Shown: one piece after another, positions 1 to 64,000 of the stretch
Position numbering within the stretch: the first letter of the stretch is position 1
Layout: each line of letters starts with the position of its first letter
NCBI GenBank assembly: GCA_036397855.1
Contig: DASWID010000101.1
Coordinates: 289-64,288, forward strand
Reading direction: 5' to 3'
Length of the DNA: 64,000 bases
Source of the DNA: Thermodesulfobacteriota bacterium
Lineage (GTDB): Bacteria; Desulfobacterota_D; UBA1144; Nemesobacterales; CSP1-2
Notes under the pieces: model-generated
What the model was told of the DNA's origin: nothing
The model's database searches: none
The model's input: only the letters and a program-made list of their open reading frames with translations
Program-made: the position numbers and the translations under genes

Positions 1-101
1 CTCTTCTTCGCTGTGTACGGATTGATTAGAGGGCTCTTAGAATTGGCGATGTTTGGAGGTATAGCACTAGGCGTTAAATTCACAATTTATCACAACGTTA
101 C

Positions 102-734
102 TCATTTAGGGTTAGTCATAATATATTGAGTCCCAGACGATGACACAGAGTGACATTCAATGCATTCAGTAACCTTACCGGCCAGAGTTATAGTCTCTCC
201 ATCCCTTTCCATTTTCATCGGCTTACCATCCGGTGCAAACTTTACCCAGAACCAGTTTCCGTGTTGAGGGTCAAAAGGCACCAAGTTATACATAACAGTA
301 ATGGCTTCAAGCGTTTTATCCTGCATGTAATTTTCCATTACAATAATTGTTCCAGGTGGTAGCTCATTTTCCTTTTTGAGAACCGCTTCATAACCGATGG
401 AATTTATATATGTGGTAAGTAGGGCACCGTGTGGGGTTGGCCCTTTGTATAAAGCCTCTTTTCCAGGCCACATTTTCCAGTGCTCTCTATAATCCTCTGT
501 CTGTATAAGGCTCCAGAGCTCAGCAGCTATCTCTGGGGGTACCTTTATAGCTTCTTCCTTTGCATGCTCTTCATGCATCTTCTCGACCTTTTCTTCAATT
601 TCAGAAACCACATCCTCTGATTTCTCTTCCTTCATTTCGGTGTCTTCACCGCTCTTTGTTGGACCTTCCTGACCCTTACACCCAGCATAGAAGAAACCGA
701 TCGTCATAACAACAATTAACATAAGCTTATACAT
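102..734 (-). CDS. cytochrome P460 / c'-beta-like haem lipoprotein
   Basis: N-terminal signal peptide followed by Cys (lipobox-like FFYAGC); single C-terminal CIECH haem-binding motif typical of the P460/c'-beta fold; about 210 aa. Confidence 0.5.
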   Translation of the reverse strand: MYKLMLIVVMTIGFFYAGCKGQEGPTKSGEDTEMKEEKSEDVVSEIEEKVEKMHEEHAKEEAIKVPPEIAAELWSLIQTEDYREHWKMWPGKEALYKGPTPHGALLTTYINSIGYEAVLKKENELPPGTIIVMENYMQDKTLEAITVMYNLVPFDPQHGNWFWVKFAPDGKPMKMERDGETITLAGKVTECIECHSVSSSGTQYIMTNPK

Positions 735-1169
735 TTAAAACCCCCTTTTAACTAATTATCGATGGATTTTATCTTACATCGTATTTCCTGCTTATTGAAG
801 ATAGATACTAAGTTTTCTTAGAGTAGGTGCGGTAAGGGAAGTGATAACACTATATCCCAACTACAGATTTTTCTGCAAAACGGATATTATGTCTTATATG
901 ACTCAATAGACCATTTCATTCTCCTTATGAAGTCCGTGCCTAAACCGAACAAAGGATAGACGGGACATTCCTGTCCCGCATTCTAATCGAATAAACTTCC
1001 CTAAATCCGGGGTTGGAAAACCCCGGCTATCGGGTGGTGGGAGGATACTAAATTTTTTTAGAATCGTGTAAGAATATTTTTTTATTCAAGTGAAAATGTG
1101 ATGTAACCCCTCCTTAAGTTATTACAGAAGTGCCACAAGTGATTTATTCGGATTCCTTAAAAATTGTCC

Positions 1170-1197
1170 TTGACTCGCACTAAACCGTGATTAATTT
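1170..1197 (+). promoter_or_regulatory. sigma-70-like promoter for hsp20 (TTGACT-16-TAATTT)
   Basis: -35/-10 hexamers read directly; AGGAGG RBS at 1224-1229, 7 nt before the ATG. Confidence 0.4.
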
Positions 1198-1236
1198 CTA
1201 TCTACAGTAAAAAAACTAATTTAGGAGGTAGTTAGC

Positions 1237-1695
1237 ATGAGATTAGGATTATCCGTTTGGGAACCTTATAAGGGTCTAAATTTATTTGGTGAGACTTTTC
1301 AAAAAATGTTTGATGATACAGCCAAGACTCTTTCTAGATTTGGAATTGAAGATCTCGGCGCCGGGACCTGGGCACCAAGGGTAGATATATATGAAACTGA
1401 AGATAATTATATCGTAAGTGCCGATCTTCCAGGTATAAAGAAAGAGAACATTGGAATCGATCTCAAAGATAACATACTCACAATAAGGGGGGAAAAGAAA
1501 TTTGAGGAGAAGTCTGATAAAGATAATTATGTGAGGGCAGAGCGCAAATATGGAAAGTTTGTCAGAAGCTTTAGCATATCGGATAATGTTGACACGGAGA
1601 AGATCAGGGCCAATTATAAAGATGGTGTCCTGGAGATCACGATTCCGAAGAGAGAAGAAGCAGCAACCAAGCAAATTAAAGTGGAAGTCAAATAA
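1237..1695 (+). CDS. Hsp20/alpha-crystallin family small heat-shock protein
   Basis: Alpha-crystallin domain signature (APRVDIYETEDNYIVSADLPG...GVLEITIPK); strong RBS. Confidence 0.9.
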   Translation: MRLGLSVWEPYKGLNLFGETFQKMFDDTAKTLSRFGIEDLGAGTWAPRVDIYETEDNYIVSADLPGIKKENIGIDLKDNILTIRGEKKFEEKSDKDNYVRAERKYGKFVRSFSISDNVDTEKIRANYKDGVLEITIPKREEAATKQIKVEVK

Positions 1696-1901
1696 TATAT
1701 AATTTAACTCTAAACTACATGCTACCCCGTCTTATAAACGGGGTAGCATTAGGCATAGTATTTACACGTTGGGATTTGGTTTAGTATCAACTACGTAGAT
1801 AAAAATTGAGTTTGCTTCTTGTTAAAACACCTTTTCGGATTTATAATTACCTTTTCTAATTCCATAAACGGTAAGGGATCAGGGAACGGGGCGAGGAAGA
1901 T

Positions 1902-2909
1902 ATGAAACTAAAAATTCTCTTCTTTTTATTGTCCATTGTAACAGGATTTTGGGTTACTTATCCGGCCTATAGCCTTACAACTTCTTTAATAATCACTCTG
2001 GGTATAGGTGCCATTACCCTTGGCGTAATAATCGGAATAGAGCTAGTTATTAAAAATTTCCCAACAAATTCGACTTTAGGATTATCAATCGGCATCGTAA
2101 CAGCGTCGCTTACTTTCTTTGCGATCATAGAGATTATACACGCTTTGAATATTTCACCGGATATATCTAAGTACATTTCTGTGTTCATTTTTATATTGCT
2201 TTTTTATCTAGGCATATCTCAGGGGATAAAAAAAGGCTATGAAGCTGATCGACAGGGAAGAAGGGTTACTGCTAAAAGCGGACCATCCAGCACAAAGATT
2301 CTAGACACTAGCGCTATCATAGATGGAAGGATCGCAGATGTGGCTGAAGCTGGGTTTATCGATGGGGTCCTGTTAGTGCCTAAATTCATAATAAAAGAAC
2401 TTCAGTACATAGCTGATTCCACTGACCCCATCAAACGCGTGAGAGGCAGGCGAGGGCTCGATGTTCTCAAAAGGATGCAGCAAGAGATTCCAAACGTTGT
2501 TATAAAGATAACGAGTCACGATTTTCCGAAGATTAATGAAGCTGATTTAAAACTTGTTGAACTCGCAAAGAGGTTAAAAGGGGTAATAGTGACTAACGAT
2601 TATAATCTAAATAAGGTAGCTGGACTTCATGGGGTAAAGGTACTTAATCTCAATCAATTATCCAGTGCCCTCAAGCCTGTGGTGTTGCCTGGAGAGGCTC
2701 TGACCATAAGTGTTGTCAAGGAAGGGAAGGAGGAAAATCAAGGTATAGGTTATCTTGAAGACGGAACTATGGTTGTCGTTGATGATGGTAAAAGGTACCT
2801 AGGTAAAGATATAGATGTTTCTGTTACCAGTGTCCTTCAAACCCCTACCGGACGTATGATATTCTCCAAGGTTATTGAACGAGGTATGGTCTCTGGATTA
2901 AAAGCCTGA
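1902..2909 (+). CDS. membrane-anchored PIN + TRAM domain protein (YacL-like)
   Basis: Four N-terminal TM helices, then a PIN-like nuclease region and a C-terminal TRAM-like beta domain. Confidence 0.65.
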   Translation: MKLKILFFLLSIVTGFWVTYPAYSLTTSLIITLGIGAITLGVIIGIELVIKNFPTNSTLGLSIGIVTASLTFFAIIEIIHALNISPDISKYISVFIFILLFYLGISQGIKKGYEADRQGRRVTAKSGPSSTKILDTSAIIDGRIADVAEAGFIDGVLLVPKFIIKELQYIADSTDPIKRVRGRRGLDVLKRMQQEIPNVVIKITSHDFPKINEADLKLVELAKRLKGVIVTNDYNLNKVAGLHGVKVLNLNQLSSALKPVVLPGEALTISVVKEGKEENQGIGYLEDGTMVVVDDGKRYLGKDIDVSVTSVLQTPTGRMIFSKVIERGMVSGLKA

Positions 2910-3173
2910 ACAAATTACAACCATTTTGTTTTCTTAATTTTCCCAGACTGATCACCATTATCTAGACAAATTGCCGATCAGTTAGGACCGAGCGATTTGG
3001 CCGCCGCAAAAATCAGTCATATTTAATCAAGAAATTAAAACCGTTCGATTGTACGGTGGATTACGATAGAGAAGAAGTCAGTTCGATAGACGATGACTGA
3101 TCATATGACATAAATTGAAAAAGTTACCGACTTTAGCAGTATACTTTAGTTATGTTAACTTGTGAGGTATTCA

Positions 3174-3656
3174 ATGTTTCGTGTAGGTATTGGGTACGAC
3201 GTGCATAAGTTTTCCGAAGGGAGCAGACTTATTCTCGGAGGAGTCGAGATACCCTTTGAACTGGGACTTCAAGGATACTCAGACGCTGATGTTCTTACTC
3301 ATTCGATCTGTGATGCTATACTTGGTGCACTTGGAGAGCCCGATATAGGTAGTAAATTTCCTGATACTGACCCAAGATACAGGAATATTTCTAGTTTAAT
3401 TCTGTTAAGGGAAACAGTCGTATTATCCAAATCCAAGGGTTTCAATATTGAAAATGTGGATAGTGTAGTTGTTTGTGAGAAGCCTAAGATTGGAAATTAC
3501 GTTTCACAAATCAGAGGAAAACTATCGACGATTCTCGAAATATCAGAAGATTGCATCGGAGTCAAGGCAACAACTACAGATGGCATCGGTTTTACAGGGA
3601 GGGTTGAAGGCATTGCTGCTCATACGGTTGTTCTGATTAAGAAATTTGATGGTTAA
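3174..3656 (+). CDS. ispF: 2-C-methyl-D-erythritol 2,4-cyclodiphosphate synthase
   Basis: MFRVGIGYDVHKF...SDADVLTHSICDAILGA hallmark; ATG at 3174 preferred over the GTG at 3162. Confidence 0.9.
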   Translation: MFRVGIGYDVHKFSEGSRLILGGVEIPFELGLQGYSDADVLTHSICDAILGALGEPDIGSKFPDTDPRYRNISSLILLRETVVLSKSKGFNIENVDSVVVCEKPKIGNYVSQIRGKLSTILEISEDCIGVKATTTDGIGFTGRVEGIAAHTVVLIKKFDG

Positions 3657-6029
3657 ATGAACTCGATTTTCTTAAAATATCCTATACTACCTCCACTAAT
3701 CGGGTATATAGCTGGGATATTTATAAGTGAAAATTTGGGCTACGAATGGATTTTTATCCTTTTTATCTCACCAATACTCGGGCTGCTGTCTTTATTTTTT
3801 GCGGATCTTAGATTTCTCTTGTTTATACCCCTCGGAGTTCTGTTTTCAATAAGTCTCACCCCACCCGAAGATCACATTGCAAACTTTGTTGGAAATGAAA
3901 TTGACCTTTTGGGAACTTTATATAGATCCCCAGAGAGTAGAATAGAGGGTTCAAGGTTGTTTGTTGACGTTCGGGAGATTGTAGTAAAGGGTAAGAAAGA
4001 GTCGGCAACAGGAAAGGTGATCATTAATACTAAACAGAGAATTCGTGGTTTATCTCGAGGGGATTATGTAAGGGTTGTAGATACTGTTTTAAAGCCATAT
4101 AGAACATTTAAGAATCCCGGGAATTTTGATATCAAGCGTTATTATGGAAGGCAGAAGATATATGCCTATGGATTCGTTTCCGGAATGGATTCGATAATTT
4201 TATTTGAGCCAAAACTAACGCCTTTTTACTCTCTAAGGACAATAGATAAGGCTAGAACCAGGTTTGGGGATTTTGTAAGACACAGGTTTCCTCAATCTGA
4301 GGGAGAGATACTGAACGCAATCACAATTGGAGATCAGGGAGGAATGCCAAACGGGCTGAGAGATCTTTTTTCAGCAACTGGTATTGCTCATCTGCTCTCT
4401 ATATCCGGACTGCATGTAGGGGGTGTAGCGCTTGCTTTCTATTTAACGATAAAATGGATTCTGAAAAGGTCGGAGTATCTCTTGATTAGGTGGCAGGTCC
4501 CAAGGCTTACTGCTGGACTAACCATAATACCTTTATTCATCTACATGGCAGTAGCGGGATGTGCTACTCCCGTAGTAAGAGCATTTTTAATGATTGCGGT
4601 TTATCTTATGTCAGTGGTACTTGGTAAAGAGGAAAATAAATTGAATACGCTAGGCGCTTCTGCGTTTATAATTTTGCTGTGGCAACCATGGGCGCTTTTT
4701 CAACTCTCATTTCAACTCTCTTTTGCCGCTGTTTTGGGAATTATATTTGTCAATAGGTTTTATCCATTAAAAGTCGGTAGCTTCTCCGAAAAGATAATCT
4801 CAAGCTCTAAGATAACATTGGGTGCCTCGTTTACAACTATACCCTTAATCGTGAATTCCTTCAGTATTTTATCATTGATATCACTGCCCGCTAATTTAAT
4901 ATTTGTACCCCTGGTTGAATTCTTAATAGTTCCCCTAGGGTTGATTTCATTTTTGGTGTTCTCTGTAAATGAGTACTTAGCAATGCCATTTCTCACTCTC
5001 AATGTTTATCTGATTAGAATTCTTATCTTTGGAATAGAAAAGCTCGTTGAGATACCTTTTGCTTCTTTAACGGTTACATCTTTAGGAATTACGGGTTGGC
5101 TTATGTATATATTGATAATTCTGGTTGTTTGTTTTAAGAAGGTTTTCCCAAATCTCAAATATGTTTTGCCATTTTTTATTGTAGGGTTGATTATGGCGAT
5201 GACTATTAGTAAAGTGAGTAACTCTAAAAGTGGGTATCTAGAATTAGATTTCATAGACATTTCAAATAGGAATATAGTCTTCGTTAAGCTTCCTCAAGAA
5301 AAGACAATTCTCGTCGATGGCGGTTATTCCTTCTTCAATATGGGTGGTTATATGGAAAGAAGCGTAATTTCCCCTTTTCTTCTGAATTCTGACGTTACGA
5401 CCATCGATTATCTAATTTTAACTACATTGGACAAGGATCATTTAGAGGGTGTCAAATACTTGTTACGGAGATTTGAGGTTAAAAGACTCTGGACAAATGG
5501 AGTAAAGTTGGATGGAGAGCTCTGGAAATTGGTCAAAGGTAAGAATATAAGCTGGAAGAATCTCATGGATGAAGTTGAAAATTTTGAAATAGAGGGTGTT
5601 CGGATCGAATTTTATAAACCCAGGGGTTATTATAAAATTGCAGATTCCTCTCGACCCTATCCACTTATATTTAAGTTAACATTTGGAAACATAAATTATC
5701 TATTGGGAGAGTCTTTAGGAGACTTATCTGTGCAACGGGAATTGATCGATATTTACCATAATAGGATTCAATCGAACGTGCTATATATTCCTCAATTAAA
5801 GGGTAATTTAAGGTCATTTAATGATTTTTTGAATATCGTCTCACCAGAGATCTTGATAGTTAATCGTGGAAAAGATAGTCTTAGAAAATATCTTGATAAA
5901 AATGTGCCAAATTTCGACACTCATAGGAAGTCGAAATTCGTTGAAACTACAAAAGAGGGGATGGTTGCAATAAGTACAGACGGCAGGGAGATTAGGAAGA
6001 GGACTTTCAATAATGGCGATTTGTTGTAG
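3657..6029 (+). CDS. comEC: ComEC/Rec2 DNA-internalization competence protein with C-terminal metallo-beta-lactamase domain
   Basis: N-terminal DUF4131-like region, polytopic competence membrane domain, C-terminal MBL fold (DKDHLEG); start abuts the ispF stop. Confidence 0.8.
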   Translation: MNSIFLKYPILPPLIGYIAGIFISENLGYEWIFILFISPILGLLSLFFADLRFLLFIPLGVLFSISLTPPEDHIANFVGNEIDLLGTLYRSPESRIEGSRLFVDVREIVVKGKKESATGKVIINTKQRIRGLSRGDYVRVVDTVLKPYRTFKNPGNFDIKRYYGRQKIYAYGFVSGMDSIILFEPKLTPFYSLRTIDKARTRFGDFVRHRFPQSEGEILNAITIGDQGGMPNGLRDLFSATGIAHLLSISGLHVGGVALAFYLTIKWILKRSEYLLIRWQVPRLTAGLTIIPLFIYMAVAGCATPVVRAFLMIAVYLMSVVLGKEENKLNTLGASAFIILLWQPWALFQLSFQLSFAAVLGIIFVNRFYPLKVGSFSEKIISSSKITLGASFTTIPLIVNSFSILSLISLPANLIFVPLVEFLIVPLGLISFLVFSVNEYLAMPFLTLNVYLIRILIFGIEKLVEIPFASLTVTSLGITGWLMYILIILVVCFKKVFPNLKYVLPFFIVGLIMAMTISKVSNSKSGYLELDFIDISNRNIVFVKLPQEKTILVDGGYSFFNMGGYMERSVISPFLLNSDVTTIDYLILTTLDKDHLEGVKYLLRRFEVKRLWTNGVKLDGELWKLVKGKNISWKNLMDEVENFEIEGVRIEFYKPRGYYKIADSSRPYPLIFKLTFGNINYLLGESLGDLSVQRELIDIYHNRIQSNVLYIPQLKGNLRSFNDFLNIVSPEILIVNRGKDSLRKYLDKNVPNFDTHRKSKFVETTKEGMVAISTDGREIRKRTFNNGDLL

Positions 6030-6225
6030 ATAGCTTATAAACCAAATATTCTTTTATGTTTCTAAATGTACTGCAATCGGTAAAGGGTAAGAAGCTGGTT
6101 ACAATCAATTTATTAAGATGTAAAATACTATACAACGTAAAGGATTTGCAATTTGGGATCTTAGCTTTCGTGCTAACCCCGGAACGTTGAGGATCCGTTT
6201 TAGCTAATGGAATGGGCCATGGATC

Positions 6226-6690
6226 ATGAAAAAGATCATTCTTATTTTAATAGTTTTGGTAGTCCTGATTCTCTTTTTTTTCTTGCCCGCCGAGGACGAC
6301 ACGACCGAGATAGAATCTATATTTGATGGAGTTCTTAAAGCAGGTAAGGAAAAAGACTTAGAAGGAGTGATGGATCACTTTTCCATTAATTATAGAGATG
6401 AATACGGGGCGACCTATCCTGTTGTAAAAAACGTCATAGAGGGTTTCTTTGCCAAATATGACGGTTTTGATGGTAATTATAGCGAATTAAAGGTGTCGAT
6501 TAACGATTCAGATAAGGAAAAAATGGCAGTGGCAAACCTTGATTTTTATGTTAATGGGATCAAAACCGGCAAGTCAATTCCAATATTTGGAAATGCGGTA
6601 TTACCTGAGAACGTGACTGTTACCCTTGAGAAAAATACCTTTGGTGATTGGAAAATCAAAAATGTTGAAGGGCTGAGCATTGATGAATAG
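6226..6690 (+). CDS. hypothetical exported/membrane-anchored protein
   Basis: N-terminal hydrophobic helix; no recognisable family. Confidence 0.4.
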   Translation: MKKIILILIVLVVLILFFFLPAEDDTTEIESIFDGVLKAGKEKDLEGVMDHFSINYRDEYGATYPVVKNVIEGFFAKYDGFDGNYSELKVSINDSDKEKMAVANLDFYVNGIKTGKSIPIFGNAVLPENVTVTLEKNTFGDWKIKNVEGLSIDE

Positions 6691-6729
6691 GGCGTTTTGG
6701 CTCTAAGATGATCCGGGATCCGTCTTTTA

Positions 6730-7482
6730 TTAGTCTATATATTCTAATCTTCCCAGTATAAAATCATTCAGGACTTCTATATCGGTGTTTTGTGCTTCGT
6801 TTACGGTACCCTCAAAGATTATTCTTCCGTTGTAAAGAAAAGCAATTCTATCCGAAATTTCAAGAGCGCTCTTCACATCGTGGGTAATGATAACTCCTGT
6901 GATGCCGAATTGCCGCTGCATGTTTCTTATGAGGTGGTTTATTCTGCTGATGTTGGGAGGATCCAGGCCCGTTGTTGGCTCATCATAGAGCAAAATCTTG
7001 GGGTTCATGGCCATTGCCCTTGCAAGCCCCACCCTCTTTTTCATACCACCGCTTAGATCTGAAGGTAGTTTATCTTCAATTCCCGGAAGCCCCACAAGCT
7101 CTAAGTTTGTTGAGACAATTTCGTTGATTTCTTCTTCTGAATGTTTATTGCCCTCCCTCAGGGGATATGCAATGTTTTCGGCAACCGTAAGGGAATCGAA
7201 AAGTGCAGCGCCTTGGAAGAGCATACCGATTTTTTTTCTGACATGAACTAATTCACTCTCATCCATTGGGACTATGTTTTCATTTTCTATAACAATTTCT
7301 CCTTCATCTGGCTTCATAAGACCGGTAATCTCTTTGAGCAAAACACTTTTGCCCGATCCGCTTCCGCCCAGCACCGTAATGTTTTCGCCCTTTCTTATAG
7401 AAAGATTGACACCAGTGTGTACTTGTCTTGAATCGAATGACTTATGAACGTTTTTGAGCTCTATTATGTAATTTTCATTCAT
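6730..7482 (-). CDS. ABC transporter ATP-binding protein (MlaF/Ttg2A-like), no adjacent permease
   Basis: Walker A GGSGSGKS, ABC signature LSGGMKKRV, Walker B LLYDEP. Confidence 0.75.
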   Translation of the reverse strand: MNENYIIELKNVHKSFDSRQVHTGVNLSIRKGENITVLGGSGSGKSVLLKEITGLMKPDEGEIVIENENIVPMDESELVHVRKKIGMLFQGAALFDSLTVAENIAYPLREGNKHSEEEINEIVSTNLELVGLPGIEDKLPSDLSGGMKKRVGLARAMAMNPKILLYDEPTTGLDPPNISRINHLIRNMQRQFGITGVIITHDVKSALEISDRIAFLYNGRIIFEGTVNEAQNTDIEVLNDFILGRLEYID

Positions 7483-7753
7483 TGCTAGAACTTAGATATT
7501 GGACCTAGATATATTCGTATAATATTAAATAGTTCTACCGGGCTTTTTGGTACGTATATAATAAATAAATTCTATATGCTTGTAAAAATATAATGAAAAC
7601 AATGAATTATTTTGACACTCACAGATTTAAGCGTTAAAATAACATACGTTGAAGGATAAATTGAATTCTCAAAAAAACTTGCTATCAACGATTACAGGTT
7701 AAAGATTAATAAGTAATTTTATAATATTCAATCGTTAAAAGGAGGGGTATTCA

Positions 7754-8365
7754 ATGCCACATGAGTTACCGCCATTACCATATGGATATGACGCCCTGGA
7801 GCCTCACATAGACGCTCGTACAATGGAGATTCATCATACAAAGCATCATCAGGGATATGTGAATAATTTAAACAGTGCTCTTGAAAAGCATCCTGAACTT
7901 GAGAAAAAAAGTGTAGAAGATTTGTTGAAGGATTTAAGTTCTATTCCTGAAGATATACGAACTGCGGTTAGAAACAATGGTGGTGGACATGCCAATCACT
8001 CAATGTTTTGGCCGATTATGAGTCCAGATGGCGGTGGTGAGCCTGGAGGGGAATTGGCTGGCGCTATAAATTCATCCTTTGGTAGATTCTCAGATTTTAA
8101 AGAGCAATTTTCAAAGGCAGCAGCGGGCAGGTTTGGAAGTGGATGGGCATGGCTTTGCGTGGATCGAGGCGGGAAACTGACAATCACCTCTACTCCAAAT
8201 CAAGACAATCCGGTGTCTGACGGATTAAGGCCGGTTCTCGGTCTCGATGTTTGGGAACATGCCTATTATCTTAAATATCAAAACAGGAGACCTGAATATA
8301 TTTCGGCGTGGTGGAACATTGTCAATTGGAAACAGGTCGCAAAGAATTACTCGGCCGTAAAATAG
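7754..8365 (+). CDS. sodA: Fe/Mn superoxide dismutase
   Basis: [13 protein letters not shown]...HHTKHH...DVWEHAYY motifs; GGAGGG RBS. Confidence 0.9.
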
Positions 8366-8682
8366 GTATTTTAGGTTTGCAGTCCGATAATTAGCGGTAA
8401 CCGGAAGGTTTTTGTACGTTGTTGCTTTATGATTGGTGAGGTGTAGAAAACTCATTTAGAGTTTGGATTAATGGATTAAATGAACCCTTTGATTCTATTA
8501 CACTCTCTATTTTAAGCAAGGGCACTAACGTATCAGGTTGAGGTTATTTAAGAAAAGTGCTCGTGTTTTTATACTGGTTCTGCATAAGATTCCAATCGAG
8601 AGTGGGTAAGCAAGCTAAAGTACTAGAGAAGATTTGTTTTAAGTATTTCGTAATCAGAGAAAACTGGAACGGGTGAATTATA

Positions 8683-9864
8683 TTGGGAATTAAGAGCTTC
8701 GACTCCGACGACACAGTTTCATCTGTCAATGATAATATGGGTTTTACAAATGATTTAGAAACCTATAGGTCTCCAAATTTCAAAGGGAAACTAATTGATG
8801 TGGATGATTCTGAGTCTGATATTGAACCCAATGGCTCAGATTGCGTAGAATTTGAGAAGAGCAGTAGGATTCCGGATGAGCAGTATAGGCTTATGTATTA
8901 TTATTTCAGGGATATGGCAAATGAACCCTTGCTAAAACCAAGGGAAGAGATTGAAGTTTCAGCTAAGATAAAAAGATGTGAACAGAAGTCCAAAGAAATA
9001 AAACTGGTTGTTAATAGGCTTCAAAATAAAATCGAATCAAGAAACAATGAAAGGATCAGGCATCGGAGATTGAAGCCAAAGGACCTTTCCAGGAAGATCA
9101 TAATATTAAATGCCCTTGATAAGGTATATTCTGAAAAGGCTAAACTTCTTAAATGTAGATTCATTAAGTCGAACTTGAGATTAGTTGTGGCAATGGCTAA
9201 GAGATATATCAGCGTGGGTCTTCCGATTTCGGACTTAATACAAGAGGGTAATGTCGGGCTGATGAGGGCCGTGGAGAGATTTGATCATACCAAAGGGTTT
9301 AAGTTTTCGACATACGCTTCATGGTGGATCCGTCAAGCTATGTTCAGGTCTCTTCAGGAGCAGACCAGAACAATAAAGGTGCCGGTATATTTGTTGGAGC
9401 AATCTAATAAGATATTGAGGATAAGTTCAAATCTGCGTAAGAAACATGGGAGGAGTCCAACTCCTGAAGAGATATCTAACATCTCCGGGGTTTCTGTAGA
9501 TGTCATAAAGCGTATTTTAAAATCAACAAATGATGCTGTTAGCTTAGATTCGCCAATTCTTCGAGGTGAGAAAACAACTCTCCTCGATTTTATTATCGAT
9601 GAGGAATCTCCCGCCCCTGAATTAATTAGGACAAGGGTGATGCTTTTTGAAAGGATAAGGCAAGCTTTAACATTACTTACTCCTAGAGAAGAAGAGATAC
9701 TCAGGCTGAGATTCGGAATAGACCAAAATACAACTTACACGTTGGATGAAATTGGAAAGATATTTAATCTTACACGTGAACGAATTAGGCAGATCGAAAA
9801 AGCGGCACTGGAAAAACTATCCGACTCCGATATGAAGGATATACTTCGAAGTTTTATAAATTAA
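8683..9864 (+). CDS. sigma-70 family RNA polymerase sigma factor (RpoD-like; regions 2-4 present)
   Basis: Region 2 [18 protein letters not shown]...[12 protein letters not shown] and region 4 HTH ([19 protein letters not shown]). Confidence 0.8.
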
Positions 9865-9960
9865 TTGTGTAGATTGAATCCCTGAACGTGAGTCAAGTTT
9901 TCAGAGTAACCTGAATTTCTTCTAAAGGTATTTTTTTCATCCAATATATTCATGAATTTT

Positions 9961-10011
9961 TTACTGGCGGCGGGAGGAATCGAACCTCCGACAAAGGCCT
10001 TATGAGAGCCC
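9961..10011 (-). repeat. attL: truncated copy of the tRNA-Met 3' half (nt 27-72 + 4 nt)
   Basis: Identical to 14657-14707; sequence diverges at 10012. Confidence 0.85.
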
Positions 10012-10033
10012 TTATGGGTTATTGTAACTTTCT

Positions 10034-11116
10034 TTAATCATTAAGTAATTTAGCCCTAACTAGGTGACTTGTGTTCATGTAGGGTTTATTCGGAGCGAAA
10101 TTGACGCTTTCAATGGCTCTCTTTTTATGCTCAGGTGTAGGGTGGGAGTAACGCTTGGTCATAACAATTGACCTATGCCCTAATAGCTCCTGAACGGTAA
10201 CCAGGTCAACTCCATTCATAACAAGCCTTGTAGCAATTGTGTGTCTTAAGTCATGGAACCTACAACGGGATATCTTGGCTTTATTTAAAGCAGTTTCAAA
10301 AGCACTCTTGATTTCTTTGACAGGGCTGCCTTTGTAATTAAAGACATATTCACTGGAAGCATTTTCCTGTAACTCAGTCAATGTTTGCAGTAATGTTTCG
10401 TTGATTGGTATAAATCTAAACTCAAAGTTTTTGGTATCTCTCACGGTGATGGTTCTCTGTTTTAAGTTAACGTCCTCCCATTTAAGGCCTAGAATTTCGC
10501 TTCTCCTCATGCCTGTGCTAACGGCACAAATTAGGATTGGTTTAAGGTGCGGAGCGGCTACTTCATATAGTCTTAAGAAATCCTCTTCACGTAGAATTTG
10601 CATGCGTTGGTTAGAGACCTTAAAGAACTTTACACCCTTCACGGGATTAGCACTAGCTAGACCCCACTCTATCGCTAGGTTAAACATTCTCTTAAGCACG
10701 GTTAACTCTCGATTGATATTTCCCAGCGTCTTGCCCTCATCTTTCCTTTTAGCCTTGAACTGCTCGACAGACCATGAGGTAATATCATCTATACTATGCC
10801 CTTTGAAGAATCGTAACAGTGCCTTGCATATAGTTACGCTTCTCTTATAAGAGCGATGATTTGCTTTTGAATAGTCCAAGTACTTCTCCACTAGCTTTTC
10901 AAAGCCGATTGCCGGTCTCTTGCTCTTAAGATTAAACCTGTCCTGTACCACCTCACCCATCCTTGCCTTCAATGCTTGCTCGGCTTGACCTTTGGTTATC
11001 AAAGCTGTAGAGCCTATCTTCTCTCTGATTTGTTTACCATCCGCATAATAGGCGATATACCAGCTTTTGCCTCTCTTGTAGATGCTGCCCGTACCCCACG
11101 CTCTTCGCTTAGCCAT
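10034..11116 (-). CDS. tyrosine-type site-specific integrase
   Basis: C-terminal catalytic box HDLRHT...LLGH...RYSH; N-terminal AP2/SAM-like arm-binding region. Confidence 0.9.
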   Translation of the reverse strand: MAKRRAWGTGSIYKRGKSWYIAYYADGKQIREKIGSTALITKGQAEQALKARMGEVVQDRFNLKSKRPAIGFEKLVEKYLDYSKANHRSYKRSVTICKALLRFFKGHSIDDITSWSVEQFKAKRKDEGKTLGNINRELTVLKRMFNLAIEWGLASANPVKGVKFFKVSNQRMQILREEDFLRLYEVAAPHLKPILICAVSTGMRRSEILGLKWEDVNLKQRTITVRDTKNFEFRFIPINETLLQTLTELQENASSEYVFNYKGSPVKEIKSAFETALNKAKISRCRFHDLRHTIATRLVMNGVDLVTVQELLGHRSIVMTKRYSHPTPEHKKRAIESVNFAPNKPYMNTSHLVRAKLLND

Positions 11117-11123
11117 TTATCAT

Positions 11124-11321
11124 TTACCTCCCTTTTTTAGGATCTGTTTCGATTGATACACTTTTAATTAAATTATCCTTTTCCATTGCCTGTCTTATCC
11201 AATAACGGACAAGGTCTGAGGAAGTCATTAAATTTTCTTCTGCATAGTTAGTTAAGAACTTAAATTCCTTTGGATGCAACCAGACTTGAAATAACTTTGT
11301 TCTTATTCTTTTTTCCCTCAT
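11124..11321 (-). CDS. ribbon-helix-helix DNA-binding protein (putative excisionase/regulator)
   Basis: Beta strand KLFQVWL followed by two helices as in CopG/Arc; directly upstream of int. Confidence 0.5.
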   Translation of the reverse strand: MREKRIRTKLFQVWLHPKEFKFLTNYAEENLMTSSDLVRYWIRQAMEKDNLIKSVSIETDPKKGR

Positions 11322-11434
11322 GTAATGTTATTATAAATACATTTGATTTGATTGTAAATATCATTGGGATAAAAGGGAAATTTATATAACCTTAATCCAG
11401 AACTCTTTTCTAGTATGATAAAAAATCAAAAATC

Positions 11435-11803
11435 GTGCTATTATTTCCATGTTATATGAGTAAAAATTACGAGTCCTATAAAGAAACTTGTCACATACTA
11501 AATCAGGCAATCGGTGCTCTAGTTATTCATAGGGGAGATATAAGAATACGTCTTATAAACGCATATGTGTTTCACTTGTTTAAATTGGAAGTTGATGATT
11601 TCCCTTGTGAACTTAGAAAGCAATTTAAGTGGGTTAAATCGCAATTAATAAATGAGGGCCGTCTAAAAAAATATGTATACCGAGGTAATTTAATAGACCA
11701 ATTAAAACGGTCTCTCCACGGAAGAAGGTATAAAACACTTGAGAGGATTGCGGAAGCTATACTTGATATCCGTGCCCGATTAGGTGACTACTTAGAGAAT
11801 TAA
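11435..11803 (+). CDS. hypothetical protein (island cargo)
   Basis: ORF only; no recognisable motif. Confidence 0.35.
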   Translation: MLLFPCYMSKNYESYKETCHILNQAIGALVIHRGDIRIRLINAYVFHLFKLEVDDFPCELRKQFKWVKSQLINEGRLKKYVYRGNLIDQLKRSLHGRRYKTLERIAEAILDIRARLGDYLEN

Positions 11804-11911
11804 AAGCCCCCTAATGCGTAATTATTATAAAATGTAGGAGACACACCTTAACCTGATATGATGATATTGACCTTACTTATAGAGTAGTTGACTCCGATTT
11901 TATTTATCCAT

Positions 11912-12475
11912 TTATGAATGCCTGCCTTTAGGGTCTTCGGGTATGGGTATAGGATGTAACTTTATTTTGGTTCTAATTAGAGTTCGTGGTTTATGTATGT
12001 CATTCCAATTCTCCATAATAAACTTAGAGTCAGATTTAGTATTTACATAACCTTCATGATGTGACGCACAATCTATTGAGACTCTTAATGCATCTTCAAT
12101 TTCTGGGTCTAGATATAAGCAATTTTCAGAAAGCCAATCTTGCATCTCAAAGTAAGCTTTATTTAGTTCATCTCGGTTATCATATATTTTGCTCGTAACT
12201 TTGTACCAGTGAGCGTATGCTTTTTGGTGTGCATCTACTATCTTGTCATATGCTATTAACTCTAACTTTTCTTTTCTTTGTCTTTCTGAGATAAGGTAGT
12301 TTGAAAATGAAGTGACCATTGCTCCAATTATTACCCCTAATAATCCAACGATAGCAACATTATCTAATTTTAACAATACTAATATGAGCCAAGCAACTGT
12401 AAATCCTAATGCAAATGCTATTATATTGGAGATGTTTGTAACTATCTTCTCTCTAATCAAAGTTATAATTTTCAT
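11912..12475 (-). CDS. 2-TM membrane protein, candidate SLATT-like effector
   Basis: Two N-terminal TM helices then a ~120-aa soluble helical domain; divergent from the TIR gene. Confidence 0.5.
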   Translation of the reverse strand: MKIITLIREKIVTNISNIIAFALGFTVAWLILVLLKLDNVAIVGLLGVIIGAMVTSFSNYLISERQRKEKLELIAYDKIVDAHQKAYAHWYKVTSKIYDNRDELNKAYFEMQDWLSENCLYLDPEIEDALRVSIDCASHHEGYVNTKSDSKFIMENWNDIHKPRTLIRTKIKLHPIPIPEDPKGRHS

Positions 12476-12545
12476 ATTAACATTCTAAGATTTTATTTAT
12501 TTGATTTCTAGGTGTAATATGCTGCTCCCCAGTAGCCATGTAGTG

Positions 12546-12582
12546 GAGCTTTTTTCACGAGGCACTTATCTTTTTGTTATAT
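12546..12582 (+). repeat. 37-bp perfect direct repeat, copy 1 (gagcttttttcacgaggcacttatctttttgttatat)
   Basis: Identical to 14194-14230. Confidence 0.9.
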
Positions 12583-12844
12583 GCCTTATACAGGCGACGT
12601 AACTCTTTTCGTTGCGACTTCAATAATGCTTACGTTTTATGGTTTCAGGAACACGATGGGCTTTTTGGGGTGTTGTTCCGTATTTTCTCATAGTTACGTG
12701 CTTTTGACGTAAAGGGATATTTTTAAGTATACTCCTATACAAGTAAAAGGGTGATAGGTGTTTGCATAACACCACATACTGGGGGCGTTTATACGAACTT
12801 TAGTTCGTCTAATTATTAGTTAGCCATAAAATCGTAAACATTGG

Positions 12845-13492
12845 ATGATGATAATGAATGCACCAAAGTGTTTCATTAGTTATTCATGGGATAATGATAA
12901 TCATAAAGATTGGGTTAGATTTTTAGCTTCTGAGTTAAGAGCTAGAGGGATCGATGCAAGACTTGATCAGTGGGATACTAAGCTGGGAATAAACCTTCCA
13001 GAGTATATGGAAACCTCAGTTCGTGAATCTGAATACGTCTTACTTATATGCACACCCTTGTTTGCTGAAAAAGCGAATAAGGGTTCTGGGGGTGTAGGCT
13101 ATGAAAAAACAATTGTAACTGGCGAAATATTTTCTGGTGTATCATCCAAGACAAAATTTATCCCTGTTCTTCGTAGTGGTAGCGAATCTGAAGCCATTCC
13201 TTCGTATCTCAGGGGTAAATTTTATATCGATTTTAGAAATGATCAGAATTTTAATGATTCAATTGATAAATTAATAAGAAATATTTTTGATGCTCCAGAA
13301 CACCCACCTCCACCGATTGGAAATCGGCCAAAATTTAATACACAGAGTGCTGGAGTGCGATCGGCACAGAAGGAGGTTCACTTTGACATTACGCGCTTTA
13401 GTAATGCATTTGAATATGCTATAAGCTACAATGGGTTAAGAATGGGAAGAGATGAGGCGCGTCAATGGGCTCTACGAAGATTGGAAGAATAA
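12845..13492 (+). CDS. TIR-like (SEFIR/TIR_2-type) domain protein
   Basis: N-terminal FISYSWDND...WV.FLA.ELR.RGID..LDQWD...YVLLICTP...GGVGYE pattern typical of bacterial TIR/SEFIR folds; ~70-aa C-terminal extension. Confidence 0.7.
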   Translation: MMIMNAPKCFISYSWDNDNHKDWVRFLASELRARGIDARLDQWDTKLGINLPEYMETSVRESEYVLLICTPLFAEKANKGSGGVGYEKTIVTGEIFSGVSSKTKFIPVLRSGSESEAIPSYLRGKFYIDFRNDQNFNDSIDKLIRNIFDAPEHPPPPIGNRPKFNTQSAGVRSAQKEVHFDITRFSNAFEYAISYNGLRMGRDEARQWALRRLEE

Positions 13493-13644
13493 ACAATAGT
13501 TCGCTAACATTTGCTTCAGCCGGCCCCTAAGCGGCGGCGCGATTTTCGGGTTTGCTGGTTTCGGCACAGTTATGTTCATTTTATACGCTTGAGTTGTGAA
13601 AATTCGCGGCGGCTGAGCAAAAGTATCTGGAAGAATACTTAAAT

Positions 13645-14064
13645 TTGGTCGGAAAGGTACTAATTGACTTTGAATACATTGAACTCGCACTGAAACTCTA
13701 TATCGCTGAAACGTATGCCACTATCTCCTCTCGACTAGAGGGGATCGTAACCTTCAAATATGGCTGGGAAGATGTAGAAAACGAACCACTTGACAGGCTC
13801 CTGAATCAATTCTCAAAGATCAGTTCCGATCATCAGCTCGTTAAAGGTCTTGGTCTTCTTCAAAAGGAGCGGAATAAGTTGGCGCATCAGGCATACGTCT
13901 TAACGTTGGAAGAACAGTCAGATCGTGACCACCTTGAAAAGGAATATGCACGTATTACAAAGCCAAAGTCCAAGACTAAGGCGTTAGTTGTGAGAACGAT
14001 GGAAGCGTGCAAAGTGCTCGAAAGTCCATTCTCGAAAACAACAAGAAAAAGTGGGAATACGTGA
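13645..14064 (+). CDS. hypothetical small protein with HEPN-like Rx4H motif (ERNKLAHQ)
   Basis: ORF starts at a TTG (no ATG available); Rx4H motif mid-protein; weak call. Confidence 0.35.
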   Translation: MVGKVLIDFEYIELALKLYIAETYATISSRLEGIVTFKYGWEDVENEPLDRLLNQFSKISSDHQLVKGLGLLQKERNKLAHQAYVLTLEEQSDRDHLEKEYARITKPKSKTKALVVRTMEACKVLESPFSKTTRKSGNT

Positions 14065-14180
14065 CACATCTTGACTATTTAAAATTATGCTAATGAGTTA
14101 AATCTATAAATATGTGTATATCTAAATAGATACTGTTTGTTATTGCTAGCATTAGCCATAATACCCTATTATTGCCCCCA

Positions 14181-14203
14181 GCTCGAGGCATTCGAGCTTT
14201 TTT
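14181..14203 (+). terminator. rho-independent terminator (gctcgag-gcat-tcgagc + T6)
   Basis: Perfect 6-bp stem, 5-nt loop and a U-tract; overlaps the start of 37-bp repeat copy 2. Confidence 0.6.
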
Positions 14204-14230
14204 CACGAGGCACTTATCTTTTTGTTATAT
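14194..14230 (+). repeat. 37-bp perfect direct repeat, copy 2
   Basis: Identical to 12546-12582. Confidence 0.9.
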
Positions 14231-14656
14231 ATTAATATTATTGTCTATTAAAAATAGCGACCTCTCCGGGGCAGGGATATACCCCTTTAAAGCACGCTAC
14301 GCTGACCGAGACGAGCCTCTATCCCGGTGGCTAATAGTAAATAGTGATAAAAATAAATTAGTAAGTTTAGAATGCCGTTGAATCCGGAGTTATCTTTCTT
14401 GGCAAAAGCACTCTACTTTGTGTAGCTTCGCCTTTAGGTAACTTAACTTGTCGTCCTCTAAGTTTCTTGATTACTTATTACATGAAGGAGGGGTACATAT
14501 CTGTGTTCAATATGTGTTTGTAGTGTGTTTATTCTATGGAAAAACCTACCATATAGGAGAAAGATATTGAAAAGTATTGAAACTGGGAATATAGAGGCTT
14601 ATTTCTCTTAACTTCTTGAAATCAAATAAGAATCTTTTGTTTATAATGGGTTATTT

Positions 14657-14707
14657 TTACTGGCGGCGGGAGGAATCGAACCTCCGACAAAGGCCTTATG
14701 AGAGCCC
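14657..14707 (-). repeat. attR: 3' half of the intact tRNA-Met plus 4 flanking nt
   Basis: Identical to 9961-10011. Confidence 0.85.
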
Positions 14708-14732
14708 TGCTCTACCTCTGAGCTACGCCGCC
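14661..14732 (-). tRNA. tRNA-Met (anticodon CAT)
   Basis: Cloverleaf folded by hand: acceptor GGCGGCG/CGCCGCC, D-arm GCTC..GAGC, anticodon loop CTCATAA, T-loop TTCGATT; CCA not encoded; anticodon stem has two G-U pairs. Confidence 0.8.
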
Positions 14733-14899
14733 AAGGTTAGTATTTGGAGTATGTTTCAAGCCAACATAAGGATATTTAACAGTTTTTCTACGCGGGGTTT
14801 ATTTTTATATGTTGATCTGGTCAGTATATCATGGCGGGTCTAACTTTCAAGACGAAACTAGCTTTTTTGTAACAAATTGGGGGTATTAGAAGCGAAATA

Positions 14900-14928
14900 A
14901 ATTTTCCTCTTGACAGATTAAGTAACGT
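14900..14928 (+). promoter_or_regulatory. consensus sigma-70 promoter TTGACA-17-TATAAT
   Basis: Perfect consensus hexamers with 17-nt spacer. Confidence 0.7.
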
Positions 14929-14934
14929 ACTTTA

Positions 14935-15030
14935 TAATCACTTTTAAATTTAAATTTTCAACTTAATGCACTTCATCCTTTATCCTCCTTTAAAGTGGGA
15001 ATGTTTCTAAATCTGGGAGCATTCCCTCTT
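14935..15030 (+). ncRNA. candidate small RNA, copy A (CU-rich anti-SD core AUCCUCCUUUAA + hairpin terminator)
   Basis: Between the promoter at 14900 and the hairpin gtgggaatg...cattccc (14995-15028); about 75% identical to 25512-25605. Confidence 0.5.
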
Positions 15031-15065
15031 AATTCATAAAAATAGCTTCGTTTAAGATTTAATGG

Positions 15066-15902
15066 TTACTTTAAACTTAAGTATTTAGATGGATTTAGTT
15101 TTTTGCCGTTTTTTATTATTTCGTAGTGCAGGTGTGTTCCAGTGGATCTTCCTGTGGAACCTGCGTTACCAATTAGATCTCCACTCTTAACCCTTTGTCC
15201 TTCGTCTACATCTACCTTCGTTAGGTGTCCATAAAGTGTTTGATATCCATTTTCGTGATTGATTATGACGGTATTTCCATAACTGTAATACCAACCTGCG
15301 TTAGTAACTAATCCATCAGCAGTCGCAAAAACTGGTTGTCGAGGTTTCGCTTCGAAGTCTATTCCGGAGTGAAAAGCCGGGGCAGCTCTAAAAGGATCCA
15401 TTCGATATCCAAAACCTGATCTGACATCGGATTTTATGATGGGCTTACCCAAGGGAAAACTCTTAATCGTATTAAACATTTCATATATATCCTTTTCCAT
15501 GTTATCAAGATAGGATAAATCCAATCCGTCGGCCGGGATGTACTCACCTCCCACGGCCAATTCTCTCTTTATACCCTTTCTGTCAAGTAACTCTTGCATT
15601 TCCAAGAGTTTCTTTTCGATTTCTATTAACCTGGATTTCAATACAAGTTCATCCTTGCTCATTTCATTTAATACATTGGACTGACTTTTTAGTTGGTCGG
15701 CCAGTTCTCTTTTCTGATGGGTACTTATTTCAGCTTTTTTGTAAAATTTATATGCAATAATGAAAGATAGAAGTGATACCAACGTGAGTCCAAAAAACGT
15801 GATCAGCATTATTTTAATGTGGTACAGTTTTATGTTAAGGAATTTTGGTACCGTGCATTCAAATTTAAATAAATGAATTTTAAGATTTTCCCGCGTCATC
15901 AC
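15066..15902 (-). CDS. M23 family peptidoglycan DD-metalloendopeptidase with N-terminal coiled coil
   Basis: HxxxD/HxH zinc motifs (HSGIDF...NHENGYQTLYGHL...THLHYEI); TM anchor. Confidence 0.85.
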   Translation of the reverse strand: MMTRENLKIHLFKFECTVPKFLNIKLYHIKIMLITFFGLTLVSLLSFIIAYKFYKKAEISTHQKRELADQLKSQSNVLNEMSKDELVLKSRLIEIEKKLLEMQELLDRKGIKRELAVGGEYIPADGLDLSYLDNMEKDIYEMFNTIKSFPLGKPIIKSDVRSGFGYRMDPFRAAPAFHSGIDFEAKPRQPVFATADGLVTNAGWYYSYGNTVIINHENGYQTLYGHLTKVDVDEGQRVKSGDLIGNAGSTGRSTGTHLHYEIIKNGKKLNPSKYLSLK

Positions 15903-16262
15903 CCATCCTCCTTTACAATAAGGTTAAATTATTGACCTATAAAGCGATTGATCCCCGGACTATGTTTGTGATTCTAAAATTTCGGGAACCAATATAACAT
16001 ATTTTAAAAGAGGTTTACAATACCAGATTTAAACAATTGAAATTTTGCTCCTATGTAGGAGGGTGCAGACCATGCATAATACTTCAAAAAAGAAACAGAT
16101 TCAAAAGAAGACCCATATTACTATTCAAACTACTTTGGCGTATCTCGTTTATGATCTTGCGATGGTGTTATTTATATAGTGTCAGTATAGAATTGACTCA
16201 AGAGCGATTGTGAAAGTCATCTTAAAAATTCTTTAACAGTCGATGTGGGTTTGAAAGTTGAT

Positions 16263-16703
16263 ATGGTACTGAAATTCCTTATTACTTTCTCATTAGCGAT
16301 AAATTTTGTCGCAGCCTCAAATGCGGGGGCGAAAATAGTGGTAAGCGATGCCTGGATAAGAGAATTACCCCCTAGCTCGTCGGTTACAGCGGCATACATG
16401 ATTATTGAAAATCTTGGCAACGATGATGACAAGCTCACAGGGATTAATGCTAGCTTCGCGGGGCACGCAGGGATTCATACAACCCAGATCGACAATAATG
16501 GAATTGCACAGATGAAGATATTACGAGAACTGGTAATACCATCAGGTAAAAAGGTAGTATTAGAACCGGGTGGAACGCATATAATGCTCACTGACATAAC
16601 TGAACCAATTAAAAGGGATGATACGCTAAAGCTAGAGTTAATGTTTGAAAGAGAGGGAATGAAAGAGATTAGTGTGAAGGTTAAGGGATTAACTGGTGAC
16701 TAG
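16263..16703 (+). CDS. copper chaperone PCu(A)C (DUF461)
   Basis: Signal peptide; conserved H...M...H.M copper-binding pattern (AGHAGIH...THIML). Confidence 0.65.
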   Translation: MVLKFLITFSLAINFVAASNAGAKIVVSDAWIRELPPSSSVTAAYMIIENLGNDDDKLTGINASFAGHAGIHTTQIDNNGIAQMKILRELVIPSGKKVVLEPGGTHIMLTDITEPIKRDDTLKLELMFEREGMKEISVKVKGLTGD

Positions 16704-17025
16704 CTGATGGGACCTAGATTCTAATATAATTAGAATCTCAATTTGCTATTTAACCAATCCATTGAGTAGAGACTACTTTAAGTCATTGTAAGATCTGATA
16801 AAAAATCTCCCGGTTACCACGGACGCAAGTTCTCCCGCAAGGGCAGGTGGGTACTTATCAAATAATAGTTAAAGACCGGTTTGGGAATTCAAGGGAAGCT
16901 ACTATTCCTAAAGGACAGACTACCACAGTTAGTGAGGGTAGAGACGGGGAGCTTCGGATTAATATCCATATAATCATAATCTGTAGAATCCTTCAACATG
17001 TTCACTACGCAAAAAGTAATATTTG

Positions 17026-17610
17026 TTATTCATTCGCTTCTTCCCATGCTTTCCACAGTTCTTCTATATTTTGACTTCTAGCAAAGTCCTCTTTGTAGTG
17101 TTGAGGATTAATCTGCCAACTCATGAATCTATGGAATACAATACTAAGCTTTTCCTTTACCAAGTAAGGATCAAATCCCCAAAACATATCCCATGTTCCA
17201 CCCAAGGGAAAAAAGATTTTGTAGAAAAGGACCTGCTTTGGTTCTAATCTATCATATGAAATCAACCCTGTCCGAACAAAGCCATAACCCATTCCGAAAT
17301 TAAAGGCTAAATTTTCACTGTTAAGCCCAAGCCTTTTTGCTGCCATCATAGCAAGCACGGTAAATACATACAAGGCTTCGGATGTAGCATATCCATATTG
17401 GGAAAGCTTCTCATCCATCTTAATAATTTTTGACATAAGCCATTCATATTCTTCTCCAATAAGCCACTTAAAATCCTTCAGATCCTCGTAGTTAAACTCC
17501 CCTATATCACCGCACATCTCAAAGGAGCATCTCAAGTCCTCCCATTCTCTTGTGATTATCTGATAGGTTTTATTTAGTGAAATCGGTAAACTAAATGACA
17601 TATTTCTCAT
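17026..17610 (-). CDS. hypothetical cytoplasmic protein
   Basis: ORF only. Confidence 0.4.
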   Translation of the reverse strand: MRNMSFSLPISLNKTYQIITREWEDLRCSFEMCGDIGEFNYEDLKDFKWLIGEEYEWLMSKIIKMDEKLSQYGYATSEALYVFTVLAMMAAKRLGLNSENLAFNFGMGYGFVRTGLISYDRLEPKQVLFYKIFFPLGGTWDMFWGFDPYLVKEKLSIVFHRFMSWQINPQHYKEDFARSQNIEELWKAWEEANE

Positions 17611-18314
17611 TGTTTTCCCCTTCTAATTAATTAGTTTTCCCGTATCAAAGGCGTTAAGACGTGATCCATATAAATGGTGCACCTACGATAATTTAGTCAC
17701 CCTCCACCTACCATTACTAAAGCGGGCAATTTTCATGCCAGTAGTTATAAATTTGATTGCGCAATAATTAAAGATAGTTATGACTGCAAGAAAACGAATT
17801 TATAACACAATGTGCAAGGATACACGGCTTCAGGTGTGAAAATTTCAACACCTTTAAACCATCAGATCAATTTATCAAATGAAACAAAAACTATCTTTGT
17901 AACTTGGAAGAGAGGTTAGATAAGATAGAAAATTCATTCGATAGCGGAGGCAGTGACACAAAAAGAATTGGGGCAGTTCCACAGATGACATGTTTACCAA
18001 CTAACAAAGCAGAACAGACGATAATAGACGGTATCGACAGAATTGCGAAAGGCATCCAGAATTAATTGCTATAACCACGATTTCACCTATCAGACGGTGT
18101 AAGTTGAAGTGGCAATCTATCTATTCCGTAAAGACATAGTACCACTTTCCGCACTAAGTATGGCTATTAAGCCATAGAAGGCCTCAGTTAGCGGGCAATT
18201 TCTAGGGATTTTTGTAAGAGGATTTGGGGAACAGCCCGTTGATTTTTGACCCCTCTTAGTTCAAAATTTACTTACAAGGAAGTGATGAGAAGAAAGAAAT
18301 AAAGTAAAGGCGTA

Positions 18315-18728
18315 ATGAGAGATAATTTAACTAAAGCAATTGTTTCTGCTCTAACTTTAATCCTGATATTTGCTTTTGTAGTAAGTTGTGACGATGACGA
18401 TGGGGAATGCAATTTTGACTTTGACGATATTTTAAACGGCTCTACGAGACCATCACAGACATCCGAGTGGGATTGCGTGGGAGATGGGGAGGTATTTTCT
18501 GTAGCTTTCTTTGAGGACGAAACAGGGTTTGACAGTGATTTGGGGCCATTTACATGGGAGAGGAGCGGTTGTAGGAGTCTAGTCTTCTTTTCAGGTTTTG
18601 GTGTGGGAGAAATATTTGACCTGCAAGGTTCAATTGATTCAGGCATTATCAGTTTTGCTCAGACTATAGATCGAGATTTTTTTGATGTTGCGTGTGAGTT
18701 GGATACAACTCCGGAAGATACAATCTGA
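18315..18728 (+). CDS. acidic Cys-containing lipoprotein
   Basis: Lipobox-like LILIFAFVVSC followed by a DDDDGE acidic stretch. Confidence 0.45.
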   Translation: MRDNLTKAIVSALTLILIFAFVVSCDDDDGECNFDFDDILNGSTRPSQTSEWDCVGDGEVFSVAFFEDETGFDSDLGPFTWERSGCRSLVFFSGFGVGEIFDLQGSIDSGIISFAQTIDRDFFDVACELDTTPEDTI

Positions 18729-18969
18729 GCCTTCTATAATAAATTCGAGCAATAATTAATAACCTATCTGTTAAGTTTGGAATAAAAGCATACCCTCATA
18801 TTATTCGGATCCTGTCTGCAATGGCTGGTGGCGTCTTGACAAGGTTAGTGATTAATTGAGAATTTTGCCGAAATATTCTCATAGTTGTGAGATAAGTGGT
18901 TGGTAATCAAAAAGCTATCTGACATTATCTGTCAGGTGGAGTATTGGTAAGTACAATTTAGGTTTACGT

Positions 18970-19090
18970 CTAGAGAGTCAATTTGGGCTTGTTCGTCTTT
19001 GTGAGATTTTCGACGGAATCGTTTACGATGGGAACAGCCCCTAGAACTTGGACATATTTTGTTTGGTAACTCAGTGCTCCCCCCCCATTG
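18970..19090 (-). pseudogene. C-terminal remnant paralogous to the last ~35 codons of the 20902-21360 gene
   Basis: In-frame translation ...SYQTKYVQVLGAVPIVNDSVENLTKTNKPKLTL* versus SYQTKYVQVLGAVPVVKNSVRSFTNTKKPKLTP*; no start codon; G8 homopolymer at the 5' edge. Confidence 0.6.
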
Positions 19091-19272
19091 TTTTCTTCCT
19101 TAATTTTTACTAAATTTCTTCTAACCTATCCTTAATGGGGAGCAGTATATGGGATACTTTTGACTGACGCTTATAGTTCGAGAGGAAATAGATTGTGCTC
19201 ATCTTACGTTGCTACATGCTTCAATTAAGTTTATAAGGTCAACGAGTAGTTAGATATGTAACGATAATTAAA

Positions 19273-20607
19273 TCAGTTGGCATACTGACCTCTAAACTGA
19301 CCGGTGTCTATAAGCATGATATTCATGCCAAAAGAGGTATTCATGACCTTTATGAATTCGTTAGCTATTAATGCATATCCGGCATTATTTGGATGGACTC
19401 CATCAAGACTGAACGCAGTATTCACATTGTCGATCAGTACGAATTCTCCTGTAAAACCATCAACACCTTGGTTGTTAATCTTGAATAGTAAATCATTAGC
19501 ATCAACTACCGGCACATTCAATTCGAATGCAATATTAGAGATTGATTCATTAAACTCAGCGACAGTATTTTGAATAGTTTCGTCCTCCGAAACTGTCAAT
19601 GTAAACTCACCATTAAAGGGCATGCCGGAGGGAACTAAGCCATTATCTTGAATTTCAATAACTAACTGCTCGGCATCATCCATTGTAAATCCTAGGTCAA
19701 TAAGTGCATTCGCATCTGGAATTCCAACCCCATTATTTTCATACGGCCTGCGGGATGAAAGTAATAGATGAACCACATCGCTCTCATCGGTCAGAATAGG
19801 AATAAATAGACCATCCCCGAAATCGATAGGCTGAAAATTCTGATCATACAATACCGGGACAGGGGTGTTAATTCCCAAGGCCGGAATGGTTGTGAAAATC
19901 CTATCGAAAAAGTTAATGAAAGGAATATCTACAACATCGGGAATATTAGCAACCACTATCGACGCGGATGTGTTGTTTCGTAATTTTGACAGTGAGTCTC
20001 TATACTCAGCATCGAACTCTTGTTCGGGTGTAATCCTATTCAGGTCACCCCCGTGTAATGCAGCACTTATAACATCATTACCTCCAATCCAAAACGAAAT
20101 GATCTCAGGATCTAAATCGATAGCCTGATCTAGCTGTGAACCCATTCCTCGTAAAATTAAGAAACGCAGATCATCAATTCTTGCATCATCATCGATGTCA
20201 AAAAGGGCATCACCCGGAATTCCCAAGTTGTCGTATGGTCTTGGCAACAGCGGATTTATTGCCAAATCGAAAATATCTTCGAGCTGTAAATCGTCTTCTA
20301 CGATTTCACCATTTCTAAACATCAGGGGTGTCTTTCCGGGATTTGCACCTATGCCCGGTCTACCAATCAAAGGCTGTTCGAAATCACCAACTCCAAGCTG
20401 CTGTGCAATGAAAAAAGGGAAGCTGTGCTGCTGAAAATCTATTACTAATCCATTTGATTGGACTCCCGTGGTAAGACTATCACCGACTGCAACGTATTTT
20501 CTTGGCCCAGAATCCACAATATCATTCACAACATCGTCGGTCTCGTCACAACCTGTAAATATCAGAAGATTGACTAAAATAATTAGGGTAAATAAGTTTT
20601 TAATCAT
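19273..20607 (-). CDS. SGNH/GDSL hydrolase family lipoprotein
   Basis: Lipoprotein signal; GDSLT block near the N-terminus; C-terminal DGVHPN block. Confidence 0.6.
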   Translation of the reverse strand: MIKNLFTLIILVNLLIFTGCDETDDVVNDIVDSGPRKYVAVGDSLTTGVQSNGLVIDFQQHSFPFFIAQQLGVGDFEQPLIGRPGIGANPGKTPLMFRNGEIVEDDLQLEDIFDLAINPLLPRPYDNLGIPGDALFDIDDDARIDDLRFLILRGMGSQLDQAIDLDPEIISFWIGGNDVISAALHGGDLNRITPEQEFDAEYRDSLSKLRNNTSASIVVANIPDVVDIPFINFFDRIFTTIPALGINTPVPVLYDQNFQPIDFGDGLFIPILTDESDVVHLLLSSRRPYENNGVGIPDANALIDLGFTMDDAEQLVIEIQDNGLVPSGMPFNGEFTLTVSEDETIQNTVAEFNESISNIAFELNVPVVDANDLLFKINNQGVDGFTGEFVLIDNVNTAFSLDGVHPNNAGYALIANEFIKVMNTSFGMNIMLIDTGQFRGQYAN

Positions 20608-20901
20608 CGGGTTCTCCTAAGATGGCTTGATGCTGTTTTAAAGTTGGTGATATTATTGTTTGAATTGAACTCACTGAGGTTTTTAAACGTACTTAGCATT
20701 ATAAATGTTAAATTCATTACATTCCTTTCGGGATCGGGACTTATTTGATTATCGTGACACAAAAGGGATAAGGATTCAATAGGAAAAATAATGTAATCCT
20801 TTTAGGGCGAAAATGTATGAAAGTATCCGTCGGTTTTATAAAGGTGGGTTGGGGATTTTGTACTGCTACCCTTTTGTCAAGCCTCCAAGTTAGGCTAACC
20901 T

Positions 20902-21360
20902 CTAGGGAGTCAATTTGGGCTTTTTTGTGTTAGTGAAACTACGTACGGAATTCTTCACTACGGGAACCGCCCCTAGAACTTGGACGTATTTTGTTTGGTA
21001 ACTCATTGCTCCCATGCCAAGAGGCATTCCACTTTTGAGATAGGTTTCCTTACTGCGAGGAGGGATTGTGATGGGAAGGACACCAGTTGTACTGCTTACT
21101 TGTTCGCCAGCATTGCCATATGAAGTGGAGTAATAGTTGAGTTTTATTTCAATATCTTTATAAGGTATATCAGCTGTGTTCTCAATCGTAACGTTACTAA
21201 TCATCGCTACCCTCAACGCTGCAAAGTAAGACCAGTCAGTAACTTTGATGTACCACTCTGGATGCTGAATCATTGAAATGGTGGGGTCCGATTCTTGAGC
21301 TTTGGCAAGCGTAGAAAATAGAATCAATAAGATGAAGAGTTTTGTGGCTATATGGTTCAA
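20902..21360 (-). CDS. secreted hypothetical protein
   Basis: Signal peptide; its 3' end is duplicated at 18970-19090. Confidence 0.5.
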   Translation of the reverse strand: MNHIATKLFILLILFSTLAKAQESDPTISMIQHPEWYIKVTDWSYFAALRVAMISNVTIENTADIPYKDIEIKLNYYSTSYGNAGEQVSSTTGVLPITIPPRSKETYLKSGMPLGMGAMSYQTKYVQVLGAVPVVKNSVRSFTNTKKPKLTP

Positions 21361-21592
21361 CTTTGGGTTCTCAGGTCTGTAGGTATTAATTCCTACTATT
21401 ATACACTAGCCTAGACTCCATCTTTAATCCTTGCGACTTCATTTTTTAACTCTATGAGATTTTTGTGTTGTGTAGTATCTTGTTTGTACTAGGTTCTTAA
21501 TGGGGAGCAGTACAATCTAGCGGTACCTTTAGCTAAGATTAGAAAGTGGTGGTAGCGAATATGTCTTTTTAAATTCCAATGGTAACCCTTAC

Positions 21593-21859
21593 GTGAGACA
21601 TGATTCGTTAAGCAGAGCTTTTCACGGAGCTTGTGAGAGGTCTAATATCAAAGGCTTGAGATTCCATGACCTAAGGCATACTTGTGCAACAAGATTAGTA
21701 GAAGCTGGGGTTCCACTTCATACTGTTTCGAAACTACTAGGTCATTCTACAATTAGGATGACCGAAAGATATAGCCAACCCGAAGAAAGTTTGAAGGGAG
21801 CAGTCGAAATTCTGGAAAAACTAGAAACTCGCTTTAGCCAATCGAAAAGAATTATTTGA
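21593..21859 (+). pseudogene. tyrosine integrase C-terminal fragment 1
   Basis: RFHDLRHTCATRLVEAGVPLHTVSKLLGHSTIRMTERYSQ without an N-terminal domain. Confidence 0.8.
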
Positions 21860-21919
21860 AATAATCGATAGAAGTACTGCTTTCAAAATCAGACCTATAT
21901 ATTTGCATAAACGCTTGCG

Positions 21920-22084
21920 ATGAATGGAGTTGATCTGATAGCAGTTCAGGAACTCTTAGGACAAAAATCTATAGTTATAAAAAAGCATTATTCACGCTCA
22001 ATACCGGCGTATAAGAGAAGGGCCGTTGAATCAATTGCTTTAACAAAAAAAGTGCGGAATAAGACAAATGGCAAGAATCCGTAG
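21920..22084 (+). pseudogene. tyrosine integrase C-terminal fragment 2 (paralog of the 10034-11116 integrase)
   Basis: MNGVDLIAVQELLGQKSIVIKKHYSRS...KRRAVESIAL aligns to NGVDLVTVQELLGHRSIVMTKRYSH...KKRAIESV of the intact integrase. Confidence 0.8.
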
Positions 22085-22139
22085 ACATGTTTGTTAAGCA
22101 TTATTAGTCAACTTAAGATGCGGACTTACCCGTGTTTCG

Positions 22140-22182
22140 CTCCAAAGCCAGAGGTTGCGGGTACGAATCCTGCCTCGCCCGC
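22140..22182 (+). other. tRNA-like 3' fragment / att remnant (T-arm-like GCGGGTACGAATCCTGC + acceptor-like CTCGCCC)
   Basis: About 60 nt downstream of int fragment 2, in the same int-att orientation as island 1; no matching 5' half found. Confidence 0.4.
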
Positions 22183-22317
22183 TTTATTTATTCTTATGAT
22201 TTAGGAAAGTTATAGATTATTAGGGGAGGTTTTATTAACGGAAAAATAATTAAGGCGTCCGTATACGTGTCTAAGAGACGTGCTCCAACGAATACTATAT
22301 AGACATCCAATTAATTT

Positions 22318-23301
22318 TTATTTCAATTCATTCAGTTTTTTTTGGAACGCTCTTAATTTATCGATAATATGATCGAACGTGGGATATGCACCGAAAATCA
22401 TTTCCTCCATCGCTTCGTAATCTTCCATCAATGACTTAAGCCTTGATTCGTCGGGTATTAGCTTTATTGTTCTAGGGGTTGCCAGATCATATTTTGCCCA
22501 ATTACTGTAATAAAAACGTTTTTTAAAATTCACAACATCATCCAACAACTTCAAATTCTTTAATCCCTTCATCTCAATATCTGTATCCAACATTTTATAA
22601 ACATCATAATAATGCCTCGAATAACGAGCTGGATGTGACTTTCCAGCTGGCCTGTGTGCCTCAACATGCAGTATTGTTACTTTCTCCCAAAATGTTCTTT
22701 CAGGAACGATAGAAACGACGTTAGCAAACGAATTTTCAAATTTTTCTGGAAATACCTCTGCTGCATAAGGCCGTATCGAGTATTTAGAGCACGGAACCAT
22801 TGAACTGATGGGCCCAATTTCTAATCGTATTTCTGGCCGCAAGTATGTACCAGAAAAAAGTTTGGGATATTGGATAATAACTGTTTGCCCATCGTATGAA
22901 TCCACTCTTGCGTCGCACGGCGGTTGCATTAAACCATTCAAAATGGGCAACAAGTCTCTGCCGATATAGTCCTCCGCTAATTTGTTTAATTTCTTGTTGA
23001 AAATATCTTGTTGTGTGTTGCTTCGGCCTTCGTATGGATCCTCATCGGTCAACACCGACCAATCTAATACCAAATCTATATCTTCTGAAAAACGATCAAT
23101 TACTTGGAAGCACTTTGAGAGAGTTGTTCCACCTTTAAACCTAAACAACTCTTTTAGGTCGTCATCCTCGAAGAGCTTCATTAATGCCCAGCAGATCCAA
23201 AAGTCTTTTTCTATCGCTGCTCCTTGCATCCCTTTACGTGCAGCTGTTTCAAGAAAAAGTTCTTCACGCTCGTTTTTGTTAAAAGTAGCTACTTTCTTCA
23301 T
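22318..23301 (-). CDS. AbiEii/AbiGii nucleotidyltransferase toxin (DUF1814)
   Basis: FKGGTTLSK...RFSEDIDL nucleotidyltransferase motif; 4-bp overlap with the upstream AbiEi gene. Confidence 0.8.
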   Translation of the reverse strand: MKKVATFNKNEREELFLETAARKGMQGAAIEKDFWICWALMKLFEDDDLKELFRFKGGTTLSKCFQVIDRFSEDIDLVLDWSVLTDEDPYEGRSNTQQDIFNKKLNKLAEDYIGRDLLPILNGLMQPPCDARVDSYDGQTVIIQYPKLFSGTYLRPEIRLEIGPISSMVPCSKYSIRPYAAEVFPEKFENSFANVVSIVPERTFWEKVTILHVEAHRPAGKSHPARYSRHYYDVYKMLDTDIEMKGLKNLKLLDDVVNFKKRFYYSNWAKYDLATPRTIKLIPDESRLKSLMEDYEAMEEMIFGAYPTFDHIIDKLRAFQKKLNELK

Positions 23302-23906
23302 TCCTTATTTTTAAATATAGCTTTAATAATTTCATAGACCCAGCTTGTTGTGTATTTTGTATCTTTCAAAATACGCCCGTGTTTTTCGGAACGAAAATAA
23401 TTGAATATGGTTTGCCTTTGTTGTTTGGTCAGTGTTTTATTACCTAATGCTTTAATCGCTTGAACCACTAATTCACTCTCTGGGTATTTCAGACCTATAT
23501 CTTTTAAGGTTGTTTTCTTAAATTCCAGTTCAATATTGCCAATCTGATACACCTTACTCTTACCATCAGTGTAGTAAAGATATTTAGTAGGAACCTGTGT
23601 TGATAGACCTAACACGTTCAACGCCGCATTACCTGAAATCTGAATTTTCCATCCAAATTTCCGGGCGAAAACCTGTGCCACTTGATCAACGTCTGGGCTT
23701 AAATCTTGCTCTAATAATTTGCTGTATTTTGGGTAATCGTATATACCACGTATAACCCTGCGAATGTGACCTTTATCTAATAAGCGACTCAAAACCTTAT
23801 CAATGGTATTTGCATTCCCCAAATCGGCAAAATCATTTTTGAAAAACGCCCAACCCCTACCATTGCCATAAATCCTGCTTATTACTTTATTTTCAATGGA
23901 TTGCAT
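23298..23906 (-). CDS. AbiEi family antitoxin / transcriptional regulator
   Basis: N-terminal ISRIYGNGRGWAFFKNDFADLG...IRRVIRGIYDYP pattern of AbiEi (DUF6088-like). Confidence 0.75.
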   Translation of the reverse strand: MQSIENKVISRIYGNGRGWAFFKNDFADLGNANTIDKVLSRLLDKGHIRRVIRGIYDYPKYSKLLEQDLSPDVDQVAQVFARKFGWKIQISGNAALNVLGLSTQVPTKYLYYTDGKSKVYQIGNIELEFKKTTLKDIGLKYPESELVVQAIKALGNKTLTKQQRQTIFNYFRSEKHGRILKDTKYTTSWVYEIIKAIFKNKE

Positions 23907-24039
23907 AATTTTAAGCTTATTATTCTGTCAGAAAAAAGATACCATTTTTCTGACAGGAAACAAGTATTTCCTGATCATGCACTGAGTGTTTTAACTGATG
24001 GGATTGAGGTTGTGAGTTGAATTAGAGACAGAGTTGTGT

Positions 24040-24153
24040 ATATATACCTAACTCTGTCTCTAATCTCGCGGAGTGATGAATTATGTTACAATAGTGTGTT
24101 GTATGATGGTTTGTATATATACCTTACCATCATACAACACACTATTGTAAAGA
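24040..24153 (+). promoter_or_regulatory. two perfect palindromic operators (11-bp arms gagacagagtt/aactctgtctc; 24-bp arms ttacaatagtgtgttgtatgatgg/ccatcatacaacacactattgtaa)
   Basis: Read directly; both spacers contain gtatatatacct; immediately upstream of the ATG at 24156. Confidence 0.7.
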
Positions 24154-24155
24154 AA

Positions 24156-25040
24156 ATGAAGCGAACTCAAAAAGATTGGGCTTCCGAGTTTCGAATTTAC
24201 CTACGGGAAATTCCGCCAAAGGTATTTAGCTGCGTAGAGCTCGAACCCCTTTTTGATAATCTTAGGAGACGAAAGATCCTTCCCTCTCGACTTAGCTATA
24301 ATAAATTTCTAGCTGAAGTAATAAGTAGAAATATGATTAATAAAACCAACATAAGATATGTGGGCAAAGCAAATTCGAGAAGAAAAGAGTTTATCCGCTA
24401 CACCTATAAGTCACCCTCATCATTCTCTATTGCATTATCACTACGTTCGAGGAGTTATCTATCTCATATCAGTGCATTGTTTTTGCATGGTCTGACTGAG
24501 CAGCCCCCCGAGACAATAATTGTAAACAAGGAACAGTCTGCAAAGAACAGTTCAAACGAATTAACCCAAGCGGGTATAGACCGAGCATTCAAAAAAGCCG
24601 CTCGTCAATCTAATTATATCTGGGCGTGGAAAGATTCGCGTTTTATACTTTTGAATGGAAAACAAACTGGGGATTTTGGAGTCATCAATATAAAAATTGA
24701 CACTGGAGAGCATCTTCGAGCTACAAACCTCGAGAGAACATTGGTAGACATTGTCGTAAGACCTAGCTACTCCGGAGGGGTAATTGAGATAGTAGAAGCT
24801 TATCGACGTGCTCGAAAAGTCCTTTCCACAAAGAAAATTGTTCAAATTTTAAAGCGACTAGACTATGCATACCCATATCATCAGTCTATAGGATTCGTGA
24901 TGGAACGTGCAGGTTTCGAGAAACAACAGTTAGATCTACTTAGGAATGAAGGTATCAACTTTGACTTTTATCTTGACTATCAGATCAGAAATAAGGCCTA
25001 CGACGATACTTGGAGATTATATTTCCCAAAGGGGCTTTGA
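24156..25040 (+). CDS. AbiEi-like winged-helix regulator (orphan antitoxin-like)
   Basis: YLSHISALFLHGLTEQ motif resembles the AbiEi N-terminal wHTH; start moved from 24036 to Met41 because the annotated N-terminus covers the palindromes. Confidence 0.5.
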   Translation: MKRTQKDWASEFRIYLREIPPKVFSCVELEPLFDNLRRRKILPSRLSYNKFLAEVISRNMINKTNIRYVGKANSRRKEFIRYTYKSPSSFSIALSLRSRSYLSHISALFLHGLTEQPPETIIVNKEQSAKNSSNELTQAGIDRAFKKAARQSNYIWAWKDSRFILLNGKQTGDFGVINIKIDTGEHLRATNLERTLVDIVVRPSYSGGVIEIVEAYRRARKVLSTKKIVQILKRLDYAYPYHQSIGFVMERAGFEKQQLDLLRNEGINFDFYLDYQIRNKAYDDTWRLYFPKGL

Positions 25041-25280
25041 TTTATTAAGCTCGAAACGCAGCAAAGAACTTTTAATTAATTTCGATCATTGTGAGTTTTT
25101 TATTTATTTCGAAATAAGTTGGTATCTAGTTTTTGTATTGCATTTTTCTTAGCTTCTTGCTTTGTGAGGCTCAGATATTTATCTTGAAAACTATAATAAC
25201 TCAAGAAAGTTTGTAGCCAAATCTGTAGCCCATTGAAATTGATGAGGAGGCGATAGGACGTAACCCCCTGATTTTATTGG

Positions 25281-25356
25281 TGGAGATGAGGGGATTCGAA
25301 CCCCCGACCTCCGCCTTGCGAAGGCGGCGCTCTCCCAAACTGAGCTACATCCCCAC
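25281..25356 (-). tRNA. tRNA-Ala (anticodon CGC)
   Basis: GGGGATG acceptor with G3-U70, anticodon loop TTCGCAA, T-loop TTCGAAT, CCA encoded. Confidence 0.85.
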
Positions 25357-25476
25357 TTTTTATACCAAAATCATTCGGTTTTTGTATAAATTAGATATAA
25401 CTAACTTGAAATTTTATCCAAAATTGCTAAAAAATACTAACCGAAAGTAAATTAATTAAAGAAATTAAAAAACTAC

Positions 25477-25505
25477 TTGACAACTTAAGTAAATTGCTTT
25501 ATATT
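25477..25505 (+). promoter_or_regulatory. sigma-70 promoter TTGACA-17-TATATT
   Basis: Near-consensus hexamers with 17-nt spacer. Confidence 0.65.
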
Positions 25506-25511
25506 AATATT

Positions 25512-25605
25512 CAGACTTAATTTGAAAACTTAAATCATCCTCCATCCTCCTTTAAGATAGTGGGAATGTTTCTAAACCCTTTAGGTCATTCCCACTTTTC
25601 TTTTT
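25512..25605 (+). ncRNA. candidate small RNA, copy B (anti-SD core + strong intrinsic terminator)
   Basis: Promoter at 25477; terminator gtgggaatg(25560-68)...cattcccac(25587-95) with inner ctaaa/tttag stem and ttttcttttt tail. Confidence 0.6.
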
Positions 25606-25724
25606 AATACCACTGATTATCTTTGATAAAGTATTTATATCGTAATTATCGACGAGAAAACATCTGAGATTGATTCATATCACCATGTTCCCAGTGAAAT
25701 GATTTCGCCCTTCTTTGTAAAAGC

Positions 25725-27212
25725 TCACTTTGATGCTGCTACTGCTCGATCTGATGCCCATCTCTCTAATCTGGAAATCTCTTCACGCATGGTTGTAGAG
25801 AGTGGAACTATAGAAGATGCTGCGATTATGAGTTCTCTCTCATCCAATTCCTTTTGTTTTGAATAGGCTTCAAAAAGGGCAGAGACCACAACCTGTTCAA
25901 TCTCTGAACCGGAAAGTCCTTCAGTGTTCTTGGCAAGGGAATCTATATCGAAAGAGTCGGGATCCTTATGGCGGTTGACAAGATGAATTCGGAATATCTC
26001 TTTTCGTGCTTTTTTTGATGGTAGGGATACGAAGAAGATCTCATCAAACCTGCCCTTTCTCAAGATCTCTGGCGGTAGCAAGTCGATTTGATTTGCAGTG
26101 GCAGCTATAAATACGGGGTATTTCTTTTCCTGCATCCAGGTAAGGAAAGAGCCGAATATCCTCGATGCGGGACTATCGCTTGTCTTTTCTCCGCTTCTTG
26201 TGATCCCGGCCTCAATCTCGTCTATCCATAGCACACAGGGAGAAATTGTCTCAACGGTCTTTATTGTGTTTCGAAAGGCTTCTTCGGGTGTTCCAAATAT
26301 GCCGCTATAAAGTTGATTTAGATCGAGCCTCAATAGCGGTAAATTCCAAACAGAAGCGACAGCCTTAGCACATAAGCTCTTACCACAACCGCTAATTCCC
26401 ATTATCAGTAATCCCTTTGGCATGTCAAGGCCGTATTGCCTGGCATCGGGGGCAAATGCTAATGCCCTGGTTTTTAGCCATTCCTTAAGATTTTCAAGTC
26501 CGCCAATGTCATCCAAGCCTACTCTACCTCTGATGTATTCCAGTGTTCCGATTCTATTTATTAAGAGAGCCTTCTCATCCATGAGGGATGTAACAATCTC
26601 TTCTTCACTTCTTTCTTCTCCATCCAGCAGAATCCTCTTTAGAGCAAATTTCATTTCGGAAGATGCAAGACCCTGCAAAGCGTGAACGCATTTTTCCCTG
26701 AACTCGGGGGTATAGTGATTTTGATGGCTTTTATCTTTAAGTGGACTTGTCACTTCGTCAAATATTATCCTGGCATCATCTGAATCTGGAAGTCCAATTT
26801 CGAATATGGTCATTTCCCTTTCTAGTTCAGCGGGAAGGACTACAGAGGGTGAGACGATGAATAGGGTTTTAGAGCTACTTTTCAAGGTTTGGTGCAGGTC
26901 TTTCAATTCTCTTATTATCTTTGGGTCCTTAAGAAAAAAGTGAAGGTCTTTAAAAAGAAAGAATCCCTTTTCATTGGTCTCTTGAACTTTTTTCAAAGCA
27001 CTCAAGGCGTCGTTGATTCCTTCTGATTCTCCATTCTCGCCACTAAACCCGTTGGTACAGGACCAGGAGTATACATTGTAATCATCACGGAACGACTCCT
27101 TCGAAAGCAGTCTCAGCGACTCCTCGACACGTTCTTCTTCCCAACTAACAAGGTAGATAAGTGGATATTCAGCCCTTATAAAACTTGCTATTTTTTCAGA
27201 TGGAAATGCCAT
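25725..27212 (-). CDS. AAA+ family ATPase with an uncharacterised N-terminal domain
   Basis: Walker A GISGCGKS, Walker B LWIDEIE, and an arginine-finger region in the C-terminal half. Confidence 0.6.
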   Translation of the reverse strand: MAFPSEKIASFIRAEYPLIYLVSWEEERVEESLRLLSKESFRDDYNVYSWSCTNGFSGENGESEGINDALSALKKVQETNEKGFFLFKDLHFFLKDPKIIRELKDLHQTLKSSSKTLFIVSPSVVLPAELEREMTIFEIGLPDSDDARIIFDEVTSPLKDKSHQNHYTPEFREKCVHALQGLASSEMKFALKRILLDGEERSEEEIVTSLMDEKALLINRIGTLEYIRGRVGLDDIGGLENLKEWLKTRALAFAPDARQYGLDMPKGLLIMGISGCGKSLCAKAVASVWNLPLLRLDLNQLYSGIFGTPEEAFRNTIKTVETISPCVLWIDEIEAGITRSGEKTSDSPASRIFGSFLTWMQEKKYPVFIAATANQIDLLPPEILRKGRFDEIFFVSLPSKKARKEIFRIHLVNRHKDPDSFDIDSLAKNTEGLSGSEIEQVVVSALFEAYSKQKELDERELIIAASSIVPLSTTMREEISRLERWASDRAVAASK

Positions 27213-27347
27213 AGCTTTGTTTAATCCGAATTCAATTTACCTGTTTTACTTGTTTCAATAGCTCAACTGTCAATCGAAAAAATCCTATATATAAGAAAGT
27301 TATGCTATGCCTCTTGTCCAAACAAGTTATGGTACAATTTCAAGAGG

Positions 27348-28892
27348 CTAAAGTCCAGTTGTTGTTGCTTTTTTAGGGTGATCCTTTCTCCATCTGAGCT
27401 TATTGAGAGCATTTATATAAGCCTTTGCGCTAGCAACCACAATGTCAGTACTCGAACCTTGACCCTGAGAGAAAATTCCATCCTCCTCGATTCTTACGGT
27501 AACTTCGCCTTGCGCGTCTGTACCGCCAGTAATTGAAGCTACCATGTAGTGTTCAAGATTGGGATTCATACCAGTTGCCTTGGAAATGGCCTTATAAGCC
27601 GCATCTACTGGACCTCCACCACTCTCGGATACTGTTACCTCCTCTCCTTCTACATCGAGCTTAACGGTTGCGACTGGATTCATATCGGTCCCACCTGAAA
27701 AATTAGCAGTGATGAGCTTATAGTAATCCGAAGAACGGACAAATTCCTCACTGATAAGTGCCTCAATATCCTCGTCAAAAACAAACTTCTTCTTGTCTGC
27801 GAGGTCTTTAAACTTTTTAAATGCAGTGAGAAAATCCTTTTCGCTTAGAAAATAGCCATACTCTTCGAGCCTTTTTCTGAATGCATGTCTGCCCGAGTGC
27901 TTTCCAAGGATTATTTTATTTGAGGGAATACCAATTTCCTCGGCCTTCATGATTTCATAAGTAATTCTTTCCTTTAGGACCCCGTCTTGATGTATCCCTG
28001 CTTCATGTGCAAAAGCATTGGCTCCCACTATCGCTTTATTTGGCGGAACACTTACCCCTGTGACCTGTGATACTATTCTGCTTGTTGGGTAGATCTGTTC
28101 CGTGACAATTCTGGTCTTATAGGGATGCCTGTCACTTCGTACCTTAAGCGCCATAACGATTTCTTCAAGCGATGCATTTCCTGCCCGTTCGCCAAGCCCA
28201 TTAATCGTGCATTCGACCTGCCTCGCACCTTCCTTAATTGCCGCAATTGAGTTTGCGACAGCCAGTCCCAGATCGTCGTGGCAATGGACGCTCAATGTTA
28301 CCTTGTCGAGGCCAGGAACCTTCTCTTTCAATGTTCTTATTATATGTGAGAACTCCTCTGGAACTGTATATCCGACCGTATCTGGGATATTAATAGTCGT
28401 AGCACCGGCTCTTATGGCTATATCCACGGACCGGCAAAGGTAATCGAGCTCCGTTCTAGTGGCATCTTCGGTTGAGAATTCAACGTTGTCCGTATATCGC
28501 TTAGCGTGCTTAACGGCGGCACTGATTATTTCCAGAACCTCTTCCTTGTCTTTTCTGAGTTTGTGCTTGAGATGAATATCGGAGGTCGCGATAAAGGTAT
28601 GAATCCGCGGATATTCGGCTCCTTTTATTGCTTCCCAACCTCTATCAATATCATTAAAATTGGCCCTACAGAGGCCCGCAATTTCACAGCCCCTGATTTT
28701 ATCGGCAATAAGCTTTACTGATTGAAAATCACCCTCCGACGAGATGGGGAATCCCGCTTCGATAATGTCTACCCCAAGTTTTTCTAATTGGTAAGCAACC
28801 CTGAGTTTTTCCTCTACGGTCATTCCACATCCAGGGGCTTGCTCTCCGTCTCTAAGTGTAGTATCAAATATTTTAACTATATCACTACTCAT
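27348..28892 (-). CDS. leuA: 2-isopropylmalate synthase
   Basis: DTTLRDGEQ...HCHDDLGLAVAN...LGERAGNA DRE-TIM core plus a LeuA-type C-terminal regulatory domain; 514 aa. Confidence 0.85.
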   Translation of the reverse strand: MSSDIVKIFDTTLRDGEQAPGCGMTVEEKLRVAYQLEKLGVDIIEAGFPISSEGDFQSVKLIADKIRGCEIAGLCRANFNDIDRGWEAIKGAEYPRIHTFIATSDIHLKHKLRKDKEEVLEIISAAVKHAKRYTDNVEFSTEDATRTELDYLCRSVDIAIRAGATTINIPDTVGYTVPEEFSHIIRTLKEKVPGLDKVTLSVHCHDDLGLAVANSIAAIKEGARQVECTINGLGERAGNASLEEIVMALKVRSDRHPYKTRIVTEQIYPTSRIVSQVTGVSVPPNKAIVGANAFAHEAGIHQDGVLKERITYEIMKAEEIGIPSNKIILGKHSGRHAFRKRLEEYGYFLSEKDFLTAFKKFKDLADKKKFVFDEDIEALISEEFVRSSDYYKLITANFSGGTDMNPVATVKLDVEGEEVTVSESGGGPVDAAYKAISKATGMNPNLEHYMVASITGGTDAQGEVTVRIEEDGIFSQGQGSSTDIVVASAKAYINALNKLRWRKDHPKKATTTGL

Positions 28893-29128
28893 TTAATTCA
28901 CCCCAGTTCAATAAAACAACCCAAATTATTGTAAGACCTGAAGCATATTTTGTCAATTGCTTCGAGAAGTTGTTTGTGATTGGATTCACAGTTATAGAAC
29001 GGTGGTTTGGATGTAAGTAACGGAAAAATAGGATTTTTGAAAAAGTGTCGGTTATTAGTTTATACTTCTTTTGGAAGAATAGCTATACTATTTGGTTGAA
29101 TCATGTTATCAAAAAATAAATCGCTTAT

Positions 29129-29758
29129 ATGAAAGAAATCTATCCAGGCATTTATACATGGTCTTGGTTATCTCCAAAGCATGGATATAACTTCAATGGT
29201 TATGCGTTAAAGGGAGAGAATGGTTTGGTAGTCATTGATCCTGCGTTTTTGAGCGAGGAGGAACTCGACGATATTCTCGAGCTTGGAACACCGAAATACA
29301 TTATCTTAACAAACAAGGATCATGAGAGGATGGCCTATGAATTCAGAGATAGAAATGCGGCAAAGATTTGTATCAACGAAATGGATTCTACATTTCTTAA
29401 ATCCTCTCCTGATCAGACATTTCGCGATAGAGATACTTTGCCTGGGGATCTTATGGTAATAAACATTCCTAATAATAAATCCCCGGGAGAATCAGCACTT
29501 CTTCTTTCTAGAGGGAAAGGGGTTCTTTTTATTGGGGATGCGATCATTGGCTGGCCAAAAGGGGAATTTTCGATGCTTCCAAAGGAAAAGTATAAAGATT
29601 CACAGATGGCAAAGGAGTCGATACGCATATTGCTTGATTATGACTATGATACCGTTCTTGTGGGAGACGGGGAATCTGTCTTAGAAGATGGCAAGGGTGC
29701 TATCATGAGGTTTCTGAGTCGTGAGGGGAATATACATCTGACATTACCTGTTCAATAG
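29129..29758 (+). CDS. MBL-fold metallo-hydrolase
   Basis: About 209 aa with beta-lactamase-fold blocks (TNKDHE...GD). Confidence 0.55.
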   Translation: MKEIYPGIYTWSWLSPKHGYNFNGYALKGENGLVVIDPAFLSEEELDDILELGTPKYIILTNKDHERMAYEFRDRNAAKICINEMDSTFLKSSPDQTFRDRDTLPGDLMVINIPNNKSPGESALLLSRGKGVLFIGDAIIGWPKGEFSMLPKEKYKDSQMAKESIRILLDYDYDTVLVGDGESVLEDGKGAIMRFLSREGNIHLTLPVQ

Positions 29759-29873
29759 AATATGAATTCGCTTATGACCTTATCTTTATTATTCTTTTTA
29801 AACACACGTCATTTGAGTGTCTGGCTAATTGTAGATACCTAATATTGAATTATTAATTTAGGTGGATCCGAAA

Positions 29874-30200
29874 ATGGGAAGGCCCGGTTATGTAAAGGTA
29901 GCAACGGTTGACGAACTCCCCTCTGGATGCGGGAAACTCGTCATGGGCCCATTGGAAAAGCCGATTGCACTGTTCAATGTTAACGGAGATTTTTTTGCCA
30001 TTAACTATATATGTCCCCACATGGGGGGACCTCTCGGAGAAGGAAAATTGAACGGTTATGTTGTATCATGCCCCTGGCACGGTTGGACATTCGATGTCAG
30101 GACTGGCTTACCCGACCACCCAGGAGGCCATTCTGTTTCGGCCTACAATGTTAAGATTGAAGGTAATGATGTCTTTATCGGGTGGTTAAAGAAGGTATAA
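29874..30200 (+). CDS. Rieske [2Fe-2S] domain protein
   Basis: CPH-x15-17-CPWH cluster-binding boxes. Confidence 0.8.
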   Translation: MGRPGYVKVATVDELPSGCGKLVMGPLEKPIALFNVNGDFFAINYICPHMGGPLGEGKLNGYVVSCPWHGWTFDVRTGLPDHPGGHSVSAYNVKIEGNDVFIGWLKKV

Positions 30201-30227
30201 GATTGAGGAAATAAATTACAAAAAGCT

Positions 30228-30986
30228 CTAGAGCCCTGTCGGCAAATCTATAAACATGCAGTGGATTCTAAATTTCCGCTTAACAACTTCTGCCAGGGCC
30301 TTTAATCCTAAGGTCTCTGTGGCGTGGTGGCCTGCAAAGATTACGTTCATTTTAGAATCCTGTGCCGTATAATAGACTTCGATTGCATCGCCAGTAATAT
30401 ATAGATCGACACCTGAATTCAATGCTTCGTAAAAACCTCCATATCCTCCACCGCCACTACAAACGGCAATAGTTTTGACTTTCTCCTTTCCAAACGGAAG
30501 CACAATACAATTTGTATTCAATTCGGTGTTTAGTTTCCGCCCGATTTGTTTCAATGAGACTGCTCTTTTAGTCATACCAATCCAACCGATATTTTTACCC
30601 CCATGTAACAAGAATTCACTGTTGATCGTTACTCCAAGCAATTTCAACAGCCGAGCATTGTTTCCGACTATCCTATGTCTGTCCAAAGGTAGGTGGCAGG
30701 CATATAGCGACATCTGGTGTTTATACAGAATATCTATCCTTTCTCTTGCCCAACCGGTTATTGAAGGGTTTTGTGTGTGCCAAAAATGTCCATGATGTAC
30801 AACAATTAAATCGGCTTGTTTCTCTATGGCTATTTTAAATGTTTCTATGCTTGCATCAACCGCAAAGGCAATTTTCTTTACTTCTGATTTGCCCTCGAGT
30901 TGAAGCCCATTCCAGCATGTGTCTTTTATGTCATCTATTTTCAGATAGTTATTTAAGAACTCGACGATATTTGCTAACTTTGTCAT
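30228..30986 (-). CDS. Nif3-like dinuclear metal centre protein (YqfO/GCH1-2 family)
   Basis: NIF3 family N- and C-terminal His/Glu-rich blocks. Confidence 0.7.
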   Translation of the reverse strand: MTKLANIVEFLNNYLKIDDIKDTCWNGLQLEGKSEVKKIAFAVDASIETFKIAIEKQADLIVVHHGHFWHTQNPSITGWARERIDILYKHQMSLYACHLPLDRHRIVGNNARLLKLLGVTINSEFLLHGGKNIGWIGMTKRAVSLKQIGRKLNTELNTNCIVLPFGKEKVKTIAVCSGGGGYGGFYEALNSGVDLYITGDAIEVYYTAQDSKMNVIFAGHHATETLGLKALAEVVKRKFRIHCMFIDLPTGL

Positions 30987-31051
30987 TATTTAAAAATACT
31001 GATACTAACGAAATTTTTGCGAAAAATTGAAAAAATATTTATTAGTAAAAA

Positions 31052-31125
31052 TGGCTGGGGGACTAGGATTCGAACCTAGACTTATGGGTCCAGAGCCCAT
31101 CGTCCTGCCGTTAGACGATCCCCCA
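31052..31125 (-). tRNA. tRNA-Gln (anticodon CTG)
   Basis: Acceptor TGGGGGA/TCCCCCA, 3-bp D-stem, anticodon loop CTCTGGA, T-loop TTCGAAT, CCA encoded. Confidence 0.8.
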
Positions 31126-31266
31126 GTTGAAGGTCCTTAGTATTTATAAAATCATCATTTCAGTCAAGATCTAGTCTAGTGATCTATTCTATTGCATATT
31201 TGTATATAATACATAAAATAATTTTGTCTAGGCGTAAAATTCCCAAATAGGAGGATTTAATATCAT

Positions 31267-31446
31267 ATGCCTGCAAAAATTATCACTGTTAGGGCTAAAA
31301 CTAAAGAGGAGCTCAAAAAGCAAGTCTCGAAGGAAATAAAGGAGGCGGCTAAGAAAGGACTTACCTATATTTCACAGGGCTATAGTGACAACAGGGTAAA
31401 AAAGATCAAGGGGGCTTATCAGATTGATCTTACGGTTCATTCATAG
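31267..31446 (+). CDS. small 59-aa protein (absent from the ORF track)
   Basis: AGGAGG RBS 10 nt upstream of the ATG; Lys-rich sequence; 24 nt upstream of queF. Confidence 0.45.
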   Translation: MPAKIITVRAKTKEELKKQVSKEIKEAAKKGLTYISQGYSDNRVKKIKGAYQIDLTVHS

Positions 31447-31469
31447 CATCTGATTCGTCAGATTAAATT

Positions 31470-31838
31470 ATGGGCAGCGAAATACTTGAAACATTCAAAA
31501 ACCAATATTCGGGAAGGGAGTATGAGATTGATATAACATGTCCCGAATTCACTTCGATATGCCCAAGGACGGGACAGCCTGACTTTGCTGTTATAAGAAT
31601 CAAGTATGTACCTGACAAACTTTGTGTAGAGCTTAAGTCTCTTAAGCTCTATATACACTCTTACAGAAACGTGGGAGAGTTTCACGAGCATGTGACAAAT
31701 AAGATACTCGATGATCTCGTGGGTGCCTGCAAACCTTTGAGAGCCGAAGTAATTGGTGACTTTAATGTGAGGGGTGGAATAAAAACGGTAGTAAGAGCAA
31801 CGTACTCTAAGAGAAACAAAGGCAAAAAAAAGATCTAA
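31470..31838 (+). CDS. queF: NADPH-dependent 7-cyano-7-deazaguanine reductase
   Basis: QueF motif E(L)KSLKLY and catalytic Cys in the ICPRTGQPD block. Confidence 0.9.
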   Translation: MGSEILETFKNQYSGREYEIDITCPEFTSICPRTGQPDFAVIRIKYVPDKLCVELKSLKLYIHSYRNVGEFHEHVTNKILDDLVGACKPLRAEVIGDFNVRGGIKTVVRATYSKRNKGKKKI

Positions 31839-31997
31839 ATTAATGTCAATCGCATTCAATTCAATGGTTAGGAAATTTTTTTACCACGAGTCAAATTATC
31901 GATAACTAATGCTAGAAATCGAGTTATAGTCTATCTGGACTGGCCATTTTACGGCAACTGTTTTAATTTGTGTAGTGGAATTGAGTAATATAGTCTC

Positions 31998-32819
31998 TTG
32001 ATCGTTATGTTATTAAAGGTACAGGTAATTACGACCGCTATAATTATAATCACCATTATAGGCGTAGCTGTAGCTGCTCCTTATATAACACCTTACGCGT
32101 ATTATGATGCAGATTTTAATAACCTTTTAAAATCTCCCAGTGAAAAGCATCTCATGGGAACCGATGAAGAGGGGAGGGATCTTTTGAGCAGGGTCATTTA
32201 CGGGGCGAGGGTTTCTATCTTTGTTGCTCTTGGGACTGCATTCGTTGCGTTTTTTATCGGTACGATCTATGGGGCTATTTCCGGTTACGTGGGGGGAAAG
32301 CTTGACGAGGTAATGATGAGGATAGTAGATGTATTCTATTCGCTTCCGGATCTCCTGCTTATTGTACTTATTACTTTGGTGATAGGAAGGGGGGTATTGG
32401 GTATTGTAATAGCTCTTGGACTTACCGCTTGGATGAGAGTTGCAAGAATTGTTAGGGGCACGGTCATGCAACTTAAGACAGTGGATTTTATAGAGTCGGC
32501 TCGAAGTCTCGGTGCATCTCCCTCGAGAATACTAACGGTTCATATCTTCCCGAATATATTGAGTCCACTAATTATTACGGTTACTTTTTCTGTTCCGTAT
32601 GCCATATTGGCTGAATCTACATTAAGCTTCCTTGGGCTAGGGATTTCTCCACCGGAGTCGAGCTGGGGCACGCTCGCCAGCACTGGTTGGCAGGGAATCA
32701 GGACGTTTCCTCATCTCATTGTCTTCCCTAGTGTTGCTATTTTCATAACAGCATTTTCATTTAATCTTTTCGGTGAAGGGATAAGAGATATGCTAGATCC
32801 TAAAATTGGCAGGACATAA
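31998..32819 (+). CDS. ABC transporter permease (OppC/DppC-like), orphan
   Basis: Six TM helices with the EAA-like loop RIVRGTVMQL...ARSLGAS; no partner ATPase or binding-protein genes adjacent. Confidence 0.7.
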   Translation: MIVMLLKVQVITTAIIIITIIGVAVAAPYITPYAYYDADFNNLLKSPSEKHLMGTDEEGRDLLSRVIYGARVSIFVALGTAFVAFFIGTIYGAISGYVGGKLDEVMMRIVDVFYSLPDLLLIVLITLVIGRGVLGIVIALGLTAWMRVARIVRGTVMQLKTVDFIESARSLGASPSRILTVHIFPNILSPLIITVTFSVPYAILAESTLSFLGLGISPPESSWGTLASTGWQGIRTFPHLIVFPSVAIFITAFSFNLFGEGIRDMLDPKIGRT

Positions 32820-32822
32820 ACT

Positions 32823-34859
32823 ATGGAGAAATTGTTCTTAAAGATCGAAGAACTTATTAATTTTGAAATACATATCGCCTCGAAAACTCTCTTCTCCATT
32901 GTTTTGATTTTAATAACCTTAGTATTTTTTACCCAAACATCTCAAGCAGAAATAAATTGCACTTATTTGGCTAATCAACAGATGAGTAATAGTCCCAAGG
33001 AGAGATACAAAAGAGGATACTGCTTGATAAATTTAGGAAGATTTCAAGAGGGAATATCAGTGCTTGATGGTCTCGAAAATGAATTGTCACTCATATCCGA
33101 TTACATTCTATATTATCAAGCCATTGGACAAAAGGGTTTAAGGAATTCGCAGGGCGCCGAGAAACTTCTTAATCAAATCATAAGTTCCTTTCCCTCGACG
33201 GGGGTCAGGGAAAGGGCTTTGACAGGTCTTGGAGATATCTACCTTGAGACCGGTAATTATGATAAAGCTGCGAATGTATTTAGTACCTTATACGATGAGG
33301 AGACGGATCGAGAGGATAAGGCCTTATTTTTAAGTAAATTGGGGAGCTCTTTGCAGAGTCAGGGTAAGTATATGGAAGCTACCAGTGTATATAAATCGCT
33401 GTGGGTAGAGTATCCGGATAGTATTTTTGAGGATGTCGCATACAACAATGCAATTTACATAGGTAGTACCCGGGGGATTCCATTTACAGTTAGTGAATCA
33501 GATTATCTAAAAAGGGCTGAGATATTGTTTGATAGCTCAATGTGGAGCTCTTCGCTTGAGGATTTTAATAAGGTTACAAAAACAAGCGATGTTAAGACTA
33601 AAATGGGAATTGCTATGTTTCATATTGGTAGGCTAAATGAAGCTTTGAATCTATTGGGGCAGATCGATTCGCCGGAATCCCTGTATTGGAGAGCAAAAAT
33701 TAGGGCTAAGCAAGGTCGTGATGGAGAGGCATCTGAACTCTATAGGACAATTCATCTAACTTATCCGAGTAGTCCATTAGCTCCGGAGGGTCTATATAAT
33801 GCTGCTAGGCTCTATCAGATAAACGACAACATAGATAAAGCTATAAATATATTTGATGAGCTTATAAGAAAATATCCTAATAGTGAGTTTGCCGAGGATG
33901 GTGCCTGGAATCTTGGATGGATATATTACAGCCAGGGAAAGTTAAATCAAGCGCTGTCTACCTTTTCCGCCTTCACAAATTCTTCGGTATCTTTCAATTC
34001 TACAAATAATAAATATTGGAAGGCTAAAGTTCTAGAAAAACAAGGGAAAAAAGCAGAAGCCTTTGCCATTTATGATGAGCTAGCAACGTCTCAAGCCCCT
34101 TCTTATCATTCTTACCTTGCACAAATTAAGACGGGACAAAAACCCAGCTTACGAAGTTTCGCCCCAGAGGCTTATGCTCAATCGGACAATAGTGATTCGA
34201 AGAGACTTAAGGTCGATTTATTAGCTGAGCTGGAAATGTTTGACGACGCTTCGTTAGAAATAGACGGAATACTCAAGCAATCGAATACCGATAAAGACCT
34301 TATCCAGGTGAGTCTTCTTTATGCCAGAGTTAACGATTTTTATAACTCTGTTAAAGTAGCTGAGGGCTTAAATTCACCCTTTGCGATTAGCCTTTCCTAT
34401 CCGCGGGCGTATAGCGAGATTGTAAAGGCCTATGCAAAAAAATATAATGTGGATGAATACATAGTCTATTCAATAATGAGGGAGGAGAGCAGATTTCAAA
34501 AGGATGTTCGATCTCCTGCCAACGCGATCGGATTGATGCAGCTGCTTCCAGCAACGGCGAGCTTAACTGCGAGGGAAGTTGGTTTGAATGGTTTTAATAC
34601 AGAGATGCTGAATATCCCCAGGGTAAATATTGAATTGGGTATTTATTATTTTAAGAAGGTGTTGAGCATGTTTAATGGCGATATTCATCTGGCCCTTGCT
34701 AGTTATAATGCAGGGCCTAATAGGGCTGAAGATTGGCTAATCACGTTTCCAAATCTTCCAAAAGATGAGTTTGTCGAGGAAATTCCCTTCAGGGAGACTA
34801 GAAACTATATAAGAAGGATTTTAAGGAGCTATGGGGCATATAAGGCAATTTATGATTAA
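32823..34859 (+). CDS. soluble lytic murein transglycosylase-like protein (TPR-rich N-terminus + SLT domain)
   Basis: C-terminal SLT catalytic block ESRFQ...GLMQL...YNAG; TPR-like repeats; signal/anchor at the N-terminus. Confidence 0.8.
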   Translation: MEKLFLKIEELINFEIHIASKTLFSIVLILITLVFFTQTSQAEINCTYLANQQMSNSPKERYKRGYCLINLGRFQEGISVLDGLENELSLISDYILYYQAIGQKGLRNSQGAEKLLNQIISSFPSTGVRERALTGLGDIYLETGNYDKAANVFSTLYDEETDREDKALFLSKLGSSLQSQGKYMEATSVYKSLWVEYPDSIFEDVAYNNAIYIGSTRGIPFTVSESDYLKRAEILFDSSMWSSSLEDFNKVTKTSDVKTKMGIAMFHIGRLNEALNLLGQIDSPESLYWRAKIRAKQGRDGEASELYRTIHLTYPSSPLAPEGLYNAARLYQINDNIDKAINIFDELIRKYPNSEFAEDGAWNLGWIYYSQGKLNQALSTFSAFTNSSVSFNSTNNKYWKAKVLEKQGKKAEAFAIYDELATSQAPSYHSYLAQIKTGQKPSLRSFAPEAYAQSDNSDSKRLKVDLLAELEMFDDASLEIDGILKQSNTDKDLIQVSLLYARVNDFYNSVKVAEGLNSPFAISLSYPRAYSEIVKAYAKKYNVDEYIVYSIMREESRFQKDVRSPANAIGLMQLLPATASLTAREVGLNGFNTEMLNIPRVNIELGIYYFKKVLSMFNGDIHLALASYNAGPNRAEDWLITFPNLPKDEFVEEIPFRETRNYIRRILRSYGAYKAIYD

Positions 34860-34899
34860 AAACTCTTGCCAACTCATTAGCCACAGAGATGAAAGATAA

Positions 34900-35030
34900 A
34901 TTCCAAATCTTAATTCACGAATTACAAACAATTTTCAATTTCAAGATCATAAACGATAGATATTTGGTGCTTGAAATTTGCTTTATTGTTTGTGCCTTCG
35001 TGCCTTTGTGGCAAGGTATTTTTTACAACC
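34900..35030 (+). repeat. intergenic repeat element copy R1 (downstream of hisH)
   Basis: Shares aattacaaa / tttcaatttc / ttggtgcttgaaatttg / gtgccttcgtgcctttgtgg blocks with 35700-35860. Confidence 0.6.
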
Positions 35031-35663
35031 TTACAATCTTTTTTTCTCTTTACACAAGAGTGCAAAGTTACTTAGAATCCTGAGTCCCAGATTACTACTC
35101 TTTTCGGGGTGGAATTGGCAAGCAAAGATGTTTCCCTTACTCACGGCGCATGTGAAATCTATACCGTAGGTGGTCCTCCCTACGATAATTTCCTGATCTT
35201 CAGGCTCTGGATAGTATGAGTGTACAAAATAGAACCAGCTCCTATTTGGTATTCCTTTAAGTAAAGGTGTTTCTTTAGCAAGTTCGACTTGATTCCAACC
35301 CATGTGAGGTATTTTTAGCCTTTTGTCGTTGAATTTTGGGAATTTAACAATCTTGCCATTGAAGATTCCCAGTCCTGTGATTCCTGGTGACTCCTCACTT
35401 TCCTCAAACAGGACTTGCAGTCCGAGACAAATTCCCAGGAAAGGCTTTTCTTCTATTATGGATTTTTTAATTGGCTCTATTAGACTAAATTCACCAAGAT
35501 TTCTAACGCAATCACCGAATGCGCCAACCCCAGGAAGCACAATACCACTTGAATTTAGAATCTCTTCGGGGTTTCTAGTTACAGACGTTGAATATCCAAG
35601 GCTTTCGAAACCCTTGCTGACACTTCTGAGATTTCCCATTCCATAATCGATTATCGCAATCAT
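35031..35663 (-). CDS. hisH: imidazole glycerol phosphate synthase glutaminase subunit
   Basis: Class-I GATase triad context (GICLGLQ, HPE). Confidence 0.9.
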   Translation of the reverse strand: MIAIIDYGMGNLRSVSKGFESLGYSTSVTRNPEEILNSSGIVLPGVGAFGDCVRNLGEFSLIEPIKKSIIEEKPFLGICLGLQVLFEESEESPGITGLGIFNGKIVKFPKFNDKRLKIPHMGWNQVELAKETPLLKGIPNRSWFYFVHSYYPEPEDQEIIVGRTTYGIDFTCAVSKGNIFACQFHPEKSSNLGLRILSNFALLCKEKKRL

Positions 35664-35699
35664 TTAACTTTTCGTCGGCTTTTTAGCCGCAAAGACACC

Positions 35700-35860
35700 A
35701 ATTTAACAAATTACAAATCTCAAATGACAAATTCCAAACGAGTTTCAATTTCCAAACTTTGAAAATTGATTTTTGGTGCTTGTAATTTGTCTGCAATTTG
35801 GAACTTGGTCATCGAATTTCGCTTTATACTACGTGTCTTCGTACCTTCGTGGCTCATATC
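35700..35860 (+). repeat. intergenic repeat element copy R2 (between hisB and hisH), with a ~40-bp insertion relative to R1
   Basis: Same conserved blocks as R1. Confidence 0.6.
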
Positions 35861-35866
35861 CAACAC

Positions 35867-36454
35867 TCAAAGTTTTCCCTTGGTTGAAGGAATTCCTTTT
35901 GAGCGTGCATCGATCATAGATGCTCGATCGAGTGCCCGGCCTACAGCCTTAAAGGCTGCTTCGATTATATGATGGATGTTATCCCCGTGTTTTAATTCAA
36001 TGTGCAGATTGCACATGAGACTATTCGATAATGATTTAAAAAACTCTTTTTCTAGTTCAACGTCAAAATCACCAACTTTACCCTTTTGTCTCAGGACCTT
36101 ATGGACGAAAAAAGGTCTACCGCTAAGGTCAACTGAGGCAAAAATAAGGGTTTCATCGAAGGGAACGAAAGCTTCTCCGAATCTGGCTATTCCTCTTTTG
36201 TCTCCAAGTGCTTTCAAGAGTGCTTCGCCCAAAGCAAGTCCGACATCCTCAACCGTATGGTGGTAATCTATATCTATGTCTCCCTTAGCTTTAATTTTTA
36301 GATCGAAATAACCGTGCTTTGCAAACTGTGATAGCATATGATTGAAAAACGGTATGCCAGTTTCAATGTCATACTTGCCTTTTCCATCGAGGTTGATGTC
36401 TACTGATACAGTAACTTCAGATGTTTTTCTTTCTACTTTTGCTTTTCTTGACAT
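35867..36454 (-). CDS. hisB: imidazoleglycerol-phosphate dehydratase
   Basis: IGPD metal-binding His/Glu blocks (HHxxE...HxxE). Confidence 0.9.
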   Translation of the reverse strand: MSRKAKVERKTSEVTVSVDINLDGKGKYDIETGIPFFNHMLSQFAKHGYFDLKIKAKGDIDIDYHHTVEDVGLALGEALLKALGDKRGIARFGEAFVPFDETLIFASVDLSGRPFFVHKVLRQKGKVGDFDVELEKEFFKSLSNSLMCNLHIELKHGDNIHHIIEAAFKAVGRALDRASMIDARSKGIPSTKGKL

Positions 36455-36500
36455 AACGGATGCTTAGAATCATATCAGGAAATCAGGCTGTATCCAATCA

Positions 36501-37727
36501 TTACCCTTTATTCTTAGTTATTAATTTCACTTCCTCAATTAGGCGAGAAGAGGCTTTCGTGACAATGAAAGTGTAGTTTCTGTGCGAAACCTTGTCGCCA
36601 ACTTTAGGGATAGAGCCAACGTCTGTAAGAAGAAAACCACTCAGTGTATCGTATTCTCCCTCTGGAATTCCAAGCCCCAAATCCTCATTTACCTTCTCTA
36701 TCTCAATCCTTGGGTTTATTAGGTATTCACTTTCCGAGATTTTCCTCCAGAGCCTAATACCTTTGTCGTATTCATCCTCAATCTCACCAACAACTTCTTC
36801 AAGAATATCTTCGAGAGTTATTACTCCGTCAGCTCCACCATATTCGTCAACAACCACAGCAATTCCAGAATGTCCCCTTTTCATTTCATCTAGAAGCGCG
36901 TCTACTGATTTTGCTTCTGGAATATAAAAGGGCGTGCGCGAGTAATTCTTTATATGATCATCTGGTTTTGCACCGAGTAGATCGAATGCATGGAGCATGC
37001 CTGTGATATTATCTATTCTTTCATGGTAGGTCGGAATTCTCGAGTGCCCTGTCTCTTTCATCATATTAACAGCCTCTTTTACCGGTGCATCTTCATCTAG
37101 GGCACAGACCTGAATTAATGGAATCATAATCTCATCCACCCTCGTCTCGGAAAATCTGAATATTCTTTTTATGATCTTTTCCCTGTACCCACCCTGGCGA
37201 GTTATTTGATCTACCTCAATTGCGTGAAGGAGCTCCTCTCTTGTTATGAATGGGTTTTCTGTACTTCCGATAAGATTTAATAGGCCTCTCACAAAAATGT
37301 TAATCATATATAAAATTGGTGAAAATATCCTCGATGCAAGCCAGAGAGGATAGGTTGACCAGAGGACCATAGTGCTACCTCTTTTCTGAAAAACAGCTTT
37401 AGGCACAACTTGGCCAAAGATAACGATCAGAGGAGATAGAATTAGTATCACATAGTATTCCTTATTTGGGTACTTATCTTGGATGTAAAAGGTCAGGACT
37501 ACTGTGCTTGTGACAAGGGCAAGGTTTATCCCAACCAGGGCTGTGCTTATAAAACGCTCGATCTCTTGGAAGGATTTAAGTACGAGTTTTGCCCTCTTTG
37601 AGCCCTCCTCAGCAAGGGCTTTCATCTTTATTTTATCGCATGAAACAAGTGCAATCTCAGAACCTGCAAAGAAAGCCTGAAGAATGAGGGAGGTTGCTAT
37701 TATTATAACGACTACTTCAAGCGACAT
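36501..37727 (-). CDS. hemolysin/CNNM family protein (DUF21 + CBS pair + CorC_HlyC)
   Basis: N-terminal 4-TM DUF21, CBS pair, C-terminal transporter-associated domain. Confidence 0.75.
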   Translation of the reverse strand: MSLEVVVIIIATSLILQAFFAGSEIALVSCDKIKMKALAEEGSKRAKLVLKSFQEIERFISTALVGINLALVTSTVVLTFYIQDKYPNKEYYVILILSPLIVIFGQVVPKAVFQKRGSTMVLWSTYPLWLASRIFSPILYMINIFVRGLLNLIGSTENPFITREELLHAIEVDQITRQGGYREKIIKRIFRFSETRVDEIMIPLIQVCALDEDAPVKEAVNMMKETGHSRIPTYHERIDNITGMLHAFDLLGAKPDDHIKNYSRTPFYIPEAKSVDALLDEMKRGHSGIAVVVDEYGGADGVITLEDILEEVVGEIEDEYDKGIRLWRKISESEYLINPRIEIEKVNEDLGLGIPEGEYDTLSGFLLTDVGSIPKVGDKVSHRNYTFIVTKASSRLIEEVKLITKNKG

Positions 37728-39075
37728 TGATTTCCTCCTTTTTCAGTCTTTGGACTTTTAATTCAGAGATTCTTTTTCCAGACACCTTATTTATAGTGAA
37801 GGATATACTTCCATAATTAACATGCTCTCCCTCATGGGGAAACCTTCCAAAAAGATCAAACACAAAGCCTCCTACTGTTTCGTGGTCTTCTTCAGCAGGA
37901 AGGATTGATTTTTCAAGTTCAGCGCCCAGAGTATGAAGTCCTCCAAACCGCAGCACTGTAAAAAGAACTGTATCGTTAAATTCATCTTTCCTCATACTTC
38001 CAGGAATAAGAATCGCTTCACCTTCCTTTATAGTTATTGGTTGTCTGATAGCTCTTCTCTCATCCTCGATCTCACCAAACAGCTCTTCAAGGATATCCTC
38101 CATGGTGACAATGCCGTCCACTCTTCCATATTCATCTACAACTACTGCTATGTGCATTCTCTTTTGCTGAAACTCTCGCAGTAAATCAAATGCCCTTTTT
38201 GTCCTGGGAATGAAATAAGGAACTTTTATAAAGCTCTCAATTGTGATTCCATCCGAAGGATATGTTTGTAGAAGATCTTTGGCATACAGTATTCCAACTA
38301 TATTATCTCTGTCACCTTTATAGACAGGAATCCTTGAGAACCCTCTTTTTTTGACCTCATGTATCGCATCGGCAGGAGTCATGGTTACGGGGATAAAAAA
38401 ACTGTCAATACTTGGGGTCATGATCTTGTAAGCTGGGATCTCTTCCAGTTTAAATAGACTTGCTACTAGTTTTTTTTCTATATCTGTTACAACCCCTTCT
38501 TCGCTTCCAAGCCCTACCAATGCTTTTACCTCATCCGAGCTAAACCCGGTTTCGTGTTTGTATTCTATCTTCCCTGCAAGAAGCCACGTAAATCCTATTG
38601 AGAGAAACATTATAATCCATCTAATTGGAGTTATAAGCGTATGAAAAAGGTTTAGTGGATAAGAAACAATTCCTGAAAGTAGTCTGGGATACTTTACACC
38701 AATGGTCTTGGGACCTATCTCTCCAAGAAGAAGAAGACTTGGAGCCGAAATCCCAATACATATTAATGTAATTAACTCCTCGGATAGACCAGATTCGGAG
38801 CTACTATGTATCGTTTTTCTTATGGTTGAAGCTACTATACTCGCATAGGCAATGTTTATTACCTCATCTGCAAGAAGAATCGTAATTATCAGATTGTAGG
38901 GGTCCCTAAGCAACCTTTCTATAAGGACTGCGCTCTTTCGACCCTCCTTTTTAAGCTTCTCACGTTGATGTCTTCCGAGTGAAAAAAGCGAGCCCTCAGA
39001 CATAGAAAAAAAGCCTGATAGCATAAGAAAGATAACCATTAGAAAAAGGCTATAGCTTAAGGGTAAATCACTCAT
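37717..39075 (-). CDS. hemolysin/CNNM family protein, tandem paralog
   Basis: Same architecture as the 36501-37727 gene; 11-bp overlap with it. Confidence 0.75.
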   Translation of the reverse strand: MSDLPLSYSLFLMVIFLMLSGFFSMSEGSLFSLGRHQREKLKKEGRKSAVLIERLLRDPYNLIITILLADEVINIAYASIVASTIRKTIHSSSESGLSEELITLICIGISAPSLLLLGEIGPKTIGVKYPRLLSGIVSYPLNLFHTLITPIRWIIMFLSIGFTWLLAGKIEYKHETGFSSDEVKALVGLGSEEGVVTDIEKKLVASLFKLEEIPAYKIMTPSIDSFFIPVTMTPADAIHEVKKRGFSRIPVYKGDRDNIVGILYAKDLLQTYPSDGITIESFIKVPYFIPRTKRAFDLLREFQQKRMHIAVVVDEYGRVDGIVTMEDILEELFGEIEDERRAIRQPITIKEGEAILIPGSMRKDEFNDTVLFTVLRFGGLHTLGAELEKSILPAEEDHETVGGFVFDLFGRFPHEGEHVNYGSISFTINKVSGKRISELKVQRLKKEEINVA

Positions 39076-39177
39076 TTTAATTACTTAAAGTTTATTTGCC
39101 ACAGAGTAGACTGAGAACAAAATGAGAAGAAATTTATTATTATCTATATCGTCCTCTGTGTTCTCTGTGGCTAATAA

Positions 39178-40158
39178 TTATAAAAAGTGAATAAAACCTT
39201 TTCTCCTAACTTTTAACTCTGTTTCATACCTATCTAAAACTCTAACTGGGGGCTTATCTGTCACTTTTCCGATTTCTGTGATTTTTATATTAAGTCTCTT
39301 AGAGACCTTTTTTATTTCTTCTCTCTTATTTTCTGCGGAAGAAAAAAGGAGCTCATAGTCTTCTCCTCCGGAGAGTGCAATAGAATAAATGTCCCTTGAA
39401 AAATCGGAGATTCGCTCCTTATAGTTGGATGACAGTGGTATGCGATCAACGTATATCGTGGCACCTAAACCTTGTCTGATAGATATTCGTTCGAGGTCAA
39501 GCATAAGACCGTCGCTTATGTCGATCATAGAACTGACGAGTCTTTTTTTTGCGAGTTCTCGGCCGAGGTTAAGCCTTGGTTGAGGTCTTTTATGTCTCAT
39601 TATTAAATACTCATCGGACTCTGCAATTTTGCTACTCGCTAGTAACTTATGACCCAAAGCGGAATCTCCCAGCGTACCGCTGACGTATAGGAAGTCTCCC
39701 GGCTTCGCTCCGTTTCTTTTCACTATTAATTGTGGCTCTACTTCACCGAGCACAGTTATATCTATGAAAATTTTATTTGACGAACTTAGGTTACCTCCTA
39801 CCAACTCTAACCCAAATTCCTTGGCTCCGGACTCAAATCCATCCATTAACTCTTCGAGAAAGGCTTCGTCTTCTTGACTTGACAATCCCATAGATGCTAG
39901 GAAATATTTCGCTATTCCCCCCATCGCACCAATATCACTCACCGAAACGGCAACAGATCTCCTGGCAAGATCAGTAGCCGAGATAAGCTTTTTTATGAAA
40001 TGCACATCCTCGACTTGTGAGTCAGTAGTTGCAAGAAGTAGTCTTTCAGGGTGAACTTTTACCGCCGCTGTATCGTCACCAATCCCAAGAAAAACACTAT
40101 TAGATACCTTTTGAAATCGCGCTCTGATCCTTTCAAGAGCGCTCAGCTCATCGATCAT
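39178..40158 (-). CDS. thiL: thiamine-monophosphate kinase
   Basis: AIR-synthase-like fold with GDDTA...TTD blocks; 326 aa. Confidence 0.75.
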   Translation of the reverse strand: MIDELSALERIRARFQKVSNSVFLGIGDDTAAVKVHPERLLLATTDSQVEDVHFIKKLISATDLARRSVAVSVSDIGAMGGIAKYFLASMGLSSQEDEAFLEELMDGFESGAKEFGLELVGGNLSSSNKIFIDITVLGEVEPQLIVKRNGAKPGDFLYVSGTLGDSALGHKLLASSKIAESDEYLIMRHKRPQPRLNLGRELAKKRLVSSMIDISDGLMLDLERISIRQGLGATIYVDRIPLSSNYKERISDFSRDIYSIALSGGEDYELLFSSAENKREEIKKVSKRLNIKITEIGKVTDKPPVRVLDRYETELKVRRKGFIHFL

Positions 40159-40554
40159 TTTAGGTGAAAGCCGTGAATTGCGACTCCTTTTGGTATCCGT
40201 AAGTTGATTAATTTAAGTGAATTGAGCTTGGAGGAGTACTTTTGATAACCAAACTTGTAAATTTTTAAATCTGATCCGGTCTTATGCATAAGAGGGTTCT
40301 TGGTTTACATAAAGAGGCCATACCCCTACATACCATTCTATGACAAATAGTTTTTCATGTCAAACATTTTTGGGGACTCATTCTTAATTAGTCATGGTTC
40401 TCGTGGAGGTGCGGAATCTAGCTGCCATAGTTTGTATTTTGGTTAAGTGGCGACCGGAAAGTCCCTGCTGCATTACAAACGACCTGATAAGAATCAAGAA
40501 TTAGCTTGGTATGGATTTTGACACAACTTTTGTTAATCCCTACAATGTAAAGAC

Positions 40555-43266
40555 ATGAATAAAAATGTTCTATATCTTATCGATGGCAGCTCCTACATAT
40601 TTAGAGCATATCATGCCATCAGAAAACTGAGTAATTCAAAGGGATTTCCTACAAACGCTATATACGGGTTTACAAACATGATTTTCAGGTTTCTAAAGGA
40701 TTATGAGCCCGAGTATCTCGGAATTGTTTTTGATTCAAAGGGGAAGACGTTCAGGGACGAAATCTACCCGCTTTACAAAGCCAACAGGGAAGAGCCACCT
40801 GATGATCTCAAGCAACAGTTTCCAAAGATTTTTGAGGTGGTCGATGCGTTGGCCATACCGAAGTTTCAACTAGAGGGTTATGAAGCGGACGATCTTATAG
40901 GAACAATAACAAGGGATTCGGTGAATAAGGGCGTAAGGGTTGTACTCGTTACCGGAGATAAGGACTTCAGCCAGCTTGTTTCAGAGACTGTTACACTCAT
41001 CGATACTATGAGAAATAAAGAAACTGGTTATAAAGATGTTCTCGAAAGATTTGGTGTTCCACCTGAAAAGGTAACGGATGTCTTTGCCCTTTCCGGAGAC
41101 TCTATTGACAATATTCCGGGTGTGAAGGGTATCGGTGAAAAAACTGCAAAGGAGCTGATCAGTAAATATGGGTCTTTAGAAGGTTTATTTGATAACCTTG
41201 ATAAACTGAGCAAGAGGCAAAAGGAGCTCATAGAAAAAAATACAGAGAATGCAATGCTGAGTAAAAGGCTTGTAACCATCAAAACCGATGTTCCCATAAA
41301 ATTCAGTCTCGAGGATTTTAGATTTCGAGGTATTGATAAGGGCAGGCTTGGAAAGCTTTTTGACGAGCTGGAGTTCAAATCCTTACTGCGTGAACTAGGC
41401 GAGATCGATAATTCTGCTGTGGAAAAATCTAAGAATAATAATATCAAAAGTGAAGTTTATTACGATAACTATCGTCTGGTGTTGTCTGACGATGACCTGG
41501 CGAAAGTAATTGATCGAATAAAAGAGGGGGGAGAGGTCTCCATAGATCTTGAGACTACATCTCCGGAGCCTATGAGGGCTAAAATCGTCGGGGTTTCCCT
41601 TTCTACTGCATCGCATGAGGCTTGCTATGTACCCGTCGCTCACAGGTCTCTAGTCGATTCCAGACAACAATTAAGTCTTGATCATGTTCTTGAACGGCTG
41701 AAATCAATCGTTGAAGATGAGAGAGTCAATAAAATAGGTCAGAACCTGAAATACGATTATATTGTCCTCGAAAAATATGGATTAAGACTTCGGGGAATCA
41801 TCTGTGATACCATGATTGCGGCGCATCTACTGGATTCTTCCAGGATGAGCTATAGCTTAGATGAGCTTGCGAAGATCTACCTTGGTCATAACACAATTAC
41901 CTATAAAGACCTCACAGGGTCCGGAAGGAGTAAGATTGATTTTGAAGAGGTGGAGTTGGAGAAGGCTAAGGTGTATGCCTGCGAGGATGCCGATGTTGCT
42001 ATGTTACTCTTCAAAAAACTCGTTCCATTACTTCAAGAACTTAACCTGATAAAGGTTTTCAAAGAAGTTTATCTTAGGTTAATTGAGGTTCTCGCAAGGG
42101 TGGAAATTAATGGTGTAAAAGTAGACTCCTCTCGTTTAAAGGAATTATCTATGGAGTTCCAAGCTGGACTGGAAAGCCTGGCAAGTGACATATACTCCCA
42201 GGTTGGATATGAGTTTAACTTGAATTCTCCCATCCAGTTAAGGGAGGTATTATTTGGTAAACTGGTTTTGCCCAAGAAAAAGCTCACAAGGACTGGCGAA
42301 CCTTCTACCGATGTCGATGTGCTTAATGACCTAAGCAGACTGCATCCGGTTCCCGAGAGAATACTCGAATTCAGGGGGCTCTCAAAGCTTAAATCAACCT
42401 ACGTGGATGCGTTGCCGAAGCTCATCAACCCCGAAACGGGAAGAATACATACCTCTTTCAACCAGGTGGGAACCTCCACGGGGAGGGTCAGTTCTAGCGA
42501 TCCTAATCTGCAAAACATTCCTATAAGATCCGAGGAAGGCAAGAGGATCAGGGAAGCCTTTGTTCCCGAAGAGGGGTTCATACTTCTATCGGCAGATTAT
42601 TCGCAAATAGAGCTGAGGCTCCTTGCGCATTTCTCTGGTGATGAGGGGCTTCGGAATGCATTTAAAGCTGGAAGCGATATCCACAATCGAACTGCTTCTG
42701 AGATCTTTGGCGTCCCTGAAGATATGGTAACCCCTGATATGAGAAGACTTTCAAAGAATATCAACTTCGGGATTATCTATGGAATAAGCGCCTTCGGGCT
42801 CGCGAGGCAGCTTGGCACCTCGGTTTCAATAGCAAAAAACTATATGGATGAATACTTTAAGCGTTATAGCAGTGTAAAGAAATATATGGACGAATCGGTT
42901 AGAGTTGCGCAAGATAGGGGCTATGCGGAAACAATTCTTGGAAGGAGAAGGCCAATACCAGAGCTGGGATCTACCGACAGGACCGTCCGAGGTATCGGGG
43001 AAAGGACAGCCATCAACACGCCGATTCAGGGTTCTGCTGCAGACATTTTGGAAATTGCTATGGTGAAAATACATGACAAATTGGCTTCAGGCTATAAGTC
43101 CAACATGATTCTACAGGTTCATGATGAACTTTTATTTGAGGTTCATGAAGACGAACTGGATGTAATTTCGAGGATGGTAAAGGAGGAAATGGAGGGTGCC
43201 TTTACCCTTGAGGTTCCTCTGAGGGTAGATATAGGAGTGGGTAAGAGCTGGGCAGAGGCTCATTAG
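40555..43266 (+). CDS. polA: DNA polymerase I
   Basis: 5'-3' exonuclease, 3'-5' exonuclease and Pol A palm motifs (DYSQIELR, QVHDELLFE); 903 aa. Confidence 0.95.
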   Translation: MNKNVLYLIDGSSYIFRAYHAIRKLSNSKGFPTNAIYGFTNMIFRFLKDYEPEYLGIVFDSKGKTFRDEIYPLYKANREEPPDDLKQQFPKIFEVVDALAIPKFQLEGYEADDLIGTITRDSVNKGVRVVLVTGDKDFSQLVSETVTLIDTMRNKETGYKDVLERFGVPPEKVTDVFALSGDSIDNIPGVKGIGEKTAKELISKYGSLEGLFDNLDKLSKRQKELIEKNTENAMLSKRLVTIKTDVPIKFSLEDFRFRGIDKGRLGKLFDELEFKSLLRELGEIDNSAVEKSKNNNIKSEVYYDNYRLVLSDDDLAKVIDRIKEGGEVSIDLETTSPEPMRAKIVGVSLSTASHEACYVPVAHRSLVDSRQQLSLDHVLERLKSIVEDERVNKIGQNLKYDYIVLEKYGLRLRGIICDTMIAAHLLDSSRMSYSLDELAKIYLGHNTITYKDLTGSGRSKIDFEEVELEKAKVYACEDADVAMLLFKKLVPLLQELNLIKVFKEVYLRLIEVLARVEINGVKVDSSRLKELSMEFQAGLESLASDIYSQVGYEFNLNSPIQLREVLFGKLVLPKKKLTRTGEPSTDVDVLNDLSRLHPVPERILEFRGLSKLKSTYVDALPKLINPETGRIHTSFNQVGTSTGRVSSSDPNLQNIPIRSEEGKRIREAFVPEEGFILLSADYSQIELRLLAHFSGDEGLRNAFKAGSDIHNRTASEIFGVPEDMVTPDMRRLSKNINFGIIYGISAFGLARQLGTSVSIAKNYMDEYFKRYSSVKKYMDESVRVAQDRGYAETILGRRRPIPELGSTDRTVRGIGERTAINTPIQGSAADILEIAMVKIHDKLASGYKSNMILQVHDELLFEVHEDELDVISRMVKEEMEGAFTLEVPLRVDIGVGKSWAEAH

Positions 43267-43788
43267 TCATCAATGTATAAGCCAGATATTTCGAGGACAG
43301 ATCCTAAAAAGGATTAGCCTTACTTAATTTGTTTTTCTTTTTTACCTTCTTTGTCTTGATACAAAGAAGCAAAGATCAAGGCTGTCCAAAAATTTGCTAA
43401 AAATCATACACTCCGACTAAAAAATTTAATCCAACCGCGACCCGCAAATTTTTTTTAACGTCTTCGTTTCTGATTTTCTTAACGCAATTTTTGGAAGGCC
43501 GATAAAACAATAAACGTCATTCAAGTCATTGCGAAATTTGTGAAGCAACTTGAAGCAATCTCCTGCCCTTCCCGTGTTTGAGATTGCTTGGTTCCCTTCG
43601 ACCTAGCTCAGGTTTCCTTGCGATGATAACAAGAAGAAGCTATTGGCGATATAAGACATTAGCTTTGTCAACAAAATAAAAAAAAATAAAAAAATATCTG
43701 GACATTTAAAAATAACAGGTATAAAATGAAGAGGTCTTGATATAGTTTTTAATCTGAAGTTGGAGGGTGGAGACTTCCATATAAAATT

Positions 43789-45222
43789 TTGATGAGAAGA
43801 TTCATTTTCACATCCCTACATCTTGTTCTAGTTCTTATTGTCAGCCATATCGCCTTTTCAGCGAATCTCGGATACTCGGATAGGCTTTTCATATTAATTC
43901 CAAAGGAGGCGAGGAGTAACGGAAAACTCGGCGTAGTTGTGAAATCCTTGACAACAAATGAAAGCATATTCGAGTTTAATGCGGATAAACTATTCATCCC
44001 CGCTTCAAATCAAAAGGTAATAATTTCGGTCGCGGCGCTATCTTTACTGAAACCGGACTACAGGTTTACAACGGAGTTTTATTCAGGCGGTGAAGTCTCT
44101 GACGGGGTCCTCCATGGAGGACTCTACGTTAAGGGTTACGGAGACCCAACGTTGGAAAGGGATAATCTGGTTTTCATAGCGAATCAGATTAAGATGATGG
44201 GGATTAAAGAAATCAGGGGAGGAATTATAGTCGATGATTCGTACTTTGAGACGGTTCGATTCGGGAAGGGCTGGAAGTCGATATGGAGGGGTGATGCATT
44301 TAGCCCTCCTATCAGTGCGTTAACCTTAAATCACAATACATTCGAGATTCACGTTTCTCCTTCAAGGTCCGGAGGTACACCATACATAAGGCTCGATCCA
44401 CCTGGTTCGTATATTCAGGTCTTTAACAAGGCTGTTACTAGTAGCAGAAAGGGTGGACTATCGGCGCACTGGGTGGACGGCAGTAATGCCGTAGTTCTCA
44501 ATGGACGAATCTCCCCACGCAGAACTTCACAGGCTTTAGAACTAGCCGTGGTTGACCCCACTCTCTATACGGGTGGTGTATTTAAGAGGGCCCTTGAGGA
44601 TTCGGGTATAAAAGTAAGCGGTGCAGTTAGTAAAGGCATAGTTCCTAAGTGGGGCAACCCAGTATATACTCATAATTCAATTCCGCTTGCTTTAGTTGTT
44701 AATGAATATAACAAGGAGAGTGTTAATGTCATCGGTGAGAATTTAATTAAAACCCTTGGTGCTCATTTTAAAGGGTCACCGGGTTCATGGGAGACGGGCG
44801 CCCAGGTGATTTCGGATTTTCTCGTAGGCATTGGAGTCGATAATGATTTCAGAATCGTTGACGGGTCGGGTCTCTCGAACCTAAACCGTGTCTCTCCAAA
44901 AACGATGACCGATGTTCTGCAATACGCCTACACAAATAAACTCATAGGTCCCGATTTTGTTAAATCCCTTCCAATAGCAGGGGTGGATGGTACTCTGAAA
45001 AAAAGATTTAAAAGCTCAGTATTGGAGGGAAGGGTCTTTGCCAAAACAGGTTATATAAATAATGTAAGGGCGCTATCTGGTTATGCGTTGACAAGAAGCG
45101 GTGACGTTCTGGCGTTTTCAATTCTATCTAATGGTATCGGGCCACAGGTAAAGACGTTTCAGAGCAATATTCTTACGGAGCTTATGGACTGTTGTAGGAG
45201 TACTGCCTATAGGGGCAATTAA
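43789..45222 (+). CDS. dacB: D-alanyl-D-alanine carboxypeptidase/endopeptidase (PBP4 family)
   Basis: SxxK (ASNQK), SxN and KTG boxes; signal peptide. Confidence 0.8.
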   Translation: MMRRFIFTSLHLVLVLIVSHIAFSANLGYSDRLFILIPKEARSNGKLGVVVKSLTTNESIFEFNADKLFIPASNQKVIISVAALSLLKPDYRFTTEFYSGGEVSDGVLHGGLYVKGYGDPTLERDNLVFIANQIKMMGIKEIRGGIIVDDSYFETVRFGKGWKSIWRGDAFSPPISALTLNHNTFEIHVSPSRSGGTPYIRLDPPGSYIQVFNKAVTSSRKGGLSAHWVDGSNAVVLNGRISPRRTSQALELAVVDPTLYTGGVFKRALEDSGIKVSGAVSKGIVPKWGNPVYTHNSIPLALVVNEYNKESVNVIGENLIKTLGAHFKGSPGSWETGAQVISDFLVGIGVDNDFRIVDGSGLSNLNRVSPKTMTDVLQYAYTNKLIGPDFVKSLPIAGVDGTLKKRFKSSVLEGRVFAKTGYINNVRALSGYALTRSGDVLAFSILSNGIGPQVKTFQSNILTELMDCCRSTAYRGN

Positions 45223-45263
45223 GTGATATGTGCATATAGACAACATATCACTATTACAGTGTT

Positions 45264-47684
45264 TTATCTATTCTCAATTTGGACTTGATCCAGCAGCTGC
45301 CGCAATGAAGGGTCTTTTGGCGAAAGCTCGATAAGTCTTTCAGCATAATCTTCAGCTGCTTCAAGATTCCCGCTATCCCGATTAAAAGTCACAAGAGCAT
45401 ATAATATCTCTCGATCGTTTGGATGGCGATCATGGGTCTCTTTGAGAAATTCTATTGCCTCCTTTCTCTTGCCCTCGGTATTTAGAGCCACGGCGTAAAC
45501 GAAGCTATAATGGGGATTCTCAGGGCTCAGTTTTGCTGATTGTTTTAAAGCCTCTAACGCCTCACTTAATCTCTTTTGTCGAACTAGGAGAAGACCAAGT
45601 GCATGGTATACATCGGCGTTTTGGGGGGCAATCTTCTGCGCTTCAAGCAATAATTCTTCTCCCTGACTATCCCTTCCTTCCAGGCGGTATAGGTCAGCGA
45701 GATTTACATAAGCCTGAACAAAAGAAGGTTGTATTTCCAAAGCCTTTCGATACTCTGACTCTGACTCCTTAAACTTACCGAGTTCTGCGAAAAGAATTCC
45801 TATATTCATATGTGCTTCAGGTCGATCAGCATCAAATCGTTGTGATGTTATGTACTCATTTAGCGAATTAGCAAGCGCGGAATTTTGTTCCAATGGTAGC
45901 TTCTCCCTTGGTACTGTTGCAAGCATTCTAGCAGCCTTTATCCGAACTGAACGTACCGGGTCGAATAACAAATGGAGCGCAAGCTGGGCCCGATCGATTG
46001 GTTGCACCCCCTCTAACGCATCAAGTGCACCTGAACGAACCATGGGATCATCATCATTAAGTCCTTTTCTGATTGTTAGGATTGATTCCGGGGTAATGTA
46101 GTAACGTAATTCCTTGAGCGCAGTTGCACGGGCAACATTAGGTTTTGAAGTGTCCCCGGCGATTTGGGATAATAACTCTTCGGCCAAAGGTGCTCCATTT
46201 CGACCTGCAAGAAGAGCTTCTGCATATGAAGGTATTTCGGTATATTCAGTCCCATACCATTTATCCATTTGCTCCGCTGCCCACTCAGGGGGGTGACCCG
46301 AATGACACTTATTGCATGCATTCGGGGTACCCAGCGTGATCGAAAGGTCCGGTCTAGGTATGCGAATACTGTGATCATATCGCCGGTCAATGACCATGTA
46401 GGTAGTTTCCGGCATGTGGCATCCAATACAACTTGCCCCTGAAGAACCAATTTTATGGAAATGATGTGAAGAAGAGTCATACTTTGATGAAAGGTGACAT
46501 TGAGTACAAACTCCATTACCCGATTCTCGAAGCTTAAGACTGTGTGGGTCATGACAATCTGTGCATGTAACTCCTTTATGGTACATCTTACTTTGAAGAA
46601 AGGATCCGTATTCATACACCTCGTCTTTAATTTGTCCGTCAGGATAATACAAGTTTTCTTCAAGCAATGCAGGCAAATGGCTATCCATAAGCGGTTTACC
46701 GTATATGTATTCATCCCAAATTTCGCTTCGGCGGGAATGGCATCTGGCACAAATTTCAATTTCTGCACCTGTATCTTCGGGGCCACGCCTGCTGGCGTTA
46801 CCTGTAATTTGATCAATGATCCACTTTACTTCGCTATGTTTAGCAAGATTCACAACTAAGCCTTTATCTGGGATAGGGTTATATTTTTTCTGATCGTTTA
46901 TTTTCTCAGCCCACTCGACATGTGTCGAGCCAGGGCCATGGCAGGCCTCACAGGAAACATTCATCTCGGACCAAGCTGTGGTGAAGCTATGCGTTTGAGG
47001 GTCGTAGTTTTTCTTAAGATTTGTTGAATGACACTCAGCACACATGTAGTTCCAGTTCTGGTCGAGGCCCGTCCAGTGAAGGGTATCGTCGTGTGTGATT
47101 TTTTCATTCGGGTATAGATGAAACCAGCGCTGCCCACCTTCGCTTTTAGGGCGACTATCCCAGGCAATGCCTAGGGCCTGGAGCCTGCCACCCGGAAACG
47201 CAATCAGGAATTGCTGGAGAGGATAAACGCCGAAGGTGTAATTTATCTCAAAGTCTCTGAGTTTTCCATCGGGCCCATCAGTCATAACCATGAACTTGCT
47301 GTGACGCTTGTAAAACCTGGATTTGAGTCCATAGTAGGTAAACTCTTTATTATTGAAGTCGCCAAGCACAGTTTTCTCGTTTGCTTCCTGCATTGCAAGA
47401 TCATGGTCCGACCCCCTCCAGAGTTTATACCGTTCCTCATGACAGCGAGCGCAAACATCGCTTCCAACAAATGTTGCTGGTGGTATTTTTATTTTGCTAG
47501 TAATTTCGTTTTGAGGTTCATCGCTATTTTTAATTTTAAACAAAAATAATTTTATAATTGCCAGAAAACATATAATAATGACTGCTGAGAAGATAATAAG
47601 TAGTAGTGTATTGTTATTTCTATCTTTTCTTTCTCCGGTTTTTTCCCCTTTATCCCGATTTGATGGTTTTTTACCCATGATCAC
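45264..47684 (-). CDS. membrane-anchored octahaem c-type cytochrome fused to C-terminal TPR repeats
   Basis: Eight CxxCH motifs (CARCH, CAECH, CEACH, CARCH, CTDCH, CTQCH, CIGCH, CNKCH); N-terminal TM; about 250 aa of TPR-like repeats. Confidence 0.8.
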   Translation of the reverse strand: MIMGKKPSNRDKGEKTGERKDRNNNTLLLIIFSAVIIICFLAIIKLFLFKIKNSDEPQNEITSKIKIPPATFVGSDVCARCHEERYKLWRGSDHDLAMQEANEKTVLGDFNNKEFTYYGLKSRFYKRHSKFMVMTDGPDGKLRDFEINYTFGVYPLQQFLIAFPGGRLQALGIAWDSRPKSEGGQRWFHLYPNEKITHDDTLHWTGLDQNWNYMCAECHSTNLKKNYDPQTHSFTTAWSEMNVSCEACHGPGSTHVEWAEKINDQKKYNPIPDKGLVVNLAKHSEVKWIIDQITGNASRRGPEDTGAEIEICARCHSRRSEIWDEYIYGKPLMDSHLPALLEENLYYPDGQIKDEVYEYGSFLQSKMYHKGVTCTDCHDPHSLKLRESGNGVCTQCHLSSKYDSSSHHFHKIGSSGASCIGCHMPETTYMVIDRRYDHSIRIPRPDLSITLGTPNACNKCHSGHPPEWAAEQMDKWYGTEYTEIPSYAEALLAGRNGAPLAEELLSQIAGDTSKPNVARATALKELRYYITPESILTIRKGLNDDDPMVRSGALDALEGVQPIDRAQLALHLLFDPVRSVRIKAARMLATVPREKLPLEQNSALANSLNEYITSQRFDADRPEAHMNIGILFAELGKFKESESEYRKALEIQPSFVQAYVNLADLYRLEGRDSQGEELLLEAQKIAPQNADVYHALGLLLVRQKRLSEALEALKQSAKLSPENPHYSFVYAVALNTEGKRKEAIEFLKETHDRHPNDREILYALVTFNRDSGNLEAAEDYAERLIELSPKDPSLRQLLDQVQIENR

Positions 47685-47911
47685 CTAAAACCAGAACAAG
47701 GCGTTTTAAGAAATAAATTATGCAAAGCCGCTTCTTATAGTATTACCTACATTCATCCCTTTCCCGCAAGCAATTGTAGGGGCTGATGAAGGCATCAGCC
47801 CTAAAGGCTTGTTCGGGGAACGAGCCCTACATTTCTCAACAATCTTCTATGGCTAATTACTTTGTTAAAATGGCATAAAAGTAAGTTCGATTCTATAACC
47901 CTCCTCTGTTT

Positions 47912-48922
47912 TTATTGAGCAGATCCAGATTGATCTTCTCTGGATATTTCAGCGACAAACCTTTTGATGAAGAGAGTTAGCGGTATTGCCAGGATCGCTC
48001 CGATTGGGCCAAGTACCCAGCTCCAGATCATTAGCGAAAGAAATATCAATAGTATTGAGATATCCAGCCCCTGCTTCATCAACTTGGGTTTAAGGACGTT
48101 GTCAACAAGATTGTTGATGACTACAAAACCTACAATGACTATGATGGATTTTGTCCATCCAAATTCCAAAAACGCCAGCAAAGCGGGTGGTATGAATGAA
48201 ATAATACCGCCAATCGCAGGAATAAAACTCAGGAGAAATGACAGTACACCCCACAGCACAGGGAAATCAACTCCAAGTGTTACGAGTAAGATCACATTCG
48301 CAATCGCCGTGACCAGACCCATAAGGGCTGTGATAGAAACAAATTTTCTGATCTCCTTCCTGACTTCAAAAAGCCTTGCCCTTAAGGTAGCTCCAAGACT
48401 GATGTCTTGCTGAATTCTTGCCTCAAAACCGACAACCTCTACCAACATCAAAGACACAAGTATAAACAAGAATAATGAGGTACTGACCGCATTGAGGACC
48501 ACGCCGAGAAAAGCAGTGGAGATTCTGATTATGCTTCGGGGATCAAATTTATCTTTTGAGAACAAATCAGAAACATCGATGTTTAATCTATCAAACAAAG
48601 TCACAAAAGCCTTTTGGAGCTCCCCTAAACGAGACTCATATCCGGGCAAGGTCTGAACAAGACGTGAGATCGATGTACCTATAAGAGTTGCCAGAAGGAA
48701 ACCACCAAGGATTACAATCAGAATAGTTATAGCAAGGGCGAGATTTCGGGGGACACCCTTTCTAGCAATTAGTGTGACCAGAGGGGCAATACAGGTTGAG
48801 AGCAGAACTGCAAAAAGGACAAAGCCGAGAATCGAAGATGCGGCTTTCATCCCCGCCACTATGATTACGATACTTGCCGCACTGATGAGAATGCGATTAA
48901 GAGAGCTCATTCTGACATCCAT
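47912..48922 (-). CDS. AI-2E family transporter (PerM/YhhT-like)
   Basis: Eight TM helices with AI-2E conserved C-terminal blocks. Confidence 0.75.
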   Translation of the reverse strand: MDVRMSSLNRILISAASIVIIVAGMKAASSILGFVLFAVLLSTCIAPLVTLIARKGVPRNLALAITILIVILGGFLLATLIGTSISRLVQTLPGYESRLGELQKAFVTLFDRLNIDVSDLFSKDKFDPRSIIRISTAFLGVVLNAVSTSLFLFILVSLMLVEVVGFEARIQQDISLGATLRARLFEVRKEIRKFVSITALMGLVTAIANVILLVTLGVDFPVLWGVLSFLLSFIPAIGGIISFIPPALLAFLEFGWTKSIIVIVGFVVINNLVDNVLKPKLMKQGLDISILLIFLSLMIWSWVLGPIGAILAIPLTLFIKRFVAEISREDQSGSAQ

Positions 48923-49085
48923 TTCTTTTCAAATGGGAACGCCCACTTTAACCTCCTGCTCGCTAGCTTCACCGGCCCATGCCGGAACCACTGAGGCTAC
49001 CGCCGAACACATGAGCCCAATTACTGAAATTATAACTCCTACGAATCTTTTATTCATTTTCAACATCCCTAGTCTAAAAAATGTC

Positions 49086-51470
49086 TTATCGCTGAGGTTC
49101 ATTGGGCTGGGTTTCAACTGTTACTTTTTCAATCTTGCCATTAAAATGCGCTGATGCTCCGTAATCGGTTACCCAGGTAGCATCGTCAGTTCCTACATCC
49201 GCTGTTTCATCCACACCGAAAGAGTAAGCATTTGTTTGATCAATACGCCCTTCTGCTACTTTATTGCCATTCACCGTAAGAGTTCCTGCTCCGCCTGCTC
49301 CGGGTTTGACCCCATCGAATTTGAAATCAAAAACAATATTGTACTTGCCCGGTTTCAACGCTTGCGATGAAGTAACGGTGTATTCTTTCAATCCAACCCA
49401 GTTGTATGTGAAGCTTGGTTTTCCGTTTTTGAGATACAACACATATCCGCTGAATTTGCCGCCCTGGCAAAGGATAACTCCGTTTGCATTACCTGTTACC
49501 TCGACATCAGCAGTTATAGCGAACGAAGTATTCTTGGTGTTGATGAATGCGTCTGTTGACATGCCCGTCATTCCTTCATGTAGTTCAAGCTTTGTTCTTC
49601 CATTCATCAGGTCAGGTCTGCCAGCCAGCTTCGGATCAAACCGTTCAATTTTCCTGTCATCAATAGGAAGCACATGATATTTCTCGCCTTCTTTAATAAA
49701 CAGGTCCTGCAGTTCGTTAAGCTTTTGCGGGTTTTCTTCTGCCAGGTTTTTAGATAGACTGAAATCTTCGTTTGCATTGTATAAGGCCCATTCATCGTCA
49801 GCTAGCTTCGTTTTGGGCATCAAATCCCAGGGAGCTGTATGTACGGTTCTTGCAAGCCATCCATCGGAATAAATGGCGCGATTGCCAAACATTTCAAAAT
49901 ACTGAACGGTATGCCTGTCTTTGGCATTGGCATCATCAAATGTGTAAACAAGACCGGTTCCTTCTATTGGTTTCTGTTCAATACCGTTTACAATTTTCGG
50001 TGCGGGAATTTTGCATGTTTCAAAGACCGTAGGAGCGATATCAATAACATGAGAAAACTGCGAGCGAATTTGCCCTTTGGCTTTTATTCCACTGGGATAA
50101 TGAATCACCATTCCATTCCTCGTACCGCCAAAGTCGGATGCTACCTGTTTTGCCCAGCTAAACGGGCTATCGGTGGCTATTGCCCAGCCGGCAGCGAAAT
50201 GCGGATATGTGTTTGGACCTCCCCATTCGTCAATGTGAGCTAACTTATCCTGAATTGATTCATCAACTCCATTGAAGACTGTAAGCTCATTGTACAATCC
50301 TTCCATTTTCCCTTCAGCACTGGAACCATTATCACCCACGATGTAAATGAACAGGGTGTCATCGATTTCGCCCATTTCTTCAATGGCTGAAACAAGCCTG
50401 CCAATTTCATAATCGGTTTGTTCGGCAAAGCCGGCAAACACCTCCATCTGCCGGGCAAAAACTTTTTTCTCATCAGGAGAAAGCTTGTCCCAGTCTTTTA
50501 TGTCCTGGGGCTTGGGGGCCAGTTGAGTATTTTGCGGAACGATAGCCATTTTCTTCTGGCGTTCTAAAGTCTCTTCTCTCAGTTTATCCCAGCCCTGGTC
50601 GAATTTGCCCTTGTATTTGTCTGCCCATTCCTTTGATACATGATGCGGAGCATGAGTAGCACCTGTGGCAAAGTACACGAAGAAAGGTTTATCGGGAGTT
50701 AAAGCCTGCTGGAACCGCATCCATGCAATTGCCTGGTTGGTCATGTCAGTGGTGAAATGATAATTGGGATCATCGTGTGGTGGCTCAACTTTGGTTGTTC
50801 CATCATAGATGAGAGGCGCCCATTGATTGGTTTCTCCTCCGATGAAACCGTAGAACTTATCGAAACCGGAATGAGTGGGCCAGCGGTCATAAGGTCCGGA
50901 AACAGAAATTTCCCAGGGCGGAGTTTCGTGATATTTCCCGAAAGCAGCAGTGCTATAACCGTTCTGGCGAAGCACTTCGGCCATAGGCGTGATGGTCTGA
51001 GGACGAACAGCCGTGTTTCCCGGAAAAGAAGTAGCGAGTTCCATAATGGCACCTGCATTGTTGCTATGGTGATTGTAGCCCGTAAGCAATGCAGTGCGTG
51101 TGGGAGAACACAATGACGTAGTGTGAAAACGATTGTAACGTAGCCCATCGGAAGCGAGTTTATCCAATGTCGGCATGTTAATGGGTCCACCAAAAGCATT
51201 GGAAGCGCCAAAACCAATATCATCAATCAAAACAATCACCACATTCGGAGCACCCTTGGGGGCTTTCACTTCAAAGCGAGCCGGTGGTTTCGCATTGCGT
51301 GCATCCAACTCGGTATAAGTTGGCGGAGTAGGTTCTTTGATGGGTAAAACGGTGCGGTCGATCTTCTCCGAGGGAGTTGTCTTTGCTCCCATAATGCTGG
51401 GAAACACCAGAAGCACGACTGCAAATGCAGCAGCCAGTGCTGCAAGTGTAATGTTTATTTTGAATCTCAT
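49086..51470 (-). CDS. arylsulfatase with a C-terminal lectin/LamG-like extension
   Basis: Sulfatase signature C-S-P-T-R (SLCSPTRTALLTG); signal peptide; ~250-aa beta-rich C-terminal extension. Confidence 0.8.
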   Translation of the reverse strand: MRFKINITLAALAAAFAVVLLVFPSIMGAKTTPSEKIDRTVLPIKEPTPPTYTELDARNAKPPARFEVKAPKGAPNVVIVLIDDIGFGASNAFGGPINMPTLDKLASDGLRYNRFHTTSLCSPTRTALLTGYNHHSNNAGAIMELATSFPGNTAVRPQTITPMAEVLRQNGYSTAAFGKYHETPPWEISVSGPYDRWPTHSGFDKFYGFIGGETNQWAPLIYDGTTKVEPPHDDPNYHFTTDMTNQAIAWMRFQQALTPDKPFFVYFATGATHAPHHVSKEWADKYKGKFDQGWDKLREETLERQKKMAIVPQNTQLAPKPQDIKDWDKLSPDEKKVFARQMEVFAGFAEQTDYEIGRLVSAIEEMGEIDDTLFIYIVGDNGSSAEGKMEGLYNELTVFNGVDESIQDKLAHIDEWGGPNTYPHFAAGWAIATDSPFSWAKQVASDFGGTRNGMVIHYPSGIKAKGQIRSQFSHVIDIAPTVFETCKIPAPKIVNGIEQKPIEGTGLVYTFDDANAKDRHTVQYFEMFGNRAIYSDGWLARTVHTAPWDLMPKTKLADDEWALYNANEDFSLSKNLAEENPQKLNELQDLFIKEGEKYHVLPIDDRKIERFDPKLAGRPDLMNGRTKLELHEGMTGMSTDAFINTKNTSFAITADVEVTGNANGVILCQGGKFSGYVLYLKNGKPSFTYNWVGLKEYTVTSSQALKPGKYNIVFDFKFDGVKPGAGGAGTLTVNGNKVAEGRIDQTNAYSFGVDETADVGTDDATWVTDYGASAHFNGKIEKVTVETQPNEPQR

Positions 51471-51519
51471 GCTATGTCCTCCTTTCTATTTATGTCTTTG
51501 CTTTCAATGACGCAATCAC

Positions 51520-52077
51520 CTACTCATTAGGCGTGATCTTGGTTATTTTTGAACCCTGCAACCCGATACCTGCCATGAGTCCCTTCTGGTCGAAGATAAA
51601 GGCGTAAACGCCTTTCTGTAGCGTCGTCGACGACAAATTCTTGGCGAAGCCCTTGTCTAAGATGACGACGCTCGGCCCGGTACCAATCTCCCAACCCTCG
51701 CTTTTCTCTAAGTATCTCAGGGATGCATCATCCACGAAAAATAACGCGTAGCCGAATGACTGTACACCTGCCTGTAAGCCAAACGAACCCGCAATAGACC
51801 GATAGTACCCGATCGTCTTGCCCTTTTTGCGCAAGGCGCCATCGCCGTATTGACCCCCAATGATGAAGCCAGCTTTCACCATGTCCGGGAAGACAAGGAT
51901 CCCCTTTGACTGGTTTGCAAGCGTTTTCGCCCCTGGTGTCGTTTGGTAGAGCGTTTGCAACGCCGCGGTGACATTGCGGTCGATCTCGCTTGCACTGGCC
52001 GCCAGCGCGGAATGCAGTGGCAAAAGGGTGAGAATTAGTAGAAGTATTACCTGAAGTGCTCGCACGATGTTAAGCAT
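51520..52077 (-). CDS. lipid-binding SYLF (Ysc84/DUF500) domain protein
   Basis: Signal peptide and SYLF blocks; start moved to the Met preceded by an AAGGAGG RBS. Confidence 0.6.
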   Translation of the reverse strand: MLNIVRALQVILLLILTLLPLHSALAASASEIDRNVTAALQTLYQTTPGAKTLANQSKGILVFPDMVKAGFIIGGQYGDGALRKKGKTIGYYRSIAGSFGLQAGVQSFGYALFFVDDASLRYLEKSEGWEIGTGPSVVILDKGFAKNLSSTTLQKGVYAFIFDQKGLMAGIGLQGSKITKITPNE

Positions 52078-52220
52078 AGTTGCCTCCTTTCCTGCTTGTG
52101 TCAAGAGCGGCATTATCCTAGATGGATAACCAAATACCTTTGTTTGCTTGTTTCTCATATCTGATCCCTCCTTTTTTATGGTAGCAACAATAACACATGA
52201 AACTATCTTTAAAAATATTT

Positions 52221-52568
52221 TTATTTGATCCAGGTTCTCGCTTTATCAATTTGGGAGACGTCGAAATACTCTATCGCTAATTTTCTGAAGGGGTTACCCA
52301 CATAGGCAAAAACCAAATCCTTCAACTTTTCATCTCCAACGATAGCGATTTTTTCAATATGATCGTGCTGTGCCGCAAACTTTATGTCACCCCAATCGGC
52401 ACCCAGCTCCCATCCCATGAAGTCCTCTAATATAACCATTATTTTGATCTTTTTTTTGATTGTACTTAGAGCTTCTGACTGAATCTTTTCCAGTTCCAAT
52501 TTAGTCAATATTCCTTTGATTTTTACAGTGAGCAGGTTTCCTGATAATTCGAACATTTCAAATGGCAT
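52221..52568 (-). CDS. STAS/SpoIIAA-like (DUF3478) domain protein
   Basis: About 115 aa with a STAS-like alternating beta/alpha pattern; low confidence. Confidence 0.4.
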   Translation of the reverse strand: MPFEMFELSGNLLTVKIKGILTKLELEKIQSEALSTIKKKIKIMVILEDFMGWELGADWGDIKFAAQHDHIEKIAIVGDEKLKDLVFAYVGNPFRKLAIEYFDVSQIDKARTWIK

Positions 52569-52799
52569 CTAAACTTGACTCTTCTATCACATAAATATCG
52601 GAGTAGAGACCAACCAGTCTTGTTGATTCCTCCACGTTTGTGAAAACCATCTTCATGCCGACGGCTAAACCTAAACCAATGCAATTAGCGCAAATGCCGC
52701 CGGGTAGGGCATGCGCTTAAATAGGTATGCTGATGTTTGTCTTGCTGTTTGTTTTGCTTTCATACTTACCCACTTTTCTTTTTTAATTATTTCCTATGT

Positions 52800-54053
52800 T
52801 CAAAACCTAAAAGCAACTCCGAGCAACGGTCCGTACATCCAGGTTTTTGCTTCAAAGCGAGTATTCCCACTTCCATTGGCGTAGTTGTCGTATAGAGCTC
52901 GGAATCCGATCAACGGGGTTATGCGGTACCAGCTTAATTCATAGCCCACTACAGCGATTATATTCCATGAAAACTTAGATGAAAAACTTAGATCAAATCC
53001 TCCTATATCACTTCTAAACTCCAAAAAAAGTTTCTTATAAAAATCAAGCCTTGCCCGTCCGCCGACGATAAAATCGAACCAGTTCTGACTTTGATCTATT
53101 TCTGATGGTAAGATGCCTAAGGGGCCATGGATGTCTAACTCGTTATTCAGATGCCAGTAACGCCCTCCGGCAATTATATCGAAGGTGACAGATGGCTCCG
53201 ATCTTTGGACGAATTGATTGTATTGACTCCCGACAGGCCAGGTACCTACCCGGTATAATCCTCCAAATTCCTCGATAAACATAGTGGTCGTCAAGTTGGC
53301 ATTTATGGAGCCAGAGCGTCGCAGTGTGACATCCTGGTTTATGGCCAGCTTCGAAAACATGGTATCCGCAAATATTCCGAATTTACCTTTCCACCATACT
53401 TCGCCGTGAAACATCGCTGCAATATCTAGGTGCTCAAGCAAATCAATGAAAGTCGCGTGGCCGTCAGCACCCCTTCCATTAACTACTATGTCTTCGCTAA
53501 TACTGCTAAGCCATCCATAGGGTATCAAGATAAATTCCCAATCTTTTGATTTAGAGGTTTGAGGGTTGGAATTAGCCTCGGCGTCATTGGCAGCGTAAAC
53601 ACCGGTCACAGAGGTTTGACTGACTCTTTCAGTTAAGTATTTGTCGTTAATACCAAATTTATCTGATAATCCTTGGGATACAGGGATTCTTTCGCCAAGA
53701 AAAATACCGGAGATATGCCTGCTTGATTCTCCAGGAAGATCGGGCATTAAAAGCGCTCGGTTAGCCTTTGTCGCCCCTTCGGATCCAAAATGATCTTTGG
53801 TGTATTCCCGATATCCTGGATCTACTCGTTCGGGAGGGATTTTATTTTCCGAAATGTCCGGTTCATATAAACATAATCCACCACACTGACTATAAGCGGA
53901 TTCGCTGCCAAGGGTAAAAATCAGTAAAGATATTATTAATGTCACAAGTAAAATAGGGATCCTAATCATTTCGAAGGGGGGAAGTGAATCGCGACACCTG
54001 GTCTTTTTTTCTATATTAGACCTACAATTTTTAACTGTGACAATTTCTCTCAT
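52800..54053 (-). CDS. putative outer-membrane beta-barrel protein
   Basis: Signal/TM at the N-terminus; alternating amphipathic strands; C-terminal aromatic residue (..GVAFRF). Confidence 0.4.
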   Translation of the reverse strand: MREIVTVKNCRSNIEKKTRCRDSLPPFEMIRIPILLVTLIISLLIFTLGSESAYSQCGGLCLYEPDISENKIPPERVDPGYREYTKDHFGSEGATKANRALLMPDLPGESSRHISGIFLGERIPVSQGLSDKFGINDKYLTERVSQTSVTGVYAANDAEANSNPQTSKSKDWEFILIPYGWLSSISEDIVVNGRGADGHATFIDLLEHLDIAAMFHGEVWWKGKFGIFADTMFSKLAINQDVTLRRSGSINANLTTTMFIEEFGGLYRVGTWPVGSQYNQFVQRSEPSVTFDIIAGGRYWHLNNELDIHGPLGILPSEIDQSQNWFDFIVGGRARLDFYKKLFLEFRSDIGGFDLSFSSKFSWNIIAVVGYELSWYRITPLIGFRALYDNYANGSGNTRFEAKTWMYGPLLGVAFRF

Positions 54054-54505
54054 AGCTTTATTTCCTCCTGTCTCTCCTTGAATTTAATCAATACTACTAA
54101 ATGCAAGAATATTCCAAAAAATCGTTTTAATTGCCACCTCAGATCCTGGTGCGTAAAGACGTCTGATACTTTGAGTAGGCATAAAATACAAGATATATCC
54201 GTTCGTCCTGAGCAGTGAGCCCCTCGATAAACTCGGGACAGGCATGTCGAACTGTCGAAGGACGAATCGCACCCGTCGACTAGTAATCCTCGCAAAAGAA
54301 TAATATGGTCCCTTCAATTGCAATCGATATAGTTTAACTCGATTTATACCAGTAATTTGCGGCGGTCCATACTTATCGTAATCCTCCCGATTGATGAGGG
54401 AGAATTCAGGGGTGATTCACAATTCCTTTAATCCTTTCCCGTGTATAGGCGACGGACGACTGTAGTGACGGTTTACGTCACAACAACTCCAAACCACAAA
54501 ATCCA

Positions 54506-55270
54506 CTATTGAGGCGGTTGGACCACCACATAGGTGACCTGACCCCCCTGATACATTGGTTGGTACCAGGTCGAGCCGACCTGATAATAGGTCACCCCGC
54601 CCACGACCACCTGGGTCTGGGGGGCCGACATTGCACTGAACGCGGCCGCCGTCATCGTCGAACCGATGACTGCGCCAGTTACGGCCCCGGCGGCGTAGGC
54701 GCCACCATAGCCATAGCCGTACCCTCCCCCGCCATGGTAGTGGTAGTCATCGTAGTTGTCGGCGTAATTCTGCCGGCTTTGCTGTGCGTCCTGTCCATAA
54801 CTCTGTCGGCTTTGCTGCGCGTCCTGCCCATAACTCTGTCGGCTTTGCTGCGCGTCCTGCCCGTAGCTTTGCCGTGAGGACTGGCGCTCGCTTTGATTAG
54901 CCGAGCCAGTCGACTGCATTTGTTGTGCTGAGGACTGACGGCTTGACTGCATGCTCGAGCGATTGGATTGCCAATTCCCGCTACTGGCGGCACCGCTTTG
55001 AGAAAAGCCACCCCCACCGCCCCAGTCGCGAGAACCTCCGCCACCGCCCCCCGCCTCGCGGGAACCTCCTCCACCGCCTCCTCCCCAACCGCCAGAACCT
55101 CCTCTCCCACCGAAACTCCCACCACTGGCGCCACTGCTCCGCGAGAATCCTCCTCCGCCTCCCCCGCCACCGCCTCCAAAACCCCTGGCATCAACGTTTG
55201 TGGCCGCAAACAGAAACATCAAGAACAGGCCATTCCATAATGCAAACTGTACCCATATTTTCGATCTCAT
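54506..55270 (-). CDS. secreted Gly-rich / QS-rich repeat protein
   Basis: Signal peptide, poly-Gly tracts, four SRQSYGQDAQQ repeats, hydrophobic Gly-zipper-like tail. Confidence 0.5.
   Translation of the reverse strand: MRSKIWVQFALWNGLFLMFLFAATNVDARGFGGGGGGGGGGFSRSSGASGGSFGGRGGSGGWGGGGGGGSREAGGGGGGSRDWGGGGGFSQSGAASSGNWQSNRSSMQSSRQSSAQQMQSTGSANQSERQSSRQSYGQDAQQSRQSYGQDAQQSRQSYGQDAQQSRQNYADNYDDYHYHGGGGYGYGYGGAYAAGAVTGAVIGSTMTAAAFSAMSAPQTQVVVGGVTYYQVGSTWYQPMYQGGQVTYVVVQPPQ
54767..54870. repeat. 33-bp tandem repeat (about 3.3 copies) encoding the SRQSYGQDAQQ repeats
   Basis: ctctgtcggctttgctgcgcgtcctgcccataa repeated head to tail. Confidence 0.85.
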
Positions 55271-55272
55271 AA

Positions 55273-56079
55273 CTATTTACCTCCTTTCATTTCTGGTCCC
55301 CCGGGCTGCATCATCTGCCGCGGGGAAAAAGCAATCTTCACCGCACCTTTTGGCGGGGTAAAAGCAAACAGCGAATCGCGCACCTTCGGCGCAAGATTCC
55401 ACTCAGTAAAATTGGCCCAGAACTGCGGCCGTCCGTCCTCTCGCTTGTAGGTAATCACTACACGCTGCGGCAGTGGTTTATCGCCCTCAGCAATCCACAG
55501 TTGCATGTCTGCCTGGTCCCCGCGCAGGGCGATGTGATCACAGGGGACACCGCCAATAGATGATTTTTCGACATAGGCGGCTTCGCGCACCCGTTCCGGC
55601 AACATCTTGGGGAGATTGCTGTTAACCAACTCGGCCAGAGGCAACCGCATGTCCAGGTCATTTACAAAATACGCAATTGCCTCATCAACTGTACCAGGCC
55701 TGGCCTCCATGGCATACACATTTTCCTTTGGGTTAAACACGGTAATGTTCTTACCATCGAAAATTACCTCGTCCTCTGCTCCGCTTCTTTTTGTAGTGTC
55801 TATTCGGAGATGATCAGGGCGGCTGAGCAGAATCTTGCGAGTTTCTCCGAACTCGATTTTCTGCCCGGAATCCTGGACAGTATCAAAGCCGATGTCCACC
55901 GTGACACTGAAGCGCTGTGCTTGCGAAAGAAAATCGGCCATCCGCTTCAGCACGGCCATTGCCTGCTGTTCACTTTTGTTCTGATCGGTCGGGCTGGTTT
56001 GCTGAGCGCTGACAGGCATCCCCACCAGCAACAGAGCAAAAACCCAAGCCATTACAACTTCTAACCTTACTTCTATCAT
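55273..56079 (-). CDS. periplasmic DUF2092/LolA-like protein
   Basis: Signal peptide; AGGAGG RBS; family assignment is from memory and tentative. Confidence 0.45.
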   Translation of the reverse strand: MIEVRLEVVMAWVFALLLVGMPVSAQQTSPTDQNKSEQQAMAVLKRMADFLSQAQRFSVTVDIGFDTVQDSGQKIEFGETRKILLSRPDHLRIDTTKRSGAEDEVIFDGKNITVFNPKENVYAMEARPGTVDEAIAYFVNDLDMRLPLAELVNSNLPKMLPERVREAAYVEKSSIGGVPCDHIALRGDQADMQLWIAEGDKPLPQRVVITYKREDGRPQFWANFTEWNLAPKVRDSLFAFTPPKGAVKIAFSPRQMMQPGGPEMKGGK

Positions 56080-56407
56080 TTTGCACCTCCTTGTCTTTGT
56101 TTAATTTCTTTATTCTGAGCTACATCTTATATTTATGTTCGTTGCCACTGAGGCTCGGACTTCTATGAAAATAAAGTGCAAGTAAAATATCATGCTTTCG
56201 GCTCAGCCATCCATCCGTGCCTTCTATTATCCAAAAATATTTCGGATAATAACGGTATACGGGAATCTATGCTAAATACCTTACCATTCCTCTTTATTTG
56301 GGGCGATACTTAAACGCCATATTATATCACAGAACCTCTTTGAAAGCGTGTTACTGACTTGCCGGGTCGCGTTGACCCGAATTAATCTCTGATCCTTAAA
56401 GGATCAA

Positions 56408-56710
56408 TCAGGGAATCATACCGCATTCGAACAATTTGTTGGCGATAGGGGCCGCTACTAAGTTGATGAACGCAGTGCGCATTTGAGGATTATTTTGCAG
56501 TAATGTCACCACTCGCTGCTCCATCTCTGCCTTTTCCCCTGACGGTGGTTGGCTTTTCTCCATTGCCAACTGCTGACAGGAAGACGTTTGGTATTTCTGG
56601 ATCACTTTCTGGGCGATCTTCTCCATTATCGGGTACGACTCCTGAGCGCTGGCGATGCCAACGTAAATCAGCAAAGCAATCAGAGCGAGCACGTAATAAT
56701 ATCTGGGCAT
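56408..56710 (-). CDS. small exported hypothetical protein
   Basis: Signal peptide; ORF only. Confidence 0.35.
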   Translation of the reverse strand: MPRYYYVLALIALLIYVGIASAQESYPIMEKIAQKVIQKYQTSSCQQLAMEKSQPPSGEKAEMEQRVVTLLQNNPQMRTAFINLVAAPIANKLFECGMIP

Positions 56711-56996
56711 AGTATTCTCCTCCTTATGTTGATTTACTCTTTAATGTATTTGGGTTCCATGATTATTTCCATTCTGTTTTTGGTTAGGATCAAATGAACC
56801 CATTTTATGCTCAACATATAAATATCACGAATAACATTCAAGTCCAACCCTAATTTTGTTACTTACTCGCTTCACCCCTCGGCGTCTTCTTTGTCTCTCA
56901 TTTAACCGCCTCGACCTCGTAGGACAGGACAAGAATGTCCCGTCTATCGTTGCATAAATTCTTTCTTAAAATCGTATAAGTCCCTCATATCGGTGC

Positions 56997-58028
56997 TCAT
57001 GTCCAGAATCCAGCCAAGCGCTCAAAAAACCAGAACGCCGCCAGTATGCCAATCACATAGGTTGCGGCTGGCAGCGCGTGGTGTGCAATGACCGAAGCTA
57101 GCCTGATTCGCTTTGCTAATGTCAGGACGCTGAGAACTACCCCGATGAATGCGAGCTGCCCGATTTCTACGCCCACGTTGAAGGCGAACAGGGCGAGCGG
57201 AACACCGCTCTCCGGAAGCCCTATGTTAGTGAGTGCACTTGCAAAGCCGAAACCGTGGAGCAGGCCGAAAGAAAAGGCCACTGCCCAGGGCCACCTTGCC
57301 GTCAAGCTCCCCTGACCGTGTTCCAATCTGACGATCTCGCAGGCCAGCAGCAGGATGCTCAGTGCGATGGCAGCTTCGATAGGTTGTCCCGCCAAGTGCA
57401 CCGCACCGAGTGTGGCCAGCGCCAAGGTTATAGAGTGTGCGATGGTGAATGCGGTGATCGTCATGAGAAGAACGCGGCGGCTCCGAACAATGAGAATGAG
57501 CGCAAACACGAACAGCAGGTGGTCGTAGCCGAAGAGTATGTGCTCGATACCGTGCGTCAAAAAGGCGCCTGCGACTGCCAAAGGCCCACGCGAAGCCGCG
57601 ATCTCCACCCGGGGCTTAGACGGCCGGACTAGCGTGGTCGAGTACGTGCCGTCGAGCATCTGCACGCGTACTAATACGTCCGTGATTGTTGCCTGAAGTC
57701 CGACGAACTCGATTTGCTTTCCGGCAAGCCCGCTTGCGCCTGCGTCAATCACCCGGCGTTCGACGAGCGAGTCCGCTAGCTCCTGCACGGTCGGCTCCGT
57801 GACATTGCGCACGCCATCAGAAAATTTTAGTGCGACTGGAAGGCGCATTCCCGACATAATGGGGGTACGCCACAGAATGCTATAACGGCCAGGTGCCGTC
57901 TCGTTGATCTCAAGGTAGGCAGGACGAGACTCGTGAGCCCATGCACTGTGTACATAAGCCGATGCCCCAACCAATACACTTAGGAATATTAACCATAGTA
58001 CTAAGAAACCGGTCTTTCCGCCTCTCAT
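56997..58028 (-). CDS. HupE/UreJ family metal transporter with an N-terminal periplasmic domain
   Basis: HGIEHILFGYDHLLF signature and C-terminal TM bundle. Confidence 0.6.
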   Translation of the reverse strand: MRGGKTGFLVLWLIFLSVLVGASAYVHSAWAHESRPAYLEINETAPGRYSILWRTPIMSGMRLPVALKFSDGVRNVTEPTVQELADSLVERRVIDAGASGLAGKQIEFVGLQATITDVLVRVQMLDGTYSTTLVRPSKPRVEIAASRGPLAVAGAFLTHGIEHILFGYDHLLFVFALILIVRSRRVLLMTITAFTIAHSITLALATLGAVHLAGQPIEAAIALSILLLACEIVRLEHGQGSLTARWPWAVAFSFGLLHGFGFASALTNIGLPESGVPLALFAFNVGVEIGQLAFIGVVLSVLTLAKRIRLASVIAHHALPAATYVIGILAAFWFFERLAGFWT

Positions 58029-59029
58029 CGTGCCTCCTTCGCCGAGGGTAAATTGACACTCAGCACCTCATTTCCAGTTGATGGCGGCAGTACGACCTCA
58101 TATTGCATTCTCATCGCTTCAAACATCTTGCGCTTTGTCCCGGCGCGCTGCTCTTCTATCCATTTGGACTTGACATCCTGCTCTACCTCCTCGAACTGCG
58201 GCATCCGGCTGGGTGTAATGGAGTCAACCCAGACTAGGTGCCAGCCGTACCCAGACTCGATCGGACCCTGCCACGAACCGGGTTTGATCTGGAACAGCGA
58301 CTGCGCAAAGTTTGGACCGAACTCTTTAGCTAACTGCTCTGGCGTGCGGTCGCCGTAGTAATCCTGGAACATGAAGGGATCGGCGAGAGCAGCCGCAGCC
58401 GGCGAGTCTTCGGTTTTGCCGGGGAGCTCATTGAGCGCACTCACAGCGTCGGCGCGTGTGTGCTGGCCCCGGCGGTCGGGAGAGAAGTAAAGGTGGCGGA
58501 ATGTTGTGCGTGCGGGCAGCGCGAAGCGCTGGGAATTCTCCTCGAACCAGGCCCTGAGTTCTTCGGTCGTGGGCTCGCGCAGGTCTGACAAATCTTCGGC
58601 GAGAAACTCCATCTTCTGCGCCATCCGGCGCTTGACGATGGTATCCTCCTTGTCCAGGCCTAGCGCCAGCGCCTCACGGTAAAGAATCTCCTCGCGGACT
58701 TTGCTCTCCACTAGCCCGGCAAACTCCTGCGGAGTAGGGGGACGCTGCCATTGCGCGGTGAAGAATATTTGCAGTTGGCGGATGTCGTCCTCCGTCAGCA
58801 CGATCCGGTTGAGACTCCCTCCTTGACCCGGACCAGGATGCAGTGCGCCATAAATGACGAACAGCCCCAGGCCGATCAGAAGAAAATGCACCAGAGGCTC
58901 GCGAAGCCAGCGCTTTACGAATAACGGCGGGCGCAACGATCGTTTCAGGTACGATAGTTGGGTTCCCCTCAGAATTGGCTCATCTGAACTAATATCTGTA
59001 CTTTGCATTACTCTGTCATCTCTCATCAC
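58025..59029 (-). CDS. membrane-anchored parvulin-type peptidyl-prolyl isomerase (SurA/PpiD-like)
   Basis: N-terminal TM, SurA-N-like helical region, C-terminal PpiC block (GPIESGYGWHLVWV). Confidence 0.5.
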   Translation of the reverse strand: MMRDDRVMQSTDISSDEPILRGTQLSYLKRSLRPPLFVKRWLREPLVHFLLIGLGLFVIYGALHPGPGQGGSLNRIVLTEDDIRQLQIFFTAQWQRPPTPQEFAGLVESKVREEILYREALALGLDKEDTIVKRRMAQKMEFLAEDLSDLREPTTEELRAWFEENSQRFALPARTTFRHLYFSPDRRGQHTRADAVSALNELPGKTEDSPAAAALADPFMFQDYYGDRTPEQLAKEFGPNFAQSLFQIKPGSWQGPIESGYGWHLVWVDSITPSRMPQFEEVEQDVKSKWIEEQRAGTKRKMFEAMRMQYEVVLPPSTGNEVLSVNLPSAKEAR

Positions 59030-59208
59030 GAGACTCCTCCAATCATTCTCCGATCGAGAAATTCCCGCCCGTTAGGCAGTAAAACTGAAACCGCCTGGGT
59101 GCTCACGAACAACATCAGTGCGGGTGAAACACTTAGCAACCACTGCTTCATTGAGCTTTCCCTCCTGCCTTGGCGAAGTCGTCTTTTTTCGGGTCCGATC
59201 ATGACGGC

Positions 59209-61635
59209 TCACCGCAGAGGGCTCAGCTCCGCCACCGCTGGGATGATCTCGTAGTTGGCGTAGCCGAATTCGTTGCTGCGCGCGCCCAGATACTTCGTGC
59301 CCACTTTGTATACGGTGATCTCGATTGGCGTGCCGACGAGCTCGGTGACGATCTTCCCGTTGACGATGTAGTAGGTCCGGGAGGTGCCGAGATAGCTGGC
59401 ATCGACCGTGTCGCCGGTCAGGCTCTGCACCGCCACCTTCTTTCCCACGTAGCGCACCTGGAATTGACCCTGGTTGGCGGGGAAGCGCTGGGTGACGTAG
59501 CCGGGCTCGGAGGGTGTGAGCGGCTTCGCGTCAGGGCCCTTGCCCAGGGCATCGTAGATGATCATGTACTTGTCGCCCGTCACCGTGTTCTGCAGCCAGA
59601 CGGACTTCTCCACGATCAGCGCCTTCAATTGAGCGTCGTCGAGCAGCACCGCGCCCTTCTTCTTCAGGTCGGCCACAGTCAGACCGGGCTTTGCGTTCTT
59701 TCGCGCCTCGGCGCTCGGCGTGTACCAGATCGGCGAGCTCCATGCGCGCTCCTGGACAGTGGGGGCCACGACGTCGGGCGGCGCGATGCCGAGCTTCTTG
59801 GCCTGGATCGTGGTCCAGCGCGGCGTCGGGATTTCCAGTACGCGGGCGTAGTAGAAGGCGTGCAAGCTCGGATCGAACTCGGGATCGGTCCATACGGTCT
59901 TGAGCTCTGCCGAGCCGACGGTGTTTGTGTACGTGGCGTTGTCGATGTCCACCGTGCTGCCGATCGGCGGCACCACGCCGGTCCATTTGTCCGGCTTGCG
60001 GTCGCCCGCCCAGACCACGTCAAATATCTTCTCGAAGCTCTGGCCGCTCTTGCTCCAGCCTTTGACGATCTGAATGCGGTCGAGGTTGCCGGACGTCGGA
60101 TCTTTCACCGCCCACACCATGAATGTCGGGGCCTTGCCCTTGGCCGGTGGAAGATCGCCGCCCATCGGCACGCCCTTGGCGTACCCGTTCTTGACCCAGT
60201 CCTTGTCGCTCAACGTGTCCGCCGTGTACTCCCAGCCGCCGAACAGGCGGACCTTGATGTGCGGGCCGGTTACGGCAAAGGTTTCCTTGCGCTTCATGGC
60301 CTCAAACAGCGACGCGCGCGTATTCTCCTCGGCCCACACGCCGGTCAACCCGCCGGTGCCTTCAGTGCGCGCGTCGAACATGCCGCCGACCAGCGTGCCG
60401 GACATGCGCGCCTCGATCGTCCCGTCCGTGAAGGAATGGCCGCCGAAGAAGTTGTCCTGGCGGTAGGGGACGGCGGTGTTGTGCGAGTCCGAAGCCGCTC
60501 CGAATCCGAACTTGTACGGGTTGAAGCCCTGGCTGTCCTCGAGGGAGAGGCCGTCCTTCAAAGCCTGGCGGGCGTAGCTCCCGACGATGTGCGGAATGCG
60601 GCCCGGCGGGTTGCCGAGCAGGACGGACATGATCTCGAAGCTGGCGAACTCGTCGTTCGGCGAGAGCAAGGGGTGGGTCTCGGAGGTGCCCTTGAGCTGC
60701 TTGATCTCGATCAGCGGCTCGTTGCGAACGCGGGACGCGGCATAGGCGGCATCGATCGGGCGGCCCTCGGTGTCCACCTCGGTCGGGAACATGCGGCCGT
60801 CGGACAGGTTCGCGTTGTGCGAGATGGCCAGCAGATCGTTCCCGGCCTTCCGCTGGTCGTCCATCCAGTTCCAGAGATCGACGGGATGAAACGAGTCCAG
60901 AGCGCTGAACGGCAGCGCCGGCACCTTGGCGCAGTCCTTGAAAAAGATGTTGCGGTGGAGGTTCATGTTATTAGGCATCGAGGTCCACTCGTAGGAGCAG
61001 AAGGCCGTGAACTTCTTGGGCTGGTTCGCCTCGTCGGCGAGCGCGACGTTCCGCTTCCAGACCGTCCCGGCAACCTCGGGCGCCATGAGCGCCTTGACGG
61101 GCGGTCCAGCGACGAGGGTGTTGATGGCGTAGAGGGCGACCCTCTCCATTTCTTCCTTGGTCCTGGCCTTTAGGATCAGGGGCTTCGCCTCGGGGATCTT
61201 GCTGATCGCCGAGCCCGGCTCGTTCGCCAGGTTGACCACGCCCGCGTATTCGGAGTGATCCGTAACCCCCGCCCAGTCGAGCGGCGTATCGATCTTGACC
61301 TCGTAACCAAGCGGATGCTTGATCGGCTCGCCCTTGAAGTATTTGTACGCGTCGCCGGGATTGGTGATGGTGTTCCCGATGCTGAACGCGTCGAGCGACC
61401 AGCTCGTATGGACGTGGGTCTCGCCGAAATAGGCGTTCCGCTCGGGGTTCTTATCAGGGCTCATCTGTGTGAGTGCCGGCGAAGCCATCAGGAGCATTAG
61501 CGTAGCCCCCAGCAATACAGCCGTTACGCCCTGTAGTTGAAAATATCCCTTCTTCATGTCAACCTCCTTTAGTCTCCCAGCCAAAACTGATCTGAGATAA
61601 TGACAACTCTTTAAGATATTCTTTACGCTCTCCAT
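59209..61635 (-). CDS. DUF3604-like secreted protein (PHP-like metal-binding HVHT motif)
   Basis: Signal peptide; ETHVHTSWSLDAF motif; 808 aa; paralogous to the downstream gene. Confidence 0.5.
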   Translation of the reverse strand: MESVKNILKSCHYLRSVLAGRLKEVDMKKGYFQLQGVTAVLLGATLMLLMASPALTQMSPDKNPERNAYFGETHVHTSWSLDAFSIGNTITNPGDAYKYFKGEPIKHPLGYEVKIDTPLDWAGVTDHSEYAGVVNLANEPGSAISKIPEAKPLILKARTKEEMERVALYAINTLVAGPPVKALMAPEVAGTVWKRNVALADEANQPKKFTAFCSYEWTSMPNNMNLHRNIFFKDCAKVPALPFSALDSFHPVDLWNWMDDQRKAGNDLLAISHNANLSDGRMFPTEVDTEGRPIDAAYAASRVRNEPLIEIKQLKGTSETHPLLSPNDEFASFEIMSVLLGNPPGRIPHIVGSYARQALKDGLSLEDSQGFNPYKFGFGAASDSHNTAVPYRQDNFFGGHSFTDGTIEARMSGTLVGGMFDARTEGTGGLTGVWAEENTRASLFEAMKRKETFAVTGPHIKVRLFGGWEYTADTLSDKDWVKNGYAKGVPMGGDLPPAKGKAPTFMVWAVKDPTSGNLDRIQIVKGWSKSGQSFEKIFDVVWAGDRKPDKWTGVVPPIGSTVDIDNATYTNTVGSAELKTVWTDPEFDPSLHAFYYARVLEIPTPRWTTIQAKKLGIAPPDVVAPTVQERAWSSPIWYTPSAEARKNAKPGLTVADLKKKGAVLLDDAQLKALIVEKSVWLQNTVTGDKYMIIYDALGKGPDAKPLTPSEPGYVTQRFPANQGQFQVRYVGKKVAVQSLTGDTVDASYLGTSRTYYIVNGKIVTELVGTPIEITVYKVGTKYLGARSNEFGYANYEIIPAVAELSPLR

Positions 61636-61908
61636 GCGTTACTTGCTTATTATGCAATACTTATTATTTTTAAACAAACTATATTTACGAGGGATAGATG
61701 TCCGATCATCCTAAGCCCGGTCAAAGGATGAATTTTTGAGACTAAAAAAGACCGCTCGGCCTTCGACAACCATACGGTCGTTTTGTTTGTTACCTCCCCT
61801 AACGCTACTAACTTAACTCCTCGCACGGAGCGCTTTGCGTTGATCGGAAGAGTCTACGCAGCCGTAGTTTCTCAATCGTGGGCTGCGCTTCATCAGGCAC
61901 AAAAGAAA

Positions 61909-64000
61909 TCATTTCACAGGCCCAGGAGGCACATTTTTGTCTTCCTCCCGCAACTCTCCTTTTCGCAGATTGACCAAATTCGCCGGACCATTCGGCATGA
62001 TCTCGTAGTTGGCGTAGCCGAACTCGTTGCTGCGTGCAGCGATGTATTTGTCGCCCATCTTGTAAACAGTGACCTCGAATGGTGTGCCCCCGAGCGAGGT
62101 TACGAGCTTGCCGTTCTGCATCGAGTACGGCGAGGGTGTTGTTTGATAGCTGCTCTGCGCGACATCGCCGAATTCACTTGGCAGCGCTGCATTCCTACCG
62201 ACATGCAGGACGATCCTCTGACCAGCATTGTCATAGTGAATTTTAAACGGCTCGCCGGTGACGGTATTTCGCCACCAAATGGACTTCCCCACGATCAAAG
62301 TTTTCAGCTGTGCCTCATCTAGGGCCACCGCATCTTTCTTGTTAAGGTCGGCCACCGTCAGGCCAGGATCGGTGGCTTTGCGTGCCTCGACACTCGGCGT
62401 GTACCAGATTGGTGAACTCCATGCACGCTCCTGGACAGTCGCGGGTACCACGTCGGGCGGAGCTATGCCGAGTTGCTTGGCTTGGATGGTGGTCCACCGC
62501 GGCGTCGGAATCTCCAGCACGCGGGCGTAGTAGAACGCATCGAGGCTGGGGTCGAATTCCGGGTCGGTCCATACGGTCTTCAGCTCCACGACACCGATGG
62601 TGTTAGTGTAGGTAGCGTTCGGAATGTCCACCGTGCTACCGATCGGTGGCACCTCACCGGTGATAACGTCGTGCCGACGGTTGCCCGCCCAGACGACGTC
62701 GAAAACCTTTTCGAATGATTGGCCGCTCTTGGTCCAGCCTTTGACGATCTGGATGCGGTCGAGGTTGCCAGAGGTGGGATCCTTCACGGCCCAGACCACG
62801 AATGTCGGGGCCTTGGCCTTGGCCGGCGGTAGGTCGCCGCCCATCGGCACGCCCTTCTTGTAGCCCACCTTGACCCAGTCCCTCTGCTTCATCACATCAG
62901 GGCTGTATTCCCAGCTGCCAAAGAAACGCAGCTTAATGTGAGGACCGCTGGTTCCGAAGGTTTCCTTGCGGTACATTGCATCCCATATTGAGGCGCGAGT
63001 GTTCTCCTTCGACCATACCCCGGTCAGTCCAGCAGGGCTCTCGAGGCGCACGTCCATACCGCTAAAAAGATGGCCGCTCATGCGAGTCTCAATGGTTCCG
63101 TCATTAATCCCATGACCGCCGTAGAAATTGTCCTGACGGTAGGGGGTGCCCGTATTGTGCGAGTCGGAGCCGCCTACGATACCGAACTTGTACGGGTTAT
63201 AGCCCCTGGTGTCCTGCATGGTGAGGCCGTCTTTTAAGGCCTGCCGCGCGTAGCTGCCGACAATGTGAGGGAAGCGCCCGGAGTCCGACGGGAGGCCTAT
63301 AAGGAAACTCATTATCTCGTAGTTCGCGAATTCATCGTTTGGAGAGAGCAAGGGATGCGTCTCCGACTGCCCCTTGATTTGCTTGATCTCAACCAGCCGT
63401 TCGTTGCGCGTCCGCGATTCAGTCCACGCAGCATCGATCGGCCGGCCCAAGCTATCAACGTCGGTGGGGTACATCCACCCGTCGCTCAGGTTCGCGTTGT
63501 GCGAGATCGCCAACAGCTCGTTGCCCGCCTTGCGCTGGACATCCATCCATTTCCAAAGGTCTTCTGGATGCCATGAGTCGAGTGCGGTGTACGGCAACTC
63601 CGGCACCTTGGCACAATCCCGGAAGAAGACGTTGCGGTGCAGGTTGCGAAAGTCGTATTGCGAGGTGTACTCGTAGGAGCAAAAAGCCGTGAACTTGCCC
63701 GGGTGGTTGTTCTCGTCGGCGATCTTAACGTTTTCCTTCCAGATCGTACCGGCCACTTCCGGTTTCATAAACGCCTTGATGGGCGGCTTGCTGACGAGGG
63801 AGACCAGGTACATGAACACCTTCTCGACGTCCGCCGGGTTGTTCGGGTCCTTTAGGATCAGGGGCTGCGCCTCTGGCAACTTGCTCAACGCCGAGCCCGG
63901 GGTGTTGGCCATCTTCGTGACCCCAACATACTCCGAGTGGTCAGTCACGCCCATCCAGTCGAGCGGTGTATCAATCTTGATATCGTAACCCAGCGGGTGC
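61909..64000 (-). CDS. DUF3604-like protein, tandem paralog (5' end beyond the window)
   Basis: Collinear similarity to the 59209-61635 gene; the frame continues in frame to the window edge (...HPLGYDIKIDTPLDWMGVTDHSEY...), so the annotated Met at 63954 is internal. Confidence 0.5.
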   Translation of the reverse strand, partial: HPLGYDIKIDTPLDWMGVTDHSEYVGVTKMANTPGSALSKLPEAQPLILKDPNNPADVEKVFMYLVSLVSKPPIKAFMKPEVAGTIWKENVKIADENNHPGKFTAFCSYEYTSQYDFRNLHRNVFFRDCAKVPELPYTALDSWHPEDLWKWMDVQRKAGNELLAISHNANLSDGWMYPTDVDSLGRPIDAAWTESRTRNERLVEIKQIKGQSETHPLLSPNDEFANYEIMSFLIGLPSDSGRFPHIVGSYARQALKDGLTMQDTRGYNPYKFGIVGGSDSHNTGTPYRQDNFYGGHGINDGTIETRMSGHLFSGMDVRLESPAGLTGVWSKENTRASIWDAMYRKETFGTSGPHIKLRFFGSWEYSPDVMKQRDWVKVGYKKGVPMGGDLPPAKAKAPTFVVWAVKDPTSGNLDRIQIVKGWTKSGQSFEKVFDVVWAGNRRHDVITGEVPPIGSTVDIPNATYTNTIGVVELKTVWTDPEFDPSLDAFYYARVLEIPTPRWTTIQAKQLGIAPPDVVPATVQERAWSSPIWYTPSVEARKATDPGLTVADLNKKDAVALDEAQLKTLIVGKSIWWRNTVTGEPFKIHYDNAGQRIVLHVGRNAALPSEFGDVAQSSYQTTPSPYSMQNGKLVTSLGGTPFEVTVYKMGDKYIAARSNEFGYANYEIMPNGPANLVNLRKGELREEDKNVPPGPVK

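Follow-up and report, generated by a model that had tools for sequence, protein, structure and literature searches.

A probable 4.7-kb integrative island at a tRNA-Met gene in an uncultured Dadabacteria-like lineage

In the window (the whole 64,000-nucleotide stretch of DNA analyzed here), the 3' part of a tRNA-Met gene occurs twice, with a tyrosine integrase gene between the copies. Does this arrangement record the site-specific integration of a mobile element, and could that element still leave? The initial annotation proposed site-specific integration into the 3' end of tRNA-Met, and the exact repeat, the integrase between its copies, and clean empty sites in other assemblies bear this out. 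We conclude that the locus is very probably a 4.7-kb site-specific integrative island, inserted at tRNA-Met by tyrosine-integrase recombination.

The att repeat and its occupied and empty sites

The boundaries of the island are defined by three features:

9958..10012, minus strand: displaced tRNA-Met 3' fragment (tRNA positions 26-74 plus 6 nt downstream), the distal att copy; exact 55-bp repeat
14231..14653, no strand: non-coding element DNA of ~420 nt adjoining the regenerated tRNA (ORF listing, family searches)
14654..14733, minus strand: regenerated intact tRNA-Met(CAT) at 14660-14733, together with the proximal att copy at 14654-14708 (ARAGORN, Rfam)

A repeat search and direct string comparison recovered an exact direct repeat of 55 bp (9958-10012 = 14654-14708), which cannot be extended on either side, even by a single base; the two att copies are 100% identical over this length. 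An exact repeat had been described here as 51 bp long (9961-10011 and 14657-14707); those intervals do lie inside the repeat, but its true length is 55 bp, and it consists of 49 nt of tRNA-Met and 6 flanking nt rather than 47 and 4. The tRNA part covers positions 26-74, from the whole anticodon stem-loop to the 3' end, and the downstream 6 nt are TTTTTA. The tRNA-Met(CAT) itself was placed on the minus strand at 14660-14733 by ARAGORN and scores 69 bits against the Rfam tRNA family. None of 100 dinucleotide-preserving shuffles yielded a match to the repeat, with 3 mismatches tolerated. From repeat to repeat the unit measures 4,696 bp, and the span with both 55-bp repeats is 4,751 bp, in agreement with the small size of ~4.75 kb first estimated.

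The same arrangement, at 99.6-99.96% identity, was observed in at least six assemblies from six different samples: L018/L031 (ERZ27256875), L019 (JGI 3300031965), L020 (ERZ27256953), L035 (ERZ27256991), L034 (ERZ27254795), which spans the left junction alone, and L021 (SRR9005073). Two outcomes had been named in advance as fatal to the integration reading, namely that the repeat is an assembly artefact or that relatives carry it without the island. The first is ruled out, since the same junctions recur in these assemblies from other samples; the second was not seen, L036 and L002 each holding one core copy.

The predicted empty site, in which tRNA-Met abuts the sigma-factor flank, was found in both of these contigs. 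L036 (JGI 3300031949, Ga0214473_10054739) is a metagenome contig from the same species with flanks 99.7-99.9% identical to the window; exactly 4,696 bp are absent and the 55-bp core is present once. Its positions 1-3257 correspond to window 17910-14654 and its positions 3203-4672 to window 10012-8541, the two alignments overlapping by exactly the core. L002, from a related species, also has a single core copy and is colinear with the window excised in silico (84% identity over 809 nt). The window tRNA-Met is identical in sequence to the tRNA at both empty sites, and the distal att copy at 9958-10012 has chromosomal DNA on its left, this flank matching the native one of L036 and L002. Presence and absence of the island are polymorphic within one species. 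In a further contig, L001, the tRNA-Met 3' fragment is followed by unrelated DNA, representing a different, larger island in the same tRNA; this tRNA is therefore a hot spot.

We propose that the element-borne attP carried a copy of tRNA-Met from position 26 to the 3' end, and that crossover took place most likely in the anticodon loop, where the arms of the anticodon stem may have served as inverted core-binding sites. The element-borne copy would then have restored a functional tRNA at 14660-14733, and the original 3' part would have been displaced by 4,696 bp to 9958-10012, beside the integrase stop codon. The non-coding DNA at 14231..14653 is presumably the long attP arm; ORFs of at least 40 aa occur there only at 14172-14381 and 14448-14570 (plus strand), and these either lack family matches or are uncalled in public assemblies.

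The integrase and the RHH-like gene upstream

Between the distal att copy and the cargo lies a co-oriented pair of genes:

10034..11116, minus strand: full-length tyrosine integrase, 360 aa (PF00589, 1.3e-35; Int_N; phrog_1 integrase, 1.1e-76)
11124..11321, minus strand: 65-aa basic RHH-like protein, predicted to bind DNA (weak RHH-family matches), 7 nt upstream of int in the same orientation
11330..11358, minus strand: promoter-like site TTTACA-17-TATAAT ahead of the RHH-int operon; closest fit to the consensus in the region, 11/12

A full-length integrase beside the left repeat had been called initially, and this call stands: the ORF is intact, and its stop lies 22 nt from the left att copy. 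In alignments to P2 integrase (5c6k) and XerA (4a8e), the R (GMRRSE), HxxR (HDLRH), H (GHRS), and Y (KRYSH) residues match those of the solved integrases, and the ORF shows no substitutions across the contigs compared. Integration was precise, and the integrase is intact. Its closest homologs (L022 and L023; 63-67% identity) were considered as tRNA-Met-targeting integrases and rejected, as neither a tRNA nor a tRNA fragment adjoins them.

Sequence matches of the 65-aa protein are weak and fall in RHH families only (RelB antitoxin, 0.009; RepA/CopB-like, 0.037; DUF6290, 0.057), and a PDB sequence search with its RHH profile returned nothing significant. The AF2 model (pLDDT 76) has a helical N-terminus as a monomer, where proteins of the RHH (CopG/Arc/MetJ) superfamily have a beta-strand ahead of their two helices. 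Top Foldseek matches to this model are mostly RHH proteins (CopA_SO, Arc, ORF56, CopG, PutA), all at E>2; at that level, the fit of the two helices to Arc and CopG is 0.6-1.2 Å. Together, family matches and model weakly suggest an RHH-type protein. Wherever neighboring genes were listed, homologs of the 65-aa protein have an integrase ORF directly downstream. The protein is a candidate autoregulator or excision factor (Xis), the latter role being suggested by gene position; our literature search returned nothing linking the RHH fold with excisionases and recombination directionality factors.

The RHH-like gene and int probably form one operon behind the strong promoter-like site, although promoter-like sites in the region are, in total, no more numerous than in shuffles. 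The spacer of this site contains tandem ATCAA repeats, which may act as an operator. In such an operon, the RHH-like protein would most likely serve the element as an accessory DNA-binding protein, acting as autorepressor or directionality factor. Relatives of the RHH-int module adjoin other tRNA genes (Glu, Asn, Lys, Leu, and Ala), and the tRNA-Ala island in L002 has the same geometry, with the whole anticodon stem-loop likewise retained. Island material is also present at the neighboring tRNA-Ala locus.

Cargo genes and internal repeats

The remainder of the island would be cargo, comprising a short SEFIR/TIR gene, a minimal Rx4H HEPN gene (putative RNase), and two unknown genes:

11456..11803, plus strand: ORF of 115 aa, divergent from RHH-int; called as a gene in public assemblies
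11912..12475, minus strand: 187-aa protein with a hydrophobic N-terminal region, as read from the translation (ORF listing)
12546..12582, plus strand: first copy of an internal exact repeat of 37 bp, with a hairpin and T-run ahead of it (repeat search)
12845..13492, plus strand: short SEFIR/TIR protein, 212-215 aa (TIR_2, 8e-20; SEFIR, 7e-15, more exactly 6.7e-15)
13645..14064, plus strand: minimal HEPN-like protein, 139 aa (Rx4H motif; homology from ~13606)
14194..14230, plus strand: internal 37-bp exact repeat, copy 2, directly 3' of the terminator-like hairpin trailing the HEPN gene (repeat search)

The 115-aa ORF has no match in Pfam, NCBIfam, PHROGs, or PADLOC, and family searches with the 187-aa protein gave non-significant matches only. 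For the SEFIR/TIR protein, public gene calls give 212 aa, with a start at 12854. Its match to the PADLOC bSEFIR profile (PDLC03957) is strong (2.9e-75) and covers profile positions 33-218 of 412 only. We considered whether the gene is truncated, with its C-terminal part in the downstream ORF; this is ruled out by many homologs of 210-260 aa that cover the protein over its full length—short forms being common—and by the assignment of the 139-aa protein to a separate HEPN family. SEFIR is reported to be a single-protein anti-phage defense that depletes NAD+ (10.1101/2022.05.11.491447; 10.1101/2024.02.11.579819).

The 139-aa protein has 316 representative relatives, and in 30 aligned homologs the R76-N77-x3-H81 motif (Rx4H) is invariant. 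This motif agrees with the Rx4-6H pattern of the HEPN superfamily, whose members are expected to be all-helical and about 130-150 aa long, and family members show weak matches to HEPN_RiboL-PSP and Csm6_HEPN; the protein appears to be a HEPN member and a putative RNase. The start codon of its closest homolog is lost here. Judged by family membership, the SEFIR/TIR and HEPN genes are likely anti-phage cargo. A conserved SEFIR-HEPN pair was considered and rejected, the genes not occurring together in the 3 other SEFIR loci examined, as was a structured RNA or MITE in the GC-rich stretch at 13500-13620 (fold z-score −0.27, no Rfam match, no second copy).

Sequence searches place the 37-bp repeat only in copies of this 4.7-kb element. 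A broader and decidedly speculative reading would make the RHH-int pair an uncharacterized family of minimal tRNA-targeting elements in Thermodesulfobacteriota and Dadabacteria-like bacteria, the RHH protein a recombination directionality factor of a new structural class, and the 37-bp repeats a second, internal recombination site, with small defense cassettes (here SEFIR-HEPN within the 37-bp repeats) swapped as modules.

Present mobility and comparison with known elements

The insertion is precise and the integrase intact, and the element may still be competent for excision. Contigs encoding the exact integrase or the exact HEPN protein showed the integrated form only and no attP, besides short contigs breaking inside the repeats; Logan contigs stop 25-30 nt into the repeats, which a short assembly k-mer probably fails to bridge, and so are uninformative on the junctions. 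Searches of metagenome contigs with the 55-bp core, and of viral contigs with a 46-nt part of it (tRNA portion up to GAGAGC), gave zero matches; the source samples are evidently absent from the collection searched, and the result says nothing either way.

The empty allele need not be a product of excision; a sister lineage could have kept the ancestral state. A stronger form of this view, which we consider somewhat unlikely, holds that a single integration has become a fixed, non-excising remnant, the empty allele in L036 and L002 being ancestral in sister lineages. It would account for the lack of an attP junction among the contigs looked up and for an element without its own means of cell-to-cell transfer, and the private SNPs of L036 (9042, 9049, 15704, 17680, and 17784) mark a distinct lineage. 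However, L036 differs from the window by few SNPs, with 17597 shared with an occupied contig, and the flank divergence of the empty allele (0.1-0.3%) falls within the range of occupied alleles (L034, 0.4%). The identity of the att copies and the unsubstituted integrase ORF also argue against decay; for comparison, the appearance of a dead element can be judged from the decayed integrase fragments at 21491-22036 of this window.

Loss of the island through RecA-dependent recombination of its repeats, rather than excision by the integrase, is a poor explanation of the empty allele. Perfect direct repeats of 55 bp are long enough to permit homologous deletion on rare occasions, and this would leave the same product as excision by the integrase. 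Against it, an intact integrase adjoins the site, and the more distant species represented by L002 is empty too, which is more consistent with a site that was ancestrally empty and later gained the island than with repeated loss.

The island is very unlikely to be a remnant prophage or a helper-dependent phage satellite (PICI or P4-like). Small size and defense cargo are typical of satellites, the integrase matches phrog_1, and integrases in phage records reach ~32% identity to it. However, viral contigs gave no close relatives (best, 32%), and none of the libraries searched yielded a capsid, terminase, primase/replicase, repressor, or packaging gene. PHROGs assigned one function among the 6 ORFs scanned, the integrase, with no structural, packaging, or lysis genes; Pfam, NCBIfam, and PHROGs gave no primase, helicase, helper-interference, or packaging genes of satellites or tycheposons. 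Similarly, no ORF scanned had a Pfam or NCBIfam match to the relaxase or type IV secretion genes of an ICE or IME, though an oriT may be present. With no genes for replication, packaging, or transfer, movement between cells must depend on something else. Chance or faulty assembly as the origin of the repeat is already refuted by the shuffles and by junctions shared among at least six assemblies, from different samples and several public collections.

The integrative island thus retained as our reading is a cleanly delimited, naturally polymorphic, and very small mobile element in an uncultured Dadabacteria-like lineage. This lineage has the rank of a phylum, and we know of neither cultured members nor genetic tools for it; the integrase, together with the 55-bp attB and a defined attP, could be the starting point of an integration vector for organisms of this sort. 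The tRNA-Met locus, variously empty, occupied by this island, or occupied by a different, larger one, together with the tRNA-Ala island material, shows the turnover of defense genes in these genomes.

Among its parts, the SEFIR/TIR protein shares with the bSEFIR single-protein system (Millman et al., 10.1101/2022.05.11.491447) a strong N-terminal SEFIR match, but at 212-215 aa it ends in a short conserved tail where bSEFIR has its long C-terminal region, and the full-length 412-position architecture is absent from the 215-aa protein. As in lambda-type int-xis modules, a small basic gene, here predicted to encode a DNA-binding protein, lies directly upstream of int, co-oriented and near attP; the small protein looks like RHH rather than the winged-helix Xis.

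As a whole, the island resembles the tycheposons and "cryptic" integrase-plus-excisionase-only elements of Prochlorococcus (Hackl et al., 10.1101/2020.12.28.424599) in being small, cargo-carrying, and tRNA-targeting (a tRNA-Met among their targets), with partial-tRNA flanks, one tRNA serving as a hot spot, and no conjugation or phage genes. Unlike tycheposons, it lacks primase, helicase, and other hallmark genes, and its cargo is defense-like rather than for nutrient acquisition. Under the sublocation classes of Williams (2002), as summarized in 10.1101/2020.11.02.365908, an identity block that starts at the anticodon stem and reaches the 3' end corresponds to the anticodon-loop sublocation.

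The closest correspondence is with the tDNA islands of Islander (Hudson et al. 2015, PMC4383910), recognized by an intact tRNA followed downstream by a displaced 3' fragment of like orientation, with a tyrosine integrase between the two. Here, the intact tRNA-Met (14660-14733) and the 49-nt fragment within 9958-10012 share one replicon and the minus strand, the fragment at lower coordinates and hence downstream; the integrase ORF (10034-11116) lies between them, and unoccupied sites with one core copy exist in L036 and L002. Differences are the host lineage, an integrase that adjoins the displaced fragment rather than the regenerated tRNA, and size, 4.7 kb being far below the Islander peaks of 13.6 and 39.9 kb. 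The element belongs to an already-known kind, the tDNA-targeting integrative islands of the anticodon-loop class, and is a standard but unusually small example; it is otherwise a textbook, ordinary genomic island and leaves current understanding unchanged.

The tRNA-Met insertion and its empty allele

The element is bounded by a 55-bp direct repeat with identical copies at 9958-10012 and 14654-14708; a repeat search and string comparison over the window show that extension by a single base fails on both sides. None of 100 dinucleotide-preserving shuffles matched this repeat, even with up to 3 mismatches allowed. The 51-bp att duplication described in the initial annotation is contained in the exact repeat and is thereby confirmed, the true limits being slightly wider. 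The right-hand copy comprises positions 26-74 of a tRNA bearing the anticodon CAT, followed by 6 bases downstream; those positions take in the complete anticodon stem-loop, both the variable and the T arm, and the acceptor strand on the 3' side. The gene is named Met on the basis of its anticodon; U1 pairs with A72 in the sequence, which is an argument against an initiator tRNA, and tRNA-Ile2 may be an alternative identity. The features of the element are as follows.

Features of the element, in window coordinates
9958-10012 (-), displaced tRNA fragment, exact repeat
10034-11116 (-), tyrosine integrase, 360 aa (PF00589, 1.3e-35; phrog_1, 1.1e-76)
11124-11321 (-), basic RHH-like protein, 65 aa, 7 nt upstream of int
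11358-11330 (-), promoter-like site TTTACA-17-TATAAT, top-scoring such site in the region
(+), 115-aa ORF, divergent from RHH-int, no family matches
(-), 187-aa protein, N-terminal region hydrophobic, no significant matches
(+), SEFIR/TIR protein, 212-215 aa (Pfam TIR_2, 8e-20; PADLOC bSEFIR, 2.9e-75)
(+), HEPN-like protein, 139 aa, Rx4H motif and weak HEPN profile matches in relatives
~590-nt stretch before the regenerated tRNA, no ORF with a family match or public gene call
14660-14733 (-), regenerated tRNA-Met (ARAGORN, Rfam)

A same-species metagenome contig, L036 (JGI 3300031949, Ga0214473_10054739), was found via contigs encoding the exactly identical M23 peptidase. Its positions 1-3257 align with window 17910-14654 at 99.88% identity and 3203-4672 with 10012-8541 at 99.66%; the two alignments share exactly the 55-bp core, and the contig reads sigma-factor flank, TTTTTA, complete tRNA-Met, M23 flank. 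The empty site expected of the intact integrative element proposed initially is thus present in the same species, and precisely 4,696 bp are lacking there. L002, from a related species at 84% nucleotide identity, is likewise colinear over 809 nt with the window excised in silico. The occupied allele occurs in assemblies of at least six samples at 99.6-99.96% identity, which excludes an assembly artefact as the source of the repeat. The source samples are ERZ27256875, ERZ27256991, ERZ27256953, ERZ27254795, JGI 3300031965 and 3300031949, SRR10376053, SRR9005073 and SRR9008719. Between the L036 haplotype and the window there are a handful of SNPs, one of which (17597) L036 shares with an occupied contig; the polymorphism therefore sits inside one population-level lineage. 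The tRNA-Met site carries a genuine insertion.

Integration and mobility

Islander recognizes tDNA islands by a regenerated target, a displaced fragment that lies downstream and is oriented alike, and an integrase between them (PMC4383910); the element shows all of these. The identity block spans the complete anticodon stem-loop, as does a 52-nt tRNA-Ala fragment in L002. This places the element in the "anticodon-loop" sublocation class, in which, as summarised in 10.1101/2020.11.02.365908, symmetric stem arms act as core-type sites. We infer the exact position of the crossover point. In the reconstructed attP, the int stop codon is followed by the tRNA-sense core, an order that on integration puts int next to the displaced fragment (22 nt separate them in the window) and the long non-coding arm (14231-14653) next to the regenerated tRNA.

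The predicted attP is ...TTTATAATGGGTTA + 55-bp core + TATGGGTTATTGTAAC..., and attB in L036 is ...ATATATTCATGAAT + core + GCTCTACCTCTGAGC.... The 10-mer ATGGGTTATT (14646-14655, 10014-10023) forms a direct repeat adjoining the core on either side of the reconstructed attP; it was not found in the attB flanks and has no counterpart beside the L002 tRNA-Ala fragment. It could be a binding site for the integrase or an accessory factor. Separately, the ~100 nt upstream of tRNA-Met (14909-15011) and of tRNA-Ala (25476-25576) match each other at 74.5% identity in like orientation and may represent a common promoter or leader element.

The R, HxxR, H, and Y residues of the integrase align with those of P2 integrase (5c6k) and XerA (4a8e), and its ORF is intact, with 0 substitutions in the contigs compared. 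Together with the perfect repeats, this intact ORF favours an element that is still competent for excision, a reading towards which we lean. No attP junction was found, and the empty allele could be ancestral instead of an excision product, or could stem from homologous recombination of one repeat copy with the other. Replication, packaging, relaxase, and secretion genes were absent from the element in all profile libraries searched; a prophage, ICE/IME, or satellite was ruled out on gene content.

The RHH-like protein and the cargo

The 65-aa protein has weak sequence matches to RelB antitoxin (0.009), RepA/CopB (0.037), and DUF6290 (0.057). In its AlphaFold model (pLDDT 76), two helices superpose on Arc, CopG, ORF56, and CopA_SO at 0.6-1.2 A, with Foldseek E >2; the N-terminus of the monomer is helical. 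Judged by sequence and model, it is probably an RHH DNA-binding protein. In the relatives with neighbouring genes listed (L022, L038, L039-L042, and L067), an RHH-like gene immediately precedes an integrase ORF; in one relative the RHH-like protein is 73% identical, yet the integrase 35%. The spacer of the promoter-like site (11330-11358) contains tandem ATCAA repeats. The protein is a candidate excisionase, a candidate autorepressor of the RHH-int promoter, or both.

Three short metagenome contigs with an RHH homologue have a full-length tRNA gene (Lys-CTT or Leu-TAA) ~1.2 kb downstream of the RHH gene and co-directional with it (L068 1558-1634, L069 1677-1760, L072 1553-1628); at the corresponding position the window has no more than a fragment. 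Whole tRNA genes may be part of those elements, or integration may take place on the tRNA 5' side.

SEFIR has been described as a single-protein defence in which the N-terminal SEFIR domain depletes NAD+ (10.1101/2022.05.11.491447; 10.1101/2024.02.11.579819). The element's protein covers only the N-terminal half of the bSEFIR profile. A truncated gene was rejected because a large set of 210-260-aa homologues spans its full length, which indicates a short form. The 139-aa protein has 316 representative relatives, with weak HEPN profile matches and an invariant R-N-x3-H (Rx4H); it is not a conserved partner of SEFIR in the 3 other SEFIR loci examined. The start of its closest homologue (74% identity) lies 12 codons further upstream. 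The window keeps these codons (AAAEQKYLEEYLN) in frame, with GCG at the ATG position and a stop at 13597, so the annotated TTG start at 13645 yields an N-terminally shortened protein. Given the role of the SEFIR family, and the restriction-modification and Mrr genes in relatives of the integrase module (L023, L038), the SEFIR-HEPN pair is plausible as putative defence cargo.

The region upstream of the HEPN gene (~13510-13620) is unusually GC-rich, with no detectable structure or second copy. An exact 37-bp direct repeat (12546-12582, 14194-14230; 1,648 bp apart) brackets the SEFIR-HEPN pair, with weaker similarity extending over ~35 nt on the upstream side. A hairpin, not the same for the two copies, and a T-run precede each copy; one copy carries a SNP in some strains, and the repeat was seen in copies of the tRNA-Met element only. 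The repeats may mark where a cassette ends, or a terminator region that was duplicated. The reading that the element has both an RHH-type directionality factor and a modular defence cassette with these repeats as its ends strikes us as improbable.

Related islands and known parallels

In the further related species L001 (contig CAWDVW010000005.1), a 48-nt 3' fragment of tRNA-Met (11278-11325) follows the sigma-factor gene. Beyond it lie >10 kb of unrelated DNA with unknown ORFs and IS3-family transposase-like fragments, from translations read by eye. A different, larger island thus uses the same tRNA-Met; no integrase was found at the fragment end of that island, and the DNA covered stops short of its other end. 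L002, whose tRNA-Met site is empty, carries its 52-nt tRNA-Ala 3' fragment (13365-13416; 100% identical to window 25276-25327) directly after an LpqE-like gene, followed in the same geometry by a 362-aa integrase (13439-14527) 41% identical to the window's.

Synteny between the window and L002 stops at window 16772, and 16773-25277 may thus be old island material at tRNA-Ala. Two integrase C-terminal pseudogene fragments (21491-21808 and 21881-22036, +), which contain in-frame stops and have 47-52% identity to the intact integrase, adjoin an AbiEii/AbiEi-like pair and an unknown gene of 334 aa (22318-25040), all a short way downstream of tRNA-Ala(CGC) (25278-25354, -). This cluster looks like a decayed island; its stop-riddled fragments have the appearance of a dead element, in contrast to the intact integrase. 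No tRNA-Ala fragment of at least 12 nt turned up elsewhere in the window. A 128-nt direct repeat (18954-19081, 20886-21013; 82% identity) lies either side of the region with the GDSL-lipase gene; the copy on the right falls inside a 152-aa ORF (20902-21360).

The element belongs to a well-known kind, the tDNA island; small size, an uncultured host, and a clean natural presence/absence polymorphism are all that sets it apart. Its closest parallels are Islander-type tDNA islands and the "cryptic" elements with integrase and excisionase only that have been described alongside tycheposons (10.1101/2020.12.28.424599).

Follow-up and report, generated by a model that had tools for sequence, protein, structure and literature searches.

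A genomic island at a tRNA-Met gene

The window, meaning the whole 64,000-nucleotide stretch of DNA analyzed here, contains a 4.7-kb island whose integration target is a tRNA-Met (CAT) gene at positions 14660-14733 of the minus strand (Rfam tRNA, 69.3 bits), the sole match in an Rfam scan of the island. The island ends are marked by a perfect 55-nt repeat pair with a spacing of 4696 nt, the proximal att site lying within the tRNA-Met (14654-14708) and the distal one copying the 3' part of this tRNA with 100% identity (9958-10012). Just inside the distal site, a tyrosine integrase of 360 amino acids is encoded on the minus strand (10034-11116; Phage_integrase, 1.3e-35; phrog_1, 1.1e-76), and an integrase together with direct repeats made by a tRNA 3' end is the pattern of a tRNA-integrated genomic island. 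The integrase adjoins a gene for a 65-amino-acid protein (11124-11321, minus strand), possibly a ribbon-helix-helix excisionase or regulator, as suggested by weak matches that all fall under the cut-offs (DUF6290, 0.057; RelB_antitoxin, 0.0093). A further cargo ORF on the plus strand (11435-11803), of 122 amino acids when translated mechanically and 115 in public gene calls, had no match in family searches.

The remaining cargo consists of three ORFs in a divergent layout, with a 187-amino-acid ORF on the minus strand (11912-12475), a 215-amino-acid ORF on the plus strand (12845-13492), and a small ORF downstream of the latter. The earlier note on this DNA had described this layout correctly and had read it as a new antiphage trio, composed of a two-transmembrane-helix (2TM) effector, a TIR/SEFIR-like protein, and a small HEPN-like protein with an Rx4H motif, set in an integrase-bearing island and bracketed by 37-bp repeats. 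The island is real, but its limits are the 55-nt tRNA-Met repeats, which are separate from the 37-bp repeats. The latter are also real and perfect (left copy, 12546-12582; right copy, 14194-14230), with two copies in the window versus none expected from shuffled sequences; they enclose only the 215-amino-acid ORF and the small ORF, however, and leave the 2TM gene outside. We rejected the reading of the 37-mer as a dispersed repeat, given its mere two copies in the window and its sharp edges, as well as a relationship to the tRNA att site, since it has no similarity to the 55-mer.

Inside the bracketed module, a promoter-like site (TTGACG-18-TATACT, 12704-12733, plus strand), identified by consensus match only (10 of 12 positions), lies about 110 nt upstream of the 215-amino-acid ORF, and a terminator-like hairpin with a T-run (14180-14203, plus strand) marks the module's right edge, overlapping the right 37-mer. 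Promoter-like site, gene, and terminator-like hairpin form a self-contained unit within the 37-bp repeats; no strong terminator was found between the 215-amino-acid ORF and the small ORF. The island is 99.96 to 100% identical across eight contigs from seven metagenome samples, among which there was no variant lacking either the module or the island; data sets with this population include JGI 3300031965 and 3300031949 and ENA ERZ27256875, ERZ27256989, and ERZ27256991. In its tyrosine integrase, small adjoining gene, duplicated tRNA 3' end serving as att sites, and accessory cargo, it resembles tRNA-targeting defense islands, from which it differs in its very small size (4.7 kb) and in the internal 1648-bp module with its own perfect 37-bp repeats.

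The SEFIR protein and its C-terminal repeat

The 215-amino-acid protein (212 amino acids if translation starts at 12854) clearly belongs, judged by profile and structure-sequence matches, to the known single-gene defense family bSEFIR. Its SEFIR domain spans approximately residues 7 to 157 (12863-13315). The PADLOC bSEFIR profile, run as the earlier note had proposed, matches the protein with an E value of 2.9e-75 (252.6 bits), and Pfam recovers both TIR_2 (8.2e-20) and SEFIR (6.7e-15, residues 8 to 140, 56.1 bits versus a cut-off of 23), bearing out the assignment to the TIR/SEFIR-like proteins, a defense family here carried on an integrase island. The selection rule for bSEFIR used by Millman et al. 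demands a SEFIR match better than the TIR match by HHsearch. In Pfam hmmscan TIR_2 scores above SEFIR (72 versus 56 bits); against solved structures, the SEFIR domain of Bacillus cereus (5y8e) is matched over residues 7 to 157 at 7e-25 and 91 bits, versus 4e-3 and 19.8 bits for the best TIR domain. We collected 248 homologues; the 25 invariant residues of the family include D41, Q42, W43, G82-G85, E87, and K88. The alignment with the B. cereus domain (5Y8E/5Y8F) covers the whole domain, including the FISYSW, LDxW, and GGVGxE motifs; that structure differs in showing the domain alone, which was studied as a module for interaction, and is silent on defense.

Downstream of the SEFIR domain, the protein ends in one 37-amino-acid repeat (residues 180 to 215, 13382-13489). 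One such C-terminal repeat is present in 20 of 200 SEFIR relatives (median length, 215 amino acids), and others carry two to five copies and fall on a regular length ladder; by these comparisons, the window protein is complete rather than truncated. The PADLOC match covers positions 33 to 218 of the 412-position profile, and close relatives likewise end at positions 203 to 290; the profile's extended C-terminal part (approximately positions 219 to 412) found no match in the window protein, which has the single 37-amino-acid repeat instead. Given that the match is limited in this way and that the experimentally tested bSEFIR protein is longer, this short form with its one repeat may be missing a sensor and may not provide defense alone. 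We also considered that the protein could be a bSEFIR cut short, with the small ORF as its missing C-terminal half, and we rejected this because the small ORF has no match to the bSEFIR profile and belongs to a family of its own, and because one-repeat relatives of about 215 amino acids are many.

bSEFIR from Bacillus sp. NIO-1130 was described by Millman et al. in 2022 as a single-gene defense against phi29 that is abolished by D40A, in a family enriched in defense islands (10.1101/2022.05.11.491447), and NAD+ depletion via the N-terminal SEFIR domain has been reported since (10.1101/2024.02.11.579819). The window protein resembles it in its N-terminal SEFIR domain, which the profile matches very strongly, in standing alone, in lying on mobile or defense-type DNA, and in belonging to a family that spans many bacterial and archaeal phyla; it differs in its length of only 215 amino acids, in the one repeat that follows SEFIR domain and linker, in the unmatched profile positions 219 to 412, and in that its defense and NADase functions are predicted. 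By analogy with this family literature, phage infection would activate the SEFIR protein, probably by SEFIR-SEFIR self-association, upon which the domain would cleave NAD+ to ADP-ribose and nicotinamide, and the loss of NAD+ would starve the phage in an abortive type of defense. The invariant Glu87 in GGVGYEK is a candidate catalytic residue, and Asp41 in LDQWD, invariant in 50 relatives, is a candidate equivalent of the interface residue D40 whose mutation kills defense in Bacillus.

Thoeris and TIR-SLATT systems share with the window protein a TIR-superfamily domain in antiphage immunity and NAD+ chemistry. In contrast to them, the island has no ThsA, SIR2, Macro, or SLATT partner (none of the six island proteins has a ThsA-like match), the window protein matches ThsB profiles only at an E value of 0.044, and the 2TM protein encoded next to it neither shows a SLATT signature nor is conserved as a neighbor. 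The earlier note had remarked on the missing SIR2 or Macro partner; the absence holds, but it is no anomaly, since bSEFIR is described as a single-gene NAD+-depleting system (10.1101/2022.05.11.491447; 10.1101/2024.02.11.579819).

The neighboring 2TM gene and the small HEPN-like ORF

The 187-amino-acid ORF encodes an orphan protein with two predicted N-terminal transmembrane helices and a helical C-terminal domain of about 120 amino acids. Its family comprises only four clusters, and a structure model (pLDDT, 67.5) gave generic matches to four-helix bundles. The suggestion that it could be a SLATT protein was not upheld, as family searches returned no SLATT match.

The small ORF is a remnant of an HEPN-like cassette-type gene (13609-14064, plus strand), with DNA homology to intact 148-amino-acid relatives over 13611-14038. 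The position of the ATG in these relatives reads GCG in the window copy (13609-13611), an in-frame TGA lies upstream at 13597, and the loss of 10 nt near the 3' end frameshifts the last ∼17 codons. The sole start is a TTG at 13645, from which the ORF (13645-14064) runs through 139 codons without a stop; public annotations list it as a gene (P0121). The ORF, and only the ORF, is 83 to 84% identical at the DNA level to intact genes in contigs of 50 to 59% GC, and its GC3 of 0.447 contrasts with values of 0.273 for the SEFIR gene and 0.266 for the 2TM gene. From these sequence features, we read it as a decaying copy of an HEPN-like cassette gene from a GC-richer donor. Other family members are also broken (P0125 and P0126). 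The window copy keeps E25, R88, N89, and H93 (RNKLAH), and its dN/dS ratio of 0.37 to 0.42 is slightly above that of intact-copy pairs (0.30).

The family, with 455 cluster representatives, is HEPN-like in several respects. In 83 diverse members, E25, R88, and H93 never vary and N89 and A92 hardly do (RNxxAH), and the weak Pfam matches that recur are to HEPN families, namely HEPN_RiboL-PSP in 10 of the 83 (best, 2.8e-5) and the Csm6 HEPN in 6. Like the small proteins of these families and the HEPN toxins of toxin-antitoxin systems, its members are about 150 amino acids long and predicted to be all-helical, and they have the invariant arginine and histidine of the Rx4H motif, a nearly invariant asparagine and alanine, and an invariant glutamate in helix 1. 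They differ in that no curated family reaches threshold, that an antitoxin partner such as MNT was not seen, and that they occur as single ORFs, with the window copy damaged in addition. The match of the window copy to Cas_Csm6_HEPN (E value, 0.058) is under the cut-off, searches of PDB sequences with the small ORF and the family profile yielded no significant match, and an AlphaFold2 model of the family built from six sequences (pLDDT, 57.5) found, at this low confidence, no Foldseek match in the PDB below an E value of 1.8. The description of a small HEPN-like protein with an Rx4H motif (ERNKLAHQ) thus stands for the family, but the window copy is not intact, given the change of ATG to GCG and the 10-nt frameshift.

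The genomic contexts of the family are varied and resemble cassette arrays, and neither SEFIR nor 2TM genes were present in the 38 loci with HEPN-family genes. A strict attC core (GTTRRRY) lies downstream of family genes in 10 of 36 loci versus 4.9 expected, which is no more than suggestive; the cassette reading accordingly leans mainly on co-orientation, unrelated neighbors, and hairpin spacers. A tblastn search of plasmids with one family member gave no match. Taken as a widespread family, these proteins of about 150 amino acids appear to travel as single-ORF cassettes.

A probable stand-alone defense gene with passengers

We consider it likely that the 4.7-kb tRNA-Met island carries one recognizable defense gene, a stand-alone bSEFIR-type gene, with the small ORF and the 2TM gene as independent passengers. 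Across 80 genome loci of SEFIR relatives, profile searches (E value of ≤10) detected no 2TM or HEPN-family relatives within 6 kb, and no neighbor family recurred, showing that the habit of SEFIR genes is to stand alone without a conserved partner; integrases lie near several of them. Small proteins with two to four transmembrane helices are not enriched beside SEFIR either (7 of 145 immediate neighbors versus 32 of 493 distant genes). Conversely, the two informative contigs with 2TM relatives, L006 (a tRNA-Thr island) and L007, contain no SEFIR gene in the short sequence available. The proposed trio is therefore not supported, having no co-occurrence in either the 80 SEFIR or the 38 HEPN-family loci, and we read the 2TM protein as orphan island cargo, independent of SEFIR.

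A system that relies on SEFIR as signal generator or sensor, with the membrane protein and an RNase serving as effectors, is exceedingly improbable in this light: the genes do adjoin on a mobile island, SEFIR is a defense domain, and RNKLAH is kept in the small ORF, but the lack of co-occurrence in both surveys is joined by a 2TM gene outside the bracketed module, SEFIR-free 2TM relatives in the short available sequence, and an HEPN copy with a lost start codon, a frameshift, and a foreign codon composition. A smaller version, with the one-repeat SEFIR protein and the divergent 2TM protein as its lineage-specific membrane effector, fares little better and seems to us very unlikely. The two genes form a divergent pair with a 369-nt shared intergenic region, a short SEFIR protein could require a partner, and another one-repeat SEFIR gene (L010) adjoins an unrelated 145-amino-acid 2TM protein; set against this are the 2TM homologues found near 0 of 80 SEFIR genes, the lack of enrichment of small membrane proteins, the SEFIR-free short sequences of L006 and L007, the missing match to SLATT or another effector family, and the repeat boundary between the two genes. 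In its boldest form, which we hold to be very unlikely indeed, the one-repeat SEFIR protein would be blind to phage alone and would have recruited the 2TM protein as membrane effector or sensor, yielding a new minimal two-gene SEFIR-membrane system; if so, the absence of the pairing elsewhere would mark a very recent, lineage-specific association.

Two further readings concern the small ORF and the role of the SEFIR protein. Given that the catalytic-type residues are kept, the small ORF could still be translated from the TTG at 13645. It would then be cotranscribed with SEFIR, from which no strong terminator separates it, and would be an independent RNase toxin or second defense gene, so that two defense genes would be stacked. 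Its 139 open, publicly annotated codons and a dN/dS ratio that is not neutral are consistent with this, but it has lost the ATG together with the opening 12 residues of helix 1, it carries E in place of the nearly invariant Q22, the C-terminal tail is replaced through the 10-nt deletion, the TTG has no obvious ribosome-binding site ahead of it, and broken copies occur elsewhere in the family; we regard a functional product as unlikely. Highly improbable, finally, is a SEFIR protein acting here as a generic protein-protein interaction adaptor without an immune role. Such a role was hypothesized by Yang et al. (2018) for bacterial SEFIR domains, as summarized in 10.1101/2022.05.11.491447, and the window protein does not have the long C-terminal part that the tested one has; against it stand the enrichment of the family in defense islands and the experimental defense by one member (10.1101/2022.05.11.491447), the NAD+ depletion reported for the SEFIR domain (10.1101/2024.02.11.579819), and a location on a mobile island, which, together with the integrases close to several relatives, fits accessory defense cargo.

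Under the stand-alone reading, the locus is to be annotated as a bSEFIR-type single-gene defense module on a tRNA-Met island rather than as a new multigene system: the SEFIR family is already described, and the locus adds a member to it, not a new three-gene system. Two by-products are of possible use to specialists, the HEPN-like cassette family and the repeat series of the SEFIR proteins. In the latter, a large bacterial and archaeal SEFIR clade varies only in the copy number of the 37-amino-acid repeat (one to five), offering a natural series with which to probe the role of the noncatalytic part in sensing or oligomerization.

The 215-aa SEFIR protein and its C-terminal repeat

The 215-aa ORF at 12845-13492 (+), which is transcribed divergently from a 187-aa ORF, was assigned a TIR/SEFIR-like fold in the earlier note, and database searches bear this out: the protein matches Pfam TIR_2 (8.2e-20) and SEFIR (6.7e-15), both exceeding the cut-offs, as well as the PADLOC bSEFIR model (2.9e-75) and a corresponding PHROG (8.1e-49). 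Its residues 7-157 match the solved SEFIR domain from Bacillus cereus (5y8e, 7e-25), and solved TIR domains reach 4e-3 at best. A search of a large protein collection yielded 248 relatives at E ≤ 1e-3 that span many bacterial and archaeal phyla, the nearest ones outside the window population being about 50% identical. When 50 relatives are aligned, 25 residues never vary, including FxxYSW, D41-Q42-W43 and G82-G83-V84-G85-x-E87-K88. On the basis of these similarities, we assign the protein to the known bSEFIR family; in the Bacillus member tested, defense is abolished by D40A, and proteins of this type are enriched in defense islands (10.1101/2022.05.11.491447). Given that bSEFIR is a single-gene family, a gene with neither SIR2 nor Macro as partner, previously taken as unusual, represents its normal state.

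The PADLOC bSEFIR profile comprises 412 positions, of which the window protein matches 33-218. This short match raises the question of whether the gene is truncated. Residues 180-215 (13382-13489) correspond to a single copy of a 37-aa repeat unit (consensus DFDFERFKELYDFAYSSDGLNLSRDDAEEWALEWIEK) that is present in 73 of 200 SEFIR proteins, the remaining 127 having other C termini. Protein length follows copy number in a clean ladder, with median lengths of 215 aa for one copy (20 proteins), 256 aa for two (25 proteins), 303.5 aa for three (14 proteins), 333 aa for four (10 proteins) and 370.5 aa for five (4 proteins). The one-copy relatives thus have the length of the window protein, and in longer relatives, too, the match is limited to the first 203-290 profile positions; together, these observations rule out a truncated gene. 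The repeat-bearing subclade includes both bacterial and archaeal SEFIR proteins (among P0002-P0120 and loci L008-L087), and sequence comparison identifies the window protein as a full-length, minimal member and a candidate for defense on its own, the noncatalytic part of the subclade being a variable tandem repeat.

The tRNA-Met island and the module inside it

A 55-nt perfect direct repeat recovered by a repeat search (9958-10012 and 14654-14708) corresponds to the 3' part of a tRNA-Met predicted by ARAGORN (14660-14733, -) and therefore delimits an island of 4.7 kb. Besides the genes discussed here, the island contains a tyrosine integrase (10034-11116; Phage_integrase, 1.3e-35), an adjoining 65-aa gene and a 115-122-aa ORF without family assignment. 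The same island occurs in 8 contigs from 7 metagenome samples, with 99.96-100% identity and in the same chromosomal context. An integrase-bearing island with tRNA-Met repeats that carries a bSEFIR gene agrees with the proposal of mobile defense cargo. The stretch of ∼420 nt that separates the tRNA-Met from the SEFIR module (14231-14653) lacks a noteworthy ORF and matches nothing in Rfam. Outside the island, public gene calls on identical contigs place a PIN-domain gene upstream (about 1912-2909), an 88-aa integrase fragment (about 21593-21859) and an AbiEii-family gene a few kilobases past the island (from about 22318 upward), and a tRNA-Ala lies at 25278-25354. The integrase fragment, AbiEii and PIN genes may represent toxin-antitoxin loci or what is left of a second island.

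A second perfect direct repeat, 37 nt long and also found by repeat search (12546-12582 and 14194-14230), shows no relation to the 55-nt att repeat of the island. It occurs exactly twice in the 64-kb window and in none of 100 shuffles, similarity ends sharply at its edges, and its left copy carries one SNP in 5 of the 8 population contigs. The ORFs, tRNA, island and repeats described in the earlier note are all present, but the 37-mers do not bracket the whole trio: between them lie the 215-aa gene and the small ORF alone, and the 2TM gene falls outside. In the enclosed DNA, a promoter-like site (TTGACG-18-TATACT, 12704-12733) precedes the SEFIR gene by about 110 nt, and the right edge of the module is formed by a hairpin that resembles a terminator, carries a T-run (14180-14203) and overlaps the right 37-mer, so that the 1,648-bp unit looks self-contained. 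It resembles an expression module inserted into an older island, and its perfect, sharp-edged repeats are consistent with the trace expected from site-specific or duplicative insertion; no empty site was found in the 8 population contigs.

A damaged HEPN-like gene

For the small ORF (TTG at 13645 to 14064 in the mechanical ORF list), a word-indexed search gave six relatives only, and an exhaustive profile search gave 455 cluster representatives at E ≤ 1e-3 and 213 at E ≤ 1e-10, nearly all of 130-170 aa. Across 83 diverse members, which share the signature FQxIEExLK...RNxxAH, E25, R88 and H93 are invariant and Q22, N89 and A92 nearly so. Matches to HEPN_RiboL-PSP (10 of 83, best 2.8e-5) and Csm6 HEPN (6 of 83) are weak, as are single ones to Abi_2 and HEPN_MAE_28990, and the structure model was of too low quality to be informative. 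Given the invariant residues and the fact that the recurring Pfam families are HEPN families only, the earlier HEPN guess can be accepted with moderate confidence for the family as a whole. The genes of this family (L096-L130, L001, L003 and L094) sit among co-oriented, mutually unrelated ORFs separated by spacers of 60-120 nt with imperfect hairpins, often ending in ...CGTTRRR. These surroundings resemble integron gene-cassette arrays, with only a modest enrichment of the strict GTTRRRY core (10 of 36 loci versus 4.9 expected).

The window copy is 74-79% identical in amino acids to intact 148-aa relatives, whose ATG-GCT-GAG reads GCG-GCT-GAG here. Four codons before the lost ATG position there is an in-frame TGA, and the first possible start is a TTG twelve codons in. 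The nearly invariant Q22 is replaced by E. Close to the 3' end, 10 nt are deleted, which substitutes a different sequence for the final ∼17 residues; the tail of the relatives is still readable in another frame. This damage points to a probable remnant, and we consider it quite unlikely that the ORF is still functional. Its dN/dS of 0.37-0.42, versus 0.30 between intact copies, does not prove neutrality. DNA identity to the relatives (83-84%) is confined to 13611-14038, their contigs have a GC content of 50-59% versus 38% here, and GC3 is 0.447 in the small ORF versus 0.273 in the SEFIR gene and 0.266 in the 2TM gene. A contig of 58% GC (L096, Ga0214473_10203599) carries an intact gene 99% identical to relative P0124, and the JGI sample it comes from also yielded a contig with the window organism's island (L005, Ga0214473_10051220), so that donor-like and recipient-like copies coexist in one community. 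Taken together, these features indicate a separate, fairly recent acquisition.

Neighborhoods of the three genes

The 187-aa 2TM protein (11912-12475, -) has two N-terminal hydrophobic helices, with positive charges preceding the first and following the second, a pattern that suggests a cytoplasmic location for its ∼120-aa helical C-terminal domain. It has no significant family in Pfam, NCBIfam, PADLOC or PHROGs, and its own family is tiny (4 clusters among 5.8 billion proteins). One relative (L006, 70-1331; 64% identical) is preceded, at a distance of about 600 nt, by a tRNA-Thr and by a 73-aa ORF with weak similarity to the N terminus of the window integrase (pairwise E of 5e-4), suggesting that the gene may be a recurrent cargo of tRNA-linked islands. 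Another (L007) follows a peptidoglycan-binding-like protein fragment, as judged by eye. Neither of these short sequences contains a SEFIR gene.

We surveyed the surroundings of SEFIR relatives at 80 genome loci, to a distance of at most 6 kb in either direction. Neither single-sequence queries (2TM protein, small ORF, 122-aa ORF and 65-aa protein; E ≤ 10) nor profiles of the 2TM and small-ORF families gave a match there. Clustering of the 448 neighboring ORFs revealed no recurrent SEFIR neighbor, the largest groups being integrases and a UvrA-like protein (5 loci each). Small proteins with 2-4 predicted TM helices were not enriched beside SEFIR, accounting for 7 of 145 genes there versus 32 of 493 at least three genes away. 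Among the 7 of 80 loci with such a neighbor, the only one-repeat SEFIR locus inspected was L010 from a Clostridia MAG, where the protein encoded directly after a 215-aa, 50% identical SEFIR protein has 145 aa and two TM helices and is unrelated (6001-7181). Conversely, the 38 loci carrying small-ORF family members contain no SEFIR or 2TM relative. The three genes were proposed to form a new anti-phage system, but the absence of both partner families near SEFIR, and of SEFIR near the HEPN family, argues against a three-component unit, and the 2TM protein is tied to SEFIR by adjacency alone. The locus is instead the known single-gene system bSEFIR in a minimal one-repeat form, with an orphan membrane protein and a decaying cassette gene of the HEPN type as neighbors.

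What the first reader, a model, noticed from the sequence alone, without database searches (positions are those of the whole stretch)
12546..14230. Perfect 37-bp direct repeats bracket the TIR + small-protein unit
gagcttttttcacgaggcacttatctttttgttatat occurs identically at 12546-12582 and 14194-14230, flanking a 1.65-kb unit. The second copy overlaps an intrinsic terminator. Identical repeats of this length inside an AT-rich island suggest a cassette boundary, for example a recombination hotspot that exchanges defense modules or a duplicated regulatory/terminator module. Either would be a mechanism for swapping the cargo.
Basis: seen in the sequence. Interest (0 to 1): 0.6.

Follow-up and report, generated by a model that had tools for sequence, protein, structure and literature searches.

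The report
Insertion scar flanking a defence gene
Two identical 37-base repeats do flank a small anti-phage (SEFIR/TIR) gene module inside a 4.7-kb mobile island at a tRNA-Met gene, but they look like a passive leftover of how the module was pasted in, not an active cassette-swapping site.

Summary
The 37-mer occurs exactly twice in the window, at 12546-12582 and 14194-14230, and the flanks are no more alike than shuffled sequence.

The pair lies inside a 4.7-kb integrative island of a Thermodesulfobacteriota MAG. The island has its own 55-bp att repeats (9958-10012 and 14654-14708, the 3' part of tRNA-Met), an integrase and a small ORF in the excisionase position.

The bracketed 1.6-kb unit is a mosaic, not a co-evolved pair:
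- a bSEFIR gene with its own promoter-like site;
- a GC-rich spacer;
- a decayed copy of a 148-aa gene that has unrelated neighbours elsewhere.

The left edge of the repeat cuts the terminator stem after orf139 (only 5 nt of the 3' arm are repeated). Copy 1 has no canonical hairpin, and no sigma-70-like site lies in either copy.

Five independent assemblies carry both copies and the full unit. Three have a T>C change in copy 1 only. No cassette-less variant or second cargo was found. The 37-mer is absent from three public collections and from related islands.

Best reading: a recombination scar of module acquisition. Copy 2 also supplies the terminator T-tract. Cassette swapping is unsupported but not excluded. 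Interest is low.

The parts
12546..12582 (+). Copy 1 of the 37-bp direct repeat. It lies in the divergent intergenic region between orf187 (-) and the bSEFIR gene (+). It has no canonical terminator hairpin. Position 12551 is polymorphic (T/C) in the population.
14194..14230 (+). Copy 2 of the 37-bp direct repeat. Its first 5 nt are the distal part of the 3' arm of the orf139 terminator stem and the next bases are the T-tract. It is invariant in all assemblies.
14180..14204 (+). Intrinsic-terminator-like hairpin AGCTCGA-GGCAT-TCGAGCT plus T-run. The repeat boundary (14194) falls inside the 3' arm of the stem.
12583..12844 (+). 262-nt leader upstream of the bSEFIR gene. It holds the unit's own promoter-like site (TTGACG-18-TATACT, 12704-12733). 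No Rfam match.
12845..13492 (+). bSEFIR/TIR-domain protein of 215 aa (gene callers use the ATG at 12854, giving 212 aa). Its length is within the family norm.
   Evidence: Pfam TIR_2 8e-20 and SEFIR 7e-15; PADLOC bSEFIR 2.9e-75; homologues are 147-375 aa, many about 215 aa
13493..13610 (.). GC-rich (49%) spacer of unknown origin. It ends exactly where homology to the 148-aa gene family begins. It does not fold like an attC site.
13611..14064 (+). orf139, a decayed copy of a 148-aa gene. The ancestral ATG is replaced by GCG, and the first usable start is TTG at 13645. A 10-nt deletion shifts the frame of the C-terminus. There is a weak HEPN-like R-x4-H hint only.
14231..14653 (.). 423-nt non-coding right arm of the island, between copy 2 and attR. 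It probably contains an attP arm. No ORF with a credible start and no Rfam match.
9958..10012 (.). attL: displaced copy of the 3' 49 nt of tRNA-Met plus 6 nt. It is an exact 55-bp repeat of 14654-14708.
14654..14733 (-). attR core (14654-14708) within the intact tRNA-Met(CAT) gene (14660-14733).
10034..11116 (-). Tyrosine integrase of the island, 360 aa.
   Evidence: Pfam Phage_integrase 1.3e-35; PHROG 1 integrase 1e-76
11124..12475 (.). Island backbone genes: a 65-aa ORF in the excisionase position (11124-11321, -), a 115/122-aa ORF (11435-11803, +) and the 187-aa membrane-anchored orf187 (11912-12475, -). None has an assigned function.

Best explanation
The two 37-mers are a recombination scar. 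They are the short terminal redundancy left when a self-contained, moron-like cargo segment was pasted into the cargo end of a small tRNA-Met integrative island. That segment runs leader with promoter-like site, bSEFIR gene, GC-rich spacer, decayed 148-aa-family gene, terminator.

The sequence natively belongs to the tail of the module's terminator: the last 5 nt of the stem, the T-tract and 26 nt downstream. I cannot separate three routes that all give this structure:
(a) illegitimate insertion of a slightly longer-than-unit piece of a circular or tandemly repeated donor;
(b) tandem accretion or duplication followed by a deletion that left only 37 bp of one copy;
(c) a single crossover of a circular module at a pre-existing homologous 37-mer.

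Today the repeat has no dedicated sequence-specific function. Copy 2 simply provides the T-tract of the terminator after orf139, and copy 1 is a free-drifting remnant. As a by-product, the pair is a substrate for rare homology-mediated loop-out of the 1.65-kb unit.

Shown: the repeat, its sharp edges, the island anatomy, the mosaic nature of the unit, and the lack of variants. Inferred: the insertion history and the present lack of function.
For: - The edges have no functional logic. The left edge lies inside the 3' arm of the terminator stem (stem 14180-14198, repeat starts at 14194), so copy 1 carries a stem fragment and T-run without the 5' arm. The flanks are no more similar than shuffles.
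- No sigma-70-like site overlaps either copy. The unit has its own promoter-like site at 12704-12733.
- The unit is a patchwork with other breakpoints. Homology to the 148-aa gene family (83-84% DNA identity) starts abruptly at 13611, one codon after the lost ATG, and ends near 14038. There is also a 10-nt frameshifting deletion. GC differs between segments.
- bSEFIR and orf139 are not a conserved pair. orf139 homologues follow unrelated genes. A 50%-identical bSEFIR is followed by an unrelated membrane protein.
- The copies drift independently: copy 1 has T>C at 12551 in 3 of 5 assemblies, and the change breaks its T-run, while copy 2 is invariant.
- There are only two copies in the window and none in related islands.
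- The raw material for route (b) exists in this integrase family. L062 holds two perfect tandem copies of a 6.9-kb element with three att sites. L060 shows another small module, an MNT/HepT pair, bracketed by about 85-nt direct repeats.
Against: - No donor, pre-insertion or intermediate form was found, so the history is inferred from one static structure.
- All available sequences are at least 99.6% identical, so there is no comparative power at intermediate distance.
- The negative database scans are imperfect. The JGI contig that does carry the repeat (L031) was not returned by the metagenome scan.
- Promoter, operator or recombination-site activity cannot be excluded from sequence alone.
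- A CCCCAG motif lies 12-13 nt upstream of both copies. This could be a trace of older, longer homology.
Confidence: 0.5

Rival explanations
1. The 37-mers are active or latent recombination sites that let defence modules be excised as circles and exchanged within the island cargo region. They could act as att-like sites for the island integrase or a host recombinase working in trans, or as preferred homology patches. This is the first reader's cassette-boundary idea and would be a bacterial analogue of T4 PeSL mini-circles.
For: - Perfect direct repeats bracket a defence module inside a mobile island that encodes a tyrosine integrase 1.4 kb away.
- Islands with related integrases carry different defence cargo, for example restriction-modification genes in L035.
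- Another DR-bracketed module exists in L060.
- PeSL-mediated mini-circles are documented in T4-type phages (PMC2839356).
Against: - There is no recombinase inside the unit.
- The island integrase has its own, unrelated 55-bp tRNA att.
- By eye, the 37-mer shows no inverted-repeat core structure.
- No cassette-less or alternative-cargo allele appears in 5 independent assemblies or in the 10 contigs carrying orf187.
- The 37-mer was not found elsewhere.
- Copy 1 is drifting.
- The repeat edge cuts a terminator stem, so it is not a module edge.
Confidence: 0.15
2. The 37-mer is a duplicated regulatory element kept for its function: a terminator tail plus a promoter or operator. Copy 1 would insulate or drive the bSEFIR gene. 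Copy 2 would terminate orf139 and perhaps start a transcript into the right arm.
For: - Copy 2 supplies part of the stem and the T-tract of a canonical terminator.
- By eye, the 37-mer contains TTCACG-N17-TTATAT and TGTTATAT, a weak -35/-10 or extended -10 resemblance.
- Copy 1 sits 262 nt upstream of the bSEFIR start.
Against: - The promoter scan scores no site in either copy. The -10 lacks the conserved A at position 2 or T at position 6 in every register. A better site lies inside the unit at 12704-12733.
- Copy 1 has no canonical hairpin, and its T-run is broken by the T>C variant in 3 of 5 assemblies.
- No ORF or Rfam RNA follows copy 2, and a transcript from there would run antisense into tRNA-Met.
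- Functional constraint does not explain 37/37 identity with sharp edges.
Confidence: 0.15
3. The repeat is chance or an assembly artefact.
For: None.
Against: None of 100 shuffles gives any match. The structure is reproduced in five independent assemblies from different samples, with a copy-specific SNP.
Confidence: 0.01

Closest known systems
Phage 'morons' and accretion scars in genomic islands: autonomous promoter-gene-terminator units inserted between backbone genes, sometimes with short flanking duplications
   Same: - It is a self-contained transcription unit: its own promoter-like site, a defence gene and an intrinsic terminator.
- It sits in the variable cargo end of an integrase-bearing element.
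- It is compositionally distinct from the backbone and mosaic inside.
   Different: - The host element is a 4.7-kb tRNA-Met island of a Thermodesulfobacteriota MAG, not a prophage.
- The flanking redundancy is unusually clean (37/37).
- The mechanism of insertion is unknown.
PeSL (promoter-early stem-loop) regulatory cassettes of T4-type phages (Arbiol et al. 2010, PMC2839356; Comeau et al. 2014, PMC4122927)
   Same: These are short direct repeats with a terminator association. They flank non-essential genes in a plastic region, and recombination between them can loop out the genes between.
   Different: - PeSLs number about 50 per genome.
- They contain a consensus sigma-70 promoter and a complete stem-loop.
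- They sit immediately upstream of an ORF's Shine-Dalgarno sequence.
- They coincide with indels between close relatives.
- None of these is met here.
attL/attR identity blocks of site-specifically integrated elements, including tandem arrays and integrase-less cis-mobilisable remnants
   Same: Exact direct repeats flank a discrete DNA segment inside or next to an element that encodes a tyrosine integrase. Tandem accretion is seen in this integrase family (L062).
   Different: - The island's real att is the 55-bp tRNA-Met block.
- The 37-mer is unrelated to it and is not part of a tRNA or other recognised RNA gene.
- No recombinase lies between the copies.
- No empty or excised form was seen.
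Integron gene cassettes and attC sites, which carry many anti-phage systems (bioRxiv 10.1101/2024.07.02.601686)
   Same: Both are small cargo modules in changing contexts. The full-length relatives of orf139 sit in same-strand gene arrays next to unrelated genes. In L048 they are bounded by GC-rich imperfect palindromes with GCTAAC...GTTGGGC ends.
   Different: - The 37-mer is not palindromic and has no R''/R' pairing partner.
- There is no integron integrase: the NCBIfam integron-integrase model scores 63.8 against a cut-off of 265.
- The window copy of orf139 has lost both cassette ends.

Membership tests
PeSL-type mobile regulatory cassette | The repeat contains a strong sigma-70 consensus promoter | tested here: not met
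   The promoter scan lists no site overlapping 12546-12582 or 14194-14230. The nearest site is 12704-12733, inside the unit. PeSL definition from PMC2839356.
PeSL-type mobile regulatory cassette | The repeat contains a complete stable stem-loop (terminator/attenuator) | tested here: not met
   Only 5 nt of the 3' arm lie in the repeat. A hairpin is called at copy 2 only (14180-14198). Folds around both copies have z-scores of about -1.
PeSL-type mobile regulatory cassette | Many copies per genome, concentrated in plastic regions and directly upstream of an ORF's SD and start | tested here: not met
   There are two copies in 64 kb even at 3 mismatches. Copy 1 is 262 nt from the bSEFIR ATG, and no ORF follows copy 2. 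The rest of the genome is not available.
PeSL-type mobile regulatory cassette | Insertions, deletions or replacements between close relatives map to the repeats | tested here: not met
   Five independent assemblies, and all 10 contigs read that carry orf187, have the same arrangement.
att sites of a site-specifically integrated element | Direct repeats at both ends of a discrete segment | tested here: met
   Exact 37-mers at 12546 and 14194 with sharp edges.
att sites of a site-specifically integrated element | A cognate recombinase is encoded in the element, or the repeat matches the att of a nearby one | tested here: not met
   The genes between the copies are bSEFIR and orf139 only. The island integrase lies outside the unit and is associated with an unrelated 55-bp tRNA-Met repeat.
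att sites of a site-specifically integrated element | Empty-site or excised-circle forms exist in the population | tested here: inconclusive
   None was seen among the assembled contigs. Raw reads could not be examined, and k=31 unitigs break at the repeat regardless of any variation (L033, L045).
Integron attC site | Imperfect palindrome with R''(RYYYAAC)/R'(GTTRRRY) cores that folds as a hairpin in single-stranded DNA | tested here: not met
   The 37-mer ends in GTTATAT, but no complementary R'' or palindromic structure lies upstream of either copy. The control attC-like sites in L048 fold with z-scores of -5.0 and -2.1.
Integron attC site | An integron integrase (IntI) lies nearby | tested here: not met
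   The island integrase scores 63.8 bits on TIGR02249 (cut-off 265) and 47.7 on PRK15417 (cut-off 435).
tRNA-targeting integrative genomic island (context of the repeat) | A tyrosine integrase plus a direct repeat of the 3' part of a tRNA gene that delimits the element | tested here: met
   Integrase at 10034-11116. Exact 55-bp repeat at 9958-10012 and 14654-14708 covering the 3' 49 nt of tRNA-Met. The related locus L036 also has an integrase next to a tRNA-Met fragment.
bSEFIR anti-phage protein (cargo) | N-terminal SEFIR domain matching the bSEFIR profile | tested here: met
   PADLOC bSEFIR 2.9e-75 over residues 2-179. Pfam SEFIR 6.7e-15 and TIR_2 8.2e-20.
bSEFIR anti-phage protein (cargo) | Confers phage resistance | not testable with these tools
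   The only experimental evidence is for the Bacillus sp. NIO-1130 protein against phi29 (bioRxiv 10.1101/2022.05.11.491447).

The most novel reading that the evidence does not exclude
The 37-mers are working recombination sites. They would let the bSEFIR unit leave as a 1.65-kb mini-circle and let other defence modules carrying the same terminator tail enter. That would be a PeSL-like cassette-exchange system operating in the cargo bay of small tRNA-integrated islands in bacteria.
Probability: 0.06. Interest if true: 0.6.

Novelty: new member of a known kind. Interest (0 to 1): 0.2.

Why it matters
If the scar reading is right, the locus is a tidy but ordinary example of how small defence genes pile up in the cargo end of tRNA-integrated islands. 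Cut-and-paste events leave short duplications and decayed gene fragments behind.

Its practical value is modest. It marks the limits of an acquired bSEFIR module in an uncultured Thermodesulfobacteriota lineage. It also shows that the neighbouring small ORF is a broken passenger, not a partner of the TIR protein. That should prevent a false two-gene-system annotation.

Only if the repeats proved to be active exchange sites would this bear on the open question of how defence islands shuffle their content.

Tried and rejected
- **Public collection scans.** Exact scans for the core of the 37-mer found nothing: the 30-mer in 185,579 species-representative genomes, and the 23-mer in JGI metagenome contigs and in IMG/VR. 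The metagenome scan is not exhaustive. It missed the JGI contig L031 that does carry the repeat.
- **Phage and plasmid records.** blastn of 12476-14660 against phage records gave nothing. Against plasmid records it gave only a weak TIR-gene hit.
- **Rfam.** At gathering threshold over the window, and at E<=1 over 12400-14800, only tRNAs were found.
- **Cassette-less, empty-site or alternative-cargo alleles.** Exact-protein look-ups of the bSEFIR protein, orf187, the sigma factor and orf139 returned only the same arrangement. The M23 peptidase ORF as I delimited it is not on record.
- **Relatives at 90% identity or more.** None exist for any island protein outside this population.
- **More distant islands.** Islands with 63-67% identical integrases (L034-L036), and 106 more distant loci, have no 37-mer and no right-arm homologue.
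- **bSEFIR truncated and orf139 its lost C-terminus.** Rejected. Many homologues are about 215 aa, and orf139 belongs to a separate 148-aa family.
- **GC-rich spacer or 37-mer as attC.** Rejected on folding and the absence of a core site.
- **Two 14-nt matches to 47.3-47.5 kb.** Both lie inside a coding gene and are chance.
- **Structure of the 148-aa family.** The model (pLDDT 74, all-helical) gave no significant PDB match. The HEPN assignment rests only on E of about 0.03-0.06 profile hits and an R-x4-H motif.
Full report
**Observation**

The 37-mer GAGCTTTTTTCACGAGGCACTTATCTTTTTGTTATAT is present, exact, on the + strand at 12546-12582 and 14194-14230, 1,648 bp apart. With up to three mismatches on both strands these remain the only two matches in the 64-kb window, and none of 100 dinucleotide-preserving shuffles gives any.

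A whole-window repeat scan shows only one other exact repeat of comparable length, a 55-bp pair discussed below.

Identity ends abruptly. A MAFFT alignment of the surroundings shows nothing beyond the 37 nt. Smith-Waterman scores of the 60-, 150- and 300-nt flanks are no better than shuffled flanks.

**Context**

The window comes from a Thermodesulfobacteriota MAG. The proteins are identical to NCBI HEX9666404-HEX9666408, on a contig of 64,857 bp.

- tRNA-Met(CAT) lies at 14660-14733 on the minus strand.
- Its 3' 49 nt plus 6 downstream nt (14654-14708) are repeated exactly at 9958-10012.
- Between these 55-bp att repeats lies a 4.7-kb integrative island with:
  - a tyrosine integrase (10034-11116, minus; Pfam 1.3e-35, PHROG 1 at 1e-76);
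  - a 65-aa ORF in the excisionase position;
  - two ORFs of unknown function, one of them the membrane-anchored orf187;
  - copy 1 of the 37-mer;
  - a SEFIR/TIR gene;
  - a 139-aa ORF;
  - copy 2;
  - 423 nt of non-coding DNA up to attR.

So the 37-mers are internal to a mobile island and are not its att sites.

**What the repeats bracket**

The TIR protein (12845-13492) is a bSEFIR family member: PADLOC 2.9e-75, Pfam SEFIR 6.7e-15 and TIR_2 8.2e-20. This family has one experimentally shown single-gene anti-phage member (bioRxiv 10.1101/2022.05.11.491447). Its 215 aa are normal for the family, whose homologues are 147-375 aa with many around 215. Its nearest relatives outside this population are only about 50% identical.

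The small protein is not a partner.
- Its relatives are 148 aa and 74-81% identical.
- They follow unrelated genes elsewhere: a 274-aa protein in L046/L047 and an NAD-binding protein in L048.
- A 50%-identical bSEFIR (P0026) is followed by an unrelated membrane protein.

At the DNA level, homology to the 148-aa genes (83-84%) begins abruptly at 13611 and ends near 14038.
- The ancestral ATG is replaced by GCG. The conserved residues AEQKYLEEYLNL continue upstream of the only usable start, TTG at 13645.
- A 10-nt deletion shifts the frame of the C-terminus.

orf139 is therefore a decayed fragment.

A 118-nt spacer at 49% GC separates it from the bSEFIR gene, and GC varies from 33% to 49% between segments.

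The unit has its own promoter-like site (TTGACG-18-TATACT, 12704-12733) and a canonical terminator (stem 14180-14198 plus T-run). It is thus a moron-like, mosaic cargo segment.

**Anatomy of the repeat itself**

In copy 2 the first five bases (GAGCT) are the distal part of the 3' arm of the terminator stem (AGCTCGA-GGCAT-TCGAGCT). The next bases are the T-tract, and 26 further nt follow. The left edge of the repeat therefore cuts a functional element in two.

Copy 1 has the stem fragment and T-run but no matching 5' arm, and no terminator is called there.

The promoter scan reports no sigma-70-like site overlapping either copy. The TTCACG-N17-TTATAT and TGTTATAT resemblances that I noticed by eye lack the conserved -11A or -7T in every register.

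No Rfam family matches the region at E<=1, and no credible ORF follows copy 2.

The 37-mer is not palindromic and has no RYYYAAC partner, so it is not attC-like. The control elements in L048 fold with z-scores of -5.0 and -2.1. It shows no similarity to the 55-bp att core.

**Population and comparative evidence**

Exact-protein look-ups recovered the locus from five independent long assemblies: ERZ27256989, ERZ27256875, ERZ27256991, ERZ27256953 and JGI 3300031965. Several Logan unitigs were also recovered. All are 99.6-100% identical to the window.

- All long contigs have the island at the same site, both 37-mers and the full unit.
- None of the 10 contigs read that carry orf187 lacks the cassette.
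- Copy 1 carries T>C at 12551 in three of the five assemblies, breaking its T-run. Copy 2 never varies.
- The k=31 unitigs end exactly where a 37-bp repeat must break a de Bruijn graph (L033 ends at 12575; L045 spans 12553-14223). This is an assembler effect and not biological variation.

No protein of the island has a relative at 90% identity or more outside this population.

Core pieces of the 37-mer have no exact match in the GTDB species representatives, the JGI metagenome collection or IMG/VR. One caveat applies: the metagenome collection evidently lacks the JGI contig that does contain it.

Islands with 63-67% identical integrases carry other cargo, for example restriction-modification genes in L035. 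One of them (L036) has a tRNA-Met fragment beside the integrase. None has the 37-mer or the right arm.

**Mechanism**

The sharp, functionally arbitrary edges, the mosaic interior, the independent drift of copy 1, the lack of further copies and the lack of allelic variation all fit best with a recombination scar. On this reading the module's terminator tail was duplicated when the segment entered the island.

Three routes give this structure and cannot be separated here:
1. illegitimate insertion of a slightly longer-than-unit piece of a circular or tandem donor. In that donor orf139's terminator would be followed directly by the bSEFIR leader. This route needs no pre-existing homology;
2. tandem accretion or duplication followed by a deletion;
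3. a single crossover of a circular module at a pre-existing 37-mer.

Tandem accretion does occur in this integrase family. L062 has two perfect 6.9-kb tandem copies with three att sites. Another small module bracketed by direct repeats exists in L060: an MNT/HepT pair flanked by about 85-nt copies of the 3' end of a mod gene.

Today copy 2 serves as the terminator T-tract and copy 1 appears functionless. The pair could mediate rare homology-driven loss of the unit, but this is inferred and was not observed. I put about 0.5 on this reading.

**Rivals**

- An active cassette-exchange site (about 0.15). It is attractive by analogy with PeSL mini-circles in T4-type phages (PMC2839356). But each PeSL-defining feature I could test is not met. 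No cognate recombinase, alternative cargo or empty allele was found.
- A conserved regulatory duplicate (about 0.15). It explains copy 2's T-tract but not the exact 37/37 identity, the missing hairpin and drifting T-run at copy 1, or the absence of a scored promoter.
- Artefact or chance. This is excluded.

**Comparison and novelty**

This works like a moron or accretion scar in a tRNA-integrated genomic island. It is not a PeSL, not an attC site, and not the island's att. It is a new instance of a known kind of structure.

The cassette-boundary idea is reasonable in the historical sense, in that the repeats bound an acquired segment.

Interest is low, at about 0.2. The most novel surviving reading is a PeSL-like exchange system in bacterial island cargo bays. 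I give it about 6%, and it would merit about 0.6 if true.

Noticed in passing
window 13611-14064; L046 1476-2032; L048 1607-2163: orf139 is a decayed copy of a 148-aa, all-helical gene with a weak HEPN-like R-x4-H motif. It has lost its ATG and has a 10-nt frameshifting deletion. Full-length relatives sit behind unrelated genes. In L048 they are bounded by GC-rich imperfect palindromes (GCTAAC...GTTGGGC; ssDNA fold z-scores -5.0 and -2.1) that look like integron attC sites. L046 is less clear.
   Followed up: partly
window 18954-19081 and 20886-21013: A second pair of direct repeats (about 130 nt, 82% identical) brackets a single gene, the GDSL-lipase-like ORF at 19273-20607 (-). The right copy overlaps the 3' end of ORF 20902-21360. 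Its nature is unknown, and it has no Rfam hit at gathering threshold.
   Followed up: partly
window 21593-25354: This looks like a second, decayed island. It holds an 88-aa integrase C-terminal fragment (21593-21859), an AbiEii/DUF6088 pair (22318-23906), a perfect 25-nt inverted repeat with a 15-nt spacer (24086-24150), and tRNA-Ala (25278-25354).
   Followed up: no
window 54000-64000: GC content jumps from about 39% to 55-64%. The region contains a 33-nt x3 tandem repeat (54765-54863) and an approximately 2.68-kb tandem paralogous duplication (59.2-61.3 kb against 62.0-64.0 kb, 73-77% identical). It could be a foreign segment or a chimeric join.
   Followed up: no
L060 2617-3462: L060 is an island whose integrase is 49% identical and lies next to tRNA-Asp/Val. 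There, an MNT/HepT toxin-antitoxin pair is inserted between the mod and res genes of a type III R-M system, upstream of a second MNT/HEPN pair. It is bracketed by about 85-nt direct repeats (about 88% identical, 35 nt exact) that duplicate the 3' end of mod.
   Followed up: partly
L062 294-14200: Two perfect tandem copies of a 6.9-kb element with three copies of a 46-nt tRNA-Ser-derived att (integrase 39% identical). This is direct evidence for tandem accretion in this integrase family.
   Followed up: no
window 10014-10029 and 14646-14661: The motif ATGGGTTATT lies on the island side of both att cores. In the excised circle it would flank the 55-bp core as a direct repeat, so it is a candidate integrase-binding site.
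   Followed up: no
L001 (= window 9872-14959), sample ERZ27256953: This k=141 contig starts at 9872, exactly 140 nt before the last base of the attL core (10012). That is what a graph branch at the core/island junction would produce. It hints at an island-free or alternative allele in that sample. The right end (14959) does not fit the same logic.
   Followed up: no
Metagenome-contig collection: The JGI contig Ga0326597_10016880 (L031) contains the 37-mer and an identical integrase. Neither the DNA-pattern scan nor the integrase scan returned it, although another contig of the same metagenome was returned (L092). Negative scans of that collection are therefore not exhaustive.
   Followed up: yes

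Follow-up and report, generated by a model that had tools for sequence, protein, structure and literature searches.

Background

The 3' tail of 16S rRNA carries the anti-Shine-Dalgarno (anti-SD) sequence ...GAUCACCUCCUUU..., and the small RNAs (sRNAs) that possess C-rich regions usually have G-rich ribosome-binding sites as their target sites; the Rsa RNAs of Staphylococcus aureus carry a UCCC motif. The closest described systems are the cuckoo RNAs of Alphaproteobacteria (alpha-r14/NfeR1, SmelA075/A099 and RSs0680a-d, equivalent to CcsR1-4; Rfam family RF02344), which are present in multiple copies, some of them in tandem (PMC4615179, PMC10746234). The sole invariant sequence of these RNAs is a repeated anti-SD-like motif, CCUCCUCCC; their stems vary by compensatory changes, and subsets of them keep conserved synteny (PMC4615179, PMC10746234). 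NfeR1 is a repressor in which the anti-SD motifs pair with translation initiation regions, with occlusion of the ribosome-binding site demonstrated (PMC10746234, PMC4615179), and the question has been posed whether cuckoo RNAs are global translational repressors or are selective for particular ribosome-binding sites (PMC4615179). In Firmicutes, the accessible C-rich regions of RoxS/RsaE, FsrA and CsfG bind mRNA targets, and RoxS and FsrA act much as the cuckoo RNAs do (PMC8216469).

Here we describe two units in a single window (the whole stretch of DNA analysed, 64,000 nucleotides long) that are best read, from their sequences, as copies of a previously undescribed sRNA gene family specific to the class Candidatus Dadabacteria. 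This widespread uncultured class of soils, sediments, groundwater and ocean is, to our knowledge, known from metagenomes only; NCBI taxonomy treats it as a class of Thermodesulfobacteriota. A literature search combining Dadabacteria with small RNA returned nothing relevant and no described regulatory RNA. The initial annotation of one of the two units had proposed an sRNA that mimics the 16S anti-SD and could occlude ribosome-binding sites, an interpretation that we find reasonable but unproven.

Results

Two related units in the window

The two units, copy A and copy B, share one layout (Table 1) and align with a mean column identity of 78%, close to the value of about 75% first reported. Copy A has, as the initial annotation claimed, a perfect consensus promoter (12 of 12 positions), and a terminal hairpin is present in both copies. 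They have in common an A/U-rich 5' part of about 25 nt (about 27 nt between the -10 box and the core in copy A) and a core UCAUCCU(UU/CC)AUCCUCCUUUAA, which had been called invariant but differs between them at two positions, UU in copy A and CC in copy B. Because this UU replaces the CC of copy B and of nearly all homologs, copy A lacks the 5' CCUCC: its 5' repeat has degenerated to CCUUU and its 3' anti-SD repeat, AUCCUCCUUU, is intact. An AGT separates core and hairpin in copy A, and the hairpin is followed by a weak U tail at 15027-15036 (UCUUAAUUCA; the sequence 3' of the hairpin is TCTTAATTCA), in place of the TTTTCTTTTT that directly trails the hairpin of copy B. Given the degenerate 5' repeat and the weak U tail, copy A may be less active. 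We placed the predicted start of the copy A transcript 7-8 nt past the -10 box and its predicted end at the tail after the hairpin.

A covariance model (R1) built from homologs matched copy A at 14937-15048 with 76.8 bits and copy B at 25504-25615 with 95.1 bits in a search of the window. The core pattern and the hairpin arm each exceed expectation from shuffled sequence, the observed count in the window being reached in 0 of 100 shuffles. A full-sensitivity covariance-model search found no third copy in the window; one 21-bit match, at 15861-15943, was rejected as such because it lies antisense to the M23 peptidase start region and lacks a hairpin. Nor is there a copy beside the open reading frame (ORF) at 17026-17610, whose homolog adjoins another paralog in relatives. 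At the gathering threshold, Rfam 15 gave no family match in the window other than tRNAs, and a permissive scan of 14700-15100 (E<=10) gave none beyond tRNAs and noise.

Table 1. Positions of the two sRNA units, their elements and their neighbours in the window
Feature	Position	Strand	Basis or remark
tRNA-Met(CAU)	14660-14733	-	Divergent from copy A; 177 bp from -35 box
A/T-rich tract, UP-element-like, 5' of copy A -35 box	14896-14909	+	Sequence; homolog position-frequency table
Copy A unit	14910-15036	+	Promoter, A/U-rich 5' part, core, terminator hairpin
Copy A promoter TTGACA-17-TATAAT	-35 14910-14915; -10 14933-14938	+	Consensus 12/12
Copy A promoter-spacer dyad TTAAGTAacgTACTTTA	14918-14934	+	Operator-like; symmetric information content, 99 homologs
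Copy A predicted transcript, ~91 nt	14946-15036	+	Promoter geometry and terminator
Copy A second dyad-like element TTAA-N8-CTTAA	14950-14966	+	Initial transcribed region
Copy A core TCATCCTTTATCCTCCTTTAA (RNA UCAUCCUUUAUCCUCCUUUAA)	14973-14993	+	Predicted unpaired
Copy A terminator hairpin GGGAAUGUUUCUA/UGGGAGCAUUCCC, 13 pairs	14997-15026	+	Family helix covaries
M23 peptidase gene	15066-15899	-	Convergent, downstream of copy A
M23 peptidase start region GUAAAGGAGGAUGGGUGAUGA (contains AAAGGAGGAUGGGUGAUG)	15897-15917	-	Candidate pairing site
PCu(A)C copper chaperone gene	16245-16703		Near copy A
tRNA-Ala(CGC)	25278-25354	-	Divergent from copy B; 123 bp from -35 box
Copy B unit	25477-25605	+	Same layout as copy A
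Copy B promoter TTGACA-17-TATATT	-35 25477-25482; -10 25500-25505	+	Sequence
Copy B promoter dyad TTAAGTAaatTGCTTTA	25485-25501	+	Motif search of window
Copy B predicted transcript, ~93 nt	25513-25605	+	Ends predicted from promoter and U tract
Copy B core TCATCCTCCATCCTCCTTTAA (RNA UCAUCCUCCAUCCUCCUUUAA)	25535-25555	+	Equals family consensus; two tandem CAUCCUC units
Copy B intrinsic terminator, stem GUGGGAAUG...CAUUCCCAC, then UUUUCUUUUU	25560-25605	+	Hairpin at 25560-25595
AAA ATPase gene	25725-27212	-	Convergent, downstream of copy B

A family apparently specific to Dadabacteria

We scanned one genome per species (as defined by the Genome Taxonomy Database [GTDB]) for the core pattern TCATCCTNNATCCTCCTTTAA and obtained at least 120 loci. 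Among the exact-core matches listed, 107 of 124 have both a TTGAC[A/T]-17-TAnnnT promoter and a hairpin (this number includes the two window copies and L001, which is the same metagenome locus as copy B). The promoter spacer in these 107 is 17 nt long, or 16 nt in six cases; the distance from the end of the -10 box to the core is 29-34 nt in most of them, and the hairpin begins 2-6 nt past the core. The 17 listed matches that have no promoter come from Firmicutes, an archaeon and other groups, and are simply the reverse complement of an SD sequence plus ATG. The family thus defined comprises at least about 105 loci in at least about 48 species-level assemblies labelled Candidatus Dadabacteria, Thermodesulfobacteriota or 'Deltaproteobacteria' (a few family-bearing bins have other labels), with one to four copies per assembly among the matches listed and tandem copies at L049, L095/L032 and L121/L093. 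CAWDVW01, the closest genome among the matches listed, holds orthologs of copy B (L068) and copy A (L088) and a third paralog (L122), and the family is probably present in at least three copies per genome.

A scan of metagenomes for the promoter only (TTGACANNTWAAGTANNNTACTTTAT) added about 70 further sRNA copies, and a covariance-model search of the flanks of the other loci added one, a variant copy at L022 (269-374) with the core ACATCCTCCATCCTCCTT-AAAG. In all, about 170 distinct copies share promoter, core and covarying terminator, which bears out the view that copy A is a real conserved sRNA gene with a terminator of its own, as opposed to a chance promoter.

A single covarying helix and an accessible core

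Structure was evaluated on an alignment (A2) of 104 distinct copies. RNAalifold predicts a single helix, the terminator, in which 10 of 11 pairs have compensatory double changes; the covariation check that had been proposed for the homologs therefore comes out in favour of an RNA gene, since compensatory changes in the hairpin point to selection at the RNA level. Helix cells of the alignment are paired in 95.6% of cases, compared with 36-57% when the 3' partner is slid, and the covariation score is 0.453 versus 0.19 in shuffles. The consensus tail is U-rich, with full U tracts in most copies. Two further helices were considered. A conserved 5' RNA hairpin, UUAAGU/ACUUAA, was rejected: it is not predicted by RNAalifold, its sole informative pair cannot form in about two thirds of the sequences, and it shows no covariation (position 44 is variable and C52 is fixed), so that this 5' element reads better as a DNA dyad than as an RNA structure. 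The other helix, CUUAA/UUAAG, would hold the core in its loop; it can be formed in 92% of cells, consists of five weak pairs without covariation, and is unlikely.

Partition-function folding of 95 predicted transcripts gave a mean unpaired probability of 0.8-0.95 across the core, and no alternative anti-terminator fold was predicted. The modelled arrangement (an A/U-rich 5' part, an accessible pyrimidine stretch of 21 nt and an intrinsic terminator) is the classical layout of a trans-acting sRNA. Small ORFs were sought on either strand, and no frame is common to copies A and B or to the paralog types.

Conservation of the core

The core consists of two tandem CAUCCUC units plus CUUUAA and so contains two CCUCC anti-SD motifs. 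Its conservation can be judged from the copies ascertained by promoter (about 70), that is, without reference to the core: 59 have the exact core, 8 deviate solely at core positions 1, 2, 20 or 21, and the inner 17 nt are intact in 67. Outside this pattern, the core of L144 is short by exactly one 7-nt unit, and those of L172 and L203 read CAUCAUCUCUCCAUC(C/A)UCCUUC. The 3' unit, AUCCUCCUU(U), is kept even in the divergent copies (window copy A, L022b, L172 and L203). This invariance spans genomes whose M23 peptidase orthologs are only about 50% identical.

Promoter and operator-like dyads

A position-frequency table of 99 copies anchored on the -35 box reveals an upstream A tract, AAAA(T/A)T(A/T), at -10 to -5 relative to the -35 box, followed by cTTGACA. 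The spacer is filled by a 17-bp dyad, TWAAGTA-N3-TACTTTA, that overlaps the -10 box and whose information content is symmetric between its halves. A second element, TTAA-N8-(A)CTTAA, lies about 5-21 nt into the transcript, its centre 32 bp (about three helical turns) from that of the first dyad. From this spacing and symmetry, the dyads look like two operators for a dimeric DNA-binding protein.

The promoter dyad is found solely at the two sRNA promoters in the window, and at sRNA genes only (94 of 94) in about 1 Mb of related loci. In the metagenome scan, the promoter/dyad module also lies 5' of tuf (L132), of a GspC-like gene (L123, L140, L162, L163, L193 and L241) that has no SD and begins immediately past ACTTAA, of PilM/GspL-like genes (L149, L151 and L221) and of a gene for a 251-aa protein (L190). 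Conversely, the promoter that precedes the sRNA in L052, L061, L077, L109 and L110 has a spacer of another sequence, and the function of the core is therefore independent of the dyad.

Genomic context and inheritance

Terminator sequences distinguish three old paralog lineages, each with its own synteny. Type 1 (GAGAACGGGAG...) lies 5' of a gene for a 248-aa lipoprotein without Pfam match (at least 40 loci). Type 2 (AAGGGAAUGC...) lies between a divergent tRNA-Met(CAU) gene and a co-directional SCO1/SenC gene (at least 41 loci), and more than 20 genomes have a convergent M23 peptidase gene beyond the latter. Type 3 (GAAAGAGGAAGC...) is often tandem and lies 5' of a UPF0176/rhodanese (TrhO-like) gene (at least 18 loci). 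Copy A is the local descendant of type 2; at its locus the SCO1 gene is absent, and a PCu(A)C copper chaperone gene lies at 16245-16703. Among the matches listed, 116 of 152 copies are followed by a same-strand ORF (median distance from the hairpin, 112 nt), and 36, including both window copies, face a convergent gene. Conserved -10-like motifs, GGGTAATATATTA and CAGTTATAAT, occur between the terminator and the same-strand downstream genes.

The initial annotation had also placed both copies 170-300 bp from a tRNA gene on the opposite strand, next to integration hotspots. The strand is right in both cases; the distance applies to copy A (177 bp) but not to copy B (123 bp). The integration reading did not survive comparison: the arrangement of tRNA-Met and sRNA seen at copy A is orthologous synteny conserved in at least 17 related genomes, that of tRNA-Ala and sRNA at copy B recurs in L009 and L051, and no integrase adjoins either copy in the ORF lists of the window. 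We accordingly rejected tRNA-linked integration or a mobile element as the origin of the units, on the conserved tRNA-Met pairing and the paralog-specific neighbours. Because the paralog lineages keep their own synteny, the evidence argues for independent sRNA genes inherited vertically.

Complementarity to ribosome-binding sites

The intact 3' repeat AUCCUCCUUU is exactly complementary to AAAGGAGGAU and to SD sequences of the AAAGGAGG(AU) type, which this genome uses; this upholds the proposed complementarity of the core to a strong SD. The core as a whole is antisense to an idealised start region consisting of AAAGGAGG, a 7-nt spacer and AUGA. When the first ATG of each of 50 window genes was naively taken as its start, GGAGG lay upstream of 12, half of them with the form AAAGGAGG.

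Leaving aside the sRNA genes, RNAduplex finds the strongest pairing in the window at the M23 peptidase start region (-25.0 kcal/mol for copy A, -29.8 kcal/mol for copy B). This site departs from the core pattern at three positions, and an intragenic site at 43169-43200 equals it in duplex strength. We regard the M23 site as tentative, because beyond the window the extended complementarity is kept solely in L088 and L026; it is absent from 12 other orthologs. As a family-wide target the M23 gene was rejected, being syntenic in more than 20 genomes with an extended match in three lineages only. Over the 1.7 Mb of related DNA flanking the sRNA loci, only 21 sites have 11 or more contiguous complementary nucleotides, and we found no conserved specific target there, only generic SD complementarity.

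Discussion

A candidate translational repressor and its rivals

From these sequence comparisons we favour, as the probable though far from certain reading, a stand-alone trans-acting sRNA of about 90 nt whose tandem CCUCC seed pairs with SD regions and represses translation. The RNA would be transcribed from a near-consensus sigma-70-type promoter, under the control of a regulator for which the 17-bp spacer dyad is the probable operator, and would end at the intrinsic terminator. Its single-stranded 21-nt stretch UCAUCCUCCAUCCUCCUUUAA would then pair with ribosome-binding sites of the AAAGGAGG(AU) type and, in the best cases, its 5' UCAU would pair with the start codon as well; a duplex of this kind would deny the 30S subunit access to the mRNA and reduce translation, and might lead to mRNA decay. 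That the core blocks translation starts is the most likely of its potential roles, and it is in this sense that we infer production of the RNA, action by base pairing, repression and the choice of mRNAs.

Two considerations weigh on this reading. An abundant RNA able to bind every strong SD would be a blunt instrument, and SD pairing needs about 6-9 nt as against the 17-21 nt that are invariant in the core, so that a protein or some other invariant partner would account for the invariance no less well than SD pairing does. Because it exceeds the needs of SD pairing in this way, we retain as the main rival a decoy or mimic of the 16S tail. As a protein-binding decoy or ribonucleoprotein RNA, a rather unlikely function in our estimate, it would present the tandem CAUCCUC as a protein site and would titrate or deliver the protein (ribosomal protein S1, bS21, a KH-domain protein, or a 16S maturation or modification factor, for example). 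Consistent with this, 17-21 nt invariant across divergent genomes and paralogs is more than an 8-nt SD match needs, the tandem repeat is typical for sites of multimeric RNA-binding proteins (L144 drops exactly one unit), the 1.7 Mb of related DNA yielded no conserved mRNA target, and the shared promoter/operator module 5' of tuf hints at co-regulation with the translation apparatus; but no candidate protein is linked to the loci, whose neighbours vary by paralog (SCO1, lipoprotein, TrhO-like), and every characterised sRNA with a CCUCC-type motif works through base pairing (PMC10746234, PMC4615179). A free-standing mimic of the 16S 3' tail, made in bulk, might instead be a global trans-acting governor of initiation. 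This bolder reading, which we would also call improbable at present, fits a core that is invariant over 17-21 nt and has no conserved specific targets; with at least three genes, near-consensus promoters and an operator common to tuf, the RNA would set SD-led versus SD-less translation genome-wide, either because it competes with the 30S subunit wherever a strong SD occurs or because it titrates a 16S-tail-recognising factor. The SD-less GspC-like and TrhO-like genes behind the same or neighbouring promoters would in that case be candidate escapees.

A cis role by read-through is a minor rival. We keep it in the comparison because a same-strand gene follows about 110 nt after 116 of 152 copies, each paralog type retaining its own in many genomes. 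The unit would then be a 5' leader or attenuator of that gene (SCO1/SenC, the 248-aa lipoprotein or the TrhO-like rhodanese protein), with the hairpin as a regulated terminator and read-through by way of the CU-rich stretch. Such a leader is quite unlikely: the three downstream gene families are unrelated and have the -10-like motifs GGGTAATATATTA and CAGTTATAAT between them and the terminator, tandem sRNA copies occur, most copies have full U tracts, and the core remains unpaired with no anti-terminator fold predicted. Both window copies, moreover, are among the 36 that face convergent genes (34 others do so). With this gene orientation and a covarying hairpin, the scenario named in the initial annotation as its refutation, in which the region would merely serve the M23 or tRNA genes as divergent promoter or leader and have no conserved structure, is excluded for both. 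The minus strand offers another reading, in that the reverse complement of the core, UUAAAGGAGGAUGGAGGAUGA, is a textbook SD with a 7-nt spacer and AUG, as are exactly the 17 non-family matches in other phyla, and could mark where a tiny ORF begins or serve as an antisense element. The ORFs in question, however, have 2-10 codons and are unconserved (MKCIKLKI* in copy A, MI* in copy B, MIFKYCV* or MTC* in other types), the conserved promoter and U tract are on the plus strand, and on the minus strand the hairpin is preceded by an A run and has no U's after it, so we consider this very unlikely. Hardly credible, finally, is a mere repeated promoter or DNA element without RNA function, or a chance resemblance; the promoter/dyad module does also precede protein genes, but the hairpin changes are compensatory, the core is conserved despite a different promoter spacer in L052, L061, L077, L109 and L110, and shuffles never attain the observed counts.

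The trans-acting sRNA stays the preferred reading, and the family yields a covariance model for annotation and a testable candidate post-transcriptional regulator. The promoter/operator module that marks tuf and the secretion/pilus genes is an entry to transcriptional regulation in Dadabacteria. Interest would rise further if the RNA proved to be a global governor of SD-dependent initiation.

Relation to known systems

The core and the 16S 3' tail presumably share AUC(A)CCUCCUUU, and the core would for this reason recognise the same mRNA sequences as the tail. Unlike the tail, it holds the motif twice and is part of a predicted transcript of about 90 nt that has a promoter and terminator to itself; an Rfam scan found no small-subunit rRNA in the window, and there was no Dadabacterial 16S 3' end among the related loci retrieved. 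With cis-acting anti-SD elements (riboswitch expression platforms and RNA thermometers) the units share a CU-rich stretch complementary to the SD, but those elements pair within the same transcript, whereas the Dadabacterial sRNA transcript has no SD or ORF and its terminator follows directly. RoxS/RsaE-type RNAs are, like the present ones, stand-alone, with their own promoter and a Rho-independent terminator. They differ in being single-copy, against at least three paralogs per genome here; the seeds of RoxS/RsaE, FsrA, CsfG and the Rsa RNAs are CCCC or UCCC runs mostly in loops, in contrast to the Dadabacterial core, which has CCUCC and no CCCC, and RsaE/RoxS (RF01820) has no Rfam or sequence similarity to the Dadabacterial copies.

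The likeness to cuckoo RNAs lies in the multi-copy organisation (two copies in the window and one to four per assembly among the matches listed) with some copies in tandem. The cuckoo motif CCUCCUCCC is nevertheless absent from copies A and B and from the family consensus, where the core is CCUCCAUCCUCC(UUUAA); cuckoo RNAs carry their motif in the loops of two to four adjacent hairpins, whereas in Dadabacteria it lies in a single-stranded linker beside one covarying helix. The Dadabacterial copies also have no match to RF02344 and differ in taxon, in promoter and in having no DUF1127 partner gene. Because membership in both the cuckoo and the RoxS/RsaE families fails on motif, structure, Rfam model and taxon, we assign the units to a new family of a known kind. 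After the cuckoo RNAs, it would be the second independent case of multi-copy sRNAs built on repeated anti-SD motifs, and the question whether such RNAs are global or selective repressors is now open to comparison in two unrelated lineages.

Promoter module at protein-coding genes

In our set of related loci (L numbers), the promoter that drives the sRNA, including its spacer dyad TWAAGTA-N3-TACTTTA, was also found in metagenome contigs ahead of protein-coding genes (Table). The occurrence of the same promoter and dyad at sRNA and protein genes suggests that the genes bearing this module form a regulon of one putative DNA-binding protein. Some of the contigs with the module at protein genes have GC-rich DNA downstream, and these may belong to other lineages.

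No Shine-Dalgarno sequence precedes the GspC-like gene, whose ATG start codon immediately follows the ACTTAA element and lies about 25 nt from the predicted start of transcription (L123:3396-3460 and its homologs in L140, L162, L163, L193 and L241). Where a TrhO-like gene follows a type-3 sRNA copy, as in L032 and L038, TATAAT lies only about 12 nt 5' of the ATG, and the gene thus looks nearly leaderless.

Table. Protein genes and sRNA paralogs discussed in the text (positions without an L number are those of the window)
Feature	Location	Strand	Context
EF-Tu (tuf)	L132	-	Promoter ~120 nt upstream
GspC-like T2SS protein	L123, L140, L162, L163, L193, L241		sRNA-type promoter with dyad upstream
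PilM/GspL-like proteins	L149, L151, L221		sRNA-type promoter with dyad upstream
251-aa protein	L190		sRNA-type promoter with dyad upstream
ATG-before-core paralog type	L122:5275-5387, L004:6048-6160, L030:3373-3485		ATG directly 5' of core (AUGUCAUCCUCC...)
TIR/SEFIR-domain protein	12845-13492	+	Upstream of tRNA-Met
PCu(A)C copper chaperone	16245-16703	+	Beyond M23
DUF6088/AbiEi-like protein; unassigned 334-aa neighbour	23298-23906; 24036-25040	-; +	Just ahead of tRNA-Ala

Variant and distant sRNAs

One sub-lineage (L052, L061, L110, L077 and L109) keeps the core and has a different promoter spacer (TTGACTTCTTGCT...), without the dyad; in two of its members, L077 and L109, UA replaces CC in the 5' repeat and the terminator loop is longer. 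The paralog type with an ATG before the core carries CAUAAAUCA after the terminator stem instead of a U tract, and is convergent with a 182-aa gene, a homolog of the window ORF at 17026-17610; no sRNA copy is present at the corresponding site in the window (16700-17030). Two weak covariance model matches (27 bits; L011:1013-1119 and L026:4669-4781, both on the - strand) have a strong terminator after CCACCAUCCUCC or UAUCCUCC, lack the family promoter and may be more distant anti-SD sRNAs of the same genomes.

Surroundings of the two window copies

The sRNA core is complementary, with one mismatch and G-U pairs, to the M23 peptidase start region GUAAAGGAGGAUGGGUGAUGA (15897-15917, - strand), a match conserved only in the closest relatives (L088 and L026); translation of M23 probably begins at the ATG at 15899 rather than at the GTG at 15902. 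Copies A and B lie 10.6 kb apart in the window, but the distance is only about 6.2 kb in CAWDVW01 (L068/L088), the closest genome. About 4.4 kb of the intervening DNA is thus variable and may be a small defence island. The PCu(A)C gene is found beyond M23 here, whereas in most other genomes a SCO1/SenC gene lies directly 3' of the orthologous tRNA-Met-linked copy; this paralog thus lies in a conserved copper-chaperone neighbourhood that is rearranged in the window's lineage.
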